This document shows positions 1 to 64,000 of a DNA stretch of 64,000 nucleotides, one piece after another. The position numbers and the translations under genes were made by a program. Every line of letters starts with the position of its first letter. Positions within the stretch are counted from its first letter, which is position 1. The stretch comes from Candidatus Poribacteria bacterium (GTDB lineage: Bacteria; Poribacteria; WGA-4E; PCPOR2b). The notes below the pieces were generated by a model, which saw nothing but the letters and a program-made list of their open reading frames with translations, was not told the DNA's origin and did no database searches. The stretch spans positions 1,280,001 to 1,344,000 of the forward strand of contig OZ242326.1 in assembly GCA_965208325.1 (NCBI GenBank), read 5' to 3'.

Positions 1-765
1 ATGCTCTGACGTATCGCCTGTAGACGCCAAATAACCCAAGAATCCGCCTGCGAAACTATCGCCGGCACCGGTTGGATCCGACACGATTTGCAGTGGGTAA
101 GCCGGCGCGGAAAAGAAAGTGGAGTCCGTCAAAGAAACCGCCCCGTGTTCACCCTTCTTAATAATCACTCGGTTCGGTCCATAAGTTAGGATTGCCTTCG
201 CGGCGCGTATAAGATTGCTTTCATCCGTTAAAAGACGGGCTTCGCTATCGTTGATAATCAGTATATCAACCTTGCTCAAGGTTCGGATGAGTGCATCCCG
301 GCTATTATTAATCCAGAGATTCATTGTATCGCAAACAATTAACTTTGCATCCGTTGTTTGCTGGAGGACGCTCAACTGTAGTTCAGGATTGATATTCGCT
401 AAAAACACGAAGTGTGTATCTTTATGATTTGCGGGCAACTTCGGATTAAAGTCGCCATAGACATTCAAATGAGTGAAAAGTGTAAGCGCAGCGTTCGGAT
501 CATCCGTATAACGCCCGCCCCAACGAAAAGTTTTGCCGCCTTGAATCAGCTCCAACCCGGTTAAATCAATTGCGCGTGATTGAAGGAAGTGAATGTGTTC
601 TTGAGGAAAATCATCGCCGATGACAGCCATTAAGCGAATAGGATTGTGAAAAAAACTTGCTGCCACCGAAAAATAGATTGCCGATCCACCTAGTGCGTTC
701 TCGACTTTACCGGCGGATGTTTCCACTGAATCCAGTCCAACCGATCCAACAACCAAAATACTCAT
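1..765 (-). CDS. PfkB-family carbohydrate/nucleoside kinase (3' end runs off the window)
   Basis: Not in the ORF track because it is truncated. Manual translation from the ATG at 765 gives MSILVVGSVGLDSVET...GGSAIYFSVAASFF...DPTGAGDSFAGGFLG, which contains both PfkB signatures. Confidence 0.9.
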   Translation of the reverse strand, partial: MSILVVGSVGLDSVETSAGKVENALGGSAIYFSVAASFFHNPIRLMAVIGDDFPQEHIHFLQSRAIDLTGLELIQGGKTFRWGGRYTDDPNAALTLFTHLNVYGDFNPKLPANHKDTHFVFLANINPELQLSVLQQTTDAKLIVCDTMNLWINNSRDALIRTLSKVDILIINDSEARLLTDESNLIRAAKAILTYGPNRVIIKKGEHGAVSLTDSTFFSAPAYPLQIVSDPTGAGDSFAGGFLGYLASTGDTSEH

Positions 766-846
766 CAATCAACCTTTCAGATTGGCACGCCCTTTTGGTT
801 TTAACTTTCGAGATTTCGAAGCTTTCGAAAGCCTATGAACGCAAGT

Positions 847-1065
847 TCATCGACGATTTTTGTTCCTCAGCGCATACACGACGCGGCGAACGCGGCGAAC
901 CAAGATAACGACGAGTGTCACCAACAAAACTCCTTGGAGAATTTGACCGAGCCGAAACATACCTTCAGATAGTCGTGAAGGATCGGACTGCAATAACCAG
1001 ATTGGCAACAATAAAATCGCCGCAAAAAGCAATATTATACTTTCCCATAGCTCCGATTTCTTCAT
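847..1065 (-). CDS. Small two-TM membrane protein, hypothetical
   Basis: 72 aa with two hydrophobic stretches and a basic C-tail; GAGGA upstream; co-oriented within the ahcY operon. Confidence 0.7.
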   Translation of the reverse strand: MKKSELWESIILLFAAILLLPIWLLQSDPSRLSEGMFRLGQILQGVLLVTLVVILVRRVRRVVYALRNKNRR

Positions 1066-1103
1066 CAGTCGGATATCCTCAAGATACGCGCATGACTTGA
1101 TTC

Positions 1104-2366
1104 TTAAGTGCCCATCGTCCAGGAATTTAGGTAAGTATGCTGTTCTTCAGTCAACTCATCAATAGTAACGCCGAGTGCTTGTAATTTTAGCTGGGCGACG
1201 GAGGCATCAAGTGCCGGCGGTACGAGGTAAACACGGTTTTCCATTTCCGACTCGTTCCGGACGATGTACTCGGCGGACAATGCCTGATTAGCAAAACTCA
1301 TATCCATGACACTTGCGGGATGGCCTTCAGCCGAGGCTAGATTGATTAACCGCCCTTCACCAAGCAAACAAAGTCTACGCCCATCTTTCAAAGTATATTC
1401 CTCGACATATTCGCGGGCTGTTCTCACATCAATGCTCAAATCTTTAAGCGCTGGGATATCAATCTCAACGTTAAAGTGTCCCGAGTTACAAATAATTGCG
1501 CCGTCCTTCATCACCTCAAAATGTTCGCGGCGCAACACATGAATATCCCCCGTCAATGTAACAACAAGATCCGCCTCCGCAGCCGCATCAATCATCGGCA
1601 TGACCCGGAATCCATCCATCACTGCTTCTAATGCACTCAATGGGTCAACCTCAGTGACGATGACGTTCGCTCCTAACCCTCGCACCCTGTTGGCAAATCC
1701 ACGGCCGCACCAACCGTAACCGACAACGACAACAGTTGTTCCGGCGATTAGCAAATTGGTCGCACGAATTATGCCGTCCAATGTACTTTGCCCCGTACCG
1801 TACCGATTGTCGAAGAAGTGCTTTGTCTTGGCGTCATTGACGGCGATGATTGGGTACCGAAGAACACCTTCAGCAGCCATGCTTTTGAGCCGAATCACCC
1901 CAGTTGTCGTCTCCTCTGTCCCAGCGAGCACCTTTTCGACGTGAGCGGGGTTCGTGTTTTCAGAATGGAGTTGTGAAACTAAGTCGGCGCCGTCATCCAT
2001 TGTAATTAACGGCTGAAAGTTTACAGCTGCATCAATGTGTTGGTAGTAGGTGTCATTGTCCTCGCCTTTTATTGCAAAGACAGAGATGTCCTCATGTGCC
2101 ACGAGGGACGCAGCAACAGCATCTTGGGTGCTCATTGGATTTGAAGCGCACAAGGCAAGTTCCGCGCCGCCTGCCTTCAAAGCTCGCATAAGGTTAGCGG
2201 TCTCCGTTGTAACGTGTAAACAGGCAGAGATTCGTACCCCGTCCAATGGACACTCTTCAGCAAACCGTTCACGGATTAGGCTGAGCACTGGCATAAAACG
2301 TTCCGCCCAATCAATCCTCTGCTTCCCTTCCACTGCAAGATCTACGCTTTTAATATCGTAATCCAT
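1104..2366 (-). CDS. ahcY: Adenosylhomocysteinase (SAH hydrolase)
   Basis: [41 protein letters not shown] and GHP motifs. Confidence 0.97.
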
Positions 2367-3542
2367 TTAATCTCCTGTGTAGCGCTGTGCCTCAGATCTG
2401 AGGCGTTCGACATAATCGGTCAATTCCCATGTGAAACCGTCTTCTTCGCGTCCGAAGTGTCCATAAGCCGCCGTCTTTTGATAGATTGGTCTACGCAAAT
2501 CCAAGCGTTCGATGATTCCTGCGGGTGTTAAATCGAAAACGTACTTCACAACACTAGTCAAAGTTTCATCTGAAAGCCTCACGCCTCCAATAGTTCTTCC
2601 GGTACCAAATGTATCAACCATAACTGATATTGGTTCGACCACTCCAATGGCGTAAGAGATTTGGACTTCACACCGTTCTGCCAGCTTTGCCGCCACAATA
2701 TTTTTCGCTGCATGCCGGGCAGCGTAGCAAGCGCTTCGATCGACCTTCGTTGGATCTTTCCCGGAAAACGCGCCGCCGCCGTGCCGTCCCATGCCGCCGT
2801 AGGTGTCGGCAATTATCTTTCGTCCAGTTAAACCTGCATCTCCCTGTGGACCGCCGACGACGAATCTTCCGGTTGGGTTAACATGGATTACCATGTCTGT
2901 GCCCCGCAGTTCCGGCGGGATCACATGGCAGATAACTTCTCTAGTAATGTCGTCGTTCAACTCGTCGGTGTCAACTTCTGAGTGGTGCTGGGTGGAAATT
3001 ACAACCGTATGGACATACGCAGGCTGCCCATCAATGTACTGAACCGTAACCTGCGACTTTCCATCAGGACGCAGATAATTGAGTACACCTTCTCGCCGCA
3101 CTTCTGCCAGACGCCGCGTCAGTTGATGAGCCAGCATGATCGGCATCGGCATCAATTCGTCAGTTTCACGGCAAGCATAGCCGAACATCATGCCTTGATC
3201 GCCAGCGCCGAGGCGATCAACACCCATCGCAATATCGGGGGACTGTTTATCAATCGTCGTCAGCACTGCACAGTGGTCGGCGTCAAATCCAAAATCACAA
3301 TTGATGTATCCTATCTGTCGAATCACTTTTCGGGCAATGGCGGGAATATCAATGTTGCTGTTCGTGGTGATTTCGCCTGCAATTAGGGCAAGCCCGGTTG
3401 TCACCAAGGTCTCGCATGCGACGCGTCCGTTGGAATCTTCGTTCATAATTGCATCAAGTACCGCGTCAGAAATCTGATCTGCAATTTTGTCAGGATGACC
3501 TTCAGTTACAGATTCTGATGTAAATAAAAAATTTCGGCTCAA
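2367..3542 (-). CDS. metK: S-adenosylmethionine synthetase
   Basis: [19 protein letters not shown] and GGGAFSGKD motifs. Start moved to the TTG at 3542, downstream of the SD AGGAG. Confidence 0.96.
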
Positions 3543-4138
3543 TTGATTGCTCCTAACCTCAATTGTAGGTGGATGCATATTGCGTGTTTTAGCGATAAAC
3601 CGTCGCAATATTTCTCGTGTTTGTCCCCGCCCAATCTTCAATACAGCACGTGCGGTAGATACGCGTGGCTTCCCTGAATCAACTCAAACCAACTCAATTT
3701 GATGTCGAGATCCCAATAAACCTATTCACCAATTCTCTCCGCAGACCATTCAATGATTGAGCGATTTCAGGTCATCCGGACGCCTTGGATATCCGGTGCG
3801 CTGCCGCCGTTGTTCACTGCCCGGATTTGCGTCTAAACACAGTGATGCCTACGGTCCCAATCTAGCATAAGGAAAGAGGACAAATTACGAGTCTGATATT
3901 TGCCTAAATCCACGTCAAAGAGGGAGGGGGGAAAGTCACCGGCAAGATTTTATTTGGAAAGGAATTAAAAGCAGTTTTCAACAGTGATACCATCACAGAA
4001 CACACAACACAATAACCTTGTATTCTACGGCATCAATCTCACGAACCGCACGGCAACCCACTCTTCCGCACGACATGCAGTAGATTCATTCAATGGCGGA
4101 ACTTAAAGATTCAGCGATTGCATATCATTCCGGTTCTG

Positions 4139-6157
4139 TCACTCCTCAGAAGCGGATTTATCAAGTTCTTCTCTAAGCAAGGCACCCAATGTAGTGGTCG
4201 GCTCCTCGGGGTCCTCCGTTTCTTGCTGTTCCTGATATTGCGTTACGGTTGCACGTTCTTGCGCCGTTCGTGCTCCCTTCAGACTCAAACCGATGCGGCG
4301 TTCCGTCGCATCAAGATGAATCACTTTTAGGTCAAACACGTCGCCAATTGAGACAACATCTTCAGGCTTATCAATACGTTGGTTAGCAAGTTCAGAAATG
4401 TGAATGAGTCCCTCAATGCCATCCTCAAGCTTTGCGAATGCGCCGAAATTAGTCAAATTCACAATTTCTCCGCGAACAATTGAATCAATGTTGTACTTCT
4501 CGGGAACCTGCAACCATGGATCGGGTTCAATCTGCTTAAGGCCCAAGGAAACCTTTTGCTCTGCGGGATCTATACTTAAAACCATGACTTCAACCTCATC
4601 GCCTTCCCTGAGAATCTCACGCGGGTGTACATCTCGCTTGACCCAAGAAAGGTCTGTCGTGTGTATCAGACCATCCACCTCATCTTCAATTTCAACAAAG
4701 GCGCCAAAATCTGTCAGGTTTCTCACGCGGCCAACAATCTTTGTACCAATCGGATACTTGGTTTCCAATAGTTCCCATGGATTGGGCTGGAGCTGCTTTA
4801 ACCCAAGGGAAATTCTTTTGCTCCCTCTATCAATCTCAAGGACAACTGCCTCAACCTTGTCCTCTTTACTGAAGATTCTCGAAGGTGCAACATTTCTTTT
4901 TGTCCACGACATTTCCGATACATGAATGAGTCCTTCAACCCCTTCCTCAAGTTCAAGGAACGCGCCATAGTTGACAATATTGACAACACGCCCTTGAACC
5001 GTGGATCCAACCGGAAATTTTTCTTCAACAGTGAGCCACGGATCTGTGGTTTTTTGTTTCAAGCCGAGCGAAATTTTTTCGCTTTGGTGGTCAATGTCAG
5101 TAATTTTTACATTAATTTCGTCGCCAATCGAAATCATCTCTGAAGGGTGATTCACTCTACTCCACGACATATCCGTCTTGTGGAGCAACCCGTCAATGCC
5201 ACCGAGATCAACAAATGCGCCGAAGGAAGTAATATTCTTAACCACCCCGGACCGAATCTGCCCAACTTCAAGTGCACTGAGCAATTCCGCCTTTTGCGAC
5301 GCCAATTCTTCTTCGAGAAGTATTCGGCGCGACAAGACAATGTTTCGGCGACGCCTGCTGACTTTCACTACCTTCATCTCAAGTGTTTTACCAATGTAAC
5401 GCTCGAAATTTTGAACAGGGCGCAATTCAATCTGTGAAGCTGGTAGAAACGCGCGTAATTTACCAACCTCAACCCGAAGTCCTCCTTTGATGTGTTCTAC
5501 AACTTTGCCTTGAACGGGTTGCTTATCTTCGTGGGCTTTGGCGATTTCGTCCCAAACAATCTTTTGGTCGGCAAATTGTTTGGACAAGACAATTTGGCCT
5601 TCGGCGTCTTCTCTGCGTACAATATAGACATCAATCTCATCGCCAACGGACACAGACGGCAGCCCGTCTTTCCCGACCTCAAATTCTCCTGTAGGAATAT
5701 ATCCCTCGGATTTAAAACCGATATCAATCATGATTTCGTCGCGATTGACATCGACAACGGTGCCTTTAACAACTTCGCCTTCCGTGAAGGCTTTAAGAGA
5801 GTTATCGTACGCCTCTTCAAGCGACTCCATGTCCGAGATATCGGCGCCTGATGACTCCCCGCCTGAATCCCCGGTTGCATCCGCACCCGCGGCTTCGATT
5901 GAAGACGTATCATCAGTTTTTGCAACTGCTACGATTTGACCCACTTTTCCCGTAGCATCAACCTTTGCATCGCCTTCTACAGGTGCTTCCTCGCTTGCCT
6001 GGATCGTTTCTTGCTCGGTCGTTTGGTTAGTAGCAGCTGCAGAACCTGAGTTATCTTCGGACTCAGACTGCGTCTCCACTTCAGTCGCGCCCGCCTCATC
6101 CGCTTCAACTGCGAATTCACCGGCATTCACTACCTCATTTTTTGAATCATCATTCAT
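4139..6157 (-). CDS. rpsA: 30S ribosomal protein S1 with an acidic N-terminal extension
   Basis: Six S1 repeats (e.g. FGAFVDLGGIDGLLH, YGAFLELEEGVEGLIHVSE). Start placed at ATG 6157 but uncertain. Confidence 0.93.
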   Translation of the reverse strand: MNDDSKNEVVNAGEFAVEADEAGATEVETQSESEDNSGSAAATNQTTEQETIQASEEAPVEGDAKVDATGKVGQIVAVAKTDDTSSIEAAGADATGDSGGESSGADISDMESLEEAYDNSLKAFTEGEVVKGTVVDVNRDEIMIDIGFKSEGYIPTGEFEVGKDGLPSVSVGDEIDVYIVRREDAEGQIVLSKQFADQKIVWDEIAKAHEDKQPVQGKVVEHIKGGLRVEVGKLRAFLPASQIELRPVQNFERYIGKTLEMKVVKVSRRRRNIVLSRRILLEEELASQKAELLSALEVGQIRSGVVKNITSFGAFVDLGGIDGLLHKTDMSWSRVNHPSEMISIGDEINVKITDIDHQSEKISLGLKQKTTDPWLTVEEKFPVGSTVQGRVVNIVNYGAFLELEEGVEGLIHVSEMSWTKRNVAPSRIFSKEDKVEAVVLEIDRGSKRISLGLKQLQPNPWELLETKYPIGTKIVGRVRNLTDFGAFVEIEDEVDGLIHTTDLSWVKRDVHPREILREGDEVEVMVLSIDPAEQKVSLGLKQIEPDPWLQVPEKYNIDSIVRGEIVNLTNFGAFAKLEDGIEGLIHISELANQRIDKPEDVVSIGDVFDLKVIHLDATERRIGLSLKGARTAQERATVTQYQEQQETEDPEEPTTTLGALLREELDKSASEE

Positions 6158-6281
6158 CAGAATATTCGGTTCAATCCCAAAACGCAAAACAGCGTTCGAT
6201 TTGACCCACCAGTTCCTCCTTTTTCCAAGTCACCCTCCTAATTTTTGGACGGTTAAGACATTGGTTCAAAATTACCGACAT

Positions 6282-6311
6282 AGTATAGCACAAATTAGTG
6301 CATTGACGCAA
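6282..6311 (-). promoter_or_regulatory. Sigma70-type promoter for rpsA
   Basis: TTGCGT-18nt-TATACT with extended TG on the minus strand. Confidence 0.5.
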
Positions 6312-6599
6312 CTTCATTCCCTGATTTGTTAAAAATTTCCCCTTATTATGGTCAATTCCTTTCACATTTTCACAAGTTTCGGTCGGTCCGGTCTTTAAAC
6401 CCCGTCCGATTTCGATGCGCGCCATTCCACAAGTTTGGGTGCTCCGCATACCATTAAGCCTGCAACCTCGCGAGCTGCCTGCACAAAAAATTATTGGTCT
6501 AAAAAAACACTAAATCATCGGCGCATTTTTCAGTGCCACCCCAGAAATTCTGATTGGTTGCCGGTGGTTATGCGGCATAGGCCAGGAAACGCAAATGCC

Positions 6600-6628
6600 T
6601 TGACAACCTTGGGGGCCTCATGTATCAT
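6600..6628 (+). promoter_or_regulatory. Sigma70-type promoter
   Basis: TTGACA-17nt-TATCAT, about 40 nt upstream of the CDS at 6667. Confidence 0.6.
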
Positions 6629-6666
6629 CGCCCCGTGCTAACATAAGTTTTTGATGGGAGCTAAAG

Positions 6667-8574
6667 GTGGTACGAGACGTAAAAAGCGGCACAATCTCCG
6701 ACGTGCATACACTGCGTACGCGTTTCATTATCCGTGCCCTGATTTTCGGCTCAATTCTCATTATACTCAACTGTTATTGGATTGTATCCGCGGAAAATCG
6801 GGTTGTGTGGGAATTGACAGACTTTTCAATTTTCCCCACGGTACTGTTTACACTCTTCCTCGCGGCACTGGTCAACCTATTGTTGAAGCGATTCTTTAAA
6901 CGTGCGCCGTTGAGCGAATCGGAGTTAGCAATTGTGTATATCATGGTTTCGGTCGCGACAGCGCTCGCAGGTCACGACATTGTCCGCCAGTTGGTGCCCA
7001 TGATGGCAAACGCGTTCTGGTTCGCAACCCCCGAAAACGAATGGGAGGCACTCTTTTTTCGATTCATCCCGTCATGGCTCGCGGTTGAAGATCGAAGCGT
7101 TTTACAAGGGTATTTTGAGGGTGATGATAGCTTTTGGCGGCGTGAGTATATTGATGCGTGGCTCACACCCATGCTCGCGTGGACGGCCTTCGTCGTCGTT
7201 ATTTTGTTCGTCATGCTCTGCATCAACATTATAGTTAGAAAGCAGTGGATCGACCATGAGAAGTTGAGCTATCCGCTGACCGTAATGCCGGTGGAAGTCA
7301 TCGGCGGCAGCTCCAAATTATTCACCAACCGGCTCATCTGGATTGGATTCGGTATCGCTTTCTGCCTCGAAATCCTCTCCGGTATCAACTATCTTTATCC
7401 AGTTGTTCCATCACTCAATGCAAAGTACGTAATTCAATTCGTCGAAAAACCGTGGAACTCGGTCGGTTGGGGAGGCAGCGGCGGATTTCCAATGTATGTC
7501 TACCCTTTTGCCGTCGGTTTTGGATTTCTGATGCCGCTCGACCTATCTTTTTCGTTATGGTTCTTCTATCTGTTTTGGACCGCACAACGAATCTTTTTCA
7601 ATGCGATTGGCTGGACAACCGCAATCAGCTTGCAAGCGCAGCAAAGGTCAGGTGCATGGCTCGGCGTTGGAATTCTGGCGCTTTGGACCATCCGAAAACA
7701 CATCGCCCGTGTAGTAAACGGGGTCTTTTTTTCCAAAGCCGCTGACCCGCTTTATCGAACCGCTGTCTTAGGCATCATCTTCGGAATGGGATTCATCCTA
7801 TTCTTCTGGTTTCAGGCTGGGCTGTCGCTTTGGGTGGCGTCGGGATACTTCGTTATCTACTTTCTGCTCTGTATTGGAATGACCCGCATGCGTGCCGAGT
7901 TGGGTCCGCCGACGCACGAATTGCACAGCGCCCACCCGGACCAAATTATGATTTGGTTGATCGGTACCCGTCCCATTGGCGCAGGAAATTTAACGAATAC
8001 AACACTCTTGTCGTGGCTGGCTTACGGTTATCGATGCCACCCCATGCCCCATCAGTTGGAAGGATTCAAAATCGCATCGCATTTCAAAATCAGCGAAAAT
8101 CGGCTGGTCGTGGCGTTCATCGTGGCATCGGTCGTCGGTACAATCATGGCGATTGGCGCGCACGTCGCGCTTTACTACAAATTCCAATTCCATCACTGGG
8201 GCGTTGGCGAAACACACCGTCTTCACAGTTGGATTGCGTTTCCGCAAACGACCGACGTACCCGCAATTCAACACATGGGGTTTGGCTTCCTTTTCACTGC
8301 GGCACTTACCGTCCTGAAAAGACGATTCCTGTGGTGGCCCCTATACCCCGTCGGCTATGCTGTCGGAAACGGTTGGGCAATCGGTTGGATGTGGCTGTCC
8401 ATCTTCTTCGGCTGGTTGTTTAAACGCCTCCTTTTTGCCGCTGGCGGTGTCACATCCTACCGCCGCGCATTGCCCTTCTTCCTAGGACTGATTTTCGGGC
8501 AATTTCTTGCCGGCAGTCTGTGGAGCCTTATCGGCGTTGTGCTAAACACAAATGTCTACACGTTATTCCCATGA
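6667..8574 (+). CDS. DUF6785/DUF6784-type polytopic membrane protein (putative peptide transporter)
   Basis: 635 aa with many TM segments; motifs FWFATPENEW, RKQWIDHEKLSYPL, TRMRAELG, WWPLYPVGY and PFFLGLIFG, which I recall from this family. Confidence 0.75.
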   Translation: MVRDVKSGTISDVHTLRTRFIIRALIFGSILIILNCYWIVSAENRVVWELTDFSIFPTVLFTLFLAALVNLLLKRFFKRAPLSESELAIVYIMVSVATALAGHDIVRQLVPMMANAFWFATPENEWEALFFRFIPSWLAVEDRSVLQGYFEGDDSFWRREYIDAWLTPMLAWTAFVVVILFVMLCINIIVRKQWIDHEKLSYPLTVMPVEVIGGSSKLFTNRLIWIGFGIAFCLEILSGINYLYPVVPSLNAKYVIQFVEKPWNSVGWGGSGGFPMYVYPFAVGFGFLMPLDLSFSLWFFYLFWTAQRIFFNAIGWTTAISLQAQQRSGAWLGVGILALWTIRKHIARVVNGVFFSKAADPLYRTAVLGIIFGMGFILFFWFQAGLSLWVASGYFVIYFLLCIGMTRMRAELGPPTHELHSAHPDQIMIWLIGTRPIGAGNLTNTTLLSWLAYGYRCHPMPHQLEGFKIASHFKISENRLVVAFIVASVVGTIMAIGAHVALYYKFQFHHWGVGETHRLHSWIAFPQTTDVPAIQHMGFGFLFTAALTVLKRRFLWWPLYPVGYAVGNGWAIGWMWLSIFFGWLFKRLLFAAGGVTSYRRALPFFLGLIFGQFLAGSLWSLIGVVLNTNVYTLFP

Positions 8575-8828
8575 ACCGTGCCTACCGTTTAAAAAAATGC
8601 TTGTTGTAAATTCTTCCGGGTTATGCCATAATAGCTTTTCATTTCGGTTGAGATTAAACTCTCAGCTAAGCGGGTAGGGAGAGAACAAGCGAGCAATTAG
8701 GAAGTGCGATAGTATTCGTCTTCTTTAGCTTTTCCCATCGAAATTGAGGTAATCTGCAATCCTTAATTACAATTACCACATCCTTTTAAATTACCAAGCC
8801 AGCCAAATTCAGGAGGCTCCGAAACGCC

Positions 8829-10283
8829 ATGAATACGAAAAATATTCTTCCGAACTACATTGGTAACCAGTGGCGCCATTCTAGTGCACTCGAGCACCTA
8901 GACGTGTACAATCCCGCCACGGCTGAAGTCATCGGCGCCGTTCCCCTCTCGCCCGCCGCAGAAGTAGATCAGGCAGCGCAAACTGCCTCTAAAGCGCTCG
9001 TCGAGTGGCGCCGCACCCCGCCGACCGAAAGAGTGCAATTCCTATTCAAACTGAAAATCCTGCTTGAGGAACACTTCGATGCTATTGCACGCACTATAAC
9101 CTTAGAATGCGGCAAGACGCTTGATGAATCGAGAGGGGAACTGCGCCGAGCCGTTGAGAACGTCGAAGTCGCCTGCGGCATTCCGACCCTGATGCAAGGC
9201 TATAATTTGGAAGACATCGCCGCCGGAATTGACGAGATGATGATCCGTCAACCGGTCGGGGTCTGCGCCGCAATCGCCCCGTTCAACTTCCCCGGCATGA
9301 TCGTTTTCTGGTTTCTTCCGTACGCTATTGCCTGCGGCAATACCTTCATTGTTAAACCGTCGGAGAAGGTGCCGCTGACCATGCAAAAAATCTTCGGTTT
9401 GCTGGAAGAGATTGGCCTGCCGGAGGGCGTCGTTAATTTGGTGAACGGCACGAAAGAGACGGTTGATGCCATCTTGGATCACCCGACGATTAAAGCCGTT
9501 AGTTTCGTCGGTTCGACCGCTGTCGCCAAGTCTGTCTACGGTCGAGCCACGGTGAACGGCAAGCGGGCGCAGTGCCAAGGCGGCGCCAAGAATCCCATCA
9601 TCGTCCTGCCCGATGCCGATATGGAGCTCACACAGCGCACTGTTCCTGAAAGCGCGTTTGGCTGTGCCGGACAACGCTGTTTGGCGGGTTCGCTTGCGAT
9701 TACTGTTGGCGAGGCGCGAAATTGGTTCACGAACATCATGGTAGACGCGGCCGCGAGTCGAGTAGTCGGCAACGGATTACATCCTAATGTCGAGATGGGG
9801 CCCGTAATCACGCCCGAAAGCAAAACTCGCATTGAAGGATTGATTCAAAAAGGCGCTGACGAAGGCGCCAAAATCCTCGTAGACGGCCGCAACACCGAGA
9901 TTTCAGGATACGACAACGGATATTTCGTTCGTCCAACCTTGCTCGACGATTTGAATCCAGACAGCGAAATCGCACAAACCGAGATTTTCGGTCCAGTGTT
10001 GAGCCTGATTCACGTCAATACCATTGATGATGCTATCGCGTTGGTCAATAGCAGAAATTACGGCAACATGGCGTGCCTCTATACCAGCAGCGGCGCAGCC
10101 GCCCGAAAATTCCGATACGAGGCGGAAATTGGCAATATCGGAATTAATCTCGGCGTCGCGGCGCCGATGGCGTTCTTCCCTTTCAGCGGCTGGAAGGATA
10201 GCTTCTTCGGGGATTTACACGGCCAGGGTCAAGACGCTGTCGAGTTCTTCACTCAAAAGAAAGTTGTCGTCGAACGTTGGTAG
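8829..10283 (+). CDS. mmsA: CoA-acylating methylmalonate/malonate-semialdehyde dehydrogenase
   Basis: [36 protein letters not shown] and C-terminal VVVERW; SD AGGAGG. Confidence 0.9.
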
Positions 10284-10301
10284 CGCTGGTAGCAAGGAAT
10301 C

Positions 10302-10778
10302 GTGATGAAGAGACGTAAAACCGTATACCTCGCGAACCCTTACGGATTCTCGGACCAACAGCGGACTGTCCTGTTGCCCGCGCTCGTCCAGGCACTCGAA
10401 GCGCTGGGCTTAGAAGTGTGGGAGCCGTTTGCGCGGAACAACGAAGACACCTCGTCTTCGGGTTGGGCTTATCGTGTCGGGCAGGCGGACATGCAGGATT
10501 TAATGGAGGCGGACGCAATCTTTGCCGTTGTTAACGGCGTGCCACCCGACGAAGGCGTCATGGTCGAACTTGGAATGGCGATAACCGCGGGCAAACCAAT
10601 ATTTCTATTTCGAGACGACTTTCGCCGTGCCGCTGATAGTGACGAATACCCGCTCAATCTCATGCTGTTTACAGGACTGCCGCAGCAAGGCTGGGAACGC
10701 TTCTATTACACATCAATCGCCGAAATCTCATCACCCGAAAAAGCCCTGACCCACTGGTCGAATGAAAATCAAATATAA
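10302..10778 (+). CDS. Nucleoside 2-deoxyribosyltransferase family protein
   Basis: VYLANPYGFS and PDEGVMVELG motifs. Confidence 0.85.
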   Translation: MMKRRKTVYLANPYGFSDQQRTVLLPALVQALEALGLEVWEPFARNNEDTSSSGWAYRVGQADMQDLMEADAIFAVVNGVPPDEGVMVELGMAITAGKPIFLFRDDFRRAADSDEYPLNLMLFTGLPQQGWERFYYTSIAEISSPEKALTHWSNENQI

Positions 10779-11043
10779 ACGTCATAGTCACTAGCTATTG
10801 GTCACTGCATATATCGGCTGTGCGTCACGTCGAATCGTAAATCCCTCCCCCTTGACAAGCGGGAGCTAAAGCTAGAGTAGATGATCGTTTTATTCTGCGG
10901 TAAATTCGAATTCCTTACCGAACCAGTATTTATGCAGTGCGCTGGTGCGGTCAGAAACTGCGCTGGCCGCAACTCTAGGGCGGGCCAACTTCAACGTTTA
11001 CAACGTCGTATCTTCGAGACACAGCCCGTTGAGAACTCCATAC

Positions 11044-11391
11044 ATGAAAATTGATACGAAATCAATTTGGATTCCCCAAGCCATAGTCATTGCGATGCTA
11101 TTGTACACTCCTTTTTTTGGGGATCTATTTTATCCGCATTCAACCTTGCTTAAGTGAGTCTGCTGTCCGGCGTTCGCATATCTCGCATCCGAGGCATGGA
11201 AACGACAGAAAACCGGTTGGGTCTGGGTCCTTGGGACCGTCGCCGTTTATTTCAATCCCATTTTCCAGCCTCATTCAATATGGAAAATGTGGTATATTGA
11301 GATTCAATCCGTCATAGGCTTAGCCACGGCCTCAATCTTAGTCCTAAATTCCAAAAAAACCAGAAAAATGACACCTGTACAGAAGCTGTAG
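11044..11391 (+). pseudogene. Small membrane protein (DUF6804-like) interrupted by an in-frame TGA
   Basis: Reads IWIPQ..MLL..LLK*VCC..FAYLA..GWVWVLG..FNPIF in one frame. The TGA at 11155-11157 falls where the family, as I recall it, has Trp (LLRWVCC). Confidence 0.65.
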
Positions 11392-11488
11392 GTTAGGTTG
11401 AGCAGTTTAACGAAAAACGCCATCATTAGGTGGGGGCACCGCAACTGAATAATGTTACAAAACCTCCATGACGTAGCGTAACCCGACG
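11387..11488 (+). repeat. GTAG-type REP-like element, copy A
   Basis: TGTAGGTTAGGT...ACGTAGCGTAACCCGACG; both ends match the reverse complement of 13332-13432. Confidence 0.55.
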
Positions 11489-11913
11489 CGTTATCTAAAT
11501 CCGAACCTGCTTTCTGCAATGACATACGTCCCAATATTTGACTGAAATTTTAAGGGATCGATGAGTTTTTTGTAATTTGTGCTGCGGAATCAACCGACTA
11601 GATTGGGTGGGCGATAGGGTTCTCTGGCGGTCTCTAGACTTTACGAAACTCAACGCAATTTGAATCTTCCGAGCCACCAACCGTTTTATTCTGACGTCAT
11701 AACTTTCGATCCAACTAAAATCAACAAGAGTCAAAGGAGGAGTTCGGTGTTCAGAAATCTCCAATCCATACGAAGGGTTTTCGTTGGGAGGGAGACTGGG
11801 GAAGACTATCATACTTGCAGTTCGCGCATTTGATTAGTTGCTCATCGTTCACCTGATGTCTATAAAAACTACAAAAATGACTATTTTATCGCGCATAGGA
11901 AGGATACCCAATA

Positions 11914-12978
11914 ATGCAGAAAAATCGCCCGTGTTTAAGTCAACTTTCCTCTCATGCTAGCTTAGCAATAACTATAGCTGTGTTGTTCGTTATCACCATT
12001 AGTAGCTGCGACATGATTCAGGAACTTCTCATAACGGAAGACGTCCCGGAAGCCTCCGAAACCACAACCGTTACTATTCTGGGCGGCACGCCGGGCGGCA
12101 GCTTTACGCCATTTGCGCACGCAGTGAGTAACATCGCCACGCAGAATCAATCGAAATTGGAAATAGCTGTTGAGGCATCTCCGGGATCGGTAGCGAATAC
12201 ACGCCGTGTAAACGAAAATCAGGATTACCTCGGTATCGCCTTTTCATCGGAAAGCTATTTGGGTTTCCACGGGCAAGAAGTATTCGCTGAAGAGGGTGCG
12301 AAAACTAACATCAGAGCCGTGACGCTACTCTATATTGCGTATTCCCAGACTGCCGTGCTGGCTGATAGCGATATTCATCAATTTGAAGACTTGGTCGGCA
12401 ACACAATAGCCAGCGGTAGAATCGGATCCGGCTCGGCACAAACGATAGCGCGCTTGGCAACATCGGCTGGTATCTGGGGCGAATTTGTGGTGGTGCATAA
12501 GGGCAGTGATGAAGGTGCAACAGCGCTCCGGACCGGAGAAGTCAACGCTTTTCATATGTTGGTCAGCGTGCCGAACGATGCGATGGCGCAGCTCGCTGCA
12601 ACTAACGACATCAGAATGCTTGACATGGACGCACCCGCGCAAGCATCTGGGTTTTACGACCAGTACCCGTTTTACCTATCCGGAGCACTTCCAGTGGATG
12701 CTTACGGGGGCAAAGTTGAGACAGTTAACACACTATTGATGCCGACATTGCTAATCGCTCACAAAGATATGTCAGCAGAAATAGTTTATGCAATCCTCCA
12801 GCGGGTTTATACCTCAGAAGGATTGCAAGCAATGCGCGATGCCACCGGAGGCGCTGCGGCGGATATGACGCCTGAAAATGCCCCAAAAGCATTTGTAATA
12901 CCGCTCCACCAAGGCGCCTACCAATTTTGGAGTGAACAAGGCCATACAATTCCTGCACACGCGATGCCGGTGGATTAA
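11914..12978 (+). CDS. TAXI-family TRAP transporter solute-binding protein (lipoprotein-like)
   Basis: Lipobox-like ISSC; GGTPGGSF, ASPGSVAN, GSGSAQT and IPLHQGA motifs. Confidence 0.85.
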   Translation: MQKNRPCLSQLSSHASLAITIAVLFVITISSCDMIQELLITEDVPEASETTTVTILGGTPGGSFTPFAHAVSNIATQNQSKLEIAVEASPGSVANTRRVNENQDYLGIAFSSESYLGFHGQEVFAEEGAKTNIRAVTLLYIAYSQTAVLADSDIHQFEDLVGNTIASGRIGSGSAQTIARLATSAGIWGEFVVVHKGSDEGATALRTGEVNAFHMLVSVPNDAMAQLAATNDIRMLDMDAPAQASGFYDQYPFYLSGALPVDAYGGKVETVNTLLMPTLLIAHKDMSAEIVYAILQRVYTSEGLQAMRDATGGAAADMTPENAPKAFVIPLHQGAYQFWSEQGHTIPAHAMPVD

Positions 12979-13331
12979 GGAAAATCGCCCTCTTTTTGCG
13001 TTCGATTTTGAAGAGATGTGTTAGTGGGTCCTAACGATTCTCAATCCAAACACATTTTCTCTGCAAGCCAGTTCGGGTAAGTTGCGAACAGCAATTAACC
13101 GAGTAGGGTCCACTGAGCGGATAGCGAAGGCGATAATTTTCTACCCGCTGCGATAGTCTTCTCTAGTGTTTTCGAAGCCTAACGCTGATGAACCATAAGG
13201 GAAACAAACCGGGCAATTCAAACAGCACAATATTTGGGACAATAAATAGCAATTACAGGCCAGAGACAGATCTGATGTTCGGTATCACTTAATCCTCAAG
13301 CCGCATTTTTGTTGTCCATAGGTTTTAACAC

Positions 13332-13432
13332 CGTTGGGTTTCGCTCCGTTCAACGAATATCGAACGCATTTACCGGTAAGACGATTTATCAGAATGCACA
13401 TGTTTCATTTTCTCCGGCCTACCCAACCTACA
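13332..13432 (-). repeat. GTAG-type REP-like element, copy B
   Basis: Minus strand reads TGTAGGTTGGGT...ACGGAGCGAAACCCAACG; same ~101-nt length as copy A. Confidence 0.55.
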
Positions 13433-13494
13433 AACACTGACATGATGCATCTTTATCGTATATAAGCACACCGACCTAATTCTTGGATTATGGA

Positions 13495-13523
13495 TTGACC
13501 GTCTAGGTGGGATTTGCTATACT
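13495..13523 (+). promoter_or_regulatory. Sigma70-type promoter
   Basis: TTGACC-17nt-TATACT with extended TG. Confidence 0.55.
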
Positions 13524-13617
13524 ATGCTTACCGGGTAATTATGATAGGCATCGGCTGAAGAACTGAGATGCGCTGCGTCGAGGGGATATATTTTTTTCGA
13601 GCTTAGCAATTATAGAA

Positions 13618-14313
13618 ATGGCGCCATCGTTGAAAAGTATGTATATGACACACGTATCTGAGGTAACCAAAAGTTTGCAAACAAGATTGCTAATGATAGT
13701 AATAGGAATTTTGTCATGGACTATTATCAATTGCGTGTGCGCCGGCGCAGAAGAAATTGAAAATCTCGCCCGAGGCGGAGATTTCGAGACGCCTGACGAC
13801 ACGGCGCAGTGGGGGCTATGGAAAGCGGCGGCGACGCAGGGCAACATGAAATTAGACAAAAAGAACGCCGCGGTAGGGGAATCCAGCCTCTACGTCTTTG
13901 ATATTATCTTGGATCCGGTTGACAAATGGAAACCCAATATTGTACAAGTGGATGTTTTTATCCTTGAGAAGAAAAAGATTCATACTTTCTCCGCATTTCT
14001 AAAGGCGGAAAAACCCCGCCAGCTTAGACTGACCTTTATCGATCATATCAACGAGCCGTGGCCTATGGGTCCGGACAAGATTTTTGATGTCGGCACTGAA
14101 TGGAAGGAATACTGGGTGACCAGCATACCCGCCGCCCTAGCGGGTTCGCTGCAAATCACCAACGCGCCCGAAGGGTCAAGAGTGAATTACTGGATAGATG
14201 GCGTTCGGTTCTACCGTGGCGAATTTCAGCCGACCATCCCACCCAAGGCGGTGTCGTCGGCAGACAAGCTCGCAACGAAATGGGGAACCTTAAAAACCCG
14301 ATACGGTCGATAG
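13618..14313 (+). CDS. Secreted carbohydrate-binding (CBM4/9-like) domain protein with a conserved C-terminal tail
   Basis: Hydrophobic signal-like segment, ENLARGGDFE, YWIDGVRFY, and C-terminal AVSSADKLATKWGTLK. Start uncertain. Confidence 0.7.
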   Translation: MAPSLKSMYMTHVSEVTKSLQTRLLMIVIGILSWTIINCVCAGAEEIENLARGGDFETPDDTAQWGLWKAAATQGNMKLDKKNAAVGESSLYVFDIILDPVDKWKPNIVQVDVFILEKKKIHTFSAFLKAEKPRQLRLTFIDHINEPWPMGPDKIFDVGTEWKEYWVTSIPAALAGSLQITNAPEGSRVNYWIDGVRFYRGEFQPTIPPKAVSSADKLATKWGTLKTRYGR

Positions 14314-14566
14314 TTTGCATCGCCATTGAGTTGTTATCGTCGTTTCTGTTGATAATTACACGAGGCGTGATTGAAGGGCGAAAGTCGAGGGGCGGAAACT
14401 TCTCCTACAGACCGAAGTAGAGCCTTTGCGGGTGATGTTTACACACGGAAGGATTGACCGACTAATAATCGAGACGAGGAAGCCTCTCTCACAAATTAAT
14501 GAGCAAACCTATTACTTGTAGTTGTAATGACCATATTTTCTACATCATGACAGAAGGTGAATCATC

Positions 14567-15376
14567 ATGACCCCAGAACAAGAGAAGGTGCACTTCGACA
14601 CGTTCGGCTTTATTATCAAGCGGAGCTTGTTTAATTCGGAAGAGATGGAGCAGTTTTCCCGCTGGTTTGACGAGGGGTGCGACGCGGTGTGCGGACCGTT
14701 CGCGGGCGTTGGTCAGATGGGTTACCCCGGATTGAGCATTCACGCAGGTTTCTGCGATCATTTCCTTGATGACCCCCGCATTATGGACAGGCTAGAAAAC
14801 TTAATGGGGGACGGGTTCCAACTCATTGCGTCAGACGCGCAGCGCCACGGCGGGAATTCGAGTTGGCACCAGGACACGGTCATCCCGATGGAAGCCGGTA
14901 AGCCGACTGAATACCTGATGCTCAAGGTGATAATGTATCTGGACGACCACAGCGAGGGACCGGGTTGTCTCTGGCTGCTCCCGGGAACACACCGCAGGGG
15001 CTACGGCGATGCGCTGCGCGGGTTGATTACGATGGGCAATCCGAGCGATGCAGACGCTTTAACGCCGGCGGGCGTGCCGCCGACGGACCTTCCCGGCGCC
15101 ATCGCCACGAACACGCGCCCAGGTGACATCATCTTTTTCAATCAGAAACTCGGACACTCCTCATGGGGCGGAAAGCCGGGGCGCCGGTTCTTGGGGCTGA
15201 CGTTCGGCGCGAAACCAACGGAGGATTGGCAGGTCGAATGGCTGGAGCATCACGGCGAACAGTGGAAGCATAGCTGCGCGAACGAAAGGAATTCACAGTT
15301 TCCGGATCACTTGGTAAAGTCGGCGGGACCGCGCCGCAGAGCACTAATCGAGTTCATGCACAGCCGAGGGTATTGA
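14567..15376 (+). CDS. Phytanoyl-CoA dioxygenase (PhyH) family Fe(II)/2OG oxygenase
   Basis: FDTFGF, WHQD, LPGTH, PGDIIFF..H. Confidence 0.85.
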   Translation: MTPEQEKVHFDTFGFIIKRSLFNSEEMEQFSRWFDEGCDAVCGPFAGVGQMGYPGLSIHAGFCDHFLDDPRIMDRLENLMGDGFQLIASDAQRHGGNSSWHQDTVIPMEAGKPTEYLMLKVIMYLDDHSEGPGCLWLLPGTHRRGYGDALRGLITMGNPSDADALTPAGVPPTDLPGAIATNTRPGDIIFFNQKLGHSSWGGKPGRRFLGLTFGAKPTEDWQVEWLEHHGEQWKHSCANERNSQFPDHLVKSAGPRRRALIEFMHSRGY

Positions 15377-15404
15377 GCGCGTCAACGGGAAAAAGTGTTA
15401 CAAC

Positions 15405-16193
15405 ATGACAGATAACGTTATCCCCATCAGCGATCAACAGATTTTACAGTACCGGCAACAAGGGTACATCACCGTTGGAGGGCTATTCACGGCGGACGAA
15501 GTCGAATCCGTGCGAAGCGAAATTACCAAAATTGTACGGTGTTATCCGGATGGCCCTGACGGGCTGGTGGAATTTGAGCCGTCAGTTGAAAGCGGCGAAA
15601 ATGCGCCTGACGAGATTGATTTAAGGGTTCGAAAACTCTCCAACGTGGTTCGACACAACGTCTTCTTCCGAAAGCTAGCCTTCCATCCAAAGATGGCAGC
15701 GATTGCTACAGCACTGTTGGGGCCCGACGTTGTTCTACTTCAAAGCATCATGTTGCTAAAACCGCCGCGCATTGGCAGCGCCAAGGTTTGGCACCAAGAC
15801 AACGCCTATTTTCGACGCAATCCAAACCATATTGTCGGATTTTGGATTGCTTGCGATGATGCCACAGTCGAGAACGGCTGCATGCATGTTCTCCCCGGTT
15901 CGCACACACTCGGAATCCTAGAACATGGTGGCTTCAAGAATGAATACGGCACGCTAAAAACGCCGTCTTTTGAAGAAGCCGTAGCAGTTCCGTTGAAGGC
16001 GGGCGGTGCGTTGATTTTTCACGGCGAGTTGTTGCACGGGTCGCCGCCAAATAATACCGCCGAGCGTCGGCGTTCGATACAATACCATTACGCATCGAGC
16101 AAATGCCGCCGATCCGAAGGGTGGGAAATGTACAAGGTTAAGCCGGAGGTGCACGTTGCCGGGCGGGATTTCGGTTATGATTTGGCGGGGTGA
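15405..16193 (+). CDS. Phytanoyl-CoA dioxygenase (PhyH) family Fe(II)/2OG oxygenase
   Basis: WHQDNAY, ENGCMHVLPGSH, LLHGSPPN..RRR. Confidence 0.9.
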   Translation: MTDNVIPISDQQILQYRQQGYITVGGLFTADEVESVRSEITKIVRCYPDGPDGLVEFEPSVESGENAPDEIDLRVRKLSNVVRHNVFFRKLAFHPKMAAIATALLGPDVVLLQSIMLLKPPRIGSAKVWHQDNAYFRRNPNHIVGFWIACDDATVENGCMHVLPGSHTLGILEHGGFKNEYGTLKTPSFEEAVAVPLKAGGALIFHGELLHGSPPNNTAERRRSIQYHYASSKCRRSEGWEMYKVKPEVHVAGRDFGYDLAG

Positions 16194-16413
16194 TCCCTCC
16201 CTTGACCAACCGCGGGCAGTGAACCCCTACTATACAGATACGGTTGAGAACTGTCGGTAAGGGAACCCAACCCAAACGATTGGCCATTTGGATGGAGTTG
16301 CTCCGACTGTGATTATTGCGCCCTCTAACTCCCCGTTGATAATGGGAAGGATGCAGAAGGCGGCAACCAATTATGATTTATGGTCAATGCAAACGGAAAT
16401 AGGAGAAATGCGA

Positions 16414-16767
16414 ATGAAACGCTATGCACAGACTGTTCTGCTGAAGGATGACACGGAAATCATCAGGCAGTACGAAGAGTACCATGCCAATCCGTTTCCG
16501 GAGGTAATACAGGGCGTCCAGAACTGCGGCGTATTGCGGCTTTTCATTTACCGTTACGGACGGCAACTTTTTATGTTCATGGAGACTGAAGACGACTTCG
16601 ACATGGAACGAGATATGCCAAAATACATGGAGCACCCTAGAGCTAGAGAATGGGACACGCTGATGCGCACTTTTCAAGAGACAGTTCCGGGGGCGCCAGA
16701 AGGTTCGACTTGGGTAGAGATGAAAGAGGTTTTCGCCTATGACGGCGAACTCATTCCGCAGTCTTAG
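16414..16767 (+). CDS. L-rhamnose/L-fucose mutarotase
   Basis: YEEYHA..PEV, IYRYG..LFM, EW..LM..FQ, WVEMKEVF; start chosen 8 nt after the SD AGGAG. Confidence 0.85.
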   Translation: MKRYAQTVLLKDDTEIIRQYEEYHANPFPEVIQGVQNCGVLRLFIYRYGRQLFMFMETEDDFDMERDMPKYMEHPRAREWDTLMRTFQETVPGAPEGSTWVEMKEVFAYDGELIPQS

Positions 16768-16840
16768 CTGAAACTTGAGAATTCCTAAGCGAGTCGGTTA
16801 CGCGTAGTGATGCAATTTCGAAACAGCCGGAGGTATCGAC

Positions 16841-17704
16841 GTGGCTCCTAACGTAATGCCAATTCCGCAAGATTTTACTAAGGTGACGCTAATCACTGGC
16901 GGCAGCAAGGGTATCGGGTCCGGATGCGCGCGGGTCTTTGTCGAAGCCGGCGCCCCCGTCGTAATTTGCGCCAGAGGCAGAGAAGCCGGAGAGGCGTTGG
17001 CGGCAGAACTAAACTCTCAAGGATCGGGCGAATGCCATTTTCGGCAGTGCGATGTATCCGTACCAGAAGACATTTATCGAGTCATAGACTGGACTGTTGA
17101 CAAGTATGGACGCTTGGACTGTCTGATTAATAACGCCGGTATGCATCCACCGCATAGAGCGATAGATGAATTTTCGGTCGAAGATTTTAAGCAATTGTTG
17201 GACCTGAACTTGGTCAGCTATTTTGCCGCCTCCAAGTACGCCCTGCCGCATCTGAGAGAGGTTCGCGGCAGCATCATCAATATGGGAAGCTTGGTCGGAA
17301 CTATGGGGCAGCAGTTGGCGACTATCTATTGCGCGACCAAGGGCGGCATCAGTGCGTTCACCAAAGCGCTTGCTATTGAGGAAGCGCGGCACGGCGTACG
17401 CGTCAACGCGGTGCTGCCGGGCAACATCTTGTCAAACAGCCGTGTCGAGGGGGTGGCTCAATCGGAGAACCCTGAAGAACTCGATAAGCTGGTAGATAGC
17501 TGGCAGTGGGCGGGACGCAGCGGTTCAAATGAGGAAGCCGGTTATGTCTGCCTGTTTCTAGCGAGCGATTGGGCAAGTTATGTCACCGGTATTGACCTGG
17601 TCATTAGCGGTGGGTCGGAACTGGGGTACGGGGTCAAAGCGCCGTGGAAGATAGGGTTGGATTTGGTAAAATCACAGTATCCTGATCCCGTTCATCCGAT
17701 GTAA
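16841..17704 (+). CDS. SDR oxidoreductase, HSD17B14/L-fucose dehydrogenase-like
   Basis: TGGSKGIG, NNAGMHPP, YCATK and GGSELGYG; SD GGAGG before the GTG start. Confidence 0.8.
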   Translation: MAPNVMPIPQDFTKVTLITGGSKGIGSGCARVFVEAGAPVVICARGREAGEALAAELNSQGSGECHFRQCDVSVPEDIYRVIDWTVDKYGRLDCLINNAGMHPPHRAIDEFSVEDFKQLLDLNLVSYFAASKYALPHLREVRGSIINMGSLVGTMGQQLATIYCATKGGISAFTKALAIEEARHGVRVNAVLPGNILSNSRVEGVAQSENPEELDKLVDSWQWAGRSGSNEEAGYVCLFLASDWASYVTGIDLVISGGSELGYGVKAPWKIGLDLVKSQYPDPVHPM

Positions 17705-17915
17705 ATTGGGTCATATTTGCATTTTTAAATTAGAAACAACCTGCTTTTTTAGGATAGTGCACAAATCGTTAATAAACTGCGGTGGTTCGGTTTCCTAGTC
17801 TAAACGGTACTATCCAGTCCCTAGATGCGGTTAGATATCGCACCTACCGAATCATGTTTAAAATGGATGAAATGGACTTTAACATGAGGCAAAATGAAAT
17901 TAGGAGAATTTTTTT

Positions 17916-18698
17916 ATGGGTCAAGCAATTAACAAGTTTCGAGAGAAACTCAAGTCAGGAACAATCTGCCTCGGACCGGGCATCACGCTAACGGATCCAC
18001 TCGTTACCGATGCATTGGGCGACTCGGTAGATTTTTTTTGGATTGACTTAGAACATAGTTTAATGAGCCCTGAAGCGCTCAACGGGCACCTCTTGTCGGC
18101 GCGTGCTAGGGAAGTCGCTTCTCTAGTCCGTGTGAGCGGCAGCGCAACACCGTTTATCAAGCCGGTGCTGGATGCGGGCGCGGACGGGATAGTTGTGCCG
18201 CAGGTTAAGACTGCGGAAGAGGTGCGGCAAGTTATCCGCGATTGCCACTATCCTCCGCTAGGCACCCGCGGCTTCGGTCCGCGAGTGCCGTCCAATTACG
18301 GCCGTGAGGGCGGGAGTGAATACGTTGACCGCGCCAATGCAGACATCTTCGTTGCTGTCCAGATTGAAACTATGGGCGCGCTGGAAGCTATCGACGAGAT
18401 TGTAGCCATACCGGGAATAGATTCTTTAGTCATTGGTCCCCAGGACCTTTCGGGGGCGTTGGGACTGCTCGGCGATGTCGAACATCCCAAAGTCGTCGCC
18501 GCGATTGAAACGATAGTCAAGAAGGCGCGCGATGCCGGGCTGTTTGTCGGCGCGGGAATGGGAACAGACCCAGACTACGCTTACATTATGGCGAAACGCG
18601 GCGTGCAATGGCTTCAGATAGGCGGCGACTTTGGATACCTAATCGCTTACATGGACGAACTCAATTTGTCAGTGCGAAGCAGGATAGAGAACGCATAA
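17916..18698 (+). CDS. HpcH/HpaI-family aldolase (2-keto-3-deoxy sugar acid aldolase-like)
   Basis: IDLEH, VLDAGADGIVVP, YPPLGTRG, QIET, IGPQDLS. Confidence 0.88.
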   Translation: MGQAINKFREKLKSGTICLGPGITLTDPLVTDALGDSVDFFWIDLEHSLMSPEALNGHLLSARAREVASLVRVSGSATPFIKPVLDAGADGIVVPQVKTAEEVRQVIRDCHYPPLGTRGFGPRVPSNYGREGGSEYVDRANADIFVAVQIETMGALEAIDEIVAIPGIDSLVIGPQDLSGALGLLGDVEHPKVVAAIETIVKKARDAGLFVGAGMGTDPDYAYIMAKRGVQWLQIGGDFGYLIAYMDELNLSVRSRIENA

Positions 18699-18726
18699 GA
18701 TAAATAGGCACGGGAGGTATAGCACT

Positions 18727-19650
18727 ATGCTGATTGACGCACACGCGCACATTTTCCCCGAAGTGAACGGGATGAATGCAGCGGGCCCCACGCGCGGGTT
18801 AGGTTACGGGCGTGTCACGATTGGGGATCAACCGCTTCAACTATTTCCGCCCAACGGTGCGAAAACCGTAGTCACTCCCGAAATGCTTTTGGCATACATG
18901 GATTGGGGCGGAGTTGACAAGACGATGCTGCTTCAGGGTCCGTTTTACGGTGAGTGCGACCAATACGTCCTGGACGCCATGAATCGTTATCCGGACCGCT
19001 TTATGGGCGCTGCTTACCTCGATCCTTGGGCGTCGGATTGCCGTGATGCATTGGACAGAATTACCGCGTTATCGGGTTTCCGCGCCGTAAAAATGGAGTG
19101 TTCTGAAGCTTCAGGGCTGTGCGGGATTCACCCCGAGGGAAGGCTGGATGCGCCTGATATCATATGGATTTGGCATGAACTTGAGCGCCGCGATTGGGTA
19201 CTCGTTTTCGATTTGGGTGCGGTAGGCAGCCGTTCTTATCAGACAAGTGCGGTGCGCGGAATTGCGGAATCGCACCCCAAGCTTCGAATTGTAATTGCGC
19301 ATTTGGGGCAGCCGAACACACGAGTTGAGTCCGACCCGGAACTTTGGGGGTTGTGGCAGGAACAGATAGATTTGGGTACGTTACCCAATGTATGGTTTGA
19401 CAATTCCGCAGTGCCGGCTTACCTTGCGGATGAAGGCTACCCGTTCCCGAGTGCGGAGCGGTATATGCGTTTAGCAATCGACCGCATTGGCCCGTCAAAG
19501 CTGATGTGGGGTACGGATGTCCCGGGGCTATTATCACAAGCGACCTATCCGCAACTCGTGAAGTTAGCCGAACTGCACACGCATTTTCTATCCTCGGGCG
19601 AACAAGCTATGGTGCTCGGCGGTACGGCGATGCAGGTGTATGGGGGATGA
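18727..19650 (+). CDS. Amidohydrolase family protein (putative sugar lactonase)
   Basis: IDAHAH, IAHLG, LMWGTD. Confidence 0.8.
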   Translation: MLIDAHAHIFPEVNGMNAAGPTRGLGYGRVTIGDQPLQLFPPNGAKTVVTPEMLLAYMDWGGVDKTMLLQGPFYGECDQYVLDAMNRYPDRFMGAAYLDPWASDCRDALDRITALSGFRAVKMECSEASGLCGIHPEGRLDAPDIIWIWHELERRDWVLVFDLGAVGSRSYQTSAVRGIAESHPKLRIVIAHLGQPNTRVESDPELWGLWQEQIDLGTLPNVWFDNSAVPAYLADEGYPFPSAERYMRLAIDRIGPSKLMWGTDVPGLLSQATYPQLVKLAELHTHFLSSGEQAMVLGGTAMQVYGG

Positions 19651-20021
19651 GGTAATCTCAAAATAACCGCTTACATCAACAGACGATCTGTCCGGTAATT
19701 ATACGCTTTTATCGCCGAGTCAGGATGGTAATAACGGTGTCTAAGTAAGATTGCATCTAATCGCAATTGGAGAACCGTTATTTGATGGACGCAACATGAC
19801 GTGTAAGATAAACATTATAGGCGTTAAATCTTTTACGCACCAACAACGGTTCAAACTTGACATTTAACCGGGTAAAATTTGGTTTATTGATTGGGGCGTA
19901 GTTAGCGAGGGCGGGAAGTATCATTGGGACGGGCATCGTCCTGTGATTTATTATGACGCCGCTTTGATCCATGATGTGCTGTCGTTGAAATTGGATTAGT
20001 TTTACGCTATTCCATATAAAT

Positions 20022-20723
20022 TCAACTTGAATTCGCATTGGATGCAACACGCACTTGTTGCATGAGTACATTCAACCTCTGGCGATCTCGTATACCCTTC
20101 TCCGATTCAACGCCGGAACAGAGATCGATTCCAAAAGGACGGACGTTTTCAATCGCCGCCTTGACATTTTCAGGGCGAATTCCGCCCGCCAAGAACGCGG
20201 GAATTTTTGAATCGCCTATTAGTTGCCTTGCAAGTTTCCAATCGCTAGTCTTGCCGGTACCGCCAAATCGAGCTCTTCCCGCGCCGAAATCGACTGTGTC
20301 GAACAACAGGGCATCTGCCCCAGCGTCGACGTAAGTTTTTGCTTTTGCATTGATGGCACGAGCATCAAATTCTCTCCCGGCATCTGACGGCAAAAAAAGC
20401 GATTTCCAGACTTCGCACGACAGCACCCGTTTCAATCTAAAGATTTCATCGGGCGTTTCATCTCCAAGCAGTTGAAGCGCAAAAGGATTTATCTTGCCCA
20501 CGGCTTTTTCAATCCAGTCTACCGGCCGATTATATATCAGCACGACCGTTGAAATCTTGGTAAAACGTGCAATTTCGGCAGCGTGATAAACAGAAACAGA
20601 CCGCTCGGAAACAGACGCTTCAACTACTATCCCGGTGTAATCCGCCTCGGCCTCGGCTGCCATCTGCGCGTCTACAATATTGGTTGTACCGCATATTTTG
20701 ACTTTGCAGCGAGTATTTGTCAT
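20022..20723 (-). CDS. trpF: Phosphoribosylanthranilate isomerase
   Basis: VKICG, FGGTGK..DW, LAGGIRPENV, IDLCSGVE; start moved to ATG 20723. Confidence 0.88.
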   Translation of the reverse strand: MTNTRCKVKICGTTNIVDAQMAAEAEADYTGIVVEASVSERSVSVYHAAEIARFTKISTVVLIYNRPVDWIEKAVGKINPFALQLLGDETPDEIFRLKRVLSCEVWKSLFLPSDAGREFDARAINAKAKTYVDAGADALLFDTVDFGAGRARFGGTGKTSDWKLARQLIGDSKIPAFLAGGIRPENVKAAIENVRPFGIDLCSGVESEKGIRDRQRLNVLMQQVRVASNANSS

Positions 20724-20905
20724 ACAATTCAAGCTCGCTTTCATTTTGCAGATTATTACTTTTATACAGCCGTTGCTAACGAAGCAGTATTTACCACCTT
20801 CGTTGCAGTGGCGCATTCCGCATCCACCGAAACTCCGATTCGTCACCTACCGGTACTCGCGACATCATTACTAGTAGGTTAAGGCTTTGCGCAAAATACT
20901 GGTGA

Positions 20906-21655
20906 TTACAGATTGAGCACATCACGCATGAATCGACAGCTCATGGTGATACTGTCGTTGGGTGCTTTGTCAGTCCGATCCTGCTCGACCATCAACCACT
21001 CCACGTCAACTTCGTCGACTGCCCGCATAATTGCCTCCCAATCGAGAATTCCGTGCCCAACTTCTCCGAAAGAGCCGTCAGGGTTCATATCTTTGAAGTG
21101 AAGATAGGCAACTCGATGCGCATACCGCATTAAAAACTCCGCGGGGTCGTCACCGCCGCTCTTTACCCAATACGTGTCGACACAAGCATGCACATATTGT
21201 GGATCTGTCGATTCATACAGTTTCACGATTCCGGTGGTCCCGCCAAAATCCTTAAATTCCCAATTGTGATTGTGGTAGCAAAGTTTTATTCCCGCATTGT
21301 TGCAACGTCGTCCAACCTCGTTGAAGACTTCAGCGGCGCGCTCATAGTCATCAAGCGAGTCGTTTCCACCAACACCGGAAACCATGAGGTAGCCACACCC
21401 CGCCGCCTCTGCGGCTTTAATCATGCCGTCAAAATGCTCAGGGCTGCCGTAACCGGTGTGAACGCCTGCTGTCACTAAATTGTGGGACGATAGCAGGCCA
21501 TTTACTTCCTCAATTGACCGTCCTCCTGCGGTCGGGTCTCCGGTTTCTATACCATCGTAGCCGGCAGCGGAAATTTCGGTGAGGACGCCTGGGAGATCGT
21601 TGCTTGGGCGATCGCCGTAGATTATGAAATGACAACCAACTTTATACTTGCTCAT
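20906..21655 (-). CDS. Sugar phosphate isomerase/epimerase (xylose-isomerase-like TIM barrel)
   Basis: GYDGIE, YHNHNWEF, DTYW, HFKD, VEQD; SD AGGAGG. Confidence 0.85.
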   Translation of the reverse strand: MSKYKVGCHFIIYGDRPSNDLPGVLTEISAAGYDGIETGDPTAGGRSIEEVNGLLSSHNLVTAGVHTGYGSPEHFDGMIKAAEAAGCGYLMVSGVGGNDSLDDYERAAEVFNEVGRRCNNAGIKLCYHNHNWEFKDFGGTTGIVKLYESTDPQYVHACVDTYWVKSGGDDPAEFLMRYAHRVAYLHFKDMNPDGSFGEVGHGILDWEAIMRAVDEVDVEWLMVEQDRTDKAPNDSITMSCRFMRDVLNL

Positions 21656-21931
21656 AGCACCCCTCCTCATGTTGTACGGAATTTCGCAGAAATTTTAATT
21701 GAAAACTTTAAGTGGCATCGACGCTCTCTAAACTGAAAGTGTTAAAATTTAGTATGCGTTGCGAATTTTACAAAATGACACACATTCGGTACGTCATTCT
21801 TTGCGCCCGTTATCAATCATTCAATTTCTTGCGAAAACGCAAATTACTAAAGCTGAATTATTCACTCAAGAAAGATACCATTTCAATATGCAATACCGCA
21901 AGAGATTTATGAGATTGCTAGTTTTTGTGTC

Positions 21932-21960
21932 TTGACAAGATTTCTTGACTGTGATAGAAT
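21932..21960 (+). promoter_or_regulatory. Near-consensus sigma70 promoter of the large operon
   Basis: TTGACA-17nt-TAGAAT with extended TG. Confidence 0.7.
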
Positions 21961-22075
21961 CTCAACGATTTTCGTAAGGTGCGAGAAACTGCCCAAAATT
22001 GTACGATCCCCAAATTCATCATTCGACCTATCTTCGCCTTGTGCAAACAAGGAGACAATCAACGGAGAACAAAAC

Positions 22076-25000
22076 ATGACTGCGAGAAACTCGTTTGTCT
22101 GTGTTATAGGATTTTTCCTGCTCACCTTGATTTCCTCGCAGATGCTGTTAGCATCCGAAGGAGACCAATCCATCGGCCTTTCAGAAATTGCTGTTGAGAT
22201 TCGGGATCAGGTGGATATCGGCAGTATGCGAAAGGACATCGCACGGCTTTCTAGCCTATCGAGCCGCGTGACGGGTTATCCCGAAGCGGCTTCCGCCAGC
22301 AAATACATCTTCGACCGGTTTGCAGAGATAGGCTTGCAGAATGTCGAAAGCCGCGAATTCCCAATCACCGTTCCGATGGACCATGGCGACGGAACGCTTG
22401 CGGTGCTTGATGAACACGAGAATGCGATCGTGACGATTGATTTGCGGTCGGTTTGGCCAAACCTCGTCCGAACCTCACTACTTCCCACAGGAATTAAACA
22501 TCTGGTTGAAGGCGGAGAATCCTTAGAGGCAATTGCTCAATCCTACCGCGTTGACATTCAATCCATTCTTGATGACCCTCACAATAAGTTTCTCCAAGAT
22601 CAGGCGACCGACGGGCGGGACAACAACGGCGATGGATTGGTCGATGAACCCGGGGAATTCGCGTTGATAGACGGAAATAAGATATTTATACCTACCGGCG
22701 GATTAACCGCGCCGCTTTTTTACGGCGGCGGCGGCGAATTGGTAGACTTCAATGGAAAAGACATCGGCGGTTTTTGGTACGAGGTTCAGCCGGGTGATAC
22801 CCTGCGAGACATTGCCCATCGCTTTCGCGTCGGCGTCGGGAGCATCACCGATGATGTACTAAACGGTCATCTTCAGAAAACCGAGGACGGTATTGATAAC
22901 AACGAGAATGGTCAAATTGATGAATACGGGGAAATCCCACTCCTCGCGGATATTTTGCATTGGGATACAGACGGCATTGATAACGACGCGGACGGCTTTA
23001 TTGATGAGCAACCCGGCGGAGAGACGGACGGCATAGACAACAACAACGACGGACGTATTGACGAGGATGGCGAGTTCATCGCTGCTTACGAATCGAGCAT
23101 CTTTATACCTCGCGGCAGCGTAGTATTGATCGATTTCAACTCCAGTACCAAATGGATTAACGCAGCAATGCTCGGCGCGAAGGCGGTAGTTTTCATTGAA
23201 CCGGAAACCACAATTCGCGGTGAAGCAGAGAATAAGTTCCTGACTGTTCCCGCCAACATACCGCGGTTTTGGATTTCTCGGACGGATGCTGAAAAACTGT
23301 TAACGATGCTTGGTGAAACTTCCGACCCTACCTCATCCGGCGGCGAACAACATAAGGAGGCCAGGGACGTCACTGTCCGTCTCAGTGCAACGATGACTTG
23401 GGAACGACGAATTGGGCAGAATATCCGCGGTTTTCTTGATGGAGGCGATCCAGCACTCAAGGATGAACTTGTCGTAATCACGGCGTATTATGACTCCATG
23501 TCGGTTGTTCCTGCGATTGCGCCAGGCGCTGATCCTACCGGTGGGATCGCTGCGCTTCTCGAATTAGCGCGCATTTTTAGCAAAGCAGAATTCCGGCCGG
23601 GGCGTTCAATACTGTTCGTTGCTGCGGACGCACATTTTCAGGGGTTGGCAGGAATGCGAGCGTTCATGGAGGGGATTGGCCAAGATGTTGTGGGGCGCGA
23701 AGCCGATTCACCCGGAACGCCAACCATGCGCGGACTGCGACGGGGTTTAGCAGCAGACCTGTTTGAATTTAAAGAACTCGGCCGCAAGCTGTTGCTGTCT
23801 ATAGATAGGAACGTATTGGTGGATTTGCCTCCGAATTTCTTTTACGAAGTCCATCAACTTGACGCTGCCCTCGATTCACTCCAAATTACATTAGGCGATC
23901 TTGAAGGGACTCGAGGCCGTGTCGAATGGTTAAGGGACGCTCAAAGGGATTATAAAGAAAAACAGAAGAAGAAACTAGAAACTACTAAAAAACGCGAAAA
24001 ACAGGGTTTTACCCAAGAGGAGCATTCCCGCCTCGAAATAAACCTGGCTAAGTACAAAAAGGATGCGTTACAGACTACCCAATTTTTGCGATCTGTAGTC
24101 AGACGTGTGGATAATTTACGTTCTCAAGCCTTGGAAGAGTCTCGAAAGGCGCAACGGGATCTGATTGAGAATATCGCGTTGCCGATGGCGCGGCTTGATG
24201 AGTGGGCGATTACCAAGCTAGAGGCCGATCTGGCGGCGAAAAACATCGGTGGCAACTACGACCGAACGGCTGACAGTTCCTACCTTCAGCCGAATGCGGA
24301 CGAAGACGGAAATTACCACCTACAGGTACCGTCCGATTTGGTTGGCACGCCTTTGGCAGAAGCAGTGATTCGGCTTTCCGGCCATTTAGAGGATTGGGAA
24401 CTCAAAGACCGCCGAAAGTTTGCGCTTCAATATGCTCAAGAACAACTCCTGGATCGGCATCTCGATTTTCACGGCTTGGAACAGATAAAAGAAGCCCGCA
24501 CAATTGTACATCGCGCGACTAGAGCCTTAAGCGAGTACATTGCCGAAGAGGAACAGGTCTTATTCCGCACGCTCCAAAAGATACCTTCCGATTCAGACTC
24601 GGCGTCACGCATCAAAACCGCCATTAACAGTTTACGAAGGGATGCTGCATATGCTCCGGATGATATAGACACGATTGTCGGTCCATTCCTTGGCGAATCC
24701 AGTCTCGACCGATTCAAGACCATTCAAAAACAGCTTCGTCAAAAATTGGCGGAAATCGAGACCGCCGATGCCGGCGCAGTAGATCGAGAATCGCATGCCA
24801 TTTTCATTGAAGAACTGACTAAAGATAAACAAGCCATCTTCGAAACCGCCATGCGAAATGCAAGACTTGAACGGCAGCGAATTGAGTCGCTTTTGGAATT
24901 GCAACGCCACGCGTCGTTGAACCGACCGTATCTTGAGGAAGAATTACTGGTGTTGAGCCACTACCTTCCAGCCGACGAAGTTGACACGGCGATAGAGGTA

Positions 25001-28000
25001 CGCGCCCAGGTTGTCGCACAACTGGAGCAACAACGTCTGCTTCGGCTAGTTAAACAGCGTGCGAAGAACGATGTTGTAGAACTTCAGAATATGTTAAACC
25101 GCTTAGACGAACTCGACCGAGATCTTCCAGAAGAGATGAAGACGCTGCTTCGCGATAACATGCTAACGCTGCGAAATGCCAGATTCCGTAACATCCAAAA
25201 ACGGGTGCAGGTGATTGCACGAATTAGCAAGTCGGAATATGACCGGAAAGTTACCAACATCGAGCAGGCAATTGCCCTACAAGACCTTTTCAACCGCTAC
25301 TATACCTCGTTGTTTGTTTCTATCGACTTATCTACCCAAAATGACAAATTTGGTGTGTTCAACAAAGGTTGGTTCTACGACCAGCAACCTGAATTTGTGC
25401 TGCGGCGCGAGTTTGCTTTCATCGGCAACAAACTCGCCGAGTATGCCGAGGATGTAGATTTTGGCGTCCGTATTAACAACCTTTGGACGTTTACGGACGA
25501 TCAGATTCGGCAGGCGGTGATGAACAGTCAATGGGAAATCGCATCTGGCATTGAGTCCAAACAGGCGATAGAGGGCAAATCGTTGGAGACGCTGATTGAC
25601 GAACACTACACGACGTTAGTCAAACTTTCCGGCGTTTCGCGTTTAATGAAGATGCAGTTTGAACAGATGAGAGACCGAGGCGAACCGTCTGAAGATATGC
25701 TGAAGGATATGGACTATATCCGTAAGGAGGTCGAGCGATTCATCCGAAACGATCAGCGCGAAGCCCGAAAAGAACGCAAAAACAGTATTCGCCTCTTCAA
25801 TCGGCTGCCTGCAATGCTTGCCCTTCGGAAAGTGAAACCGTCCGATTTGACCGAGGAGGAAATTGATGACATCAAGACTCTTATAGACATTGTCGGGTTA
25901 GGAGGGGCTACCAACTTCGTTAACGCTATTTCTGCTTCAGGCGGAAAAACATGGACAACGTATATCCCCGGCAAAATTGCATTTGACAGCGAAGTCGCGA
26001 CGCTAGTCGGTAAAACGGGGATTGCATTTGCCACCATAGATGATGCGCGGGTGCTCACGGACACGCCTTTAGATACAATTGATAAAATGGATTTGAGGGA
26101 AGACGGTAATTTACACAGACAGGCGAAAACGCTCGCAGCAATTCTAATTCAGGCGATGCGGGACCCGAAGATGCCGACCGCGGCGCGTGTAGGCAACTTC
26201 TATTGTAATCTGTTTGGCGACGTTGTAGAGTACGATGCACGCGAAAGCGCTTTGCCGAACAAACCGGTGCCGCATCCAATTCTTACGCTGCGGCGTAAAA
26301 ACAAGACAATGATGGGTGTTCGCGGCGATCTCTTTACGATGGGAGACAACAAAGGCGTGTTCGAAGTGGTCGGATTGGCGATGGAAGGGCGCGCCATTCA
26401 ACGGCGCGGCGGCACGCAAGAGGTCGAAGCGTATATCCTTGATTCCGATTCGGGAGATATTTCCTACGCACCCGATTTGGGCAACTTTGGCGCAGAACTA
26501 CTACCGAATAAGGTGCCTATCACCACACGCCGGCGCGGTTGCCGCATTGTGGTTTTTCCGTGCGTTTCCACCACCATCTACGACTTGGTCGACCAGCGGT
26601 ATTTGCGGACACTTCGCGAATTGAACGTCTATGATGCGCGAAGCGACAGTCCTCCGGAGAAATACGGCGTTTCCAAGCCGTGGCAACAGCCGATGGTCTC
26701 GGCGACAGAACCGATTGCCTTGGTCTATTCTGAACCGAATTCCCGCATCAAAATCGGCATGGCATACGGCCAAATTGGCAAACGGCTGCTGCTGATTAAA
26801 GCAGGCAAGAGCGGCGCCAAAAACCCGACCCTTTACACTGGAGAAGGGTTCGTCGTGCAGGAAAACGGCTCTGTGCGCCTCACTCCGTACGTCGTCGTGC
26901 GCGACATGTGGTGGCTGGATGAAAACCGCACCAGCCTTTACAAACGGTTCGGTATTAGCAGTGATCGACTCGACAAACTACACCTTTTTTCGAACGAACA
27001 TTTAGAACAGGCAGAAGTTGCTTTGGATAAAAAGGACTATTCCATGGCGATGAAACTGGCCCGCGGGGCATGGGGCTACGAATCGCGTGCATATCCAGAT
27101 GTTAAAAAGACCGGCAACGATGTGGTTAACGGTGTTATGTTCTATCTCGCACTGCTAATCCCGTTTGCGTACTTTATGGAACGCCTAATTTTCGCATTTC
27201 CGGATGTTCACAAACAGATTCTCGGTGTGTTTGCCATCTTTCTCGTAGTGTTCTTTTTCCTCTCGCAAGCACATCCAGCCTTCCAGATTACCACGACGCC
27301 AGTTATTATACTAATTGCCTTCGTTGTGTTAGCATTAACTGTGATCGTGATAAGTATCATCGTCCGGAAATTTGAGGAGCAGTTAGAACAGATTAAGCAG
27401 GAACGGTCGAAGGTTTATAAAGCGGATGTTGGCCGCCTTGCCGCGTCCGCCGCAGCCTTTAGCCTTGGCATCTCCAATATGCGCAAGCGGAAAGGCCGCA
27501 CTCTCCTTACATGCGCCACGCTGGTAATTTTAACATTCACGGTAATCTCCTTCACATCGGTTCGAACCTTTATGCAACCCAACAGCACCTCTTTGCCTTC
27601 TGTAACGCCCAAATACACGGGGATGCTGATTCGAGATCAATACTGGATTCCATTGGAGGAACCGGTAATTACGTCCGTAACGAACGATATGCGTAAAACG
27701 CGGATTGGCGAAAATGAACTCCGACTCCTGTTGAAAAAGAAAGGGAAGTCGCCCGCTGAAGTTGATTCGCTGCTTGCCTCGGCTAAAATTGATGGGGATA
27801 ATGGTACTGGGGCAGAGGTCAGGTCCTCGACTGCGGCCAGTGGGCTGAAGGATCAAGCGTATATCACGGTGCACAATGTTGTCGCGCCGCGGGCATGGTA
27901 TCAGTCTTCGGGTACCGGCGATCAATCGTTCGTGCAGTTGACGCGTATTGAGAATTCCAAAGATCCTGTGCCGCCGAAAGATCCATTGACCGATGAACCG

Positions 28001-29512
28001 CTAAGTTTTGCGGCAAACATGCTGGTGGGAATGAGCCCTGATGAGCCGGGTGTCACCGGTATTGACCGTTACCTCCAGTACGGCAAATGGTTTGACCCTG
28101 CAGACGAAGCGGAATGGCCGACCCAATGGCCGTATGTGTGCGTATTGCCGAAAGGTATGGCGGATCTCTTGGAAATCAGCGAATCTGATATGGGGAAAGC
28201 CACTATCTCAGTTTATGGTGCCAAATTCACTGTAACCGGTGTGTTGGGCATTGGGTTTAAGGATTTGACAGATAATGACGGCGAAGAACTCACTCCTGTT
28301 GATTATCAATTGATGCATCAGCAGCAATCGCGCGGGGGCGAGGGAGAAGAAACGCTTGAGGGCGAGTTACAGAAGTATCTCCACCTTACGCCGGATAGCA
28401 TCGCAGTTTTGCCATACGAGGTAATAATTAATCAAGGCGGAACACTGCGATCGGTCGCGGTTAATATGAACCCTCAAGAAGGCGATCCGCCGTTCCTGAC
28501 CGGCGTTGATAAACTAGATTTAATAATGGCACCCCTAATGAGCCGCATTGCACTCGACTTTTTCGTCGGCCGGAACAAAGATACTTACCTCTACAGCTCA
28601 ATTGGGATGACTTCTTTCTCCGGCATGGGGAACTTATTTGTGCCAATACTTATCGCGTCACTAATCGTACTGAACACAATGCTCGGCGCCGTGTATGAAA
28701 GAGTTCGGGAAATTGGTATTTACAGCTCTGTCGGGCTTGCGCCGGTGCATATCGCTTTTCTGTTTCTTGCAGAGGCGTGTGTGTACGCGATTGTGGGGGC
28801 AGTGTTGGGTTACTTACTCGGTCAAGTCGTGGCTACTCTCCTAGTGAATTTTGGCTGGCTTGCTGGATTGACCCTCAATTACTCATCAATGTCCACAGTG
28901 GTGGCAACCATTATCGTTATGTTAGTGGTCATAAGCAGCACACTTTACCCCGCTGTAAAAGCCGGACGGATGGCTGTGCCCGACATTGAACGGAAGTGGA
29001 AATTACCTGAACCGGAAGGCGACGAGTGGCACTTTGACCTTCCCTTCACTGTTCTATCCGAGGAATCACTTGGTTTGAACGTATTTATGCGGGACTATTT
29101 TGAAGCCCACTCCGACGAATCTGCGAGCGATTTCTATACTGACCAAATCTCTTTTAACCGGTCAACCGAGGAGATTGAAGGCAGGGAAAAAGAAACGTAC
29201 GCGATAAGCATGATGGCATGGGTAGCCCCTTACGATTTAGGGGTCGGTCAATCCATTCGATTTGTGACTTCTCCGGTTGGCGGCGAAGAAGAGGATCTCT
29301 ACAACATCACCCTTGATGTGCACCGCGAAAGCGGCGAAATTGCCTCTTGGAAACGCGTCAACCGGCGTTTCTTGAACCTAATTCGCAAGCAACTGTTGGT
29401 CTGGCGAACCTTCAGCGCCGATGTTCGCGGCGAGTTCCATGAACGCGGTCGGCACGATCGCCAATTCACGGATGCTCCTAACCTTGAACTAGCACCACAG
29501 CCGGCGGACTGA
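22076..29512 (+). CDS. Giant fusion protein: signal peptide, degenerate M28 peptidase/PA domain, 2x LysM with DxDNxxDG repeats, helical inserts, MacB/FtsX permease
   Basis: Start ATG 22076 after GGAG; hydrophobic signal; SRVTGYP, VITAYYD, PGAD..GIAALLELAR; LysM segments (GESLEAIA, GDTLRDIA); LGISNMRKRKGRTLLT and NTMLGAVYERVREIGIYSSVG (FtsX). Confidence 0.85.
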   Translation: MTARNSFVCVIGFFLLTLISSQMLLASEGDQSIGLSEIAVEIRDQVDIGSMRKDIARLSSLSSRVTGYPEAASASKYIFDRFAEIGLQNVESREFPITVPMDHGDGTLAVLDEHENAIVTIDLRSVWPNLVRTSLLPTGIKHLVEGGESLEAIAQSYRVDIQSILDDPHNKFLQDQATDGRDNNGDGLVDEPGEFALIDGNKIFIPTGGLTAPLFYGGGGELVDFNGKDIGGFWYEVQPGDTLRDIAHRFRVGVGSITDDVLNGHLQKTEDGIDNNENGQIDEYGEIPLLADILHWDTDGIDNDADGFIDEQPGGETDGIDNNNDGRIDEDGEFIAAYESSIFIPRGSVVLIDFNSSTKWINAAMLGAKAVVFIEPETTIRGEAENKFLTVPANIPRFWISRTDAEKLLTMLGETSDPTSSGGEQHKEARDVTVRLSATMTWERRIGQNIRGFLDGGDPALKDELVVITAYYDSMSVVPAIAPGADPTGGIAALLELARIFSKAEFRPGRSILFVAADAHFQGLAGMRAFMEGIGQDVVGREADSPGTPTMRGLRRGLAADLFEFKELGRKLLLSIDRNVLVDLPPNFFYEVHQLDAALDSLQITLGDLEGTRGRVEWLRDAQRDYKEKQKKKLETTKKREKQGFTQEEHSRLEINLAKYKKDALQTTQFLRSVVRRVDNLRSQALEESRKAQRDLIENIALPMARLDEWAITKLEADLAAKNIGGNYDRTADSSYLQPNADEDGNYHLQVPSDLVGTPLAEAVIRLSGHLEDWELKDRRKFALQYAQEQLLDRHLDFHGLEQIKEARTIVHRATRALSEYIAEEEQVLFRTLQKIPSDSDSASRIKTAINSLRRDAAYAPDDIDTIVGPFLGESSLDRFKTIQKQLRQKLAEIETADAGAVDRESHAIFIEELTKDKQAIFETAMRNARLERQRIESLLELQRHASLNRPYLEEELLVLSHYLPADEVDTAIEVRAQVVAQLEQQRLLRLVKQRAKNDVVELQNMLNRLDELDRDLPEEMKTLLRDNMLTLRNARFRNIQKRVQVIARISKSEYDRKVTNIEQAIALQDLFNRYYTSLFVSIDLSTQNDKFGVFNKGWFYDQQPEFVLRREFAFIGNKLAEYAEDVDFGVRINNLWTFTDDQIRQAVMNSQWEIASGIESKQAIEGKSLETLIDEHYTTLVKLSGVSRLMKMQFEQMRDRGEPSEDMLKDMDYIRKEVERFIRNDQREARKERKNSIRLFNRLPAMLALRKVKPSDLTEEEIDDIKTLIDIVGLGGATNFVNAISASGGKTWTTYIPGKIAFDSEVATLVGKTGIAFATIDDARVLTDTPLDTIDKMDLREDGNLHRQAKTLAAILIQAMRDPKMPTAARVGNFYCNLFGDVVEYDARESALPNKPVPHPILTLRRKNKTMMGVRGDLFTMGDNKGVFEVVGLAMEGRAIQRRGGTQEVEAYILDSDSGDISYAPDLGNFGAELLPNKVPITTRRRGCRIVVFPCVSTTIYDLVDQRYLRTLRELNVYDARSDSPPEKYGVSKPWQQPMVSATEPIALVYSEPNSRIKIGMAYGQIGKRLLLIKAGKSGAKNPTLYTGEGFVVQENGSVRLTPYVVVRDMWWLDENRTSLYKRFGISSDRLDKLHLFSNEHLEQAEVALDKKDYSMAMKLARGAWGYESRAYPDVKKTGNDVVNGVMFYLALLIPFAYFMERLIFAFPDVHKQILGVFAIFLVVFFFLSQAHPAFQITTTPVIILIAFVVLALTVIVISIIVRKFEEQLEQIKQERSKVYKADVGRLAASAAAFSLGISNMRKRKGRTLLTCATLVILTFTVISFTSVRTFMQPNSTSLPSVTPKYTGMLIRDQYWIPLEEPVITSVTNDMRKTRIGENELRLLLKKKGKSPAEVDSLLASAKIDGDNGTGAEVRSSTAASGLKDQAYITVHNVVAPRAWYQSSGTGDQSFVQLTRIENSKDPVPPKDPLTDEPLSFAANMLVGMSPDEPGVTGIDRYLQYGKWFDPADEAEWPTQWPYVCVLPKGMADLLEISESDMGKATISVYGAKFTVTGVLGIGFKDLTDNDGEELTPVDYQLMHQQQSRGGEGEETLEGELQKYLHLTPDSIAVLPYEVIINQGGTLRSVAVNMNPQEGDPPFLTGVDKLDLIMAPLMSRIALDFFVGRNKDTYLYSSIGMTSFSGMGNLFVPILIASLIVLNTMLGAVYERVREIGIYSSVGLAPVHIAFLFLAEACVYAIVGAVLGYLLGQVVATLLVNFGWLAGLTLNYSSMSTVVATIIVMLVVISSTLYPAVKAGRMAVPDIERKWKLPEPEGDEWHFDLPFTVLSEESLGLNVFMRDYFEAHSDESASDFYTDQISFNRSTEEIEGREKETYAISMMAWVAPYDLGVGQSIRFVTSPVGGEEEDLYNITLDVHRESGEIASWKRVNRRFLNLIRKQLLVWRTFSADVRGEFHERGRHDRQFTDAPNLELAPQPAD

Positions 29513-29609
29513 TGAATTGATGAGTCGGAAAAGCACCGGTAGAATTCCGCGAATTCCTTAACGAGAAAGTTGCGGCATTTAGCACATTACGCGAAGGGAA
29601 ACAATACGC

Positions 29610-29789
29610 ATGGTAAACTTTGGAGAAAAGTTAGCAAGCTTTTTTATCATCATCGGCGTAATTCTTTGGGTCATATCTATCTTCTTTTTGGGTGGGCGAT
29701 GGCAGCCGCAGGTGCTTTCGGCCGCAATTTTGGTTGTCGCCATCTTTATCGCCCACATCTGGGAGGAACTCTTTCAGCAAAAAAAATGA
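29610..29789 (+). CDS. 59-aa two-TM microprotein (absent from the ORF track)
   Basis: MVNFGEKLASFFIIIGVILWVISIFFLGGRWQPQVLSAAILVVAIFIAHIWEELFQQKK; purine-rich GAAGGGA upstream; lies inside the operon. Confidence 0.7.
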   Translation: MVNFGEKLASFFIIIGVILWVISIFFLGGRWQPQVLSAAILVVAIFIAHIWEELFQQKK

Positions 29790-29863
29790 CCGTGCGTAAT
29801 ACGAACGCGTAGCACTCTTGACTTTCGCACATTTCGTCATGTGCTACGAAAGGAGAATTAAAT

Positions 29864-31852
29864 TTGGCGAGAGAGAGAATATCGCAAGCCGAGGAGTGGC
29901 AGGCTTGGGCGCAGCGTTACGATATGGAGGGCGGGATTCGGACTTTTGAATCCGGATTAACTCTCAAAGTCTTTTTAGGGGCGCTTTTTGTAGGGCTGTT
30001 GATGATGCCGGGCTCAATCTACCTGCAATTAGTGTCGGGCCAAACGGGCGCGGGCGCCGCGCCGTGGGTAGCGGTCATTCTATTTACAGAATTGGCGCGC
30101 CGCTCATTTACGACCGCCAGACGACAGGAGTTATTCTTACTGCTTGGACTTACTGGTGCGGCGGTCGGTTCGGGGCTTCAGTACCGCGGCTTCATCTGGT
30201 ACGCCTATTTTGTGCAAACGCCTCAAGCAGAGTCCTATGAAATAGCCGACAAGATTCCTTTTTGGGTCACGCCATCACCGGATTCGATTGCTATTGCCGA
30301 AAGATCGCTTTTGCACATGGATTGGTGGACGCCTATTTGGATCTTTTTGGTCATGCGGCTGCTTGGGACAATCCGACATATCAGCGCAGGTTATTTTTTG
30401 TTCCGGCTCACTGCTGACCTAGAACGACTTCCGTATCCACTAGCGCCTATTGAAGCACAAGGAGCGACGGCTCTGGCAGAGACCACAGGCAGGGCGGAAA
30501 CGTGGCGTTGGCGTGTGTTTTCTATCGGTTCCATGGCGGGGTTACTGTGGGGTTTTCTCTATATCGGTATTCCTTCACTTACTGGCGTGATGATGTCAGA
30601 GCCGATTGAGATTCTAAAAATCCCATTTATTGATTTTACGCCTAGTATTGAAGGTTTTGCGCCGACAGGAGTGTTTGCGCTCTCCACCGATTTTGGACAA
30701 ATTCTCTTTGGGTTTGTGCTGCCATTTCCAATCGTGATGACTGAATTCATCGCGGCAATGTTTACCCAGTTTTTCCTGAATCCGCAACTCTACCAACATG
30801 AAATTTTGTATCAATGGCGTGCGGGTTTGGATGTCCGCGGCGTGGGTTTGTTCAATGGCTTGGATTTCTGGATTAGCGCCAATATGGGTAAAGCTTTCAG
30901 TTTCGCAATCGTTGGACTTGCTGCATCTGTTCCCATGCTAATGAAATTTCGGTCTGCTAGACAGGAAACTACCGGTACGCGCGGGTCGCTTCAAACACCA
31001 CCGGGACGCGGAGATTTTCCGCTCTGGCTAATGGCGGGATTGTGGCTTATCGGCATGATCGGTTTTGTGTGGATGGTGCATTGGATGGTACCGAATTTTC
31101 CGATGAAATTTTTGCTCGGCTTTGCTTTTATATACACCCCGCTAAATTCCTACGTCACTGCGCGTACATTTGGGGTATTGGGGCGGGATCTCTTTGAAAT
31201 CCCCTATATCCACGAGACTACCTTTATCTTGAGCCGCTACGAGGAAATCGACATTTGGTTCGTTGAATTACCAAATGAGGACTACGGCCGCGGCACACAA
31301 GGTTGGCGTGTGTGCGAACTGACGGGAACTACGTTTACAAGTAACATTGCAGCCCATCTATTGATTATGCCGATCCTACTAATTTCTGGAATTCTGGTAT
31401 GGCATTTCATTTGGAAAATTGCGCCAATTCCTTCAGCGCAATATCCTTTCGCTCAAACTTGGTGGCCAATTTACGCAACCAACGAATGTCTGTGGAAGAC
31501 CTCACTTCGAGATGGAAGCAGTCAGATGTTGCAAGCCATCAGAGGCGACTACGTTGCGACCGGATTGACCGGCTCGCTTGCTATCTACGGCCTCCTCTGG
31601 TTAGCAAAGATGCCTAGTATGTGGTTTTACGGCATCGTGGGCGGTATCGGCGCCGACCCAGGGATGATGATTCCACGGCTAATCGGGGCAATAATAGGCC
31701 GCTTTTATATGATCAAGCGATTCGGGTTGAAACGGTGGTTTATGTTTAATCCAGTTTTGGCAGCCGGTTTTACCTGCGGTGTTGGCCTTATTGGAATGGG
31801 AACGGTGGCTATCGCATTGGTTTCCAAAGCAGTCATTGTTAAACCGTTCTGA
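29864..31852 (+). CDS. OPT/YSL-like polytopic membrane protein (putative peptide transporter)
   Basis: SD AAGGAG with TTG start; many TM segments; MMPGSIYL, ILFTELARRS, ERLPYPLAP, IPSAQYP. Confidence 0.75.
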   Translation: MARERISQAEEWQAWAQRYDMEGGIRTFESGLTLKVFLGALFVGLLMMPGSIYLQLVSGQTGAGAAPWVAVILFTELARRSFTTARRQELFLLLGLTGAAVGSGLQYRGFIWYAYFVQTPQAESYEIADKIPFWVTPSPDSIAIAERSLLHMDWWTPIWIFLVMRLLGTIRHISAGYFLFRLTADLERLPYPLAPIEAQGATALAETTGRAETWRWRVFSIGSMAGLLWGFLYIGIPSLTGVMMSEPIEILKIPFIDFTPSIEGFAPTGVFALSTDFGQILFGFVLPFPIVMTEFIAAMFTQFFLNPQLYQHEILYQWRAGLDVRGVGLFNGLDFWISANMGKAFSFAIVGLAASVPMLMKFRSARQETTGTRGSLQTPPGRGDFPLWLMAGLWLIGMIGFVWMVHWMVPNFPMKFLLGFAFIYTPLNSYVTARTFGVLGRDLFEIPYIHETTFILSRYEEIDIWFVELPNEDYGRGTQGWRVCELTGTTFTSNIAAHLLIMPILLISGILVWHFIWKIAPIPSAQYPFAQTWWPIYATNECLWKTSLRDGSSQMLQAIRGDYVATGLTGSLAIYGLLWLAKMPSMWFYGIVGGIGADPGMMIPRLIGAIIGRFYMIKRFGLKRWFMFNPVLAAGFTCGVGLIGMGTVAIALVSKAVIVKPF

Positions 31853-31965
31853 TGGGCGGAGACTGCGTGAGTAGACAGGACAGGTGTGCGGATTAACATT
31901 TTTTAACTAATCCACGGGCAATGTAGGTATGTCAGGCGGGGATTTCACGCCGCGCGTATGACGGT

Positions 31966-32898
31966 ATGGAATGGACAAATTTTGGTTGGGCGGGTATCAC
32001 TTTAGAGATTCCAGCGAACTGGGAGTTGAGTGGATTATCTGGTGACGAGAAAAAAGGGTACTTGCGGTTAGACGATGAAACGACGCCGCGTCTAGAGTTA
32101 AAGTGGTCTGAATCGAAGCAGAAGAAACCGGATCTGCATCGCGTCCTAGACGAATATTTCAAACTAATCCGCAAGAATTTTAGGCGTACAGAGGCTAAAC
32201 TTCATATCCAGCGGAATGTCAATCTCATCAAAGATGAATCCTTCCTTGACGGTAAAGAGGCAGTGTTCTTTAGTTGGAAGGGAAGTTACCGAGCAAATGG
32301 TATAATCTGCCACTGCCACACGTGCAAACGAATCACAATTGTCCAGGTAATGGGACACCTAAAGGAAAATCTTCGCACCACATCCGTACGTATCTTGAGT
32401 TCGCTTCACGATCATCCGGCTGGACCGACGCCCCTGTGGACCGCATACCAACTCAACGTTGAAGTGCCACGCCGATACCGTCTCGAAAAACATCAGTTCC
32501 TGTCCGGATATCTATTAATGTCTTTCGTTGATGGCAGCCGCAAACTTTCAATTGAAAGATATGGGCTAGCGGATATTACTCTCAAAGAGAGCGATTTGGA
32601 GTCTTGGTTTCGAGCCAAGTATACCAAGGCTATTCGAGGATATGGCTTCGAAATGGAATCTATACAATCCGACGATGGAGATGAGAGGTTTAGGTGCATT
32701 GGTGAACGTACACGTCTGACCGATCACATACCCTTTGCACCTGTATTGATTATTGACAAAATATTGCGGCGGCAAACCTTTGCCGCTCACATTCGGCATT
32801 GCTACAAGTCCAATCGCATCTATGTTTTACAAGCGGTCGCCAAGCGCGATGCAGCTAAGACGGTGGAGGGGGTTGCAGCAAGCATTCGATGTCACTAG
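31966..32898 (+). CDS. Cytoplasmic hypothetical protein with an internal duplication
   Basis: 310-aa ORF in the operon; two similar halves (W..+.+E+P..W/Y.L....GYL ... HC...R+.++Q). Confidence 0.75.
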   Translation: MEWTNFGWAGITLEIPANWELSGLSGDEKKGYLRLDDETTPRLELKWSESKQKKPDLHRVLDEYFKLIRKNFRRTEAKLHIQRNVNLIKDESFLDGKEAVFFSWKGSYRANGIICHCHTCKRITIVQVMGHLKENLRTTSVRILSSLHDHPAGPTPLWTAYQLNVEVPRRYRLEKHQFLSGYLLMSFVDGSRKLSIERYGLADITLKESDLESWFRAKYTKAIRGYGFEMESIQSDDGDERFRCIGERTRLTDHIPFAPVLIIDKILRRQTFAAHIRHCYKSNRIYVLQAVAKRDAAKTVEGVAASIRCH

Positions 32899-32917
32899 AG
32901 AATAGTATTGAACGCAA

Positions 32918-33337
32918 ATGATTAATACCATTCTTTACAAACTCAGATTAAAAAAACGTCCAGATTCGGAATTTGACCGAGAGCGTATCTTAAACGCATT
33001 ACCGCTTCGAAACCAGTTAATCAAATGGGAAGTTGATGACAAAGAGGAGGTTTCACTTGTTATTCCCCAGCAACAGAAACTATGGATTCGGATAGCTTCC
33101 AAGATTTTTTCCTTGCCTAACAAACGTGTAATTGTTTTGGATGATGTCGGGTCATTTGTATGGCGTCTATGCGATGGGAATAACTCGATTAGCCAAATTG
33201 CCAAACACCTTAGTGCACAATACCGCATGACACGGAAAGAAGCGGAAACGTCGCTGTTCACGTTTATGCGGCAGTTGGGCAAACGAAATATTATTGGATT
33301 TGCCGTTTCCAAAAAAGCAAAAGGAGGGGAGAAATAG
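32918..33337 (+). CDS. PqqD/RiPP-recognition-element-like protein
   Basis: IVLDDVGSFVWRLCDGNNSISQIA..L...Y and F+RQLGKRNII, the winged-helix PqqD signature. Confidence 0.82.
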   Translation: MINTILYKLRLKKRPDSEFDRERILNALPLRNQLIKWEVDDKEEVSLVIPQQQKLWIRIASKIFSLPNKRVIVLDDVGSFVWRLCDGNNSISQIAKHLSAQYRMTRKEAETSLFTFMRQLGKRNIIGFAVSKKAKGGEK

Positions 33338-34153
33338 ATGGCAGAAGCCCAAGCAATAGATGCAAATAGTGGTGATGTTCCTGCCGAAACTACTGAGCGA
33401 GCAACACGGCAGTTGCCGAAGGAAAACACCGTGCGCGTCAGGAACTTAATTAAAAGATATGAGATGGGTACGAGTATCGTCGGTGCACTACAAGGCGTTA
33501 ATTTCGAAATTCGCCGAGGCGAATACATATCCATTATTGGCCCCTCTGGTAGCGGCAAATCCACGCTTTTTAACATGATTGGGGGACTGGATAAACCGAC
33601 GGAAGGCAGGGTGTATATTGATGAGGTGGATATTGCGCAGTTAGACGCATATGAGCTTGCATGGCTTCGTTGCCGTAAGATCGGTTACATATTCCAATCG
33701 TTCAATTTAATTCCTGTGATGACTGCCTTGGAAAATGTCTCCCTACCGATGATATTTGGCGGTATGACCGCCGATGACAGCCGCCAAAAAGGAGCGGACC
33801 TGCTTACGCTTGTGGGGTTAGGCGATCGCATACAGCATAAACCACTTGAACTCTCCGGTGGACAGCAACAACGCGTTGCCGTTGCGCGCTCCCTTGCCAA
33901 CGATCCGGCAATTGTGCTTGCGGACGAGCCGACAGGCAATCTTGATACCCATACGGGCCTAGAGATAATTGCCCTTCTGAAACAGTTGAACGAAGAAAAT
34001 GGTGTGACAATCATTACTGCTACTCATGATACAAAGATGCTTGACGTATCGGACCGCATTTTCTATATGGCTGACGGAAAAGTCGAGAAGATTGAGACCC
34101 GCGACGAAATTGATTTGCAGGTCGGTCGGCTGGACGGTCAGGAAGTTGGGTAG
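33338..34153 (+). CDS. ABC ATP-binding protein, LolD/MacB type
   Basis: [35 protein letters not shown]; its start abuts the stop of the PqqD gene. Confidence 0.95.
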
Positions 34154-34983
34154 GTTTTGTGTTATCACCAAATGTTGGTGTACAACTGCTTTAAGTAAGC
34201 TCACACAGTGTTACGGGCACAAGCATGGCGCAAATTCTGACGAAAACATTATCACAGGTTTTACTCATTGTCCATTTTTAATCCACGAACTATTTTCCCT
34301 TCCCTATTTCAATTTCACAAGCCGTTAACCATTTTTCATTTTCCCTCCAATTATTCGTCCTGATTTACCTTACACCGTAAGCGAAGAGAATTGCCTGCAA
34401 ATTGAGTTGAATACCTGCCGGTCTCACTTGAGATGTTCTTCTCTCCTTGCCGATAAATGGTATAATGAGCAAAAATCTAGTAGCATGACAAATCGCATAT
34501 CTTAGCGTATGATTGAATAATAGGCGACGAGGCGACATTTTGACGTTTGAATTGTAACATTCGGTGAAATTTCTATCGCGCTCCTTATTCGGTCGCTCGA
34601 TCCCACGATGGGGCTTTTGATGTATGGGCAATTGACGCTTCAATTTACCTTTCGCACTTCTATTCCTTTGCCTTAACAGCTTGTAAAAAAGCTGATGGCG
34701 AAAAATTTTTTGGTCACTTGGGATCCAAATCATAGGAGATTGAGGACTCTTTACACCAAAAATTTCCCCACAAAGACGGATTCGGACTTTTCAAACAAGT
34801 TGCATAAGAAGCCAGTTCTTCGACCACAAATATCGATTGCATTTCAGGCATGAATTGTGAGATAATGTCCAATAGGACTGCCTTGAATATTTTTTTTACA
34901 GGGGTTACCCGTTAGCAAGAATTCTGAATTCAATTCTGGAATATACGGCTTATACTTAGAAAACCAAATGGAGGAAATTTACG

Positions 34984-36405
34984 ATGAGAATGCACATTGG
35001 CGGAGAGTGGGTTGATAGACCACAGAAGATAGATGTGTTGAACCCTTTTGACAACTCGGTTGTCGACACGATTCCGAAATCAAACCTCAACGATGTTGAA
35101 AATGCGATTGAAACTGCAGTGCGCGGCGCAAAAGCCATGGCGAAGCTGACCGGCTACGAGCGATACGAAATTCTTCACAAAGCCTCAGAACTGATGGCGG
35201 AACGCGCGGAAGATTTGGGCCGCACGATTACATTAGAAGAAGGCAAGATTATCGGTGAAGGGCGAATGGAAGCTAGCCGTGCTGCGGAGATTATCGCACT
35301 TTCGGCTGAAGAAGCTAAACGGCTTGGCGGTGAGGTTGTTCCGCTAGAAGGTGCACCGGGTGCTCACGGCAAGTTCGGATTTACTGTGCGCGTACCTTGC
35401 GGCGTCGTTGTAGGTATAAGTCCATTCAACTTTCCGCTTCACCTTGTCTGTCATAAAGTCGGACCTGCATTGGCAGCAGGAAACGCTATTATCGTCAAAC
35501 CCGCTACTGATACACCGCTGTCGGCACTTAAGCTAGTTGAGATTCTATTGGAGGCTGGCGCACCGCCAGAAGCGATTCAGTGTTTGACAGGCCAGGGCGG
35601 AGATATTGGAGATGCGTTATGCGCTGATCGACGCGTCCGAAAGATTACCTTCACTGGCAGCCGTGATATTGGCGAACATATTTGCCACGTTGCTGGGCTA
35701 AAGCGGGTGACAATGGAGTTAGGTTCAAACTCGCCGCTCATTGTTATGCCTGATGCGGATCCGGAGAAGGTCGCCAAAGCGGCGGCGGCATCCGGATTCT
35801 CAAATGCCGGTCAGGTCTGCATCTCGACACAGCGAGTTATCGCTCACGAGAAGATTTACGGAGACTTTCTGGATGCCTTTAAAACGACAGTTGAGGAAAT
35901 CACTACTGGAGATCCGCTTGATGAGCCTACACGGATGGGACCGATGATTCGCGAGTCCGATGCAATCCGAGTGGATCAATGGGTCGAGGAAGCTCTCGGT
36001 GACGGCGCTGAACTGATTGCAGGTGGGGGAAGGAACGGTCAAATTTATAATCCCACAGTCGTCGCGAACGTTAAACCGGAGATGAAAATTTCCTGCGATG
36101 AAATTTTTGGACCGGTTGTTGGCGTAACCCCCGCAGAAAACATCGATGATGCCATTGCGTTAGCCAACGACACGAACTATGGGTTGAGTGCGGCGATTTG
36201 CACCCAAAACATTGACTGGGCGATGAAATTCGTGCGAGAGGTAGAGTCGGGTAACCTGATGGTTAATTGGGGAACCCAGTGGAGGGCCGACTTGATGCCT
36301 TATGGAGGGCTAAAAGAGAGCGGCATGGGTAAAGAGGGACCCAAGTACGCCGTGGAAGAAATGACCGAGCTGAAAATGGCAATCTTCCATTTGAGCGACG
36401 CGTAG
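34984..36405 (+). CDS. NAD(P)-dependent aldehyde dehydrogenase
   Basis: ISPFNFP, FTGS, MELGSN, AGQVCIS, EIFGP; SD GGAGG. Confidence 0.92.
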   Translation: MRMHIGGEWVDRPQKIDVLNPFDNSVVDTIPKSNLNDVENAIETAVRGAKAMAKLTGYERYEILHKASELMAERAEDLGRTITLEEGKIIGEGRMEASRAAEIIALSAEEAKRLGGEVVPLEGAPGAHGKFGFTVRVPCGVVVGISPFNFPLHLVCHKVGPALAAGNAIIVKPATDTPLSALKLVEILLEAGAPPEAIQCLTGQGGDIGDALCADRRVRKITFTGSRDIGEHICHVAGLKRVTMELGSNSPLIVMPDADPEKVAKAAAASGFSNAGQVCISTQRVIAHEKIYGDFLDAFKTTVEEITTGDPLDEPTRMGPMIRESDAIRVDQWVEEALGDGAELIAGGGRNGQIYNPTVVANVKPEMKISCDEIFGPVVGVTPAENIDDAIALANDTNYGLSAAICTQNIDWAMKFVREVESGNLMVNWGTQWRADLMPYGGLKESGMGKEGPKYAVEEMTELKMAIFHLSDA

Positions 36406-36601
36406 ACGGCTCATATACGACCTGTTTAAACCTTAAGGAACATTCCGATTTTACGCTTCCAGTCCGGGATGTGAATGATTATGCTGGTTCATCCTTTAAC
36501 TTTGAACCTGATGCTTTAGGATGTCGTTTGTGACGTATTCCAATAGCTAGGAACAATCCCGAAAAATTCCCACTTACTTCGAGATAGGTTTATTTTTTGC
36601 T

Positions 36602-38905
36602 ATGACAAAAGCGCATTTTGTCTGTACGTTATGGATTGCAATTTTGTGCACTGCTCGCGGCGGGTTTGCCGATTTTCTGGTTCTCGGGGATACCGTCTTA
36701 AAAGAGTCCATCGTTACAGTGGCGGATAGCTTACCCGCGCAACCGCCGACATTCGAAATACGACGCTCATTGCACACAAATCTTTCCGCGCCGTCCAATT
36801 TCGTCGCACTACCCGCGGTCTCCGACGAAACCCAATCTACGACTAGAACTGAAACGTTAGATGAGTCGCGCAAAGAAAAATTGCCCGGTACGACCCTATC
36901 TCCTAAATCCAAATCAACACTCCCTTATGGTTTTATTTCAAATTCAGATGAAAAGCAGATTGCGAAGTTAGTTTCCAATGCCGCTTCCATACCCGGCTAT
37001 CCCGATGCCAATGCGGTCGTCCTATGGGAAGCAGAGATATTGGAAATCTGTGACGATGCGAGTTCTGTTTACTCCACACGCCGCGTTGTAAAGATTCACA
37101 ACGAGGGAGGATTCAAATTCGGCGGGATTAGTATCCCCTATACGCGCGGAAATGACAATATCACCATTCATCATGCACGAAGCATAACGCCCGACGGCCA
37201 GGTGACTGAACTGGATCAGCGCAAAATTGTTAAAGATATTCCTCCGCCAAGTGCAGTCGAACGCGGGTTGTTTGTTGACGCTCGGTTAATGCACTTCACA
37301 ATTCCCGAATTGTCCAATGGCTGCGTCATTGACTATGCTTATTCATCCAAAACCTTAGGCCACATCATGCAAGGCGAATTCTGGCGCCAGATTTATTACC
37401 AAACATCCGCACCGGTACAGTATTTCCGCTTCACAGTGAATCTGCCCAAAAATAAACCGTTCTATTACCAGACTAGCGGCCCGTTAATTGAACCGGTGAT
37501 TACGGAAGGCAACTATACGCGCACTTTCACATTTGAAGTGCGCGATGTGCCTGCGTTACGTCGCGAGGAATTCATGCCAGCCATCGAAGACGTCGCATAC
37601 AATATCAGCATCTCATCGATCGAATCGTGGGAGGAATTGGTCAAATGGTATGCGTCGCTCATCCAGGATCAAGATTTAATCTCGCCAGAAATTCAGGCGA
37701 CCACAAAAGCACTGCTAAAGGGGGCTTGGACTCGAAAGGAAAAGATTAAGCGGCTTTACGAATATGTGACCGCGAACATCAATTACGTTGGAATCGAACT
37801 TGGGATTTGGGCGATTAAACCCCATCCGGCGCCCATGATTCTCAAAGAAAAATATGGCGATTGCAAAGACAAAACGACATTGCTTAGTACTATGCTGGCT
37901 GCTACAGGGATTAGGTCGTATCCAGCGTTGATTTCAGCTGGCGCCTCTCGCAGTATCGTGCGAGAGATTCCGTCGCTCGCTTACTTTAATCACATGATTC
38001 TCGCGGTTGAGGAGAAAAACGGCGCAGATTTCATCTGGTTAGACTCGACTGTGGAAACATGTGCATTTGGTGATTTCCCTGCAAGCAATCAAGACCGATG
38101 GGCACTCATTCTTAATCCCGATTACCTCATGAAAGTCCCTTCTACACAGTCACAGCGACTTGCCAAGGTAAATCAGGGCAGTTTCAAGCATAAGAAAGAA
38201 AAACATGATACGAATGAAGGGATGACTAATCGTTTATTTCGTTTTGCAAAGAGTCCAACCCCTCCGCCAGAGCAGAATTTAAAGCGTACCGTCACTCACA
38301 TTCACGTCGAAAGCGATCTCTCGGTAAAATCAACACAGGAAATCATTGTAACAGGGGATTTCAACACGACACTCCGACATAAGTTGAGACATCTTCACGC
38401 CGATGAGCGAGCGAAGTTCTTGCACGAACATATGGAACTTGACAACCGCGCCACATTAACCTCTTTTGAGATTTCTGAATTGGATGCGATGCATGAGCAA
38501 CTGAAGATTACACTAGCATGGCACTGCACGGATTACCTATTTGCCATTGGACGCCAATTTCTTCTAAAACTACCACTTGTCAAAAACCCTTACGAATCCC
38601 TTCTGGGTGAGGAGCACCGCACGTATCCAGTCGTCATCGGAAGAACACTCACCTTGGAGGACGAAGTAACCGTTAATTTAGCATCACCCTTCGTAGGAGA
38701 TTCTGTTCCAGAAAATCGAGTGTTTCACAACAGCATTGGATCCGTGGAGATAAACTACACAAAGTCCAAGCGAAAACTGTCAATGAATCAAATTCTGCGC
38801 TTGCAAAAACCGAAAGTTGAAGTCGACCAGGTGCCAGCACTGAAAGAACTCGTCAGACTCGCTTCGAACAAGGGAACGAAATATTTAGTGTTGGTGCAAC
38901 CGTAA
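36602..38905 (+). CDS. DUF3857 plus transglutaminase-like domain protein, secreted
   Basis: Signal-like N-terminus; YGDCKDK, FNHMI and WLDST (Cys-His-Asp triad). Confidence 0.82.
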   Translation: MTKAHFVCTLWIAILCTARGGFADFLVLGDTVLKESIVTVADSLPAQPPTFEIRRSLHTNLSAPSNFVALPAVSDETQSTTRTETLDESRKEKLPGTTLSPKSKSTLPYGFISNSDEKQIAKLVSNAASIPGYPDANAVVLWEAEILEICDDASSVYSTRRVVKIHNEGGFKFGGISIPYTRGNDNITIHHARSITPDGQVTELDQRKIVKDIPPPSAVERGLFVDARLMHFTIPELSNGCVIDYAYSSKTLGHIMQGEFWRQIYYQTSAPVQYFRFTVNLPKNKPFYYQTSGPLIEPVITEGNYTRTFTFEVRDVPALRREEFMPAIEDVAYNISISSIESWEELVKWYASLIQDQDLISPEIQATTKALLKGAWTRKEKIKRLYEYVTANINYVGIELGIWAIKPHPAPMILKEKYGDCKDKTTLLSTMLAATGIRSYPALISAGASRSIVREIPSLAYFNHMILAVEEKNGADFIWLDSTVETCAFGDFPASNQDRWALILNPDYLMKVPSTQSQRLAKVNQGSFKHKKEKHDTNEGMTNRLFRFAKSPTPPPEQNLKRTVTHIHVESDLSVKSTQEIIVTGDFNTTLRHKLRHLHADERAKFLHEHMELDNRATLTSFEISELDAMHEQLKITLAWHCTDYLFAIGRQFLLKLPLVKNPYESLLGEEHRTYPVVIGRTLTLEDEVTVNLASPFVGDSVPENRVFHNSIGSVEINYTKSKRKLSMNQILRLQKPKVEVDQVPALKELVRLASNKGTKYLVLVQP

Positions 38906-38944
38906 AAGCGAGAGAAAGGCATTGATTTCAATTAAAAAAACAGT

Positions 38945-39376
38945 ATGAATATTGAAGAACATGCGTGGATTCAGGCGATTGCGCTCTGGGTCAAAGCCCA
39001 TTTGATTGGGATTGTTGTTCTGTCCGCAATAACCCTGATTTTAAGTATGCTCAGCATCTTGGCCTTAGTCATTTACCTGCCGTCAGATTATTTTACCCGT
39101 GAAAAACATGTCAGCATCGTATCAAACCGATTTCTGCGGATCTTATTGCGAATACTGAAAAACATATTCGGCGTAATTGCACTGCTAATTGGATTTGTGA
39201 TGTTAATTGGTCCAGGACAAGGATTGCTCACTATCCTAGTCGGCGTAATTCTCTGCGATTTTCCTCGCAAGCGACGAGTCGAGCGCAAACTGATAGGGCG
39301 TCCGGCGTTGCTTAACGCAGCCAACAAATTTCGGGCGCGGTACAAACGTCCGCCCATTTTGTTAAATGATGAGTGA
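38945..39376 (+). CDS. PGPGW-like transmembrane protein
   Basis: LPSDYF and LKNIFG..ML.GPGQGLLT. Confidence 0.8.
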   Translation: MNIEEHAWIQAIALWVKAHLIGIVVLSAITLILSMLSILALVIYLPSDYFTREKHVSIVSNRFLRILLRILKNIFGVIALLIGFVMLIGPGQGLLTILVGVILCDFPRKRRVERKLIGRPALLNAANKFRARYKRPPILLNDE

Positions 39377-39469
39377 TACAACCTAAGCAGTCGAAATAAG
39401 CGGCCCCGCCGAGTCGTCCCCACCGCAACTTCCTTCCAACGGTTTTGGATTTAAACATCATTTTTCACC

Positions 39470-39515
39470 AAAAAAAAGCACCCTGGAAATACATCACAGT
39501 ATTTTCCTAGGGTGC
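39470..39515 (-). terminator. Intrinsic terminator downstream of fusA (between convergent genes)
   Basis: GCACCCT..AAATAC/GTATTT..AGGGTGC hairpin followed by T8 on the minus strand. Confidence 0.7.
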
Positions 39516-39547
39516 CTTCTACTGTTACTGTCTAGACTCGCTACAGC

Positions 39548-41629
39548 CTACTCTTCAGCCTCCGATTTGGCTTGGTCTATGATCTTTTGGGCTATCTCGT
39601 CGGGCGTCTCTTCGTAACGTGAAAATTCCATTGTGAAGCTACCCCGTGCACTCGTTATGGATTTCAGATCGATGGAATAGCGGAACATTTCCGCGAGGGG
39701 AACTTGCGCCTGAATGACCTGGCGCCTGCCCGACTGCTCCACGCCCATCACGCGGCCGCGCTTACTATTGAGATCGCCGATGACATCCCCCATGAATTGA
39801 TCGGGAACTGATATGGTCACGTCCATGATTGGTTCGAGCATCACTGGCCTTGCTTGGTTAGCTGCCTCTCTGAACGCGAACGATCCAGCGATTTGGAAGG
39901 CGAGGTCTGACGAATCAACTGGATGGTGTTTCCCGTCGAAGAGATCGACCTGGAAGTCAACCACGGGATACCCCGCTAGTATTCCCTGCGCCATGGATTC
40001 GCGTATGCCTTTTTCTACCGCAGGAATAAAATTTCTCGGAATGGATCCCCCCACGATGTTGTTGACAAATTCAAAACCGGCGCCTCGTTCGAGCGGTGCG
40101 ATATTTATCCAGACATCTCCAAATTGCCCGCGTCCGCCCGACTGGCGTTTGTAACGCCCCTGGACACTAGCTACTCGGCTCCGAATTGTCTCCTTATAAG
40201 GGACTTTGGGAACATCTACAGTGGTTTCAAGCCCGAATTTGTCCTTCATTCGAGCGCGGATGACACTAATATGTACCTCCCCTAATCCAGAGACTAGTAA
40301 CTGTTTGGTCGTTTCATTCCTCTCAATTTGAAACGCTGGATCTTCTTCTGACATACGGTTGAGTGTAGTTGTTAACTTCTCGTCATCTCCTTCGCGTGCA
40401 GGATGGATAGCAAAAGAAATAACAGATTTGGGAAATTCAATTCCGGGGAGTTGAATTGTTTGACCGACTTCGCAGAGCGTGTCGCCTGTCTGCGTCAGCG
40501 CGAGCTTTGGAACGGCGCCGAAATCGCCTGCGCCAATTTGTGCGGTGTTAGTCAGCTCCTTCCCATTCATATATGAAATTTTTCCGATTCGTTCGTTTTT
40601 GTCTTGTCCCACGTTGAATGCTTGAGAATCGCCCTTAAGAACTCCGGAATAGACTCGAAATAGGCTTAGACGTCCAGCAAATGGGTCAGCCAGTGTTTTG
40701 AAAACTACTACCGACATGGGCGAGTCGACGGAAGGTTCACGTTCCATCTCTCCGTCTATGCTTACCACCGGTTTTGCCTCGATTGGCGATGGGAAGCAGT
40801 TTATCAAAGTATCCATCAACGGTTGTATACCGATGTTGTTGATTGCGGAACCGCAGAGTACCGGGATGAATTGAGTAGCCCGAATTCCTGTACGCAATCC
40901 TGCGCGAATTTCTTCTTCAGTTAACTCACCTTCAAAGAACTTTTCAATGAGCGCATCATCGTTCTCCGCGGCGGCTTCAACAAGTTGTTCGCGAGACTCT
41001 TCCGCTTGCCCTTGTAGGTCTTCCGGAATTTCGGCTTTGGATACGATCTTGTTCCCGTCTGGTTTTGTGAACGCCCCCATTTTAACTAAATCCACGACAC
41101 CTGTGAAGTTATCTTCTTTGCCAATCGGCGCCTGGAGCGGAGTGGTGTTGGCTTCCAGTACCTCGCCGGTACTCGCCAAGGCGTTTTCAAAACTCGCGTT
41201 CTCCTTATCCATTTTATTGACAAAAACCAGCCTTGGTAGTTCGTATTTGTCCGCGATTTCCCATACTTTCTCAGTTCCACCTTCGACTCCGGTAGTTGCA
41301 TCGATCACCACGACCACGGCATCAACGATCCGAAGTACACTATTAAGATCGCCGTAAAAATCTTCTGCACCGGGGGTATCAAAGAGATTGAATTTGTGTC
41401 CTCTCCATTCGGCAATACACACAGAACAGTTAATTGTCGTTTTGCGTGCAATTTCGTCCGGGGCGTAATCGGCAACTGTATTTCCATCATCTACTTGCCC
41501 CATTCGCTCAACCGCGCCTCCGTTATAAAGAATTGCTTCAATTAGGGAAGTCTTCCCCGCGCCGGAGTGCGAAATAACCCCGATATTGCGAATCTGTTCT
41601 GTTTTGTATTCATTCATATTCTTGGACAT
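39548..41629 (-). CDS. fusA: Elongation factor G paralogue (EF-G2-like)
   Basis: Full EF-G architecture (QSGGRGQFG, HPVDSSD, LEP) with divergent G motifs SHSGAGKT, RKTTI and DTPGA; not in an rpsL-rpsG context. Confidence 0.9.
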   Translation of the reverse strand: MSKNMNEYKTEQIRNIGVISHSGAGKTSLIEAILYNGGAVERMGQVDDGNTVADYAPDEIARKTTINCSVCIAEWRGHKFNLFDTPGAEDFYGDLNSVLRIVDAVVVVIDATTGVEGGTEKVWEIADKYELPRLVFVNKMDKENASFENALASTGEVLEANTTPLQAPIGKEDNFTGVVDLVKMGAFTKPDGNKIVSKAEIPEDLQGQAEESREQLVEAAAENDDALIEKFFEGELTEEEIRAGLRTGIRATQFIPVLCGSAINNIGIQPLMDTLINCFPSPIEAKPVVSIDGEMEREPSVDSPMSVVVFKTLADPFAGRLSLFRVYSGVLKGDSQAFNVGQDKNERIGKISYMNGKELTNTAQIGAGDFGAVPKLALTQTGDTLCEVGQTIQLPGIEFPKSVISFAIHPAREGDDEKLTTTLNRMSEEDPAFQIERNETTKQLLVSGLGEVHISVIRARMKDKFGLETTVDVPKVPYKETIRSRVASVQGRYKRQSGGRGQFGDVWINIAPLERGAGFEFVNNIVGGSIPRNFIPAVEKGIRESMAQGILAGYPVVDFQVDLFDGKHHPVDSSDLAFQIAGSFAFREAANQARPVMLEPIMDVTISVPDQFMGDVIGDLNSKRGRVMGVEQSGRRQVIQAQVPLAEMFRYSIDLKSITSARGSFTMEFSRYEETPDEIAQKIIDQAKSEAEE

Positions 41630-41783
41630 ATCTCCTTATCAGTGGATTAACCTCACAGCGACGGATTTTAGCACACGACTATAATAATTGCAAGTAAAAA
41701 CCTCGGCTCTATAGTCAATCCGGCAGCGCCAATATAACTCGCTACGGTTGAGAATTCATGGGGGAAATTGTGGCGTAAGCGCC

Positions 41784-41846
41784 AAAAAAAAAGAGCACAG
41801 CAGGAGGAGGTCTACCTTATTGATTAAGACCAACTCCGCTGTGCTC
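41784..41846 (-). terminator. Long hairpin plus T9: terminator, or the 3' end of a small RNA, downstream of the TonB receptor
   Basis: GAGCACAGC-GGAG-GGTCT...AGACC-CTCC-GCTGTGCTC followed by T9 on the minus strand. Confidence 0.65.
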
Positions 41847-42092
41847 CCAATGAACACGCTAGCGGTAGTCAAAGATTATGCTACATCGAACCATAGGCGG
41901 TTGTCGATTGTCGCAGCCGCCACACGGTAAATGAGTTAACGCCAAGCACGTTGAAAATTAGATTGGAGTTATTTAACGAGATTGGGTTGAATCGAACCGA
42001 CGAGAGACACCGGATGCCACCGTTGAATTTCGCGGTTCGATTCCGCTTGGGGCCCACCAATAAAGTGACGCCCAACTACATTACAGACTACA

Positions 42093-44789
42093 TTAGAAAC
42101 TGTAACCGACTTTGGCATACCAATACGCACCGTTGAATCCGAACGGACTGAATTGACCGTATTGGTTACCGATATTTCCGGATTTCGGATTTTCGTCGGG
42201 ATACTCGTTGAGGAGGTTCTGGACACCGATAGTCAGGATTAAACCGGAAGCTGCTATGTAGCTTGATTCCACGTCGAAAAGCACTTTGCCGGTGTACGTC
42301 TCATCATCTTCAGAATCATACCAGTCTCCAAAATAACTGCCGCGGCCAAGCACGCTCCATTGGCTGGTTACGGATTGTGTTAAAGTAAGACTTGCGCGTT
42401 GTTTGGGGAGGTTCTCTTCCAGTTCTTTTATCCGAAGCTCATCAAGCGTCTTCGGGTTGAATTTGGTAACCTCCGTCACTGTTCGGTTATAAACGGCAGT
42501 GACATCACCTTTTGCCACTGGCACCGTGAGAACAACATCTACACCGTTGGTCGTTGTATCGAAGTCATTGGTAAAGAACCGAAACTCCTGTAGCCCGGCT
42601 GCACTAGTTACACCTTCCGCGAGCAACTGTGCCCTTTGTTCATCAGTTAGTAGGTTATCTTTGGACAAGGCTAGGCGATCCGTCATCCGAATATCAAACA
42701 GGTCTACGGTGAGATTTATGTCCCTAACCTCAAACGTGAAACCACCGGTGAAATTCTTTGACTTTTCCGGATCAAGCGAGTTGTCTTCCTCCCCAGTTAC
42801 GACTGCAACAGCAGGGTTGGTTGAAGGGATAGTGCCGTTATTGACCAAATCGTTCTTTTCAAAATTAAACTCGGTCGTAATGTTGAAGGCGTTCTGTTGC
42901 CCAGGCGTCGGCGCCCTAAATCCGGTGCTGTAACTGCCGCGGAATTTCAGAACCATCTCGTCATTGGCGAGCATACCAGCGTCTTCAAGGAAATCCGTAA
43001 TGCCGATATTGGTGGCAACTTTGTAATTGAGCGTCTGTCCAAAGTCTTCAAAATCTTCACCGCGCACTGCAAGGCCGACCAACCAGTGCTTATGCGGCCT
43101 GACTTCGCTTTCCAGATAGGCGGCGTAGTTGGCGCGGTCCCATTCGCCCGCGGCAATTTGGCTGAATCCGGAAAACCCGTTAGTGGCGGGCTGGTAACCC
43201 TGGCCCGTCAAAGGACCGATTTGATACGATTCTCTTTGACCTTCTACAATCTCAAAGCCTTCGTTTCGATATTCTAAACCGGAGGCGAGGAACAGCCGCT
43301 CACTGAGTTCGTGCGTCACATCGAAGTTGAGGTTATAGTCGGTCTGGATGTAGTCACCCGGATCAAATTCCGTGGGCGTCGCCGGACCGAGAGAGGCATT
43401 CACGGTATTGAAGATAAAGAAATCGGCATGATGCCGTCCAAAGTAGCCGCTCAAATCCCAACCCAGTCCTGAGTTTAACACAGACTCCAGCGCGGTGCCT
43501 TGAACCCCAACGAGAACGGAACTATCCACTGTATTTGCCCCGAATCTCGGTGTGAATCCTCCCGGAAACCACTCTCTGTACGAGAACAAATTCGGGTCAT
43601 CAACGACTTCTTGCCACTGCGCTGGATCTGCCGGGACGCCATTTGCAATTGCTGTACGCTCTTCTGCGTTGGTAGCAACGGTTTTACCGGTCTCAGGGTG
43701 AGCTAACAGTATGTCGTCATCCTCTTTCGCCGTTCCTTCCGGCAAACCTTCCAAATTCGCAACGAGCAAGTAAAATTCGTCCGGATCTCCGTCCTCGTTT
43801 GTGTCGACGTTGCGGCCAAACACTCCACTGCGTGTGTTAGGATTTCGGAAATAGAACCCGCCTTCCACGCTTTTGCTGGCGTAGTTTGCGTGCCCGTAGA
43901 ACTTGATGTTATCCGTAAGGGTGCTTCCATAGTTGGCGAAGAATTTGATATCATCCTCCACTATGGGTTGGCCCCAAATTTGGGCGGGATCCCTCACGCT
44001 GAAATTACCAGCAGAAACAAGTGCTTTGGCATCATCGCGTTGTACCGAGCGGATAGTCGGGTCTGAACCACCATATTCTAAGCTGAGGTTTGCCCAAGTA
44101 TCCTCGCTCCCCAGACCGATATTGCCGGCGACTGCGTATTGGCGGCCATCCCCATACCGATAAATGCCCGGCTTGAATTCAAAAGAACCGCCCTGATGGC
44201 TGTCCTTGAGTTGGAAATTCATCACACCTGCGATGGCATCGGATCCGTATTGCGCGGAGGCGCCATCTCGAAGTACCTCTACCTGTCTCAGCGCAATCGC
44301 CGGGATAGCAGACAGGTCAGGTCCTTGCGCGCCATCGGCCAACCCGTTTCCTAACCAGTGAATCACAGCCGCGCGATGACGCCGTTTATTGTTGACCAAC
44401 ACCAAGGTGTGGTCGGGCGCCAATCCTCGTAAATTCGCAGGCCGAACCACCGTCCCTGCGTCGCTAATCGGTTGAATGTTGACGTTGAATGAAGGCACCA
44501 AGTTTCTAAACATGTCTTGTAAATCAGTGATGCCTTGCTTAGCGAGATCATCGCCACGAATGGTGTCAATCGGTACAGCAGATTCAATGACGGAACGGGG
44601 ACGCGCCCTTGACCCGACGACTACCTGTTCTTCGAGCTCAATGACCGCTGCGCCTGATTCCATATCTGATGACATGTCATCTTCAGTTGAGTCTTCCTGT
44701 GCTAGGGACACCGGTAATCCGCTCACCAAAAGCAGTGCCGCAATCCCTAAGGCTATGGTAAAGGTTCTAAAACTCAGCTCTTGTTTCAT
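42093..44789 (-). CDS. TonB-dependent outer-membrane receptor
   Basis: Signal peptide, EQVVVGSR TonB box, plug motifs LRGL..TLVLVN and VEVLRDGASAQYGSDAIAGV, C-terminal Phe; SD AAGGAGG. Confidence 0.93.
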   Translation of the reverse strand: MKQELSFRTFTIALGIAALLLVSGLPVSLAQEDSTEDDMSSDMESGAAVIELEEQVVVGSRARPRSVIESAVPIDTIRGDDLAKQGITDLQDMFRNLVPSFNVNIQPISDAGTVVRPANLRGLAPDHTLVLVNNKRRHRAAVIHWLGNGLADGAQGPDLSAIPAIALRQVEVLRDGASAQYGSDAIAGVMNFQLKDSHQGGSFEFKPGIYRYGDGRQYAVAGNIGLGSEDTWANLSLEYGGSDPTIRSVQRDDAKALVSAGNFSVRDPAQIWGQPIVEDDIKFFANYGSTLTDNIKFYGHANYASKSVEGGFYFRNPNTRSGVFGRNVDTNEDGDPDEFYLLVANLEGLPEGTAKEDDDILLAHPETGKTVATNAEERTAIANGVPADPAQWQEVVDDPNLFSYREWFPGGFTPRFGANTVDSSVLVGVQGTALESVLNSGLGWDLSGYFGRHHADFFIFNTVNASLGPATPTEFDPGDYIQTDYNLNFDVTHELSERLFLASGLEYRNEGFEIVEGQRESYQIGPLTGQGYQPATNGFSGFSQIAAGEWDRANYAAYLESEVRPHKHWLVGLAVRGEDFEDFGQTLNYKVATNIGITDFLEDAGMLANDEMVLKFRGSYSTGFRAPTPGQQNAFNITTEFNFEKNDLVNNGTIPSTNPAVAVVTGEEDNSLDPEKSKNFTGGFTFEVRDINLTVDLFDIRMTDRLALSKDNLLTDEQRAQLLAEGVTSAAGLQEFRFFTNDFDTTTNGVDVVLTVPVAKGDVTAVYNRTVTEVTKFNPKTLDELRIKELEENLPKQRASLTLTQSVTSQWSVLGRGSYFGDWYDSEDDETYTGKVLFDVESSYIAASGLILTIGVQNLLNEYPDENPKSGNIGNQYGQFSPFGFNGAYWYAKVGYSF

Positions 44790-44903
44790 GATAAGGGAAA
44801 TCCTCCTTACGTTTAGAAGCGTGTTTCCGTTTAAGTGAAAATGCGGCCGCCACCTCGGCGACCTTGAGTTATCCGTATCAGTGTTGACGAAACTCTCCTG
44901 CGG

Positions 44904-44932
44904 ATTATAAGAAAACTATGCCATATGGTCAA
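44904..44932 (-). promoter_or_regulatory. Sigma70-type promoter of the TonB receptor
   Basis: TTGACC-17nt-TATAAT on the minus strand. Confidence 0.65.
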
Positions 44933-45087
44933 TTGTATTCATCCAAGAGTCGAATCAAAAAATTTTGGACTTTTCTCATTGGAATCACCAACAATTGTAG
45001 CATATAAATAAACTACATTTAACAAAAATGTAAACCGTAAATTCGGTATCTGGAAAAAAGACGTGGGCAAACGCCCTAGCTGTCGGT

Positions 45088-45906
45088 TCATTTTGCTTTG
45101 AGCGTGCCCCATGTTACGGCGAGTTTACCATTCGGAGAAACGGCAAGCACATCGCCTAATCCGCTCTCAAAAATAGTCTCGATTTCATCGGCAGTTAAGG
45201 CGACACTAAAGACCACAAGTTGGTCAATGTCGCCGTTGAAGAATTCAGTCGGACCGTTATCTATTCTAGCACCGATACCTAATGTGTCAACCGTTGTATT
45301 CTCATTATGCAATCTAGACCAATACTTGAAGGGGCCGTCAATCTTTGAACTCGCTTTTTCTTCACCGTTTGCGTAAAGCCTTACTTCGTCCTTCCAGTCG
45401 ACGGAGAATGCGACATGAATCCAATCGCCCAACGGCACATCATCAACGGGGATTAACAAACATCCCGCGGGGTTGACATCGCAGTTGGGGACGTTACGCT
45501 CCATCCTCAATTCAAGTCCTCCGTTACCTGCGAGTTCGCCGAGAAAGTATCCGCCCCATCGCCAGCAATTATAGATTCGCTGCCATCCCGACCGCACTTT
45601 AACCCTAACCCACACGGAGACGGAAAAATTTTGCGGATCATTGAATTTGAACGGCTCGGGATCGACTTTCATAAAACTTTTGCCGTCAAAACTCATGGCT
45701 TTTTTGAATTTGCCGTCTACCAATTTCGGGTCGCCATTAAGTTCACCGTTATGCCCGCCCACGGAGTCTTGCGCGCCGTCGCCCTGATCGAAATCCCACC
45801 GAGAAACAACGTCATCTAATGCAATCTGAGAATACGAGAGAACGCTGAACATCAGTCCCATGAAGATTATGCTAGATACGCAGAATCCTTTCGAGGTTGT
45901 TTTCAT
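45088..45906 (-). CDS. Secreted LamG/concanavalin-like domain protein with a conserved C-terminal tail
   Basis: Signal peptide, W.FD, GKFKKAMSFDG, FSVSVW, WIHVA, FNGDID; ends AVSPNGKLAVTWGTLKAK. Confidence 0.85.
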   Translation of the reverse strand: MKTTSKGFCVSSIIFMGLMFSVLSYSQIALDDVVSRWDFDQGDGAQDSVGGHNGELNGDPKLVDGKFKKAMSFDGKSFMKVDPEPFKFNDPQNFSVSVWVRVKVRSGWQRIYNCWRWGGYFLGELAGNGGLELRMERNVPNCDVNPAGCLLIPVDDVPLGDWIHVAFSVDWKDEVRLYANGEEKASSKIDGPFKYWSRLHNENTTVDTLGIGARIDNGPTEFFNGDIDQLVVFSVALTADEIETIFESGLGDVLAVSPNGKLAVTWGTLKAK

Positions 45907-46357
45907 TTCGATATGTCTCCACATTTGCCCGTAAACCGTGAGATTTGAATGCGCAATTTCAATATAGACCAGTCTTGATGAATTTGTCAATCATTATAAC
46001 ACATATTGAAAAAAAAGCAAATATAAGGTATCGGGTTTCCAATTAAAATGTACCTAGCGGGCAGTCACATATAATTAGAAAACCTGACAGCCCATTTTCA
46101 CCGCTGTCTGATTTGTTACTTCTAGCGGATGCGGGTAGCCGCACCAAGGTAACTGCCGCGAACCAACTTTCTCTTCCTATTTCACTGTAAATTGTATCAA
46201 AGTCTTCCATAAAGATCTCCCATTGCAATTCAGCAACATTTTCCACAAATGAATTGCCTTAATGCTCCGTTTTGGTTATAATCTGATAAATCCATTATTA
46301 CAAAGTGGACTCATCGCAGAATACAACACAACTTCTTACTTAATTTGGAGCCGAAAA

Positions 46358-47056
46358 ATGGAATCTACACACGATGGGGGTCGAAATACGGACTTCGCCG
46401 ATGATGAACACCCGCTGGACGAGCTTTATAAGTATGACCCGCACGTATTGAAAACATCGCAACTTATCGCGCTTATCATTCGTACAGGAACAAATGACGC
46501 TTCGGCAGTTCAACTTGCTGAACAGTTGCTGGAGAAGTACAACGGCAACCTGAAAGACATGGCTATGGCTAACGTGGAAGAAATCAAAAAGGGTATCATA
46601 GGTTTAGGAAAGACTAAAGCCGCTCACATTGTCGCTGCACTCGAACTAGGTAGGCGTTTGGCTAAATATCTGGAAGAAAAGCCGCAAATTTCCGCTCCCG
46701 CAGACGTTGCACGAATCTTAATGCCGTCTCTACGCGATCTCAAGCAAGAAGTGTTGCATGTGCTCTGTCTTGATACGAAAAACAACGTGACCAACCAACG
46801 TCAAATTTTTGAAGGCAGCTTAAACGTAAACATCATTCACCCTCGCGAAGTGTTTCGCTTCGCAATTGAGGAGGCATCCGCATCAATAATCCTTGTTCAC
46901 AATCATCCATCGGGCGATCCATCGCCAAGCAAAGAAGACATTCGAGCGACAAAACAGTTAATCGAAGCCGGGAATTGCATTCAGATCCCGGTGCTGGATC
47001 ATATAATCATCGGGGATGGCAGCTACGTTAGCCTAAAGGAGGAAGGATTGATTTGA
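46358..47056 (+). CDS. radC: RadC/JAB-domain (UPF0758) protein
   Basis: HhH GLGKTKA, HPREVF and HNHPSGDPSPSKED JAMM motif. Confidence 0.9.
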   Translation: MESTHDGGRNTDFADDEHPLDELYKYDPHVLKTSQLIALIIRTGTNDASAVQLAEQLLEKYNGNLKDMAMANVEEIKKGIIGLGKTKAAHIVAALELGRRLAKYLEEKPQISAPADVARILMPSLRDLKQEVLHVLCLDTKNNVTNQRQIFEGSLNVNIIHPREVFRFAIEEASASIILVHNHPSGDPSPSKEDIRATKQLIEAGNCIQIPVLDHIIIGDGSYVSLKEEGLI

Positions 47057-47177
47057 ACCATCCAATGCAGTGCGGTTTTTGACACGCCTATTTATGCTGC
47101 ACGCTTTCGCGCGACATCGACAAATGGGAATGTAATTTACCTCTGTGCATCGCGTAAAACCGTAATGGTCCAAACCC

Positions 47178-48857
47178 TTATCCGGTCACCGCTCCATTTG
47201 AAGCTGAAGATACGAGTTTCGCGTATTTTGCCATAACGCCGCGGTTATAGCGTGAAGTTGGTAAGTTCCAGGAGCTAAGCCGCTCTTGGATTTCGTCATC
47301 TGAGAGTACGACATCGAGACGGCGGCTTTCTACATCAATAGAAACGACATCGCCGTCGCAAAGCACAGCAATGGGTCCTCCGCGCGCGGCTTCTGGGGCA
47401 ACGTGTCCTATCATTAGACCGTGCGTAGCTCCTGAAAACCTTCCATCTGTTAAGAGCGCAACCGAATCGCCAAGTCCGGCGCCAACGATTGCCGCAGTCA
47501 CACCGAGCATTTCCCGCATTCCAGGTCCGCCTGCGGGGCCTTCGTAGCGGATGACTATTACATCTCCCGGGTTGATTTCGCCGCCCTTAATCTGTGCAAA
47601 CGCAGTTTCTTCGCAGTCAAACACTCGCACGGGTCCTGTGTGCGTCAGCCGCTCATTTCCCGCAACTTTGAGGACACTCCCGTCCGGTGCTAAATTTCCC
47701 TTGAGCACGACAAGCCCTCCCGTTGCCTTAATGGGCGCTGAAATAGGGCGTACAACTTCCTGTCCTGCAGCTTCATCTGCGGTAGACGCCTCTTCGCCGA
47801 TGGTTTTTCCAGTCACGGTCAATTCGTCCGCATGGAGGAGTCCTGCATCGAGCAGCCGTTTGGCTACGAGTTGGATACCTCCGGCGAAATGGAGATCCGC
47901 CGCGACAAAACGCCCGCCCGGCTGAAGATCTGCATAGAGCGGGGTGCGTAGATTTATCTCTTGAAAATCATCAAGCGATAATGGAATATTGGCTTCGTGC
48001 GCGATAGCGAGTAAGTGAAGAACACCATTGGTGGATCCGCCTGTCGTCGCAATTGAGGCAATGGCGTTTTCAATTGACCGCCGTGTGATGATTTGATTAG
48101 GCCTTATATCGTTGGCTAACATTTCCATCACCAACTGACCTGCTTGAAAAGCGACCTTATCTTTATTAGCATCTACCGCCGGGACACTCCCGCTTCCCAT
48201 CGGCGCCATACCTAAAATCTCAATAGCTGTTGCCATGGTATTTGCGGTGTATTGCCCCCCGCATGCACCGGGGCCTGGGCATCCTTTACTCGTAAGTTCA
48301 TCGAGTTCGTCAATCGTAATCTTGCCGACTGCATAAGTACCGACTGCCTCGAAGACATCCTTGATGGTGACATCTCGGTCCTGAAACCGACCCGGCATGA
48401 TTGAACCGCCGTAAAGCATCAGCGACGGAATGTCAAGACGAGCGAGCGCCATGGTTGTACCGGGAACAGTTTTGTCGCAACCCGAAAGGGCAACCACCGC
48501 GTCGAACATATTCCCCCGAGCGACGAGTTCAATCGAGTCAGCAATAATTTCGCGGCTGATGAGCGAAGTTTTCATCCCCTCAGTTCCCATCGTAATTCCG
48601 TCAGAAATACTTACCGTATTGAACTCAAGCGGCGTTCCACCGGCTGTGCGAATCCCTGCTTTGACTTTTGCCGCGAGCCGGCGGAGGTGATAGTTGCACG
48701 GCCCGATTTCAATCCATGTATTGGCAACACCGACAAGCGGCCGGCCCAAATCCTCAAGCGATAGTCCTCCGTCGCTAAACATGAGCATCGCTCGAGCCGC
48801 CGCACGATCTGGACCATCTGTGATGGCGTAGCTTCGGGGTTTAAGCTTGTTTGCCAT
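47178..48857 (-). CDS. ilvD: Dihydroxy-acid dehydratase
   Basis: [51 protein letters not shown]. Confidence 0.95.
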
Positions 48858-49187
48858 GCCTAAAATTTCCTCCATACTGTCTGTAAAAGTCGATCAATCA
48901 TAACAAATCTTTACGAATTTGCCTGTATCGACAATAACCAACGGACCAGCCGATTTTCCTAGACCCATTGACCGTTCCTGTCCGTTGACATCGTATCTGA
49001 ACTGCAATGAATCTTAAGCGCACGGGCACCAGTGGTATGCGTCCCTAGTAGCATGAGACTGGCAGGCAACACGGCGTGTTGCGGCGAATTTTGAGCCAAT
49101 GGCTTCACGTCCATGTCACTCGGCAAGCTCCACACTTAAGCGCTATGAAATACCGCACGCTTGGACTTTGAATGAAAACCACGTGGT

Positions 49188-51539
49188 TTATTTCATCCCG
49201 ATCCAAGAGCCGATAACATGTCCGTATTTCGCAATTAACCCGGCGAACACCACTGATACCATGGACATTAACTTAATGAGGATGTTGAGCGACGGGCCTG
49301 ACGTGTCCTTGAACGGATCGCCGACCGTATCCCCGACGACCGTCGCTTTGTGCGGTTCGGACCCCTTACCGCCGTGTGCGCCCTGCTCGATGTACTTTTT
49401 CGCGTTGTCCCAAGCACCGCCGGCATTTGCCATCATTACGGCAAGCACGAAGCCGGTTGCCAGTCCTCCAGCAAGCAAACCAAGCACGCCAGCTACGCCG
49501 AAGATTAATCCAACAGCCACCGGAACGATTATGGCTATCATCGAAGGAAGCACCATTTCTCTCTGTGCGCCAACGGTTGAGATTCCCACACACCGGGCGT
49601 AATCCGGTTTTTCCTCGCGTTTCATGATACCGGGCCGTTCTTGGAATTGACGTCGAACCTCTTGCACCATCGCCCCCGCAGCGCGTCCGACAGCTTTCAT
49701 CGTCAACGCGCAGAAAAAGAAGGCCATCACGGCACCGATGAACAATCCGATTAAGACCTGTGGATTCATTAGGGTAACATCATAATAAGACATGAACTGG
49801 GATATGGATACCTTTGCCGTATCAACCATACCCACTCCAGGGATATCTAATTGATGCTTGTCCGCAAGATGGATCAACCCATACCGAATCTCTTCAAGAT
49901 AAGCGGCGAGCAGCGCGAGAGCGGTCAAAGCGGCGGATCCGATCGCGAATCCCTTGCCAGTTGCCGCGGTCGTGTTGCCGAGGGAGTCAAGCTGATCTGT
50001 ACGTTGCCGAACGCTCGGATCGAGCTCCGACATCTCCGCATTGCCGCCGGCGTTATCTGCAATCGGTCCGTACGCATCCGTCGCCAGCGTTATGCCGAGT
50101 GTTGCGAGCATTCCCACGGCGGCAATACCAACGCCATAGAGTCCCATCAGCGTATCGGTTGCCCCTCCCGGCAGATAGAAACTGACGGCGACAGCCGCGA
50201 TAATTGTGATCACTGGGATGGCGGTCGACTGCATGCCAACGGCGATACCCTCAATGATAACGGTTGCCGGACCGGTCTGGGCTTGATCCGCTATGCCTCG
50301 CGTCGGTTTATAATCGTGAGACGTGAAGACCTCTGTCACTTTTCCAATAATTAGGCCAGCCAACAGCCCTGCCACAATTGCGCCCCAAATCTGCCACTTG
50401 TTCGGGAAGTCGAGGTATAGCAGCACAGGAATCGAAAGAATTGCAATGCCAATCGCGCTCCCGTTGATACCGAGATTGAGCGAACCCATCAACTGCTTCA
50501 TCGTTGCGCCTTCTCGGGTGCGCACCATGTAAATCCCTAAAATCGAGAGAATTACACCAATGCCCGCAATTATCATCGGCGCAGAGAGGTATTTCAGTTG
50601 CAACGCAATGTTGGTATGGTCTTTCGCGGCAACAGCAGCGACGCCGAGCGCGGCAGTCGCTAGAATGGAACCAGCGTAAGATTCATAGAGATCGGCGCCC
50701 ATGCCCGCAACGTCACCTACGTTGTCTCCGACGTTGTCAGCGATAGCTGCCGGGTTGCGGGGATCATCTTCGGGAATCCCCGCTTCAACTTTCCCCACCA
50801 GATCGGCGCCCACATCAGCCGCCTTTGTGTAAATGCCGCCGCCAACGCGTGCAAAGAGCGCCTGTGTGGATGCGCCCATACCGAAACTCAACATGATTAC
50901 GGTGATTTCGGGAAGCGGGTTTTCAGCCAAAAACCCTGGGAAAATCTTTGGAAAAAGATAGTATAGAATCAGGAACCAGCCAGCAATATCCAGTAGTGCG
51001 AATCCAACTACCACTAGCCCCATTACTGCACCCGCACGAAAAGATATCCGCAGCCCCGCGTTTAGCCCTTCCATTGCGGCGCTGGTTGTACGAGCCGATG
51101 CGTTGGTTGCGGTCTTCATACCCAAAAATCCGCAAAGTCCAGAGAAAAAGCCTCCTGTCAGAAACGCGAAGGGAATGACCTGGTTCTGCGCTTTGAGGAC
51201 AAAAGCCATGAACAGAAAAATTGCGCACAATACGGCAAATACAATGGCGACGACCTTGTATTGCTGCCTCAAATAAGCCATTGCGCCTTCACGAACAGCT
51301 TGCGCAATATCACGCATCACATCCGTGCCTTCGTTCTGCCGCATGACGGATTTGTAGAAAAAATAAGCGAACCCCAAAGCGAACAGCGAGCCAACTGGGG
51401 CGATCCACCATGCGGAAGGCACGGCTGGCAGCGATTCTGTTTGGGCAAGAGCAGAATTTGTAATGCCAAACAACAAACCCATTAGTATCAAATGTCCGCG
51501 ACTCCGCCTACGGAGCCGATTATCAATTGTTTTAGTCAT
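49188..51539 (-). CDS. hppA: K+-dependent membrane pyrophosphatase (Na+- or Na+,H+-translocating type)
   Basis: DVGADLVGKVE, DNVGDNVGD, GNTTAA (Ala variant), GDTVGDPFKD. Confidence 0.95.
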   Translation of the reverse strand: MTKTIDNRLRRRSRGHLILMGLLFGITNSALAQTESLPAVPSAWWIAPVGSLFALGFAYFFYKSVMRQNEGTDVMRDIAQAVREGAMAYLRQQYKVVAIVFAVLCAIFLFMAFVLKAQNQVIPFAFLTGGFFSGLCGFLGMKTATNASARTTSAAMEGLNAGLRISFRAGAVMGLVVVGFALLDIAGWFLILYYLFPKIFPGFLAENPLPEITVIMLSFGMGASTQALFARVGGGIYTKAADVGADLVGKVEAGIPEDDPRNPAAIADNVGDNVGDVAGMGADLYESYAGSILATAALGVAAVAAKDHTNIALQLKYLSAPMIIAGIGVILSILGIYMVRTREGATMKQLMGSLNLGINGSAIGIAILSIPVLLYLDFPNKWQIWGAIVAGLLAGLIIGKVTEVFTSHDYKPTRGIADQAQTGPATVIIEGIAVGMQSTAIPVITIIAAVAVSFYLPGGATDTLMGLYGVGIAAVGMLATLGITLATDAYGPIADNAGGNAEMSELDPSVRQRTDQLDSLGNTTAATGKGFAIGSAALTALALLAAYLEEIRYGLIHLADKHQLDIPGVGMVDTAKVSISQFMSYYDVTLMNPQVLIGLFIGAVMAFFFCALTMKAVGRAAGAMVQEVRRQFQERPGIMKREEKPDYARCVGISTVGAQREMVLPSMIAIIVPVAVGLIFGVAGVLGLLAGGLATGFVLAVMMANAGGAWDNAKKYIEQGAHGGKGSEPHKATVVGDTVGDPFKDTSGPSLNILIKLMSMVSVVFAGLIAKYGHVIGSWIGMK

Positions 51540-51680
51540 AAAATTCCTCCTAATGAGAATTGAAAGTATACATCAGTCAATTGCAAAAAGCCGCGACGTT
51601 CAACGACATTATTTTCCTTTTCTTGTCTGTTTCGGTAAACTTTTGGAGCTATTGCTTCAAAAATCTTACGCCGAATTGAT

Positions 51681-53045
51681 TCACAATTCATGAATATCAA
51701 TCCCAAGCTCCGAAAGTGCTGCGCCAACGAGATAAATCGAACCCGTGATGCAAATTAAATCTGACGGGGTTGAAACTGATAGAGCAAACTGAATGGCTTC
51801 GCCCACACAATTCTCAGACCGAATCTCCGGATTAAAATCCGACCATACTTTAACCACTTCCCCAGCAGGCATTACGCGGGGGTTATCAAATGCCTGCGTG
51901 GCGATGATGATGTCCGCGATTGGGCATAAGATTCTTCCGATTGCGCGGATATCCTTATCTTTCATCAAACCGGCGATAAGGATTAAACGTTCATATCGAA
52001 TTACTTCCTGAATCGTCTCGCACAACGCCGCGGCTGAAGTCGGCGAATGCGCACCGTCCAGCAGAATTAACGGCGCCTCGTCAGAAGCTTTGTTTTGTGT
52101 GATCGAAACAACTTGCACTCGCCCGGGCACTCGAACGGCTTCCAATCCATCGTAGACACATCCTTTAGGAACAAAATGCCCTTCACTCTTGATTCGTTCA
52201 ACGCAGGCAAGCGCAGTAGCAGCGTTTTCCGCTTGGTGCTTACCAAGGAGCGGCAGAAACAAATTTGGATAAGACTCGGTAGGCGTATTTACTTCTAACG
52301 TCTGACCACGTATGCTCCAAGAGTGACGCTTAAAACTAATGTCATGTCCGACCCGATCAATTCCCGCGTACCGTGCCGCAGCAACGGATTCAAAGACGGT
52401 TTCGGATTCAGGCTCTTGGGGCGCTAAAACAAGCGGACGACCGTGTTTAATAATCTCGGCTTTTTCTTTGGCGATAGCTTCGAGCGTATCGCCCAGTATT
52501 GCCGTATGTTCAAGGCTCACGGGCGTGATTACTGTAACGAGCGGCTGCAAAACGTTCGTCGCATCTAGGCGCCCACCGAGTCCTACCTCAATAACCGCGA
52601 AATCAACCGCATTGTCGGCAAAATAGCAGAAGGCAAGCGCTGTATAGATTTCAAAAAATGAAACCGCCCCAACTGCGTTCATTTCTGCGACAGCTTCAAT
52701 TGCGGGTTTCATTTTATTGAGGTAATCAGCGAACTCGTCCTTTGAAATCAGCTTGGCGTCTACACAACAACGCTCGCGGGGAGTTATAAAGTGGGGTGAC
52801 GTAAATGCCCCGGTTTTGTATCCCGCATGGGTGAGAATTGACGCAATGATTGCCGCTGTAGACCCCTTCCCTTTACTGCCGCCGATATGGATAACCTTTA
52901 GTTTGCGATGGGGATTTCCGAGCAGATTCAACAGGTGGGAGATGCGGTTGAGGTTATAAAGCCGCGCTTGCCTTGAGAAATCGGGACTTTTCTCATAATT
53001 TATGAAACTGTTAATATAGGCAAGAGCCGATTCATAATTCAGCAT
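51681..53045 (-). CDS. folC: Folylpolyglutamate synthase/dihydrofolate synthase
   Basis: GSKGKGST, FTSPH, EVGLGGRLDATN, DGAH, TGSIYLVG. Confidence 0.93.
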   Translation of the reverse strand: MLNYESALAYINSFINYEKSPDFSRQARLYNLNRISHLLNLLGNPHRKLKVIHIGGSKGKGSTAAIIASILTHAGYKTGAFTSPHFITPRERCCVDAKLISKDEFADYLNKMKPAIEAVAEMNAVGAVSFFEIYTALAFCYFADNAVDFAVIEVGLGGRLDATNVLQPLVTVITPVSLEHTAILGDTLEAIAKEKAEIIKHGRPLVLAPQEPESETVFESVAAARYAGIDRVGHDISFKRHSWSIRGQTLEVNTPTESYPNLFLPLLGKHQAENAATALACVERIKSEGHFVPKGCVYDGLEAVRVPGRVQVVSITQNKASDEAPLILLDGAHSPTSAAALCETIQEVIRYERLILIAGLMKDKDIRAIGRILCPIADIIIATQAFDNPRVMPAGEVVKVWSDFNPEIRSENCVGEAIQFALSVSTPSDLICITGSIYLVGAALSELGIDIHEL

Positions 53046-53206
53046 TAAATTTAGTCGACGTTATAAGGGACGAAATAGTCCTCAGCGGCGGGTAAAACTA
53101 CCGATCAATCAACCGACTAGCGAACACGATAGGCTATCCATTAGGGTTAAGACTAACGCCCTCCTTTTTCAGCCGGTTGATGATTCTGTTGATGTTTGCG
53201 CAAGAT

Positions 53207-54469
53207 TCAAGACCATAAATTGAGGTCTTCATAGATGGGAAACTGCTCGCACAATTCCCGGACTTTTTCTCTAATGCGGTTTTTAACCGTGGTGCTTTTC
53301 CGTTCTCGAAGTGCTTCGCCAATGAAATCGCCTATCAATTGCATTTCCGGCTCTTTCATTCCGCGTACCGTCACCATTGGGGTACCAAGGCGAATACCGC
53401 TAGTGGTGACCGGTGAGCGTTTATCGAACGGTATTGTATTTTTGTTGACGACAATTCCCGCGTCCTCAAGGTGATTTGCGGTTTGACGACCACTCAGTTT
53501 TTCAAAGGTGGCAGTTAGATCGACTATCATCAAATGGTTATCAGTACCACCGCTCACCAAGCGAAACTCATTCTCAATGAGGCGTTGAGCTAACGCTTTC
53601 GCGTTCTTTACAACTTGTTTTTGGTACGCCTTGAATGTTGGTTCCATGGCCTCCTTGAAGCCGACGGCTTTAGCAGCGATTGTATGCATGAAGGGACCGC
53701 CCTGCAAACCGGGCATTACGGCACGGTCAATGGCTTCGGCAAACTCATTGCGGCACATGATGATTGCGCCGCGGGGGCCGCGCAAGGTTTTGTGAGTGGT
53801 TGTAGTGATGAAGTCGGAATAAGGGACTGGATCCGGATGGAGATCGGCTGCGATTAGCCCAGCAATATGCGCAATATCTGCCAAAAGATAGGCATCAACG
53901 GAATCAGCGATTTCTTGCCATTGGGCAAAATCAAACCATCGCGGATAGGCGCTCGCACCCACAATTATCAGCTTTGGACGATGTTTTTCTGCGAGCGCTG
54001 CAATACCGTTCATATTAATTCGCCCGGACTCTTTATCAACGCCATAAGGAACAACATTATAATACCTACCGGAGAAATTCTGCGGGAGACCGTGACTGAG
54101 GTGGCCGCCGTGATCGAGTTTCATTGCCAGGATGGTATCTCCCGGCTCAAGCAGCGCATGGTACACTGCCATGTTCGCTTGCGTTCCTGCGTGCGCTTGG
54201 ACATTTACATGCGCCGCACCAAATAGCCGCTTGGCGCGTTCAATGGCGAGCGTCTCAATCAGATCTATAAACTCGCAGCCGTTGTAATATCGGTCGCCGG
54301 GGTAGCCTTCGGCATACTTGTTGGCAAGAACACTACTCTGCATCTGCATAACCGCTTGGCTGGCGTAATTTTCCGAAGGAATCAGCGTTAAGCAGTTTTG
54401 CTGACGATGCAAATCCCGGCGCATGATATCAACAATCTGTGGATCGAATTCACTTAGTGGTTTGTTCAT
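53207..54469 (-). CDS. glyA: Serine hydroxymethyltransferase
   Basis: [31 protein letters not shown]. Confidence 0.97.
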
Positions 54470-54563
54470 TGTGAAAGCATTCTCAACGGAATGATTGGGA
54501 TTTCAACCTCGTGTGCGGTTGGTAAGGATAGGCGCTGGCATGTTGGTTGGAAATCTGTGCGGT

Positions 54564-55820
54564 CTAATTAATTAACTTGAGCGCTTTTTCTATGGTGGCT
54601 TTGAGGCTCTCATCGCCGGACTGTTCTACAAGTTCCAACGCAGTGTTCAAATCTTGCTTGGCTGCCCAGGTGCGGCCGACTATGACCTTTACGGCACCCC
54701 GATTGTTGTATGCCTCGGCATAGTCGGGTTTCAACCTGATTGCCTCGTCATAATCGGAAATAGCCGCGAAGTGTTTGCCTAATTTATATTTCGCAATTCC
54801 CCTGCTGTTGAATGCCTCGGCATATTTCGGTTTCAGCCGGATTGCCATATCGTAATCTACAATGGCGGCGGCGTGATTCCCCGATCTACCCTTGGTAACG
54901 CCTCGATTATGGTATGCCTCAGTGTAATCAGGTTTTAGTAAGATTGCCGTGTTATAATCGGCGATGCCAGCGAAGAATTTTCCCAATCTACCCTTAGCCA
55001 TTCCCCGATTGTTATACGCCTCGGCATAACCGGGATTCAGTCGGATTGCCTCCGTATAGGCAACAATGGCTTCACTATAGTTTCCAAGCGTGTGGTACAC
55101 ATCGCCTCGAATAAAATACGTCTCAGCGGAAATGGATCCGCGCGGCAGAGGTTTCGCAGGCTCAGACTGCTCAATCAGTGCTTTAAGATAGTTTGACGGA
55201 ATGGCAAAATTCAGATTCTGCCCGCCTTCTATAGTCATGAAAGAAACACCGATGACTTCACCCTTTGTGTTTAAGACGGGACCGCCGCTGCTACCCGGTG
55301 AAATCGGTGCGGTCATCTGAATCCGTTTCTGGGTAAACCGTTCACTGAAGTTGCTTATGATACCATTTGAAAACGTGCCCTCCGGCCCGCTCGGGTTGCC
55401 CGCGACATAAACCGTTTCGCCAATTTTGACTGAATCGCTGTCACCGAGCTGAAGCGGATTGACGCCAAATGCGGTGACCTTTAAGAGAGCGAGGTCGTTG
55501 CTTTTGTCGGCGGCAAAGACGCCTTCGATGGTGTATCTCGTGTATGTTCCGGCCTGTTTTGCGCTGCCCCTCGCCACTCCCTCAATAACATGGAAGTTGG
55601 TAGCGATGCGGTTCTCTCCGACGAAGAAGCCGCTGCCGGTTGCGAGGGTTCTGCCATTCCTATCGTCCATCTTTAAATGCACCGTGGCAGCTATGGCTTT
55701 TTTGGCAATCTCCTCTTCGGCTTGTGCAATTGACGCAGCTAAAAGACAGAAAGAAAGAAGCCCCAAAGTTGCGAAACGCAGGGACGCTAATCTCGGAATT
55801 CTCATAATCGTGTCCATCAT
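54564..55820 (-). CDS. Secreted trypsin-like serine protease with C-terminal TPR repeats
   Basis: GSGF, TNFHV, DLALL, SPGSSGGP triad; about 5 TPRs (AIRLxPxYAEAYNNRG). Confidence 0.9.
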   Translation of the reverse strand: MMDTIMRIPRLASLRFATLGLLSFCLLAASIAQAEEEIAKKAIAATVHLKMDDRNGRTLATGSGFFVGENRIATNFHVIEGVARGSAKQAGTYTRYTIEGVFAADKSNDLALLKVTAFGVNPLQLGDSDSVKIGETVYVAGNPSGPEGTFSNGIISNFSERFTQKRIQMTAPISPGSSGGPVLNTKGEVIGVSFMTIEGGQNLNFAIPSNYLKALIEQSEPAKPLPRGSISAETYFIRGDVYHTLGNYSEAIVAYTEAIRLNPGYAEAYNNRGMAKGRLGKFFAGIADYNTAILLKPDYTEAYHNRGVTKGRSGNHAAAIVDYDMAIRLKPKYAEAFNSRGIAKYKLGKHFAAISDYDEAIRLKPDYAEAYNNRGAVKVIVGRTWAAKQDLNTALELVEQSGDESLKATIEKALKLIN

Positions 55821-55883
55821 CGTCAGTTAGTTGATAGTTATGATTTAAAGAATTCGTATGGCTGGTAATGTTACGAATGTCAG

Positions 55884-55912
55884 ATTGTAACACAGATACC
55901 CGCCAGTTTCAA
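55884..55912 (-). promoter_or_regulatory. Sigma70-type promoter
   Basis: TTGAAA-17nt-TACAAT with extended TG, minus strand. Confidence 0.55.
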
Positions 55913-55937
55913 GAGAAATATCTATTCAGAGCAGCGG

Positions 55938-57587
55938 CTATCGGCGACGGGCGATTGCGCTTATCAGTTGGTTCAACTCTCCAATTTTGAGGAGTTTTGC
56001 GAGACAAACTAAAACAACAACACCTATCCCAATTGGGACAAACACGCCGAATGCCCTTGCGAAGAGGTTGGCGATCCCGATCCATTCCTCAATCCATACG
56101 TTCGTTGTCCAGCAAATGAAGCCCATCGCTGTAGATACCGCCACGGTTTTTGCAAGCATTCTCCATATCCCGCGCAGTCCCAATCCGCCGGTTCTGCGAC
56201 GCAAGGCGAAGAGAAGAATCATGCAGTTCAAAGTGATTGTGCAGGATGTTGATAGCGCTAGGGAGCGGTGTCCGAAATGGAACTGAAAAATAAGGAGATA
56301 GTTCAGCACAATATTGAGTGCGACGGCACAAAGACTCACCACGGCTGGCGTGCGTGTGTCCTTGAAGGCATAAAAGCCATCGGATGCAATCTTGACTATT
56401 GAGAAACCGCACAATCCATAGGCATAGCAAAACAGTGCACCGGCGGTCTCGCTTGTGTCCATCGCACCAGTTTTTCCCCATTCAAATACAAGGCGGCATA
56501 TCGGCTCATTCAACACCATCAATCCAATCGAGGCCGGCAGCGTCAACAACAATATTAGCCGCAGGGCGTAAGAAAAAGATTCACGGAATTTTTCTACTTC
56601 GCCGCGCGCAATTAATTTGGAAAGGTTCGGCAGCGCAGCGGTAGAAATCGCTACGCCAAAAATTCCGATTGGCAGGTGCATCAGTCGAAATGCTCGAATA
56701 ATCCACGTCATCCAGCCTTTGCCTTCCGATGCGAAAATTGAGTTTACGAACAGATTCACCTGCAGCGCAGCAACGCCCAGAATCATAGGCAAAATCAATC
56801 GGACTACCTGTTTCACCCGCTCATCACGAAAGCTGATGGTAAGCCGATAACGAAACCCGCACCGCCGCATTAACGGAACTTGAATTATGAATTGCAGCGC
56901 GCCGCCCACGAGCACACCGAATGCCATGCCTGTCACAGGGTGAAGTCCCATGCGGGGGAGTGTATAATACCCCCAAACACCTATTACAATCGATCCGAGA
57001 TTAAAGAACAGCGACGCGCAGGCGGGAACGCCGAATTTCCCCATACTGTTAAGTAACCCCATGGCAACCGCCGCGAGTGAAACCAAGATGAGGAAGGGGA
57101 ACATAATTCGAGCGAGATAAACCGTTAAATCTCGTTTGCTGCTCATTCCGGCGTGTTCTGAAGGGTCTAGATCCACATCTTGAAAGCCCTTGCCGACGAA
57201 CAGTAAATCCACAATAGGCGGTGCGGCGAGCACACAAATCAGCGTGATCGCCATGAGGACAATTGCGGTGATATTGAAAATTCGGCTGGCTAGCCGCCAT
57301 GCGGCTTCTTGTCCGTCTTCTACCTCAGTCGCCGTGAACGCGGCAATAAATGCCTTGCTCAATACGCCTTCGCCGAACAGATCCCGCATTAGGTTTGGGA
57401 TGCGGAAAGCGGCGTAGAACGCGTCGGCACTGGTCGCTGAAACAAAAAAATAAGCAATCACCTGCTCTCGCACAAGTCCTAGCAGGCGCGACGCCATCAC
57501 GGCGATGCTAACGATTCCCGCCGAACGCGTTATGCTTTTATCATCCTCTCCGTCCAGAGAAGACTCATGATGGTTTTCGTTTGTCAT
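55938..57587 (-). CDS. murJ: Lipid II flippase MurJ (MviN)
   Basis: SRLLGLVRE and DAFYAAFRIPNLMRDLFGEG; many TM segments. Start uncertain. Confidence 0.93.
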   Translation of the reverse strand: MTNENHHESSLDGEDDKSITRSAGIVSIAVMASRLLGLVREQVIAYFFVSATSADAFYAAFRIPNLMRDLFGEGVLSKAFIAAFTATEVEDGQEAAWRLASRIFNITAIVLMAITLICVLAAPPIVDLLFVGKGFQDVDLDPSEHAGMSSKRDLTVYLARIMFPFLILVSLAAVAMGLLNSMGKFGVPACASLFFNLGSIVIGVWGYYTLPRMGLHPVTGMAFGVLVGGALQFIIQVPLMRRCGFRYRLTISFRDERVKQVVRLILPMILGVAALQVNLFVNSIFASEGKGWMTWIIRAFRLMHLPIGIFGVAISTAALPNLSKLIARGEVEKFRESFSYALRLILLLTLPASIGLMVLNEPICRLVFEWGKTGAMDTSETAGALFCYAYGLCGFSIVKIASDGFYAFKDTRTPAVVSLCAVALNIVLNYLLIFQFHFGHRSLALSTSCTITLNCMILLFALRRRTGGLGLRGIWRMLAKTVAVSTAMGFICWTTNVWIEEWIGIANLFARAFGVFVPIGIGVVVLVCLAKLLKIGELNQLISAIARRR

Positions 57588-57695
57588 TTCGCCAATTGTG
57601 GGGTACACTCTATGCGATTAGAACCATAATTCTCAATATATGACAATGCCTCTATGGCGACAGTGGTGCATTTTCCGGAAAAGAGAGAATTGACG

Positions 57696-58076
57696 ATGCC
57701 GCGCAAGCGATATTTTACCGTAGAAGAAGCTAACCAACTGATTCCGAAGTTAGAACAATACATCGGATCGCTAAAGTCGCTTCGCCTGGAGCTAGAGGCG
57801 GTTGGGGCAATTTTGACTCCCCTGTTTGAGATTGTCCACTACAACGGCGGACATCCCAAAACACCGAAGTTTATCCAAGCCGTTTCCCAATTCCACGAAA
57901 TTGTCGAACGCATACATTCGCACGGCTGCCTGTTAAAGGGTTTAGATGAAGGTTTAATTGACTTTCCGCACTTGCGGATGGGCAGGGAAGTCTACCTCTG
58001 CTGGAAGTCAGGGGAGAAAGAAATTCGCTACTGGCACGATCTTGAGGCTGGTGCGGCAGGACGACAACCGCTTTAG
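57696..58076 (+). CDS. DUF2203 family protein
   Basis: FTVEEAN.LIP, GLIDFP, VYLCWK.GE..I.YWH...G..GRQP. Confidence 0.85.
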   Translation: MPRKRYFTVEEANQLIPKLEQYIGSLKSLRLELEAVGAILTPLFEIVHYNGGHPKTPKFIQAVSQFHEIVERIHSHGCLLKGLDEGLIDFPHLRMGREVYLCWKSGEKEIRYWHDLEAGAAGRQPL

Positions 58077-58251
58077 CATGAAGCATGCAAAGTTTAACAC
58101 AATGCCGTTTGGCATGTATCTTCTTAACTCAAAGGAAGCATGCGACAGCTAACATCTAGAATGAGGCTTGGGGTTGCGTTCGGACGCCAGTGTTCCTCCC
58201 CAAATGTCTTACCTATTTGGACACTGAGGACATTTCTTAATATACCGCTTT

Positions 58252-58884
58252 TTACGGAGACATCCGTTCAATTCGCCAATCACCATTCGGTTGGCGGGTG
58301 TATCGAAGGCGGTCGTGCAGCCGGTTCGGGCGGCCGCTCCAAAACTCAATCATGTTGGGTGACAAACAGTAGCCACCCCAATTTGACGGCAGCGGAATTT
58401 CCTTGCCCTGAAATTGTTCGGCTAACTGTTGGAACTGCTCTTCCAGTACGTTACGGCCGGGGATGATTTGGCTTTGTCTTGAGGCTAACGCAGCCAACCG
58501 GCTTCCGACAGGCCGGTTCCGAAAATATTCGTTGGAGGCTTCACGAGAGACCTTTCTAACCCGTCCAGTGATACGCACCTGCCGATCCAGTTCACGCCAA
58601 TAAAAAACGAGCGCTGCAGTCGGGTTTTCTGCTAGTTCCCGCCCTTTTTGGCTTCCGTAGTCCGTATAAAAAACAAAGCCCTGCTCATCGCGTCCCCGAA
58701 GCAGCACAGTCCGTGCCGAAGGTACACCGTCCTTTGTTGCCGTTGCAAGAGTCATTGCATCCGGCAAATCAATTTTTGCGTCAATTGCCTCTTGAAACCA
58801 CACCTCGAACTGATTAAAAGGATTCGCATCAATGTCTCGCTCGTCCAATCCGGCATCGGTATATTCCCTGCGAAGTTCAGACAT
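58252..58884 (-). CDS. pdxH: Pyridoxamine 5'-phosphate oxidase
   Basis: LRREY, AMTLAT, RQVRITG, EFW.GR.NRLHDR. Confidence 0.95.
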   Translation of the reverse strand: MSELRREYTDAGLDERDIDANPFNQFEVWFQEAIDAKIDLPDAMTLATATKDGVPSARTVLLRGRDEQGFVFYTDYGSQKGRELAENPTAALVFYWRELDRQVRITGRVRKVSREASNEYFRNRPVGSRLAALASRQSQIIPGRNVLEEQFQQLAEQFQGKEIPLPSNWGGYCLSPNMIEFWSGRPNRLHDRLRYTRQPNGDWRIERMSP

Positions 58885-58906
58885 GCCCTAAGAGATTTCC
58901 TTGCGG

Positions 58907-59686
58907 CTAACACTTTTTAAATACTAACAGATCAAACGCTTCGACCACCGGCGATGGCTCTATTTCATTTTCCGCAGCCGCTTTCATCGCAAGCAACCCC
59001 GTTTGAAACTCCTCATCGGAAATGAACTCAAATGTTGACATCGATCTCGTCTTGATACGTTGGTAGTACGCGTGAAGGCTGCCGTTCATTTGCTGCTCGA
59101 TGCGTACCAGATCGACCTTCTCAAAACCGCTGGCGGCAAAAGACGCTTCAACCCCGTCAACACTCGGCAAATTCCGGTTATCTACTGCCCAAGCGCTAGG
59201 GAAAAATTCGTGGTATTTGGCTTTAACCAGCCTACCCCTAAATCCGTTTCGGATAAACACGAGACCGTTCGGTTTTAGCACACGATACAGCTCCCGGCAG
59301 CCGAGTGCTATGTCATCAAGGTGGTGGATTGCCATTGATAGAAATGCGAAGTCGCACTGTTGTTCGTCTACGGGTATGCGTTCAGCCTTTCCCTTAATAT
59401 ACGAAACCCTTTGATCCGTATTACTTTCTTCAGCGATTCTCCGCATCTTGTCCGACGGTTCGACTCCAATGACGCATGCATGAAAGTACTTTGCTAGGTG
59501 GGGTGCAAATCGACCGGTACCTGATCCAAGATCGAGAACGGTACCACCTTTCGGATTAGGAAGATACTTCGCGATTACGTCCATCCAGCGGCGGATTGTT
59601 TCATCTGAAAGCACACGCCCCCGCTGATAGTTCTTGTAAAGCTCCCGATCATAATCTACTTTTTCCATGCGGTTTCCAGGGTTCAC
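58907..59686 (-). CDS. Class I SAM-dependent methyltransferase
   Basis: VLDLGSGTG, GVEPS..M, AERIP, RVLKPNG. Confidence 0.88.
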   Translation of the reverse strand: MNPGNRMEKVDYDRELYKNYQRGRVLSDETIRRWMDVIAKYLPNPKGGTVLDLGSGTGRFAPHLAKYFHACVIGVEPSDKMRRIAEESNTDQRVSYIKGKAERIPVDEQQCDFAFLSMAIHHLDDIALGCRELYRVLKPNGLVFIRNGFRGRLVKAKYHEFFPSAWAVDNRNLPSVDGVEASFAASGFEKVDLVRIEQQMNGSLHAYYQRIKTRSMSTFEFISDEEFQTGLLAMKAAAENEIEPSPVVEAFDLLVFKKC

Positions 59687-60768
59687 GAGTCCTGTTGAAT
59701 TTCCTCAATAATAGCATCTGTCATTTCGACAGTGCCAACCGTCTTCAACCCCGGCTGTTGGATATCGACAGTGCGGAATCCCTTGTCAATGGCACGGTCA
59801 ACGGCGTTTTCAACCACCGCAGCCTCATTGTTGAGATTGAAAGTGTGACGAAGCAGCAGCGCCGCGCTGAGGATGGCAGCGATTGGATTGGCGATGCCAT
59901 TTCCTGCGATGTCCGGCGCCGTGCCGTGGATTGGTTCATATAATCCCTGAATTGAATGCCCGTAGCTTGCCGAGGGACACATTCCGAGTGAACCCACCAA
60001 TGCGCCGGCTTCATCAGAGAGAATATCTCCGAATATGTTCCCGGTCACGATAACGTCAAATTGACTCGGATTTTGAATGATGAAATATGCGCACGCGTCA
60101 ATTAGTATATGCTCGATTTCCACATCAGGAAAATCGAGGCTGACTTTGGCTGCCACCTCACGCCACAGCCTTGAACTTTCAAGCATGTTCTCTTTCGTCA
60201 CGGAGGTCAGCTTTTTAGATCGCTTTCTCGCCAAATCAAAGCTGGCACGCACCACACGATCGACTTCTCTGGTCGAGTAAGACATGGTATTGAACCCGCG
60301 TTCCCCATCGGGTTCCGTCACGAATCCTCTCGGTTCGCCGTAGTAAATGCCGCCAGCCAACTCGCGGATGACGATAAAATCCAAGCCTTCGCCGATAAGG
60401 TCTGCCTTAACGGGTAAAACGGGAGCGAGCGCTTGCCTACCCCGAATCGGGCGGAGGTTCACAAAGAGATCCAGCTCTTTGCGAATGGCGGCTACGGCTC
60501 GTTCGGGGCGTTCTTCACTGGGCACATCATCCCAACTAGGCCCGCCCGCGGCGCCGAATAGGATTGCATCGGACAACTTGCAAAGATCCAACGTTTTGGG
60601 CGGCAAAGCCGTCCCCATCTGATCAATAGCGCAACCGCCGATTAGGGCGTATTCGTATTCAAAGCGATGTCCATATTTCTCTTGAATTGCGTTTAACACT
60701 CGAACTGCTTCGGTGGTTACCTCTTGTCCGATTCCGTCTCCGGGCAACACACTAATTTTTGCGTCCAT
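59683..60768 (-). CDS. leuB: 3-isopropylmalate dehydrogenase
   Basis: PGDGIG, NLRP, RELAGGIYYGEP, NIFGDILSDE, EPIHGTAPDIAG. Confidence 0.93.
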   Translation of the reverse strand: MDAKISVLPGDGIGQEVTTEAVRVLNAIQEKYGHRFEYEYALIGGCAIDQMGTALPPKTLDLCKLSDAILFGAAGGPSWDDVPSEERPERAVAAIRKELDLFVNLRPIRGRQALAPVLPVKADLIGEGLDFIVIRELAGGIYYGEPRGFVTEPDGERGFNTMSYSTREVDRVVRASFDLARKRSKKLTSVTKENMLESSRLWREVAAKVSLDFPDVEIEHILIDACAYFIIQNPSQFDVIVTGNIFGDILSDEAGALVGSLGMCPSASYGHSIQGLYEPIHGTAPDIAGNGIANPIAAILSAALLLRHTFNLNNEAAVVENAVDRAIDKGFRTVDIQQPGLKTVGTVEMTDAIIEEIQQDS

Positions 60769-60868
60769 TTATTCTCCATAACATTTTATTTTATTGATAA
60801 AGCCTCAATAGCTTGGATTTTTGGGAAGGTGTATTTATTGAATAGCCCCGGATCAATGCGGCCATTCA

Positions 60869-61987
60869 TTACAATTTAAGATAACTCAAGGCGGTCACAA
60901 GAATATAGGCGGCAATGAGGATGACGCCGAAGGGCCGCTTCAACTTGTCTCCCGATGCAAATATCCCAACCCGAAAAACGACCAAAATGAACAACATTAG
61001 CGGGAAAAGGAGTTTGAAGAAGTGCGGCGGTGCTTCTAATCCGCCGCTTGTCACTGCCGCAGCCGCGCCAGCGACAAAAAGAACGTTGAGGATGTCGGCG
61101 CCGATGACGTTTCCAACGGCGAGCCCTCCGTGTCCCCTGCGTGCAGCGGTGACGGCGGTAACGAACTCAGGAAGCGAGGTACCGAACGCCACCAATGTCG
61201 CGGCAATGATACTTTCGGGGACATTTACTCTTTCGGCGACAATCTTGACAGCCGGAATCAGCACCGATGACGCGCCAACTACCAATATGATGCCGACCAA
61301 CAATTTAATGCCGACCAGAAAGGTATTGGCAGAACTGTCTTCGTGGAGATGTTCTTCCGGTGCGCCGCCAGCATCGCGTGACCAGCGAATAGACTGCCAC
61401 ATGTACACAACGAGCAACACAAGAAAGACAAATCCCATGAACCGGGGGAGCCGGCCTCCGGTTTCAAAAGTTTCATTCAATGAACCAAAAGGGAGACAGG
61501 CAATTACCAGCAAAAACCCTGCTCCCAATTGGATCCAACCCTGACGATTGACAATTTTTCGATTGAGCGGCAGCGGTGCAATCAGTGCGGCAGTGCCTAG
61601 AATGAGTCCGGTATCGCAAATGATTGAACCGACAGCGTTCCCGAGCGCGATATCCGGATCGCCCTGAATAGCGGCGAATACGGAAACTGCAGCTTCAGGC
61701 GTTGTTGTCCCAAGGCTGACAATCGTCGCACCGATAAGCGTTTGCGGGACGCCCCACCGCGTTGAAAGGGTGACGGCTTGCGCCACCAGCATATCTGCAC
61801 CTTTCCCAAGGAGATAAAGCGTGACTGCGATAATGACAAACAGCCAGACGATGTGGAGATTGCCAATCTTGGATTCAATCCAACCTTCGATTCCGTGAGC
61901 CTCATGAGTTTCCGCAGGGTCCCCATGTGCGATTAGACTGAAGAAGAGGAGTGCAATGATTAAAACGCCGATTGATTTTCGTGTCAT
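60869..61987 (-). CDS. Ca2+/Na+ antiporter (CaCA, YrbG-like)
   Basis: Two alpha repeats, SLGTTTPE..GNAVGS and AFGTSLPE..GNVIGA. Confidence 0.9.
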   Translation of the reverse strand: MTRKSIGVLIIALLFFSLIAHGDPAETHEAHGIEGWIESKIGNLHIVWLFVIIAVTLYLLGKGADMLVAQAVTLSTRWGVPQTLIGATIVSLGTTTPEAAVSVFAAIQGDPDIALGNAVGSIICDTGLILGTAALIAPLPLNRKIVNRQGWIQLGAGFLLVIACLPFGSLNETFETGGRLPRFMGFVFLVLLVVYMWQSIRWSRDAGGAPEEHLHEDSSANTFLVGIKLLVGIILVVGASSVLIPAVKIVAERVNVPESIIAATLVAFGTSLPEFVTAVTAARRGHGGLAVGNVIGADILNVLFVAGAAAAVTSGGLEAPPHFFKLLFPLMLFILVVFRVGIFASGDKLKRPFGVILIAAYILVTALSYLKL

Positions 61988-61993
61988 ATTATG

Positions 61994-63472
61994 TCAGTTG
62001 GCAGTCTGAATATAGTTGATTGCCCGATCCAACCTTTCAACCACTTTCTCCCTGCCTAGCAGGGCGATAATGTCAAACAATCCCGGACCGCCGGAAACGC
62101 CGGTGAGGGCGATTCTTAACGGCTGCATCCCGCGAATTCGTTTGATTTTCTTTTCGTCAAGGTAATACCACATTGCAGTTTCGATGTTTTCCATCTCAAA
62201 CACTTCGATTGACTTTAAGACCTCACGCAAACCTTGCAGAATTGCGGCAGGGCCGCCTTTCCACCACTTCTTGATTGCCCGCGGGTCATAGTCAAAGTTG
62301 TCCGTGAAGAAGTAGCCGTAGTCGGCAATATCCGCCAAAGTTGTCATTCGATCCCCAACCGACTCGACAATCTTCTCTAACCGAGCTTGGCAATCTTTCG
62401 TTACGTCGGTTTCCAACAACCCGCTCTTCCGCAGAAAAGGGAGAACCGCATTGGTCCGCTCAGTCAAGTCAAGGTTCATAATGTACGTTTTATTCAGCCA
62501 TTGGAGTTTGTTAATGTCGAAGACACCCTCACTTCTCCCGATTCGCTCGACGTTGAATTTCTCAACCAGTTCGTCCAGAGAGAATATTTCCGATTTGTCG
62601 TCGTAAGACCAGCCCAGCCGAACGAGGAAGTTTATCATTGCCTCCGGCAAATAACCATCTTCGCGGTATTTTCCCACAGCAACCAAATCTCCGTGGCGCC
62701 GTTTACTGAGTTTTTCACCTTTGCTGCTTCCAAGCACCAGCGGCAAGTGCGCAAAAACCGGCAATTCAAATCCGAGGGCGCGACAGATTAAGATTTGTTT
62801 CGGGGTATTGGATAGGTGATCTTTACCGCGAATAACATGGGAAATCCCCATCTCGTGGTCATCAATTGCCGACGTGAAATTATACAAAGGATAACCGTTG
62901 GATTTGACAATAATGAAGTCATCGAGGGCATCGGCTTCAAATGTAACATCGCCTTGAACCAAATCGCGCACGATTATTGCGCTGTCCGATATTTTTAGCC
63001 TAACCGTCGGTTTTCGACCAGCTGCGTTTAGCCTGCTTCGATCCTGCTCTGTCAAGTGTCTACATATTCCAGCATAGTGAGGCTGACGTCCTTCAGCGAA
63101 GGCGTTTTCGCGCATCTGCTTCAATTCGTCAGCGGTGCAATAGCAACAATAAGCATCACCACTGTCAAGCAACATATGTACGTATTCTTGATAGAGGTTT
63201 TGGCGTTCGGATTGGATATACGACCCACAATCCCCGCCCGCAATGGGACCTTCGTCCCAAGTGAGTCCCAGCCATTCTAACAACTCATAGATTGACCGCG
63301 TGGATTCGTCCGTAGATCTGGATTCATCAGTATCGTCAATTCGGAGGATAAATTTTCCGCCAAAATGTCTTGCAAAAAGCCAGTTAAATAGCGCGGTGCG
63401 CGCTCCCCCGATGTGGAGGGATCCGGTTGGAGACGGTGCGAAGCGGACTCTAACCGGTTTATCCGATACCAT
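61994..63472 (-). CDS. gltX: Glutamate--tRNA ligase
   Basis: RFAPSPTG.LHIGG and KLSKR; anticodon-binding domain present. Confidence 0.96.
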   Translation of the reverse strand: MVSDKPVRVRFAPSPTGSLHIGGARTALFNWLFARHFGGKFILRIDDTDESRSTDESTRSIYELLEWLGLTWDEGPIAGGDCGSYIQSERQNLYQEYVHMLLDSGDAYCCYCTADELKQMRENAFAEGRQPHYAGICRHLTEQDRSRLNAAGRKPTVRLKISDSAIIVRDLVQGDVTFEADALDDFIIVKSNGYPLYNFTSAIDDHEMGISHVIRGKDHLSNTPKQILICRALGFELPVFAHLPLVLGSSKGEKLSKRRHGDLVAVGKYREDGYLPEAMINFLVRLGWSYDDKSEIFSLDELVEKFNVERIGRSEGVFDINKLQWLNKTYIMNLDLTERTNAVLPFLRKSGLLETDVTKDCQARLEKIVESVGDRMTTLADIADYGYFFTDNFDYDPRAIKKWWKGGPAAILQGLREVLKSIEVFEMENIETAMWYYLDEKKIKRIRGMQPLRIALTGVSGGPGLFDIIALLGREKVVERLDRAINYIQTAN

Positions 63473-63555
63473 TCTAATTTTTACCCCCGCTTTGAAAACA
63501 ATCTCGACGTGTATTGCATTGAAAATTGATACACTTTAGGGTATTTTAGCCAAGT

Positions 63556-64000
63556 TTAGAGTGAAGCAAATTCAACCGAATCAAGTGTCAACTCTTGCGT
63601 CAGATAGCCTGCCGTAATCTCCGCTGAATGTTCAAAGATAAGCAACCAGTTTTCCTGCCGGGCCTGCTTGAGCATTCGTTCCTTGGTCTCCATCGTAGTC
63701 ATCGGAAACAGATCGTAACCCATGACATAGTGAGTTTTTAGGTGCGACGGCGTGGGAACTAGATCAGCAAGAAAACAGGCAATTTTACCTTCAGACCGCA
63801 CGACCACGACCTGATGATTTTTCGTGTGGCCTGGCGCGGACTGCACTGACACGCCGGGCGCTATCTCTTGGTCATGAGACGTAAGCACCACCTGCCCGCG
63901 CTTTATGAGCGGTTCCCAAGTGTACGGGAGATAACTGGGTTTGCTACGCGGGTCCGGCTGCTCGGCGTATGCAAGTTCGCCCCGATTGATGTAATATTCA
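63556..64000 (-). CDS. MBL-fold metallo-hydrolase (YtnP-like), 5' end outside the window
   Basis: Frame is open to the window edge: EYYINRGE...PGHTKNHQ...ADLVPT..H..YVMGYDLFP..FEH. Confidence 0.85.
   Translation of the reverse strand, partial: EYYINRGELAYAEQPDPRSKPSYLPYTWEPLIKRGQVVLTSHDQEIAPGVSVQSAPGHTKNHQVVVVRSEGKIACFLADLVPTPSHLKTHYVMGYDLFPMTTMETKERMLKQARQENWLLIFEHSAEITAGYLTQELTLDSVEFASL

Follow-up and report, generated by a model that had tools for sequence, protein, structure and literature searches.

What six co-oriented genes at positions 22076-34153 of the window (the whole 64,000-nucleotide stretch of DNA analysed here) might do together is the question raised by this locus, in which every feature discussed below lies on the + strand. 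The preliminary description had read the genes as one cell-envelope machine that matches no characterised pathway, and indeed a literature search for a described counterpart of the gene set found none. We describe here the composition of the set, its conservation, its co-inheritance, the pairing of copy numbers and the fold assignments of its products; the gene set and the domains ascribed to it earlier are upheld by profile and fold matches. With a probability of about 0.42, we propose that this is the Poribacteria version of a conserved cytoplasmic-membrane system in which a type VII ABC module works together with an OPT-fold permease, its most likely task being to capture and take up a substrate.

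The six genes are separated by gaps of 97, 74, 113, 19 and 0 nt and lie downstream of a near-consensus promoter-like site (21932..21960) made of TTGACA, a 17-nt spacer and a TG-extended TAGAAT. This site scores 11/12 with an upstream TG and is located within a 260-nt divergent intergenic region. Because the number of promoter-like sites in this region equals that in shuffles (17 versus 16.3), it is plausible, not proven, that TTGACA-17-TAGAAT serves as the promoter of the set; of the proposed arrangement of six co-oriented genes with short or no gaps behind one promoter, the genes and gaps stand, and the promoter is plausible only. The real start of the first gene is most likely the ATG at 22076, which is preceded by GGAGA at 8 nt and matches the database gene model P0271 of 2478 aa. 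The TTG at 21932 was ruled out as a start, since it is part of the -35 hexamer of the promoter.

This first gene (22076..29512) encodes a giant permease of 2478 aa whose architecture was derived from Pfam, NCBIfam and PDB sequence matches, hydropathy and a family alignment. From the N terminus it comprises a signal peptide, an ectodomain that contains two LysM-like stretches as well as Asp-rich repeats, a PA-like domain, an M28-like fold split by a charged insert, a conserved 340-aa domain and a 3-TM block, followed by MacB TM1, a periplasmic core domain (PCD), FtsX TM2-4 with a coupling helix, and a cytoplasmic C-terminal domain of ~170 aa. PDB sequence matches are to MacB, LolC and an aminopeptidase, and the hydropathy fits TM1, PCD and TM2-4 with the coupling helix. 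FtsX (PF02687) scores 46.2 bits, above its cut-off of 25.5, over residues 2237-2347 of the 2526-aa ORF, and 44-63 bits in 7/7 homologues of other phyla; the domain itself (TM2-TM4, 28640..28972), including the coupling helix ERVREIG, aligns to residues 516-654 of MacB 5lil and is 53-78% identical across phyla. MacB_PCD scores 21.4 bits in the window giant, below its cut-off of 27, and 28.6 and 24.2 bits in the orthologues L067 (Brocadiia, above the cut-off) and L072, while PA scores 20.4 bits, below 23.9. None of the NCBIfam equivalog cut-offs is reached by the giant, be it MacB (26.1 versus 966), LolC (26.4 versus 473) or FtsX_actino (21.2 versus 250).

Three further parts of the giant are shared by homologues across phyla. 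The extra three-TM-helix block before the MacB module (27122..27361; family alignment and hydropathy) is among the best conserved parts of the protein, with 50-68% identity. The 340-aa ectodomain module (26237..27256; residues 1436-1775 of the 2526-aa ORF) is 34-44% identical, gave 0 matches at E<=10 in a profile search of PDB sequences, and in the Atlas matched nothing but clusters without a name, none of them above 0.86. The cytoplasmic C-terminal domain (28985..29491), family-specific by alignment, also had 0 matches against PDB sequences. Other parts are confined to one lineage. LysM (PF01476) reaches 28.6 bits versus 20.9 over only 24/43 profile positions, with the second stretch below the cut-off, and is absent from 13 aligned homologues of other phyla. 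The charged insert inside the M28-like fold (23729..25891, about 700-720 aa, 52% E/K/R/Q/D/L) occurs in Poribacteria only, its occupancy being near 0 in 13 non-Poribacteria homologues; no PDB sequence match falls within it, and from its composition it is probably helical or coiled coil. The 59-aa microprotein with two hydrophobic helices (29610..29789; ATG ORF) was found by tblastn between the giant and OPT-like genes in 42/47 Poribacteria loci, at 41-97% identity, and in 0/31 loci of other phyla; by these sequence comparisons its gene is a Poribacteria-specific accessory. An overlapping 80-aa TTG ORF, far less conserved than the 59-aa ATG frame, was ruled out as the microprotein gene. The LysM stretches, Asp-rich repeats, long charged insert and microprotein are lineage-specific embellishments, and the view of a LysM "cell-wall tether" and the microprotein as core parts had to be given up, as both are Poribacteria-only additions.

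The head of the giant resembles a peptidase that lacks the usual catalytic residues. Peptidase_M28 (PF04389) scores 34.2 bits versus 21.3 and covers only profile positions 2-78 of 193; this N-terminal half of the fold (23423..23671), aligned to 1amp/2anp, carries non-canonical catalytic/metal residues, and the C-terminal half is placed after the ~720-aa insert. The comparison was made at His97, Asp117, Glu151 and Glu152 of Aeromonas aminopeptidase, co-catalytic zinc ligands and the catalytic Glu, the positions of Asp179 and His256 not being aligned with confidence. At the four positions the head has Y519, D534, H568 and F569 (2526-aa ORF numbering), that is, 3/4 are replaced (H97->Y, E151->H, E152->F), and the pattern Y/F, D/E/Q, invariant H and F/H/G/C holds in 19/19 aligned family members from several phyla. 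With three canonical catalytic/metal residues missing family-wide, the alignment agrees with the earlier assignment of a catalytically dead peptidase fold, although the conserved His and Tyr at the former active site may point to another chemistry instead of a loss of activity. A comparable arrangement, an M28/PA-type ectodomain without catalytic residues on a membrane complex, is found in dead M28-fold receptors, among them nicastrin, nicalin and the transferrin receptor. By sequence, the head weakly matches nicalin (E 1e-4) as well as transferrin receptor / glutamate carboxypeptidase II (E 0.003-0.03); nicastrin itself is not among the matches. Unlike these receptors, the head belongs to a bacterial protein, forms one chain with an ABC permease and is interrupted by insertions specific to the lineage; kinship is at the fold/family level only.

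The last gene of the set (33338..34153) encodes a LolD/MacB-type ABC ATPase of 271 aa, identified by motifs in its translation, Pfam and NCBIfam. Walker A (GPSGSGKST), the signature (LSGGQQQR), Walker B (LADEPT) and the H-loop are intact, and ABC_tran scores 118.9 bits. Its best NCBIfam models are LolD, MacB, YbbA, DevA and FtsE, all below equivalog cut-offs (LolD 233.8 versus 307.75, FtsE 208.8 versus 264.85), and it shares 70-72% identity with its counterpart in the Armatimonadota and WS1 clusters. In other phyla the ATPase gene is adjoined by a gene for a small FtsX protein. In this genome, a 228-aa FtsX-only protein, 40-44% identical to the cluster-adjacent ones of other phyla, is encoded together with a paralogous ATPase 108 kb away; it is single-copy in 40/41 relatives. 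The small FtsX is a core part of the system that is not in the window, and the six genes are not, as had been supposed, the whole machine.

The third gene (29864..31852; TTG start, AAGGAG 8 nt upstream) encodes a 662-aa permease, and it is the predicted fold on which its OPT nature rests. In a Foldseek search with its AF2 model (pLDDT 72.6, pTM 0.77), the top matches were 7wst_A and 7wsr_A, barley Yellow Stripe 1 (YS1), with E 1.1e-9, probability 1.00 and TM 0.62/0.67 over about 670 columns for 7wst_A; the next unrelated match had E 0.03. The model thus shares the overall fold of the OPT/Yellow-Stripe-like family (PF03169; YS1, 7wst), with similar size and helix count, at only 14-15% identity to YS1. 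The protein had no Pfam match at E<=0.1, PF03169 gave 18.9 bits in a six-frame search, under the cut-off of 25.8, and the same profile matched 1/13 relatives (E 5.8e-4). The permease is 74-86% identical across the order and 40-46% identical in other phyla. Genes for DUF6785 OPT-like permeases are scattered over the genome, with 25 here and 9 to at least 28 in 41/41 relatives.

Between the permease and the ATPase, two genes encode proteins that have neither a signal peptide nor a hydrophobic segment and are hence taken to be cytoplasmic adaptors. The earlier reading of the first of them as a duplicated-domain protein is confirmed by structure comparison: p310 (31966..32898, 310 aa; AF2 model, pLDDT 95) has two PsbP/Mog1/DcrB-like domains, residues 1-150 aligning by VIA-align to PsbP 2xb3_A (Z 14.7, rmsd 2.8 over 138 residues) and residues 153-310 to Mog1 1jhs_A (Z 11.7). 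As a Pfam family was matched by 0/71 members, this is a likeness of fold, not family membership. C117, C120, H150, C279, C309 and H310 are conserved, and the protein has 904 representative relatives. The second, of 139 aa (32918..33337), is the sole PqqD match in the genome; it shares a clear domain match with the PqqD / RiPP recognition elements (RRE; PF05402, 47.4 bits versus 23.4). Unlike RiPP PqqD proteins, it has no precursor or maturase alongside, is inherited with membrane transport proteins and carries, as seen in the alignment, a conserved basic N-terminal tail.

Clusters of this kind in other poorly studied lineages, suggested in the preliminary description, were in fact found in several phyla by locus comparison. 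The five larger genes stand in the same order at 44/47 Poribacteria loci, the three exceptions being cut by contig or locus ends, and the gene set is also found in Armatimonadota, Abditibacteriota, WS1, Latescibacterota and Brocadiia, with the gene order repeated in at least 5 phyla. Orders include giant, OPT, p310, PqqD, (small FtsX), ABC in Armatimonadota (L084); giant, OPT, p310, PqqD in Latescibacterota (L107); and p310, PqqD, small FtsX, ABC in Brocadiia (L108). The OPT-like gene adjoins the giant in 21/31 loci of other phyla; the remaining 10/31 have no giant beside it, 2 of them near contig ends and 5 in genomes that hold giants elsewhere. In some genomes, parts of the system are scattered.

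Co-inheritance was followed in 61 sampled genomes of one other phylum, that of L084 (Armatimonadota), with the C-terminal domain of the giant as its family marker. This marker, p310 and the OPT-like protein are each present in 46/61 genomes, PqqD and the small FtsX in 45; all five occur together in 45 genomes, the same 15 are without all five, and one is without two. The counts of giant and OPT-like protein are equal in every genome (1:1, with 2:2 in six and 3:3 in one), while p310 and PqqD stay at one copy, as does the small FtsX except in G077, which has two partial matches. That the system was not found in 15/61 genomes indicates an accessory rather than housekeeping role, and the multiplied giant-OPT pairs fit substrate-specific modules on one shared motor. 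ECF group II and TonB-dependent uptake systems likewise have single-copy motors or adaptors beside multiplied substrate-side modules; by this analogy, which implies no homology, we hypothesize that the motor may be shared among permeases.

Under the proposed uptake reading, the engine would be a type VII (MacB/LolCDE/FtsEX-like) module formed by the FtsX-type part of the giant, the small FtsX and LolD-type ATPases, with each giant paired 1:1 with an OPT-fold permease and the single tandem PsbP-fold, Cys/His-rich protein and single PqqD/RRE protein acting as shared cytoplasmic adaptors. ATP binding and hydrolysis would move the periplasmic domains of the giant by mechanotransmission, the dead-peptidase head would serve as a tethered receptor for an oligomeric substrate that is probably peptide-like, the ligand would pass to the OPT-fold permease for uptake, and the PsbP-fold and PqqD proteins may gate or receive it on the cytoplasmic side. 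We infer both this hand-over path, from ectodomain through OPT channel to cytoplasmic RRE, and the union of the parts in a single physical complex. As in the type VII systems MacAB-TolC, LolCDE and FtsEX-EnvC/PcsB/RipC, the giant has TM1, a periplasmic core domain, TM2-4 and a coupling helix, the LolD/MacB-type ATPase is separate with intact motifs, and by analogy mechanotransmission to an extracytoplasmic domain is to be expected; two different FtsX subunits probably pair here as do LolC and LolE. Unlike in those systems, one subunit is a giant of 1500-2500 aa that combines an M28/PA-like head with a 340-aa module, three additional TM helices and a C-terminal domain in the cytoplasm, its partner is a minimal FtsX that has hardly any periplasmic loop, and the motor is inherited together with an OPT-fold permease, a PsbP-fold protein and an RRE. 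A membrane-fusion or outer-membrane partner was not found next to the clusters, nor did a lipoprotein or hydrolase partner come to light.

Several considerations count against uptake. OPT-family transporters are secondary carriers driven by protons and work without an ABC motor; no tie to an ABC motor gene set is known for OPT carriers, whereas the OPT-like gene here is always linked to one, and coupling of an OPT permease to an ABC motor would, as far as we know, have no precedent. The characterised type VII ABC systems known to us are not importers: they extract substrates, expel them or regulate hydrolases, which favours an outward or regulatory direction, and it is hard to see what a cytoplasmic peptide-binding RRE would do in an importer. 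Alternatively, the PqqD/RRE and PsbP-fold adaptors might bind a peptide or protein segment in the cytoplasm, which would cross via the OPT-fold protein before the MacB-type giant extracts it or passes it on in the periplasm, much as MacB expels periplasmic peptides and LolCDE extracts lipoproteins. The closest sequence matches are indeed MacB, LolC, LolD, DevA and DarD, all characterised type VII systems that we know of act outward or on extracytoplasmic targets, RRE domains present cytoplasm-made peptides, the PqqD protein is the only one in the genome, and both adaptors appear cytoplasmic. However, neither a modifying enzyme nor a conserved small gene for a precursor is present, the only small ORF being the Poribacteria-limited two-helix membrane protein; intergenic gaps are 25-50 nt in some loci; membrane-fusion and outer-membrane partners were not seen beside the clusters; and known OPT-family members are importers. 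We regard such an outward machine as doubtful, though worth serious consideration.

Regulation of wall remodelling, in the manner of FtsEX, is a slim possibility: the motor would drive a pseudo-enzyme head, bound to peptidoglycan through LysM, that controls or performs wall cleavage, with the OPT-fold protein recycling peptides. The LysM-like stretches, the FtsX and FtsE models among the NCBIfam matches, a SPOR-domain gene near the Armatimonadota cluster, and the long charged, probably coiled-coil insert, which in composition only recalls EnvC or PcsB, speak for it, yet LysM and insert are missing from the 13 aligned homologues of other phyla, and a system that is not found in 15/61 genomes of one phylum and multiplied in others is unlike a core wall function. 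PqqD/RRE proteins and MacB-type ATPases are common in RiPP clusters, and NCBIfam gave weak matches, all below cut-off, to lasso and SCIFF-type PqqD models. That the locus serves RiPP maturation and export with the microprotein as precursor is nevertheless highly improbable, given that no maturase (radical SAM, cyclodehydratase, lasso B/C) occurs in the window cluster or among its conserved neighbours, that the microprotein is a hydrophobic two-helix hairpin absent outside Poribacteria, and that, across phyla, inheritance of the set as a unit extends to two large membrane proteins. The scattering of parts in some genomes and the unlinked small FtsX here could also suggest chance neighbours or operon economy, in which case an orphan permease of the MacB type, an OPT-like carrier acting by itself and unrelated proteins of the cytoplasm would work independently; this explanation, already disfavoured, has hardly any likelihood in view of the almost perfectly matched presence and absence, the matched copy numbers in 61 genomes and the gene order recurring in at least 5 phyla.

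In its most far-reaching form, the uptake proposal would describe ATP-driven importers of a new class, in which a MacB-type motor with a tethered dead-peptidase receptor head energises OPT-fold permeases rather than classical ABC transmembrane domains, one motor-plus-adaptor set serving interchangeable permeases, in Poribacteria including the scattered DUF6785-type paralogues; we put this forward as an unlikely, speculative extension. A large, well conserved gene set without described function, with components co-inherited in at least 6 phyla, brings a type VII ABC motor and an OPT-fold carrier together, two principles of transport that to our knowledge have not been seen in combination, and adds a putative receptor head derived from a dead enzyme as well as a peptide-binding RRE that is not part of a natural-product pathway. 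Knowledge of its cargo would extend the known roles of MacB-type motors and RRE domains, and could explain feeding or envelope building in abundant, mostly uncultured groups such as the Poribacteria of sponges, Armatimonadota, Latescibacterota and Planctomycetota.

The six plus-strand genes at 22076-34153 encode a giant membrane protein, a microprotein, an OPT-like permease, a 310-aa protein, a PqqD/RRE protein and an ABC ATPase, and they are, as the preliminary description had it, co-oriented with short or no gaps between them (97, 74, 113, 19 and 0 nt). Their genome (G000) is a single contig (C1) of 4.7 Mb. The gene-neighbourhood comparison that had been proposed for them was carried out here, and it places the five larger genes in the same order at 44 of 47 Poribacteria loci, the three exceptions being cut by contig or locus ends. 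In other phyla, the giant lies directly upstream of the OPT-like gene at 21 of 31 loci, which come from Abditibacteriota, Armatimonadota, WS1, Zipacnadia, Latescibacterota, Brocadiia and one Planctomycetota MAG; two of the other 10 loci are near contig ends. An Armatimonadota locus (L084) holds the full order of giant, OPT-like, 310-aa, PqqD, a small FtsX-only protein and ABC ATPase, and similar clusters, previously only suggested, do exist in other poorly studied lineages; cultured isolates of Abditibacteriota and Armatimonadota are among the carriers of the set. Partial orders are giant, OPT-like, 310-aa and PqqD in Latescibacterota (L107), 310-aa, PqqD, small FtsX and ABC on a separate contig in Brocadiia (L108), and small FtsX, ABC, giant and OPT-like at the WS1/Zipacnadia loci.

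Co-inheritance was followed in 61 genomes sampled from the phylum to which L084 belongs, searched with five profiles or proteins. All five components are present in 45 of these genomes, three of the five in one (G092), and none in the same 15. The number of giants equals the number of OPT-like permeases in every one of the 61 genomes, up to 3:3, while the 310-aa and PqqD proteins are single-copy, as is the small FtsX except in G077, which has two partial matches. This pattern of presence, absence and copy number is what one functional unit predicts, and it does not amount to a statistical test since related genomes are not independent; it also means that a quarter of the sample can do without the system. 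OPT-like genes with no giant beside them, at loci of the Gemmatimonadota type, are judged not to stand alone, as the five genomes checked each hold two or three giants elsewhere, one of which has an OPT-like neighbour of its own.

Several variations on this arrangement were seen. Each of G041-G045 (the genomes of L070, L073, L062, L065 and L086, whose loci are titled Gemmatimonadota, Latescibacterota or simply 'bacterium') has two or three giant paralogues, 1300-1600 aa long, and at least two paralogues (L095, L096) have no adjoining OPT-like gene of the cluster's family. Within Poribacteria, genus g5 (genomes among G007-G024; examples are L015, L016, L020 and L021) shows a tandem duplication of the OPT-like gene in 15 of its 16 genomes, the copies being 78-84% identical to the query; G020 of the same genus, 96% complete, gives no OPT-like match and keeps the small FtsX. 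At WS1/Zipacnadia loci, the OPT-like gene is followed immediately by pseudopilin-like genes with an N-terminal methylation motif and DUF1559 (L077:12150-13925, L074:11515-12441, L087:12029-12829), which in L077 stand between it and the 310-aa gene. L077 and L087 also have a solute-binding-protein gene on the upstream side.

The notion that the six window genes form one complete machine did not survive the comparison, because a core component is encoded elsewhere. In other phyla the neighbour of the ATPase gene encodes an FtsX-only protein, some 230-350 aa long, and the window has no such gene. Its counterpart, a protein of 228 aa that is 40-44% identical to the versions of other phyla, was located 108 kb upstream of the window on the minus strand (G000:C1:1171964-1172647), where its gene and the start of a second LolD-type ATPase gene overlap (the pair spans G000:C1:1171222-1172647, minus strand, or L100:7220-8648). 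Of 41 Poribacteria relatives, 40 have just one copy of the small FtsX, at 66-81% identity outside the genus. The window ATPase is of the LolD/MacB-like kind, has intact motifs and, at 70-72% identity, is orthologous to the ATPase encoded in the clusters of other phyla. The second ATPase is 61% identical to the window copy and 62-63% identical to all of those cluster ATPases, and Armatimonadota and WS1 genomes have a single close copy. Given that a small FtsX orthologue with a second ATPase exists outside the window, the engine is likely an asymmetric FtsX heterodimer of the giant and a minimal partner, by analogy with LolC/LolE, and in Poribacteria it may run on two different ATPases. An unrelated ABC-2 transporter operon adjoins the distant pair.

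The giant's reading frame (2526 aa, used for residue numbers here) is already open from the TTG at the -35 position of the candidate promoter (21932), and its true start is most likely the ATG at 22076, preceded by GGAGA, which gives a protein of 2478 aa; public gene calls hold the same 2478-aa protein (P0271). Pfam recognizes FtsX (46.2 bits), Peptidase_M28 (34.2 bits, over its first 78 positions only) and a partial LysM (28.6 bits), with MacB_PCD and PA each under threshold. In searches of PDB sequences the C-terminal membrane part aligns to MacB and LolC, and residues 510-577 align to Aeromonas aminopeptidase, with weaker matches to nicalin, transferrin receptor and glutamate carboxypeptidase II. 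Hydropathy and alignments give the order of signal peptide, ectodomain of about 1650 aa, three TM helices, basic cytoplasmic linker and MacB TM1, followed by the periplasmic core domain, TM2, coupling helix, TM3, TM4 and a cytoplasmic domain of about 170 aa. Conservation across phyla peaks in the FtsX helices (53-78% identity) and the extra three-TM block (50-68%). Compared with 13 homologues of 1500-1900 aa from other phyla, the LysM-like stretches, the Asp-rich repeats and a charged segment of about 720 aa within the M28-like fold (52% E/K/R/Q/D/L) are insertions particular to Poribacteria. The four Asp-rich repeats, D-G-x-D-N-x-x-D-G-x-x-D-E, follow the LysM-like stretches at window positions 22600-23100 (residues ~225-390) and presumably resemble calcium-binding type-3 repeats.

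The metal ligands and catalytic residues of the aminopeptidase, which we take to be His97, Asp117, Glu151 and Glu152, allow the head of the giant to be judged. With the register set by the 2anp row, which has His at 151, the alignment replaces His97, Glu151 and Glu152 with Tyr, His and Phe and retains Asp117. This Tyr/Asp/His/Phe-type pattern occurs in 19 of 19 aligned members from several phyla, and canonical M28 chemistry is therefore missing throughout the family, which agrees with the dead peptidase fold proposed earlier; the invariant His and Tyr at the old active site may serve another binding or catalytic role. Profile searches at E<=10 found no PDB sequence matching either the conserved 340-aa ectodomain module at residues 1436-1775 or the C-terminal cytoplasmic domain. 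An Atlas search with the module returned only unnamed clusters (scores <=0.86), and kinship of the C-terminal domain with the 310-aa family was rejected (hhalign probability 0.4%).

The OPT-like permease (662 aa) has no Pfam match, and the earlier assignment stands at the level of the fold: its AlphaFold model (pLDDT 72.6, pTM 0.77) matches barley Yellow Stripe 1 with E 1e-9 and TM 0.62-0.67, the next match having E 0.03. We describe this predicted structure as an OPT-fold likeness, not as PF03169 membership. Its sequence is unusually conserved, with identities of 74-86% throughout the order and of 40-46% to homologues from other phyla. The family of the 310-aa protein is unnamed and large, with 904 representatives at E<=1e-3, and none of 71 members matches Pfam. 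The model of the protein (pLDDT 95) bears out the duplicated domain as two PsbP/Mog1/DcrB-like domains with Z of 14.7 and 11.7. C117, C120, H150, C279, C309 and H310 are each conserved in 63-69 of 71 sequences, which suggests a putative metal site common to both halves. The PqqD protein is an unambiguous RRE (47.4 bits) and the sole PqqD of the genome; a complex of it with the 310-aa protein, predicted from alignments of both, scored 0.01 against a mark of 0.32, a value uninformative either way.

The microprotein is not the 80-aa TTG-initiated ORF at 29570-29812, which is poorly conserved, but a 59-aa ATG-initiated ORF in another frame at 29610-29789 (plus strand) with two hydrophobic helices. 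An ORF of 41-97% identity occupies the same position at 42 of 47 Poribacteria loci, and was not found at L051 and L053-L056, in the last four of which just 25-50 nt separate giant and OPT-like gene, nor at any of the 31 loci of other phyla. By this distribution it is a genuine but lineage-specific accessory gene, which upholds its place in the cluster for Poribacteria alone. As to transcription, the intergenic region of 260 nt does contain a promoter-like site, TTGACA-17-TAGAAT with upstream TG, at 21932-21960 (score 11 of 12), but that region is no richer in such sites than shuffled sequence (17 versus 16.3), and the site is therefore a plausible candidate promoter. No RNA family of Rfam matched at E<=0.1 across 21000-35000. 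A divergent gene (20906-21670, minus strand) lies upstream and an ORF (34365-34733, minus strand) downstream. The wider flanks (14567-19650 and 34984-36405) hold ordinary catabolic genes, namely two PhyH dioxygenases, a rhamnose mutarotase, a short-chain dehydrogenase, an HpcH aldolase, an amidohydrolase and an aldehyde dehydrogenase, and a 767-aa DUF3857/transglutaminase-like protein is encoded downstream at 36602-38905.

The closest known kind of system is the type VII ABC family (MacB/LolCDE/FtsEX-like). The cluster proteins do not reach the curated cut-offs for specific membership in LolCDE, MacB or FtsEX, and no described type VII member has an OPT-fold permease, PsbP-fold protein or RRE coupled to it. 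The statement that the parts match no characterised pathway holds for published full text outside subscription journals, in which our searches found no account of such a system. With composition, folds, conservation, co-inheritance and copy-number pairing established here, a mechanism may be proposed in which ATP-driven mechanotransmission through the FtsX module would shift the periplasmic domains of the giant, the dead-peptidase/PA head would act as a tethered receptor, the OPT-fold permease, as 1:1 partner of the giant, would supply the membrane path, and the single-copy PsbP-fold and RRE proteins would work on the cytoplasmic side.

We tentatively favour (probability about 0.4) that the system takes up an oligomeric, peptide-like nutrient, because known OPT-fold proteins are importers, because motor and adaptors stay constant where giant-OPT pairs have multiplied, and because the system is accessory. 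Everything known of type VII ABC systems would instead point to a machine acting outwards, as would the cytoplasmic RRE, and we consider such a direction possible if rather unlikely. Remodelling of the wall is improbable, being weakened by the lineage-specific nature of the LysM and the coiled-coil-like insert, and a RiPP cluster, which would here be one with neither precursor nor maturase, is scarcely credible.

A second, distant family of OPT-like permeases, DUF6785/DUF6784 (PF20581/PF20580), has genes that adjoin giants or OPT-like genes at 9 non-Poribacteria loci; at Latescibacterota- and Brocadiia-type loci they stand beside the giant, and L095 and L097 each have one adjoining theirs. In Poribacteria this family is massively expanded, and G000 carries 25 full-length DUF6785 genes and one fragment scattered over the chromosome, one of them in the window (6667-8574, plus strand) and 24 outside it (L113-L136). 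Copies number from 9 to at least 28 in each of 41 of 41 Poribacteria relatives, and there are none in 14 control genomes. The nearest neighbours of the 25 paralogues, two genes to each side (100 ORFs), are mixed, with oxidoreductases, dioxygenases and hydrolases at about 17 of 25 loci, a census for which we claim no enrichment as it had no control set. A relationship between the cluster's OPT-like alignment and the window's DUF6785 protein was not significant (hhalign probability 0.23%); the two have in common a short motif of acidic residue, E, K/R, L, P/S, aromatic and P. One paralogue (L133:5417-7348, G000:C1:394836-396305, minus strand) is split by an in-frame TGA into ORFs of 340 and 300 aa and could be a pseudogene or reflect a sequencing or recoding issue. 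On the boldest reading, the many DUF6785 permeases would be served in trans by a single giant/ABC set.
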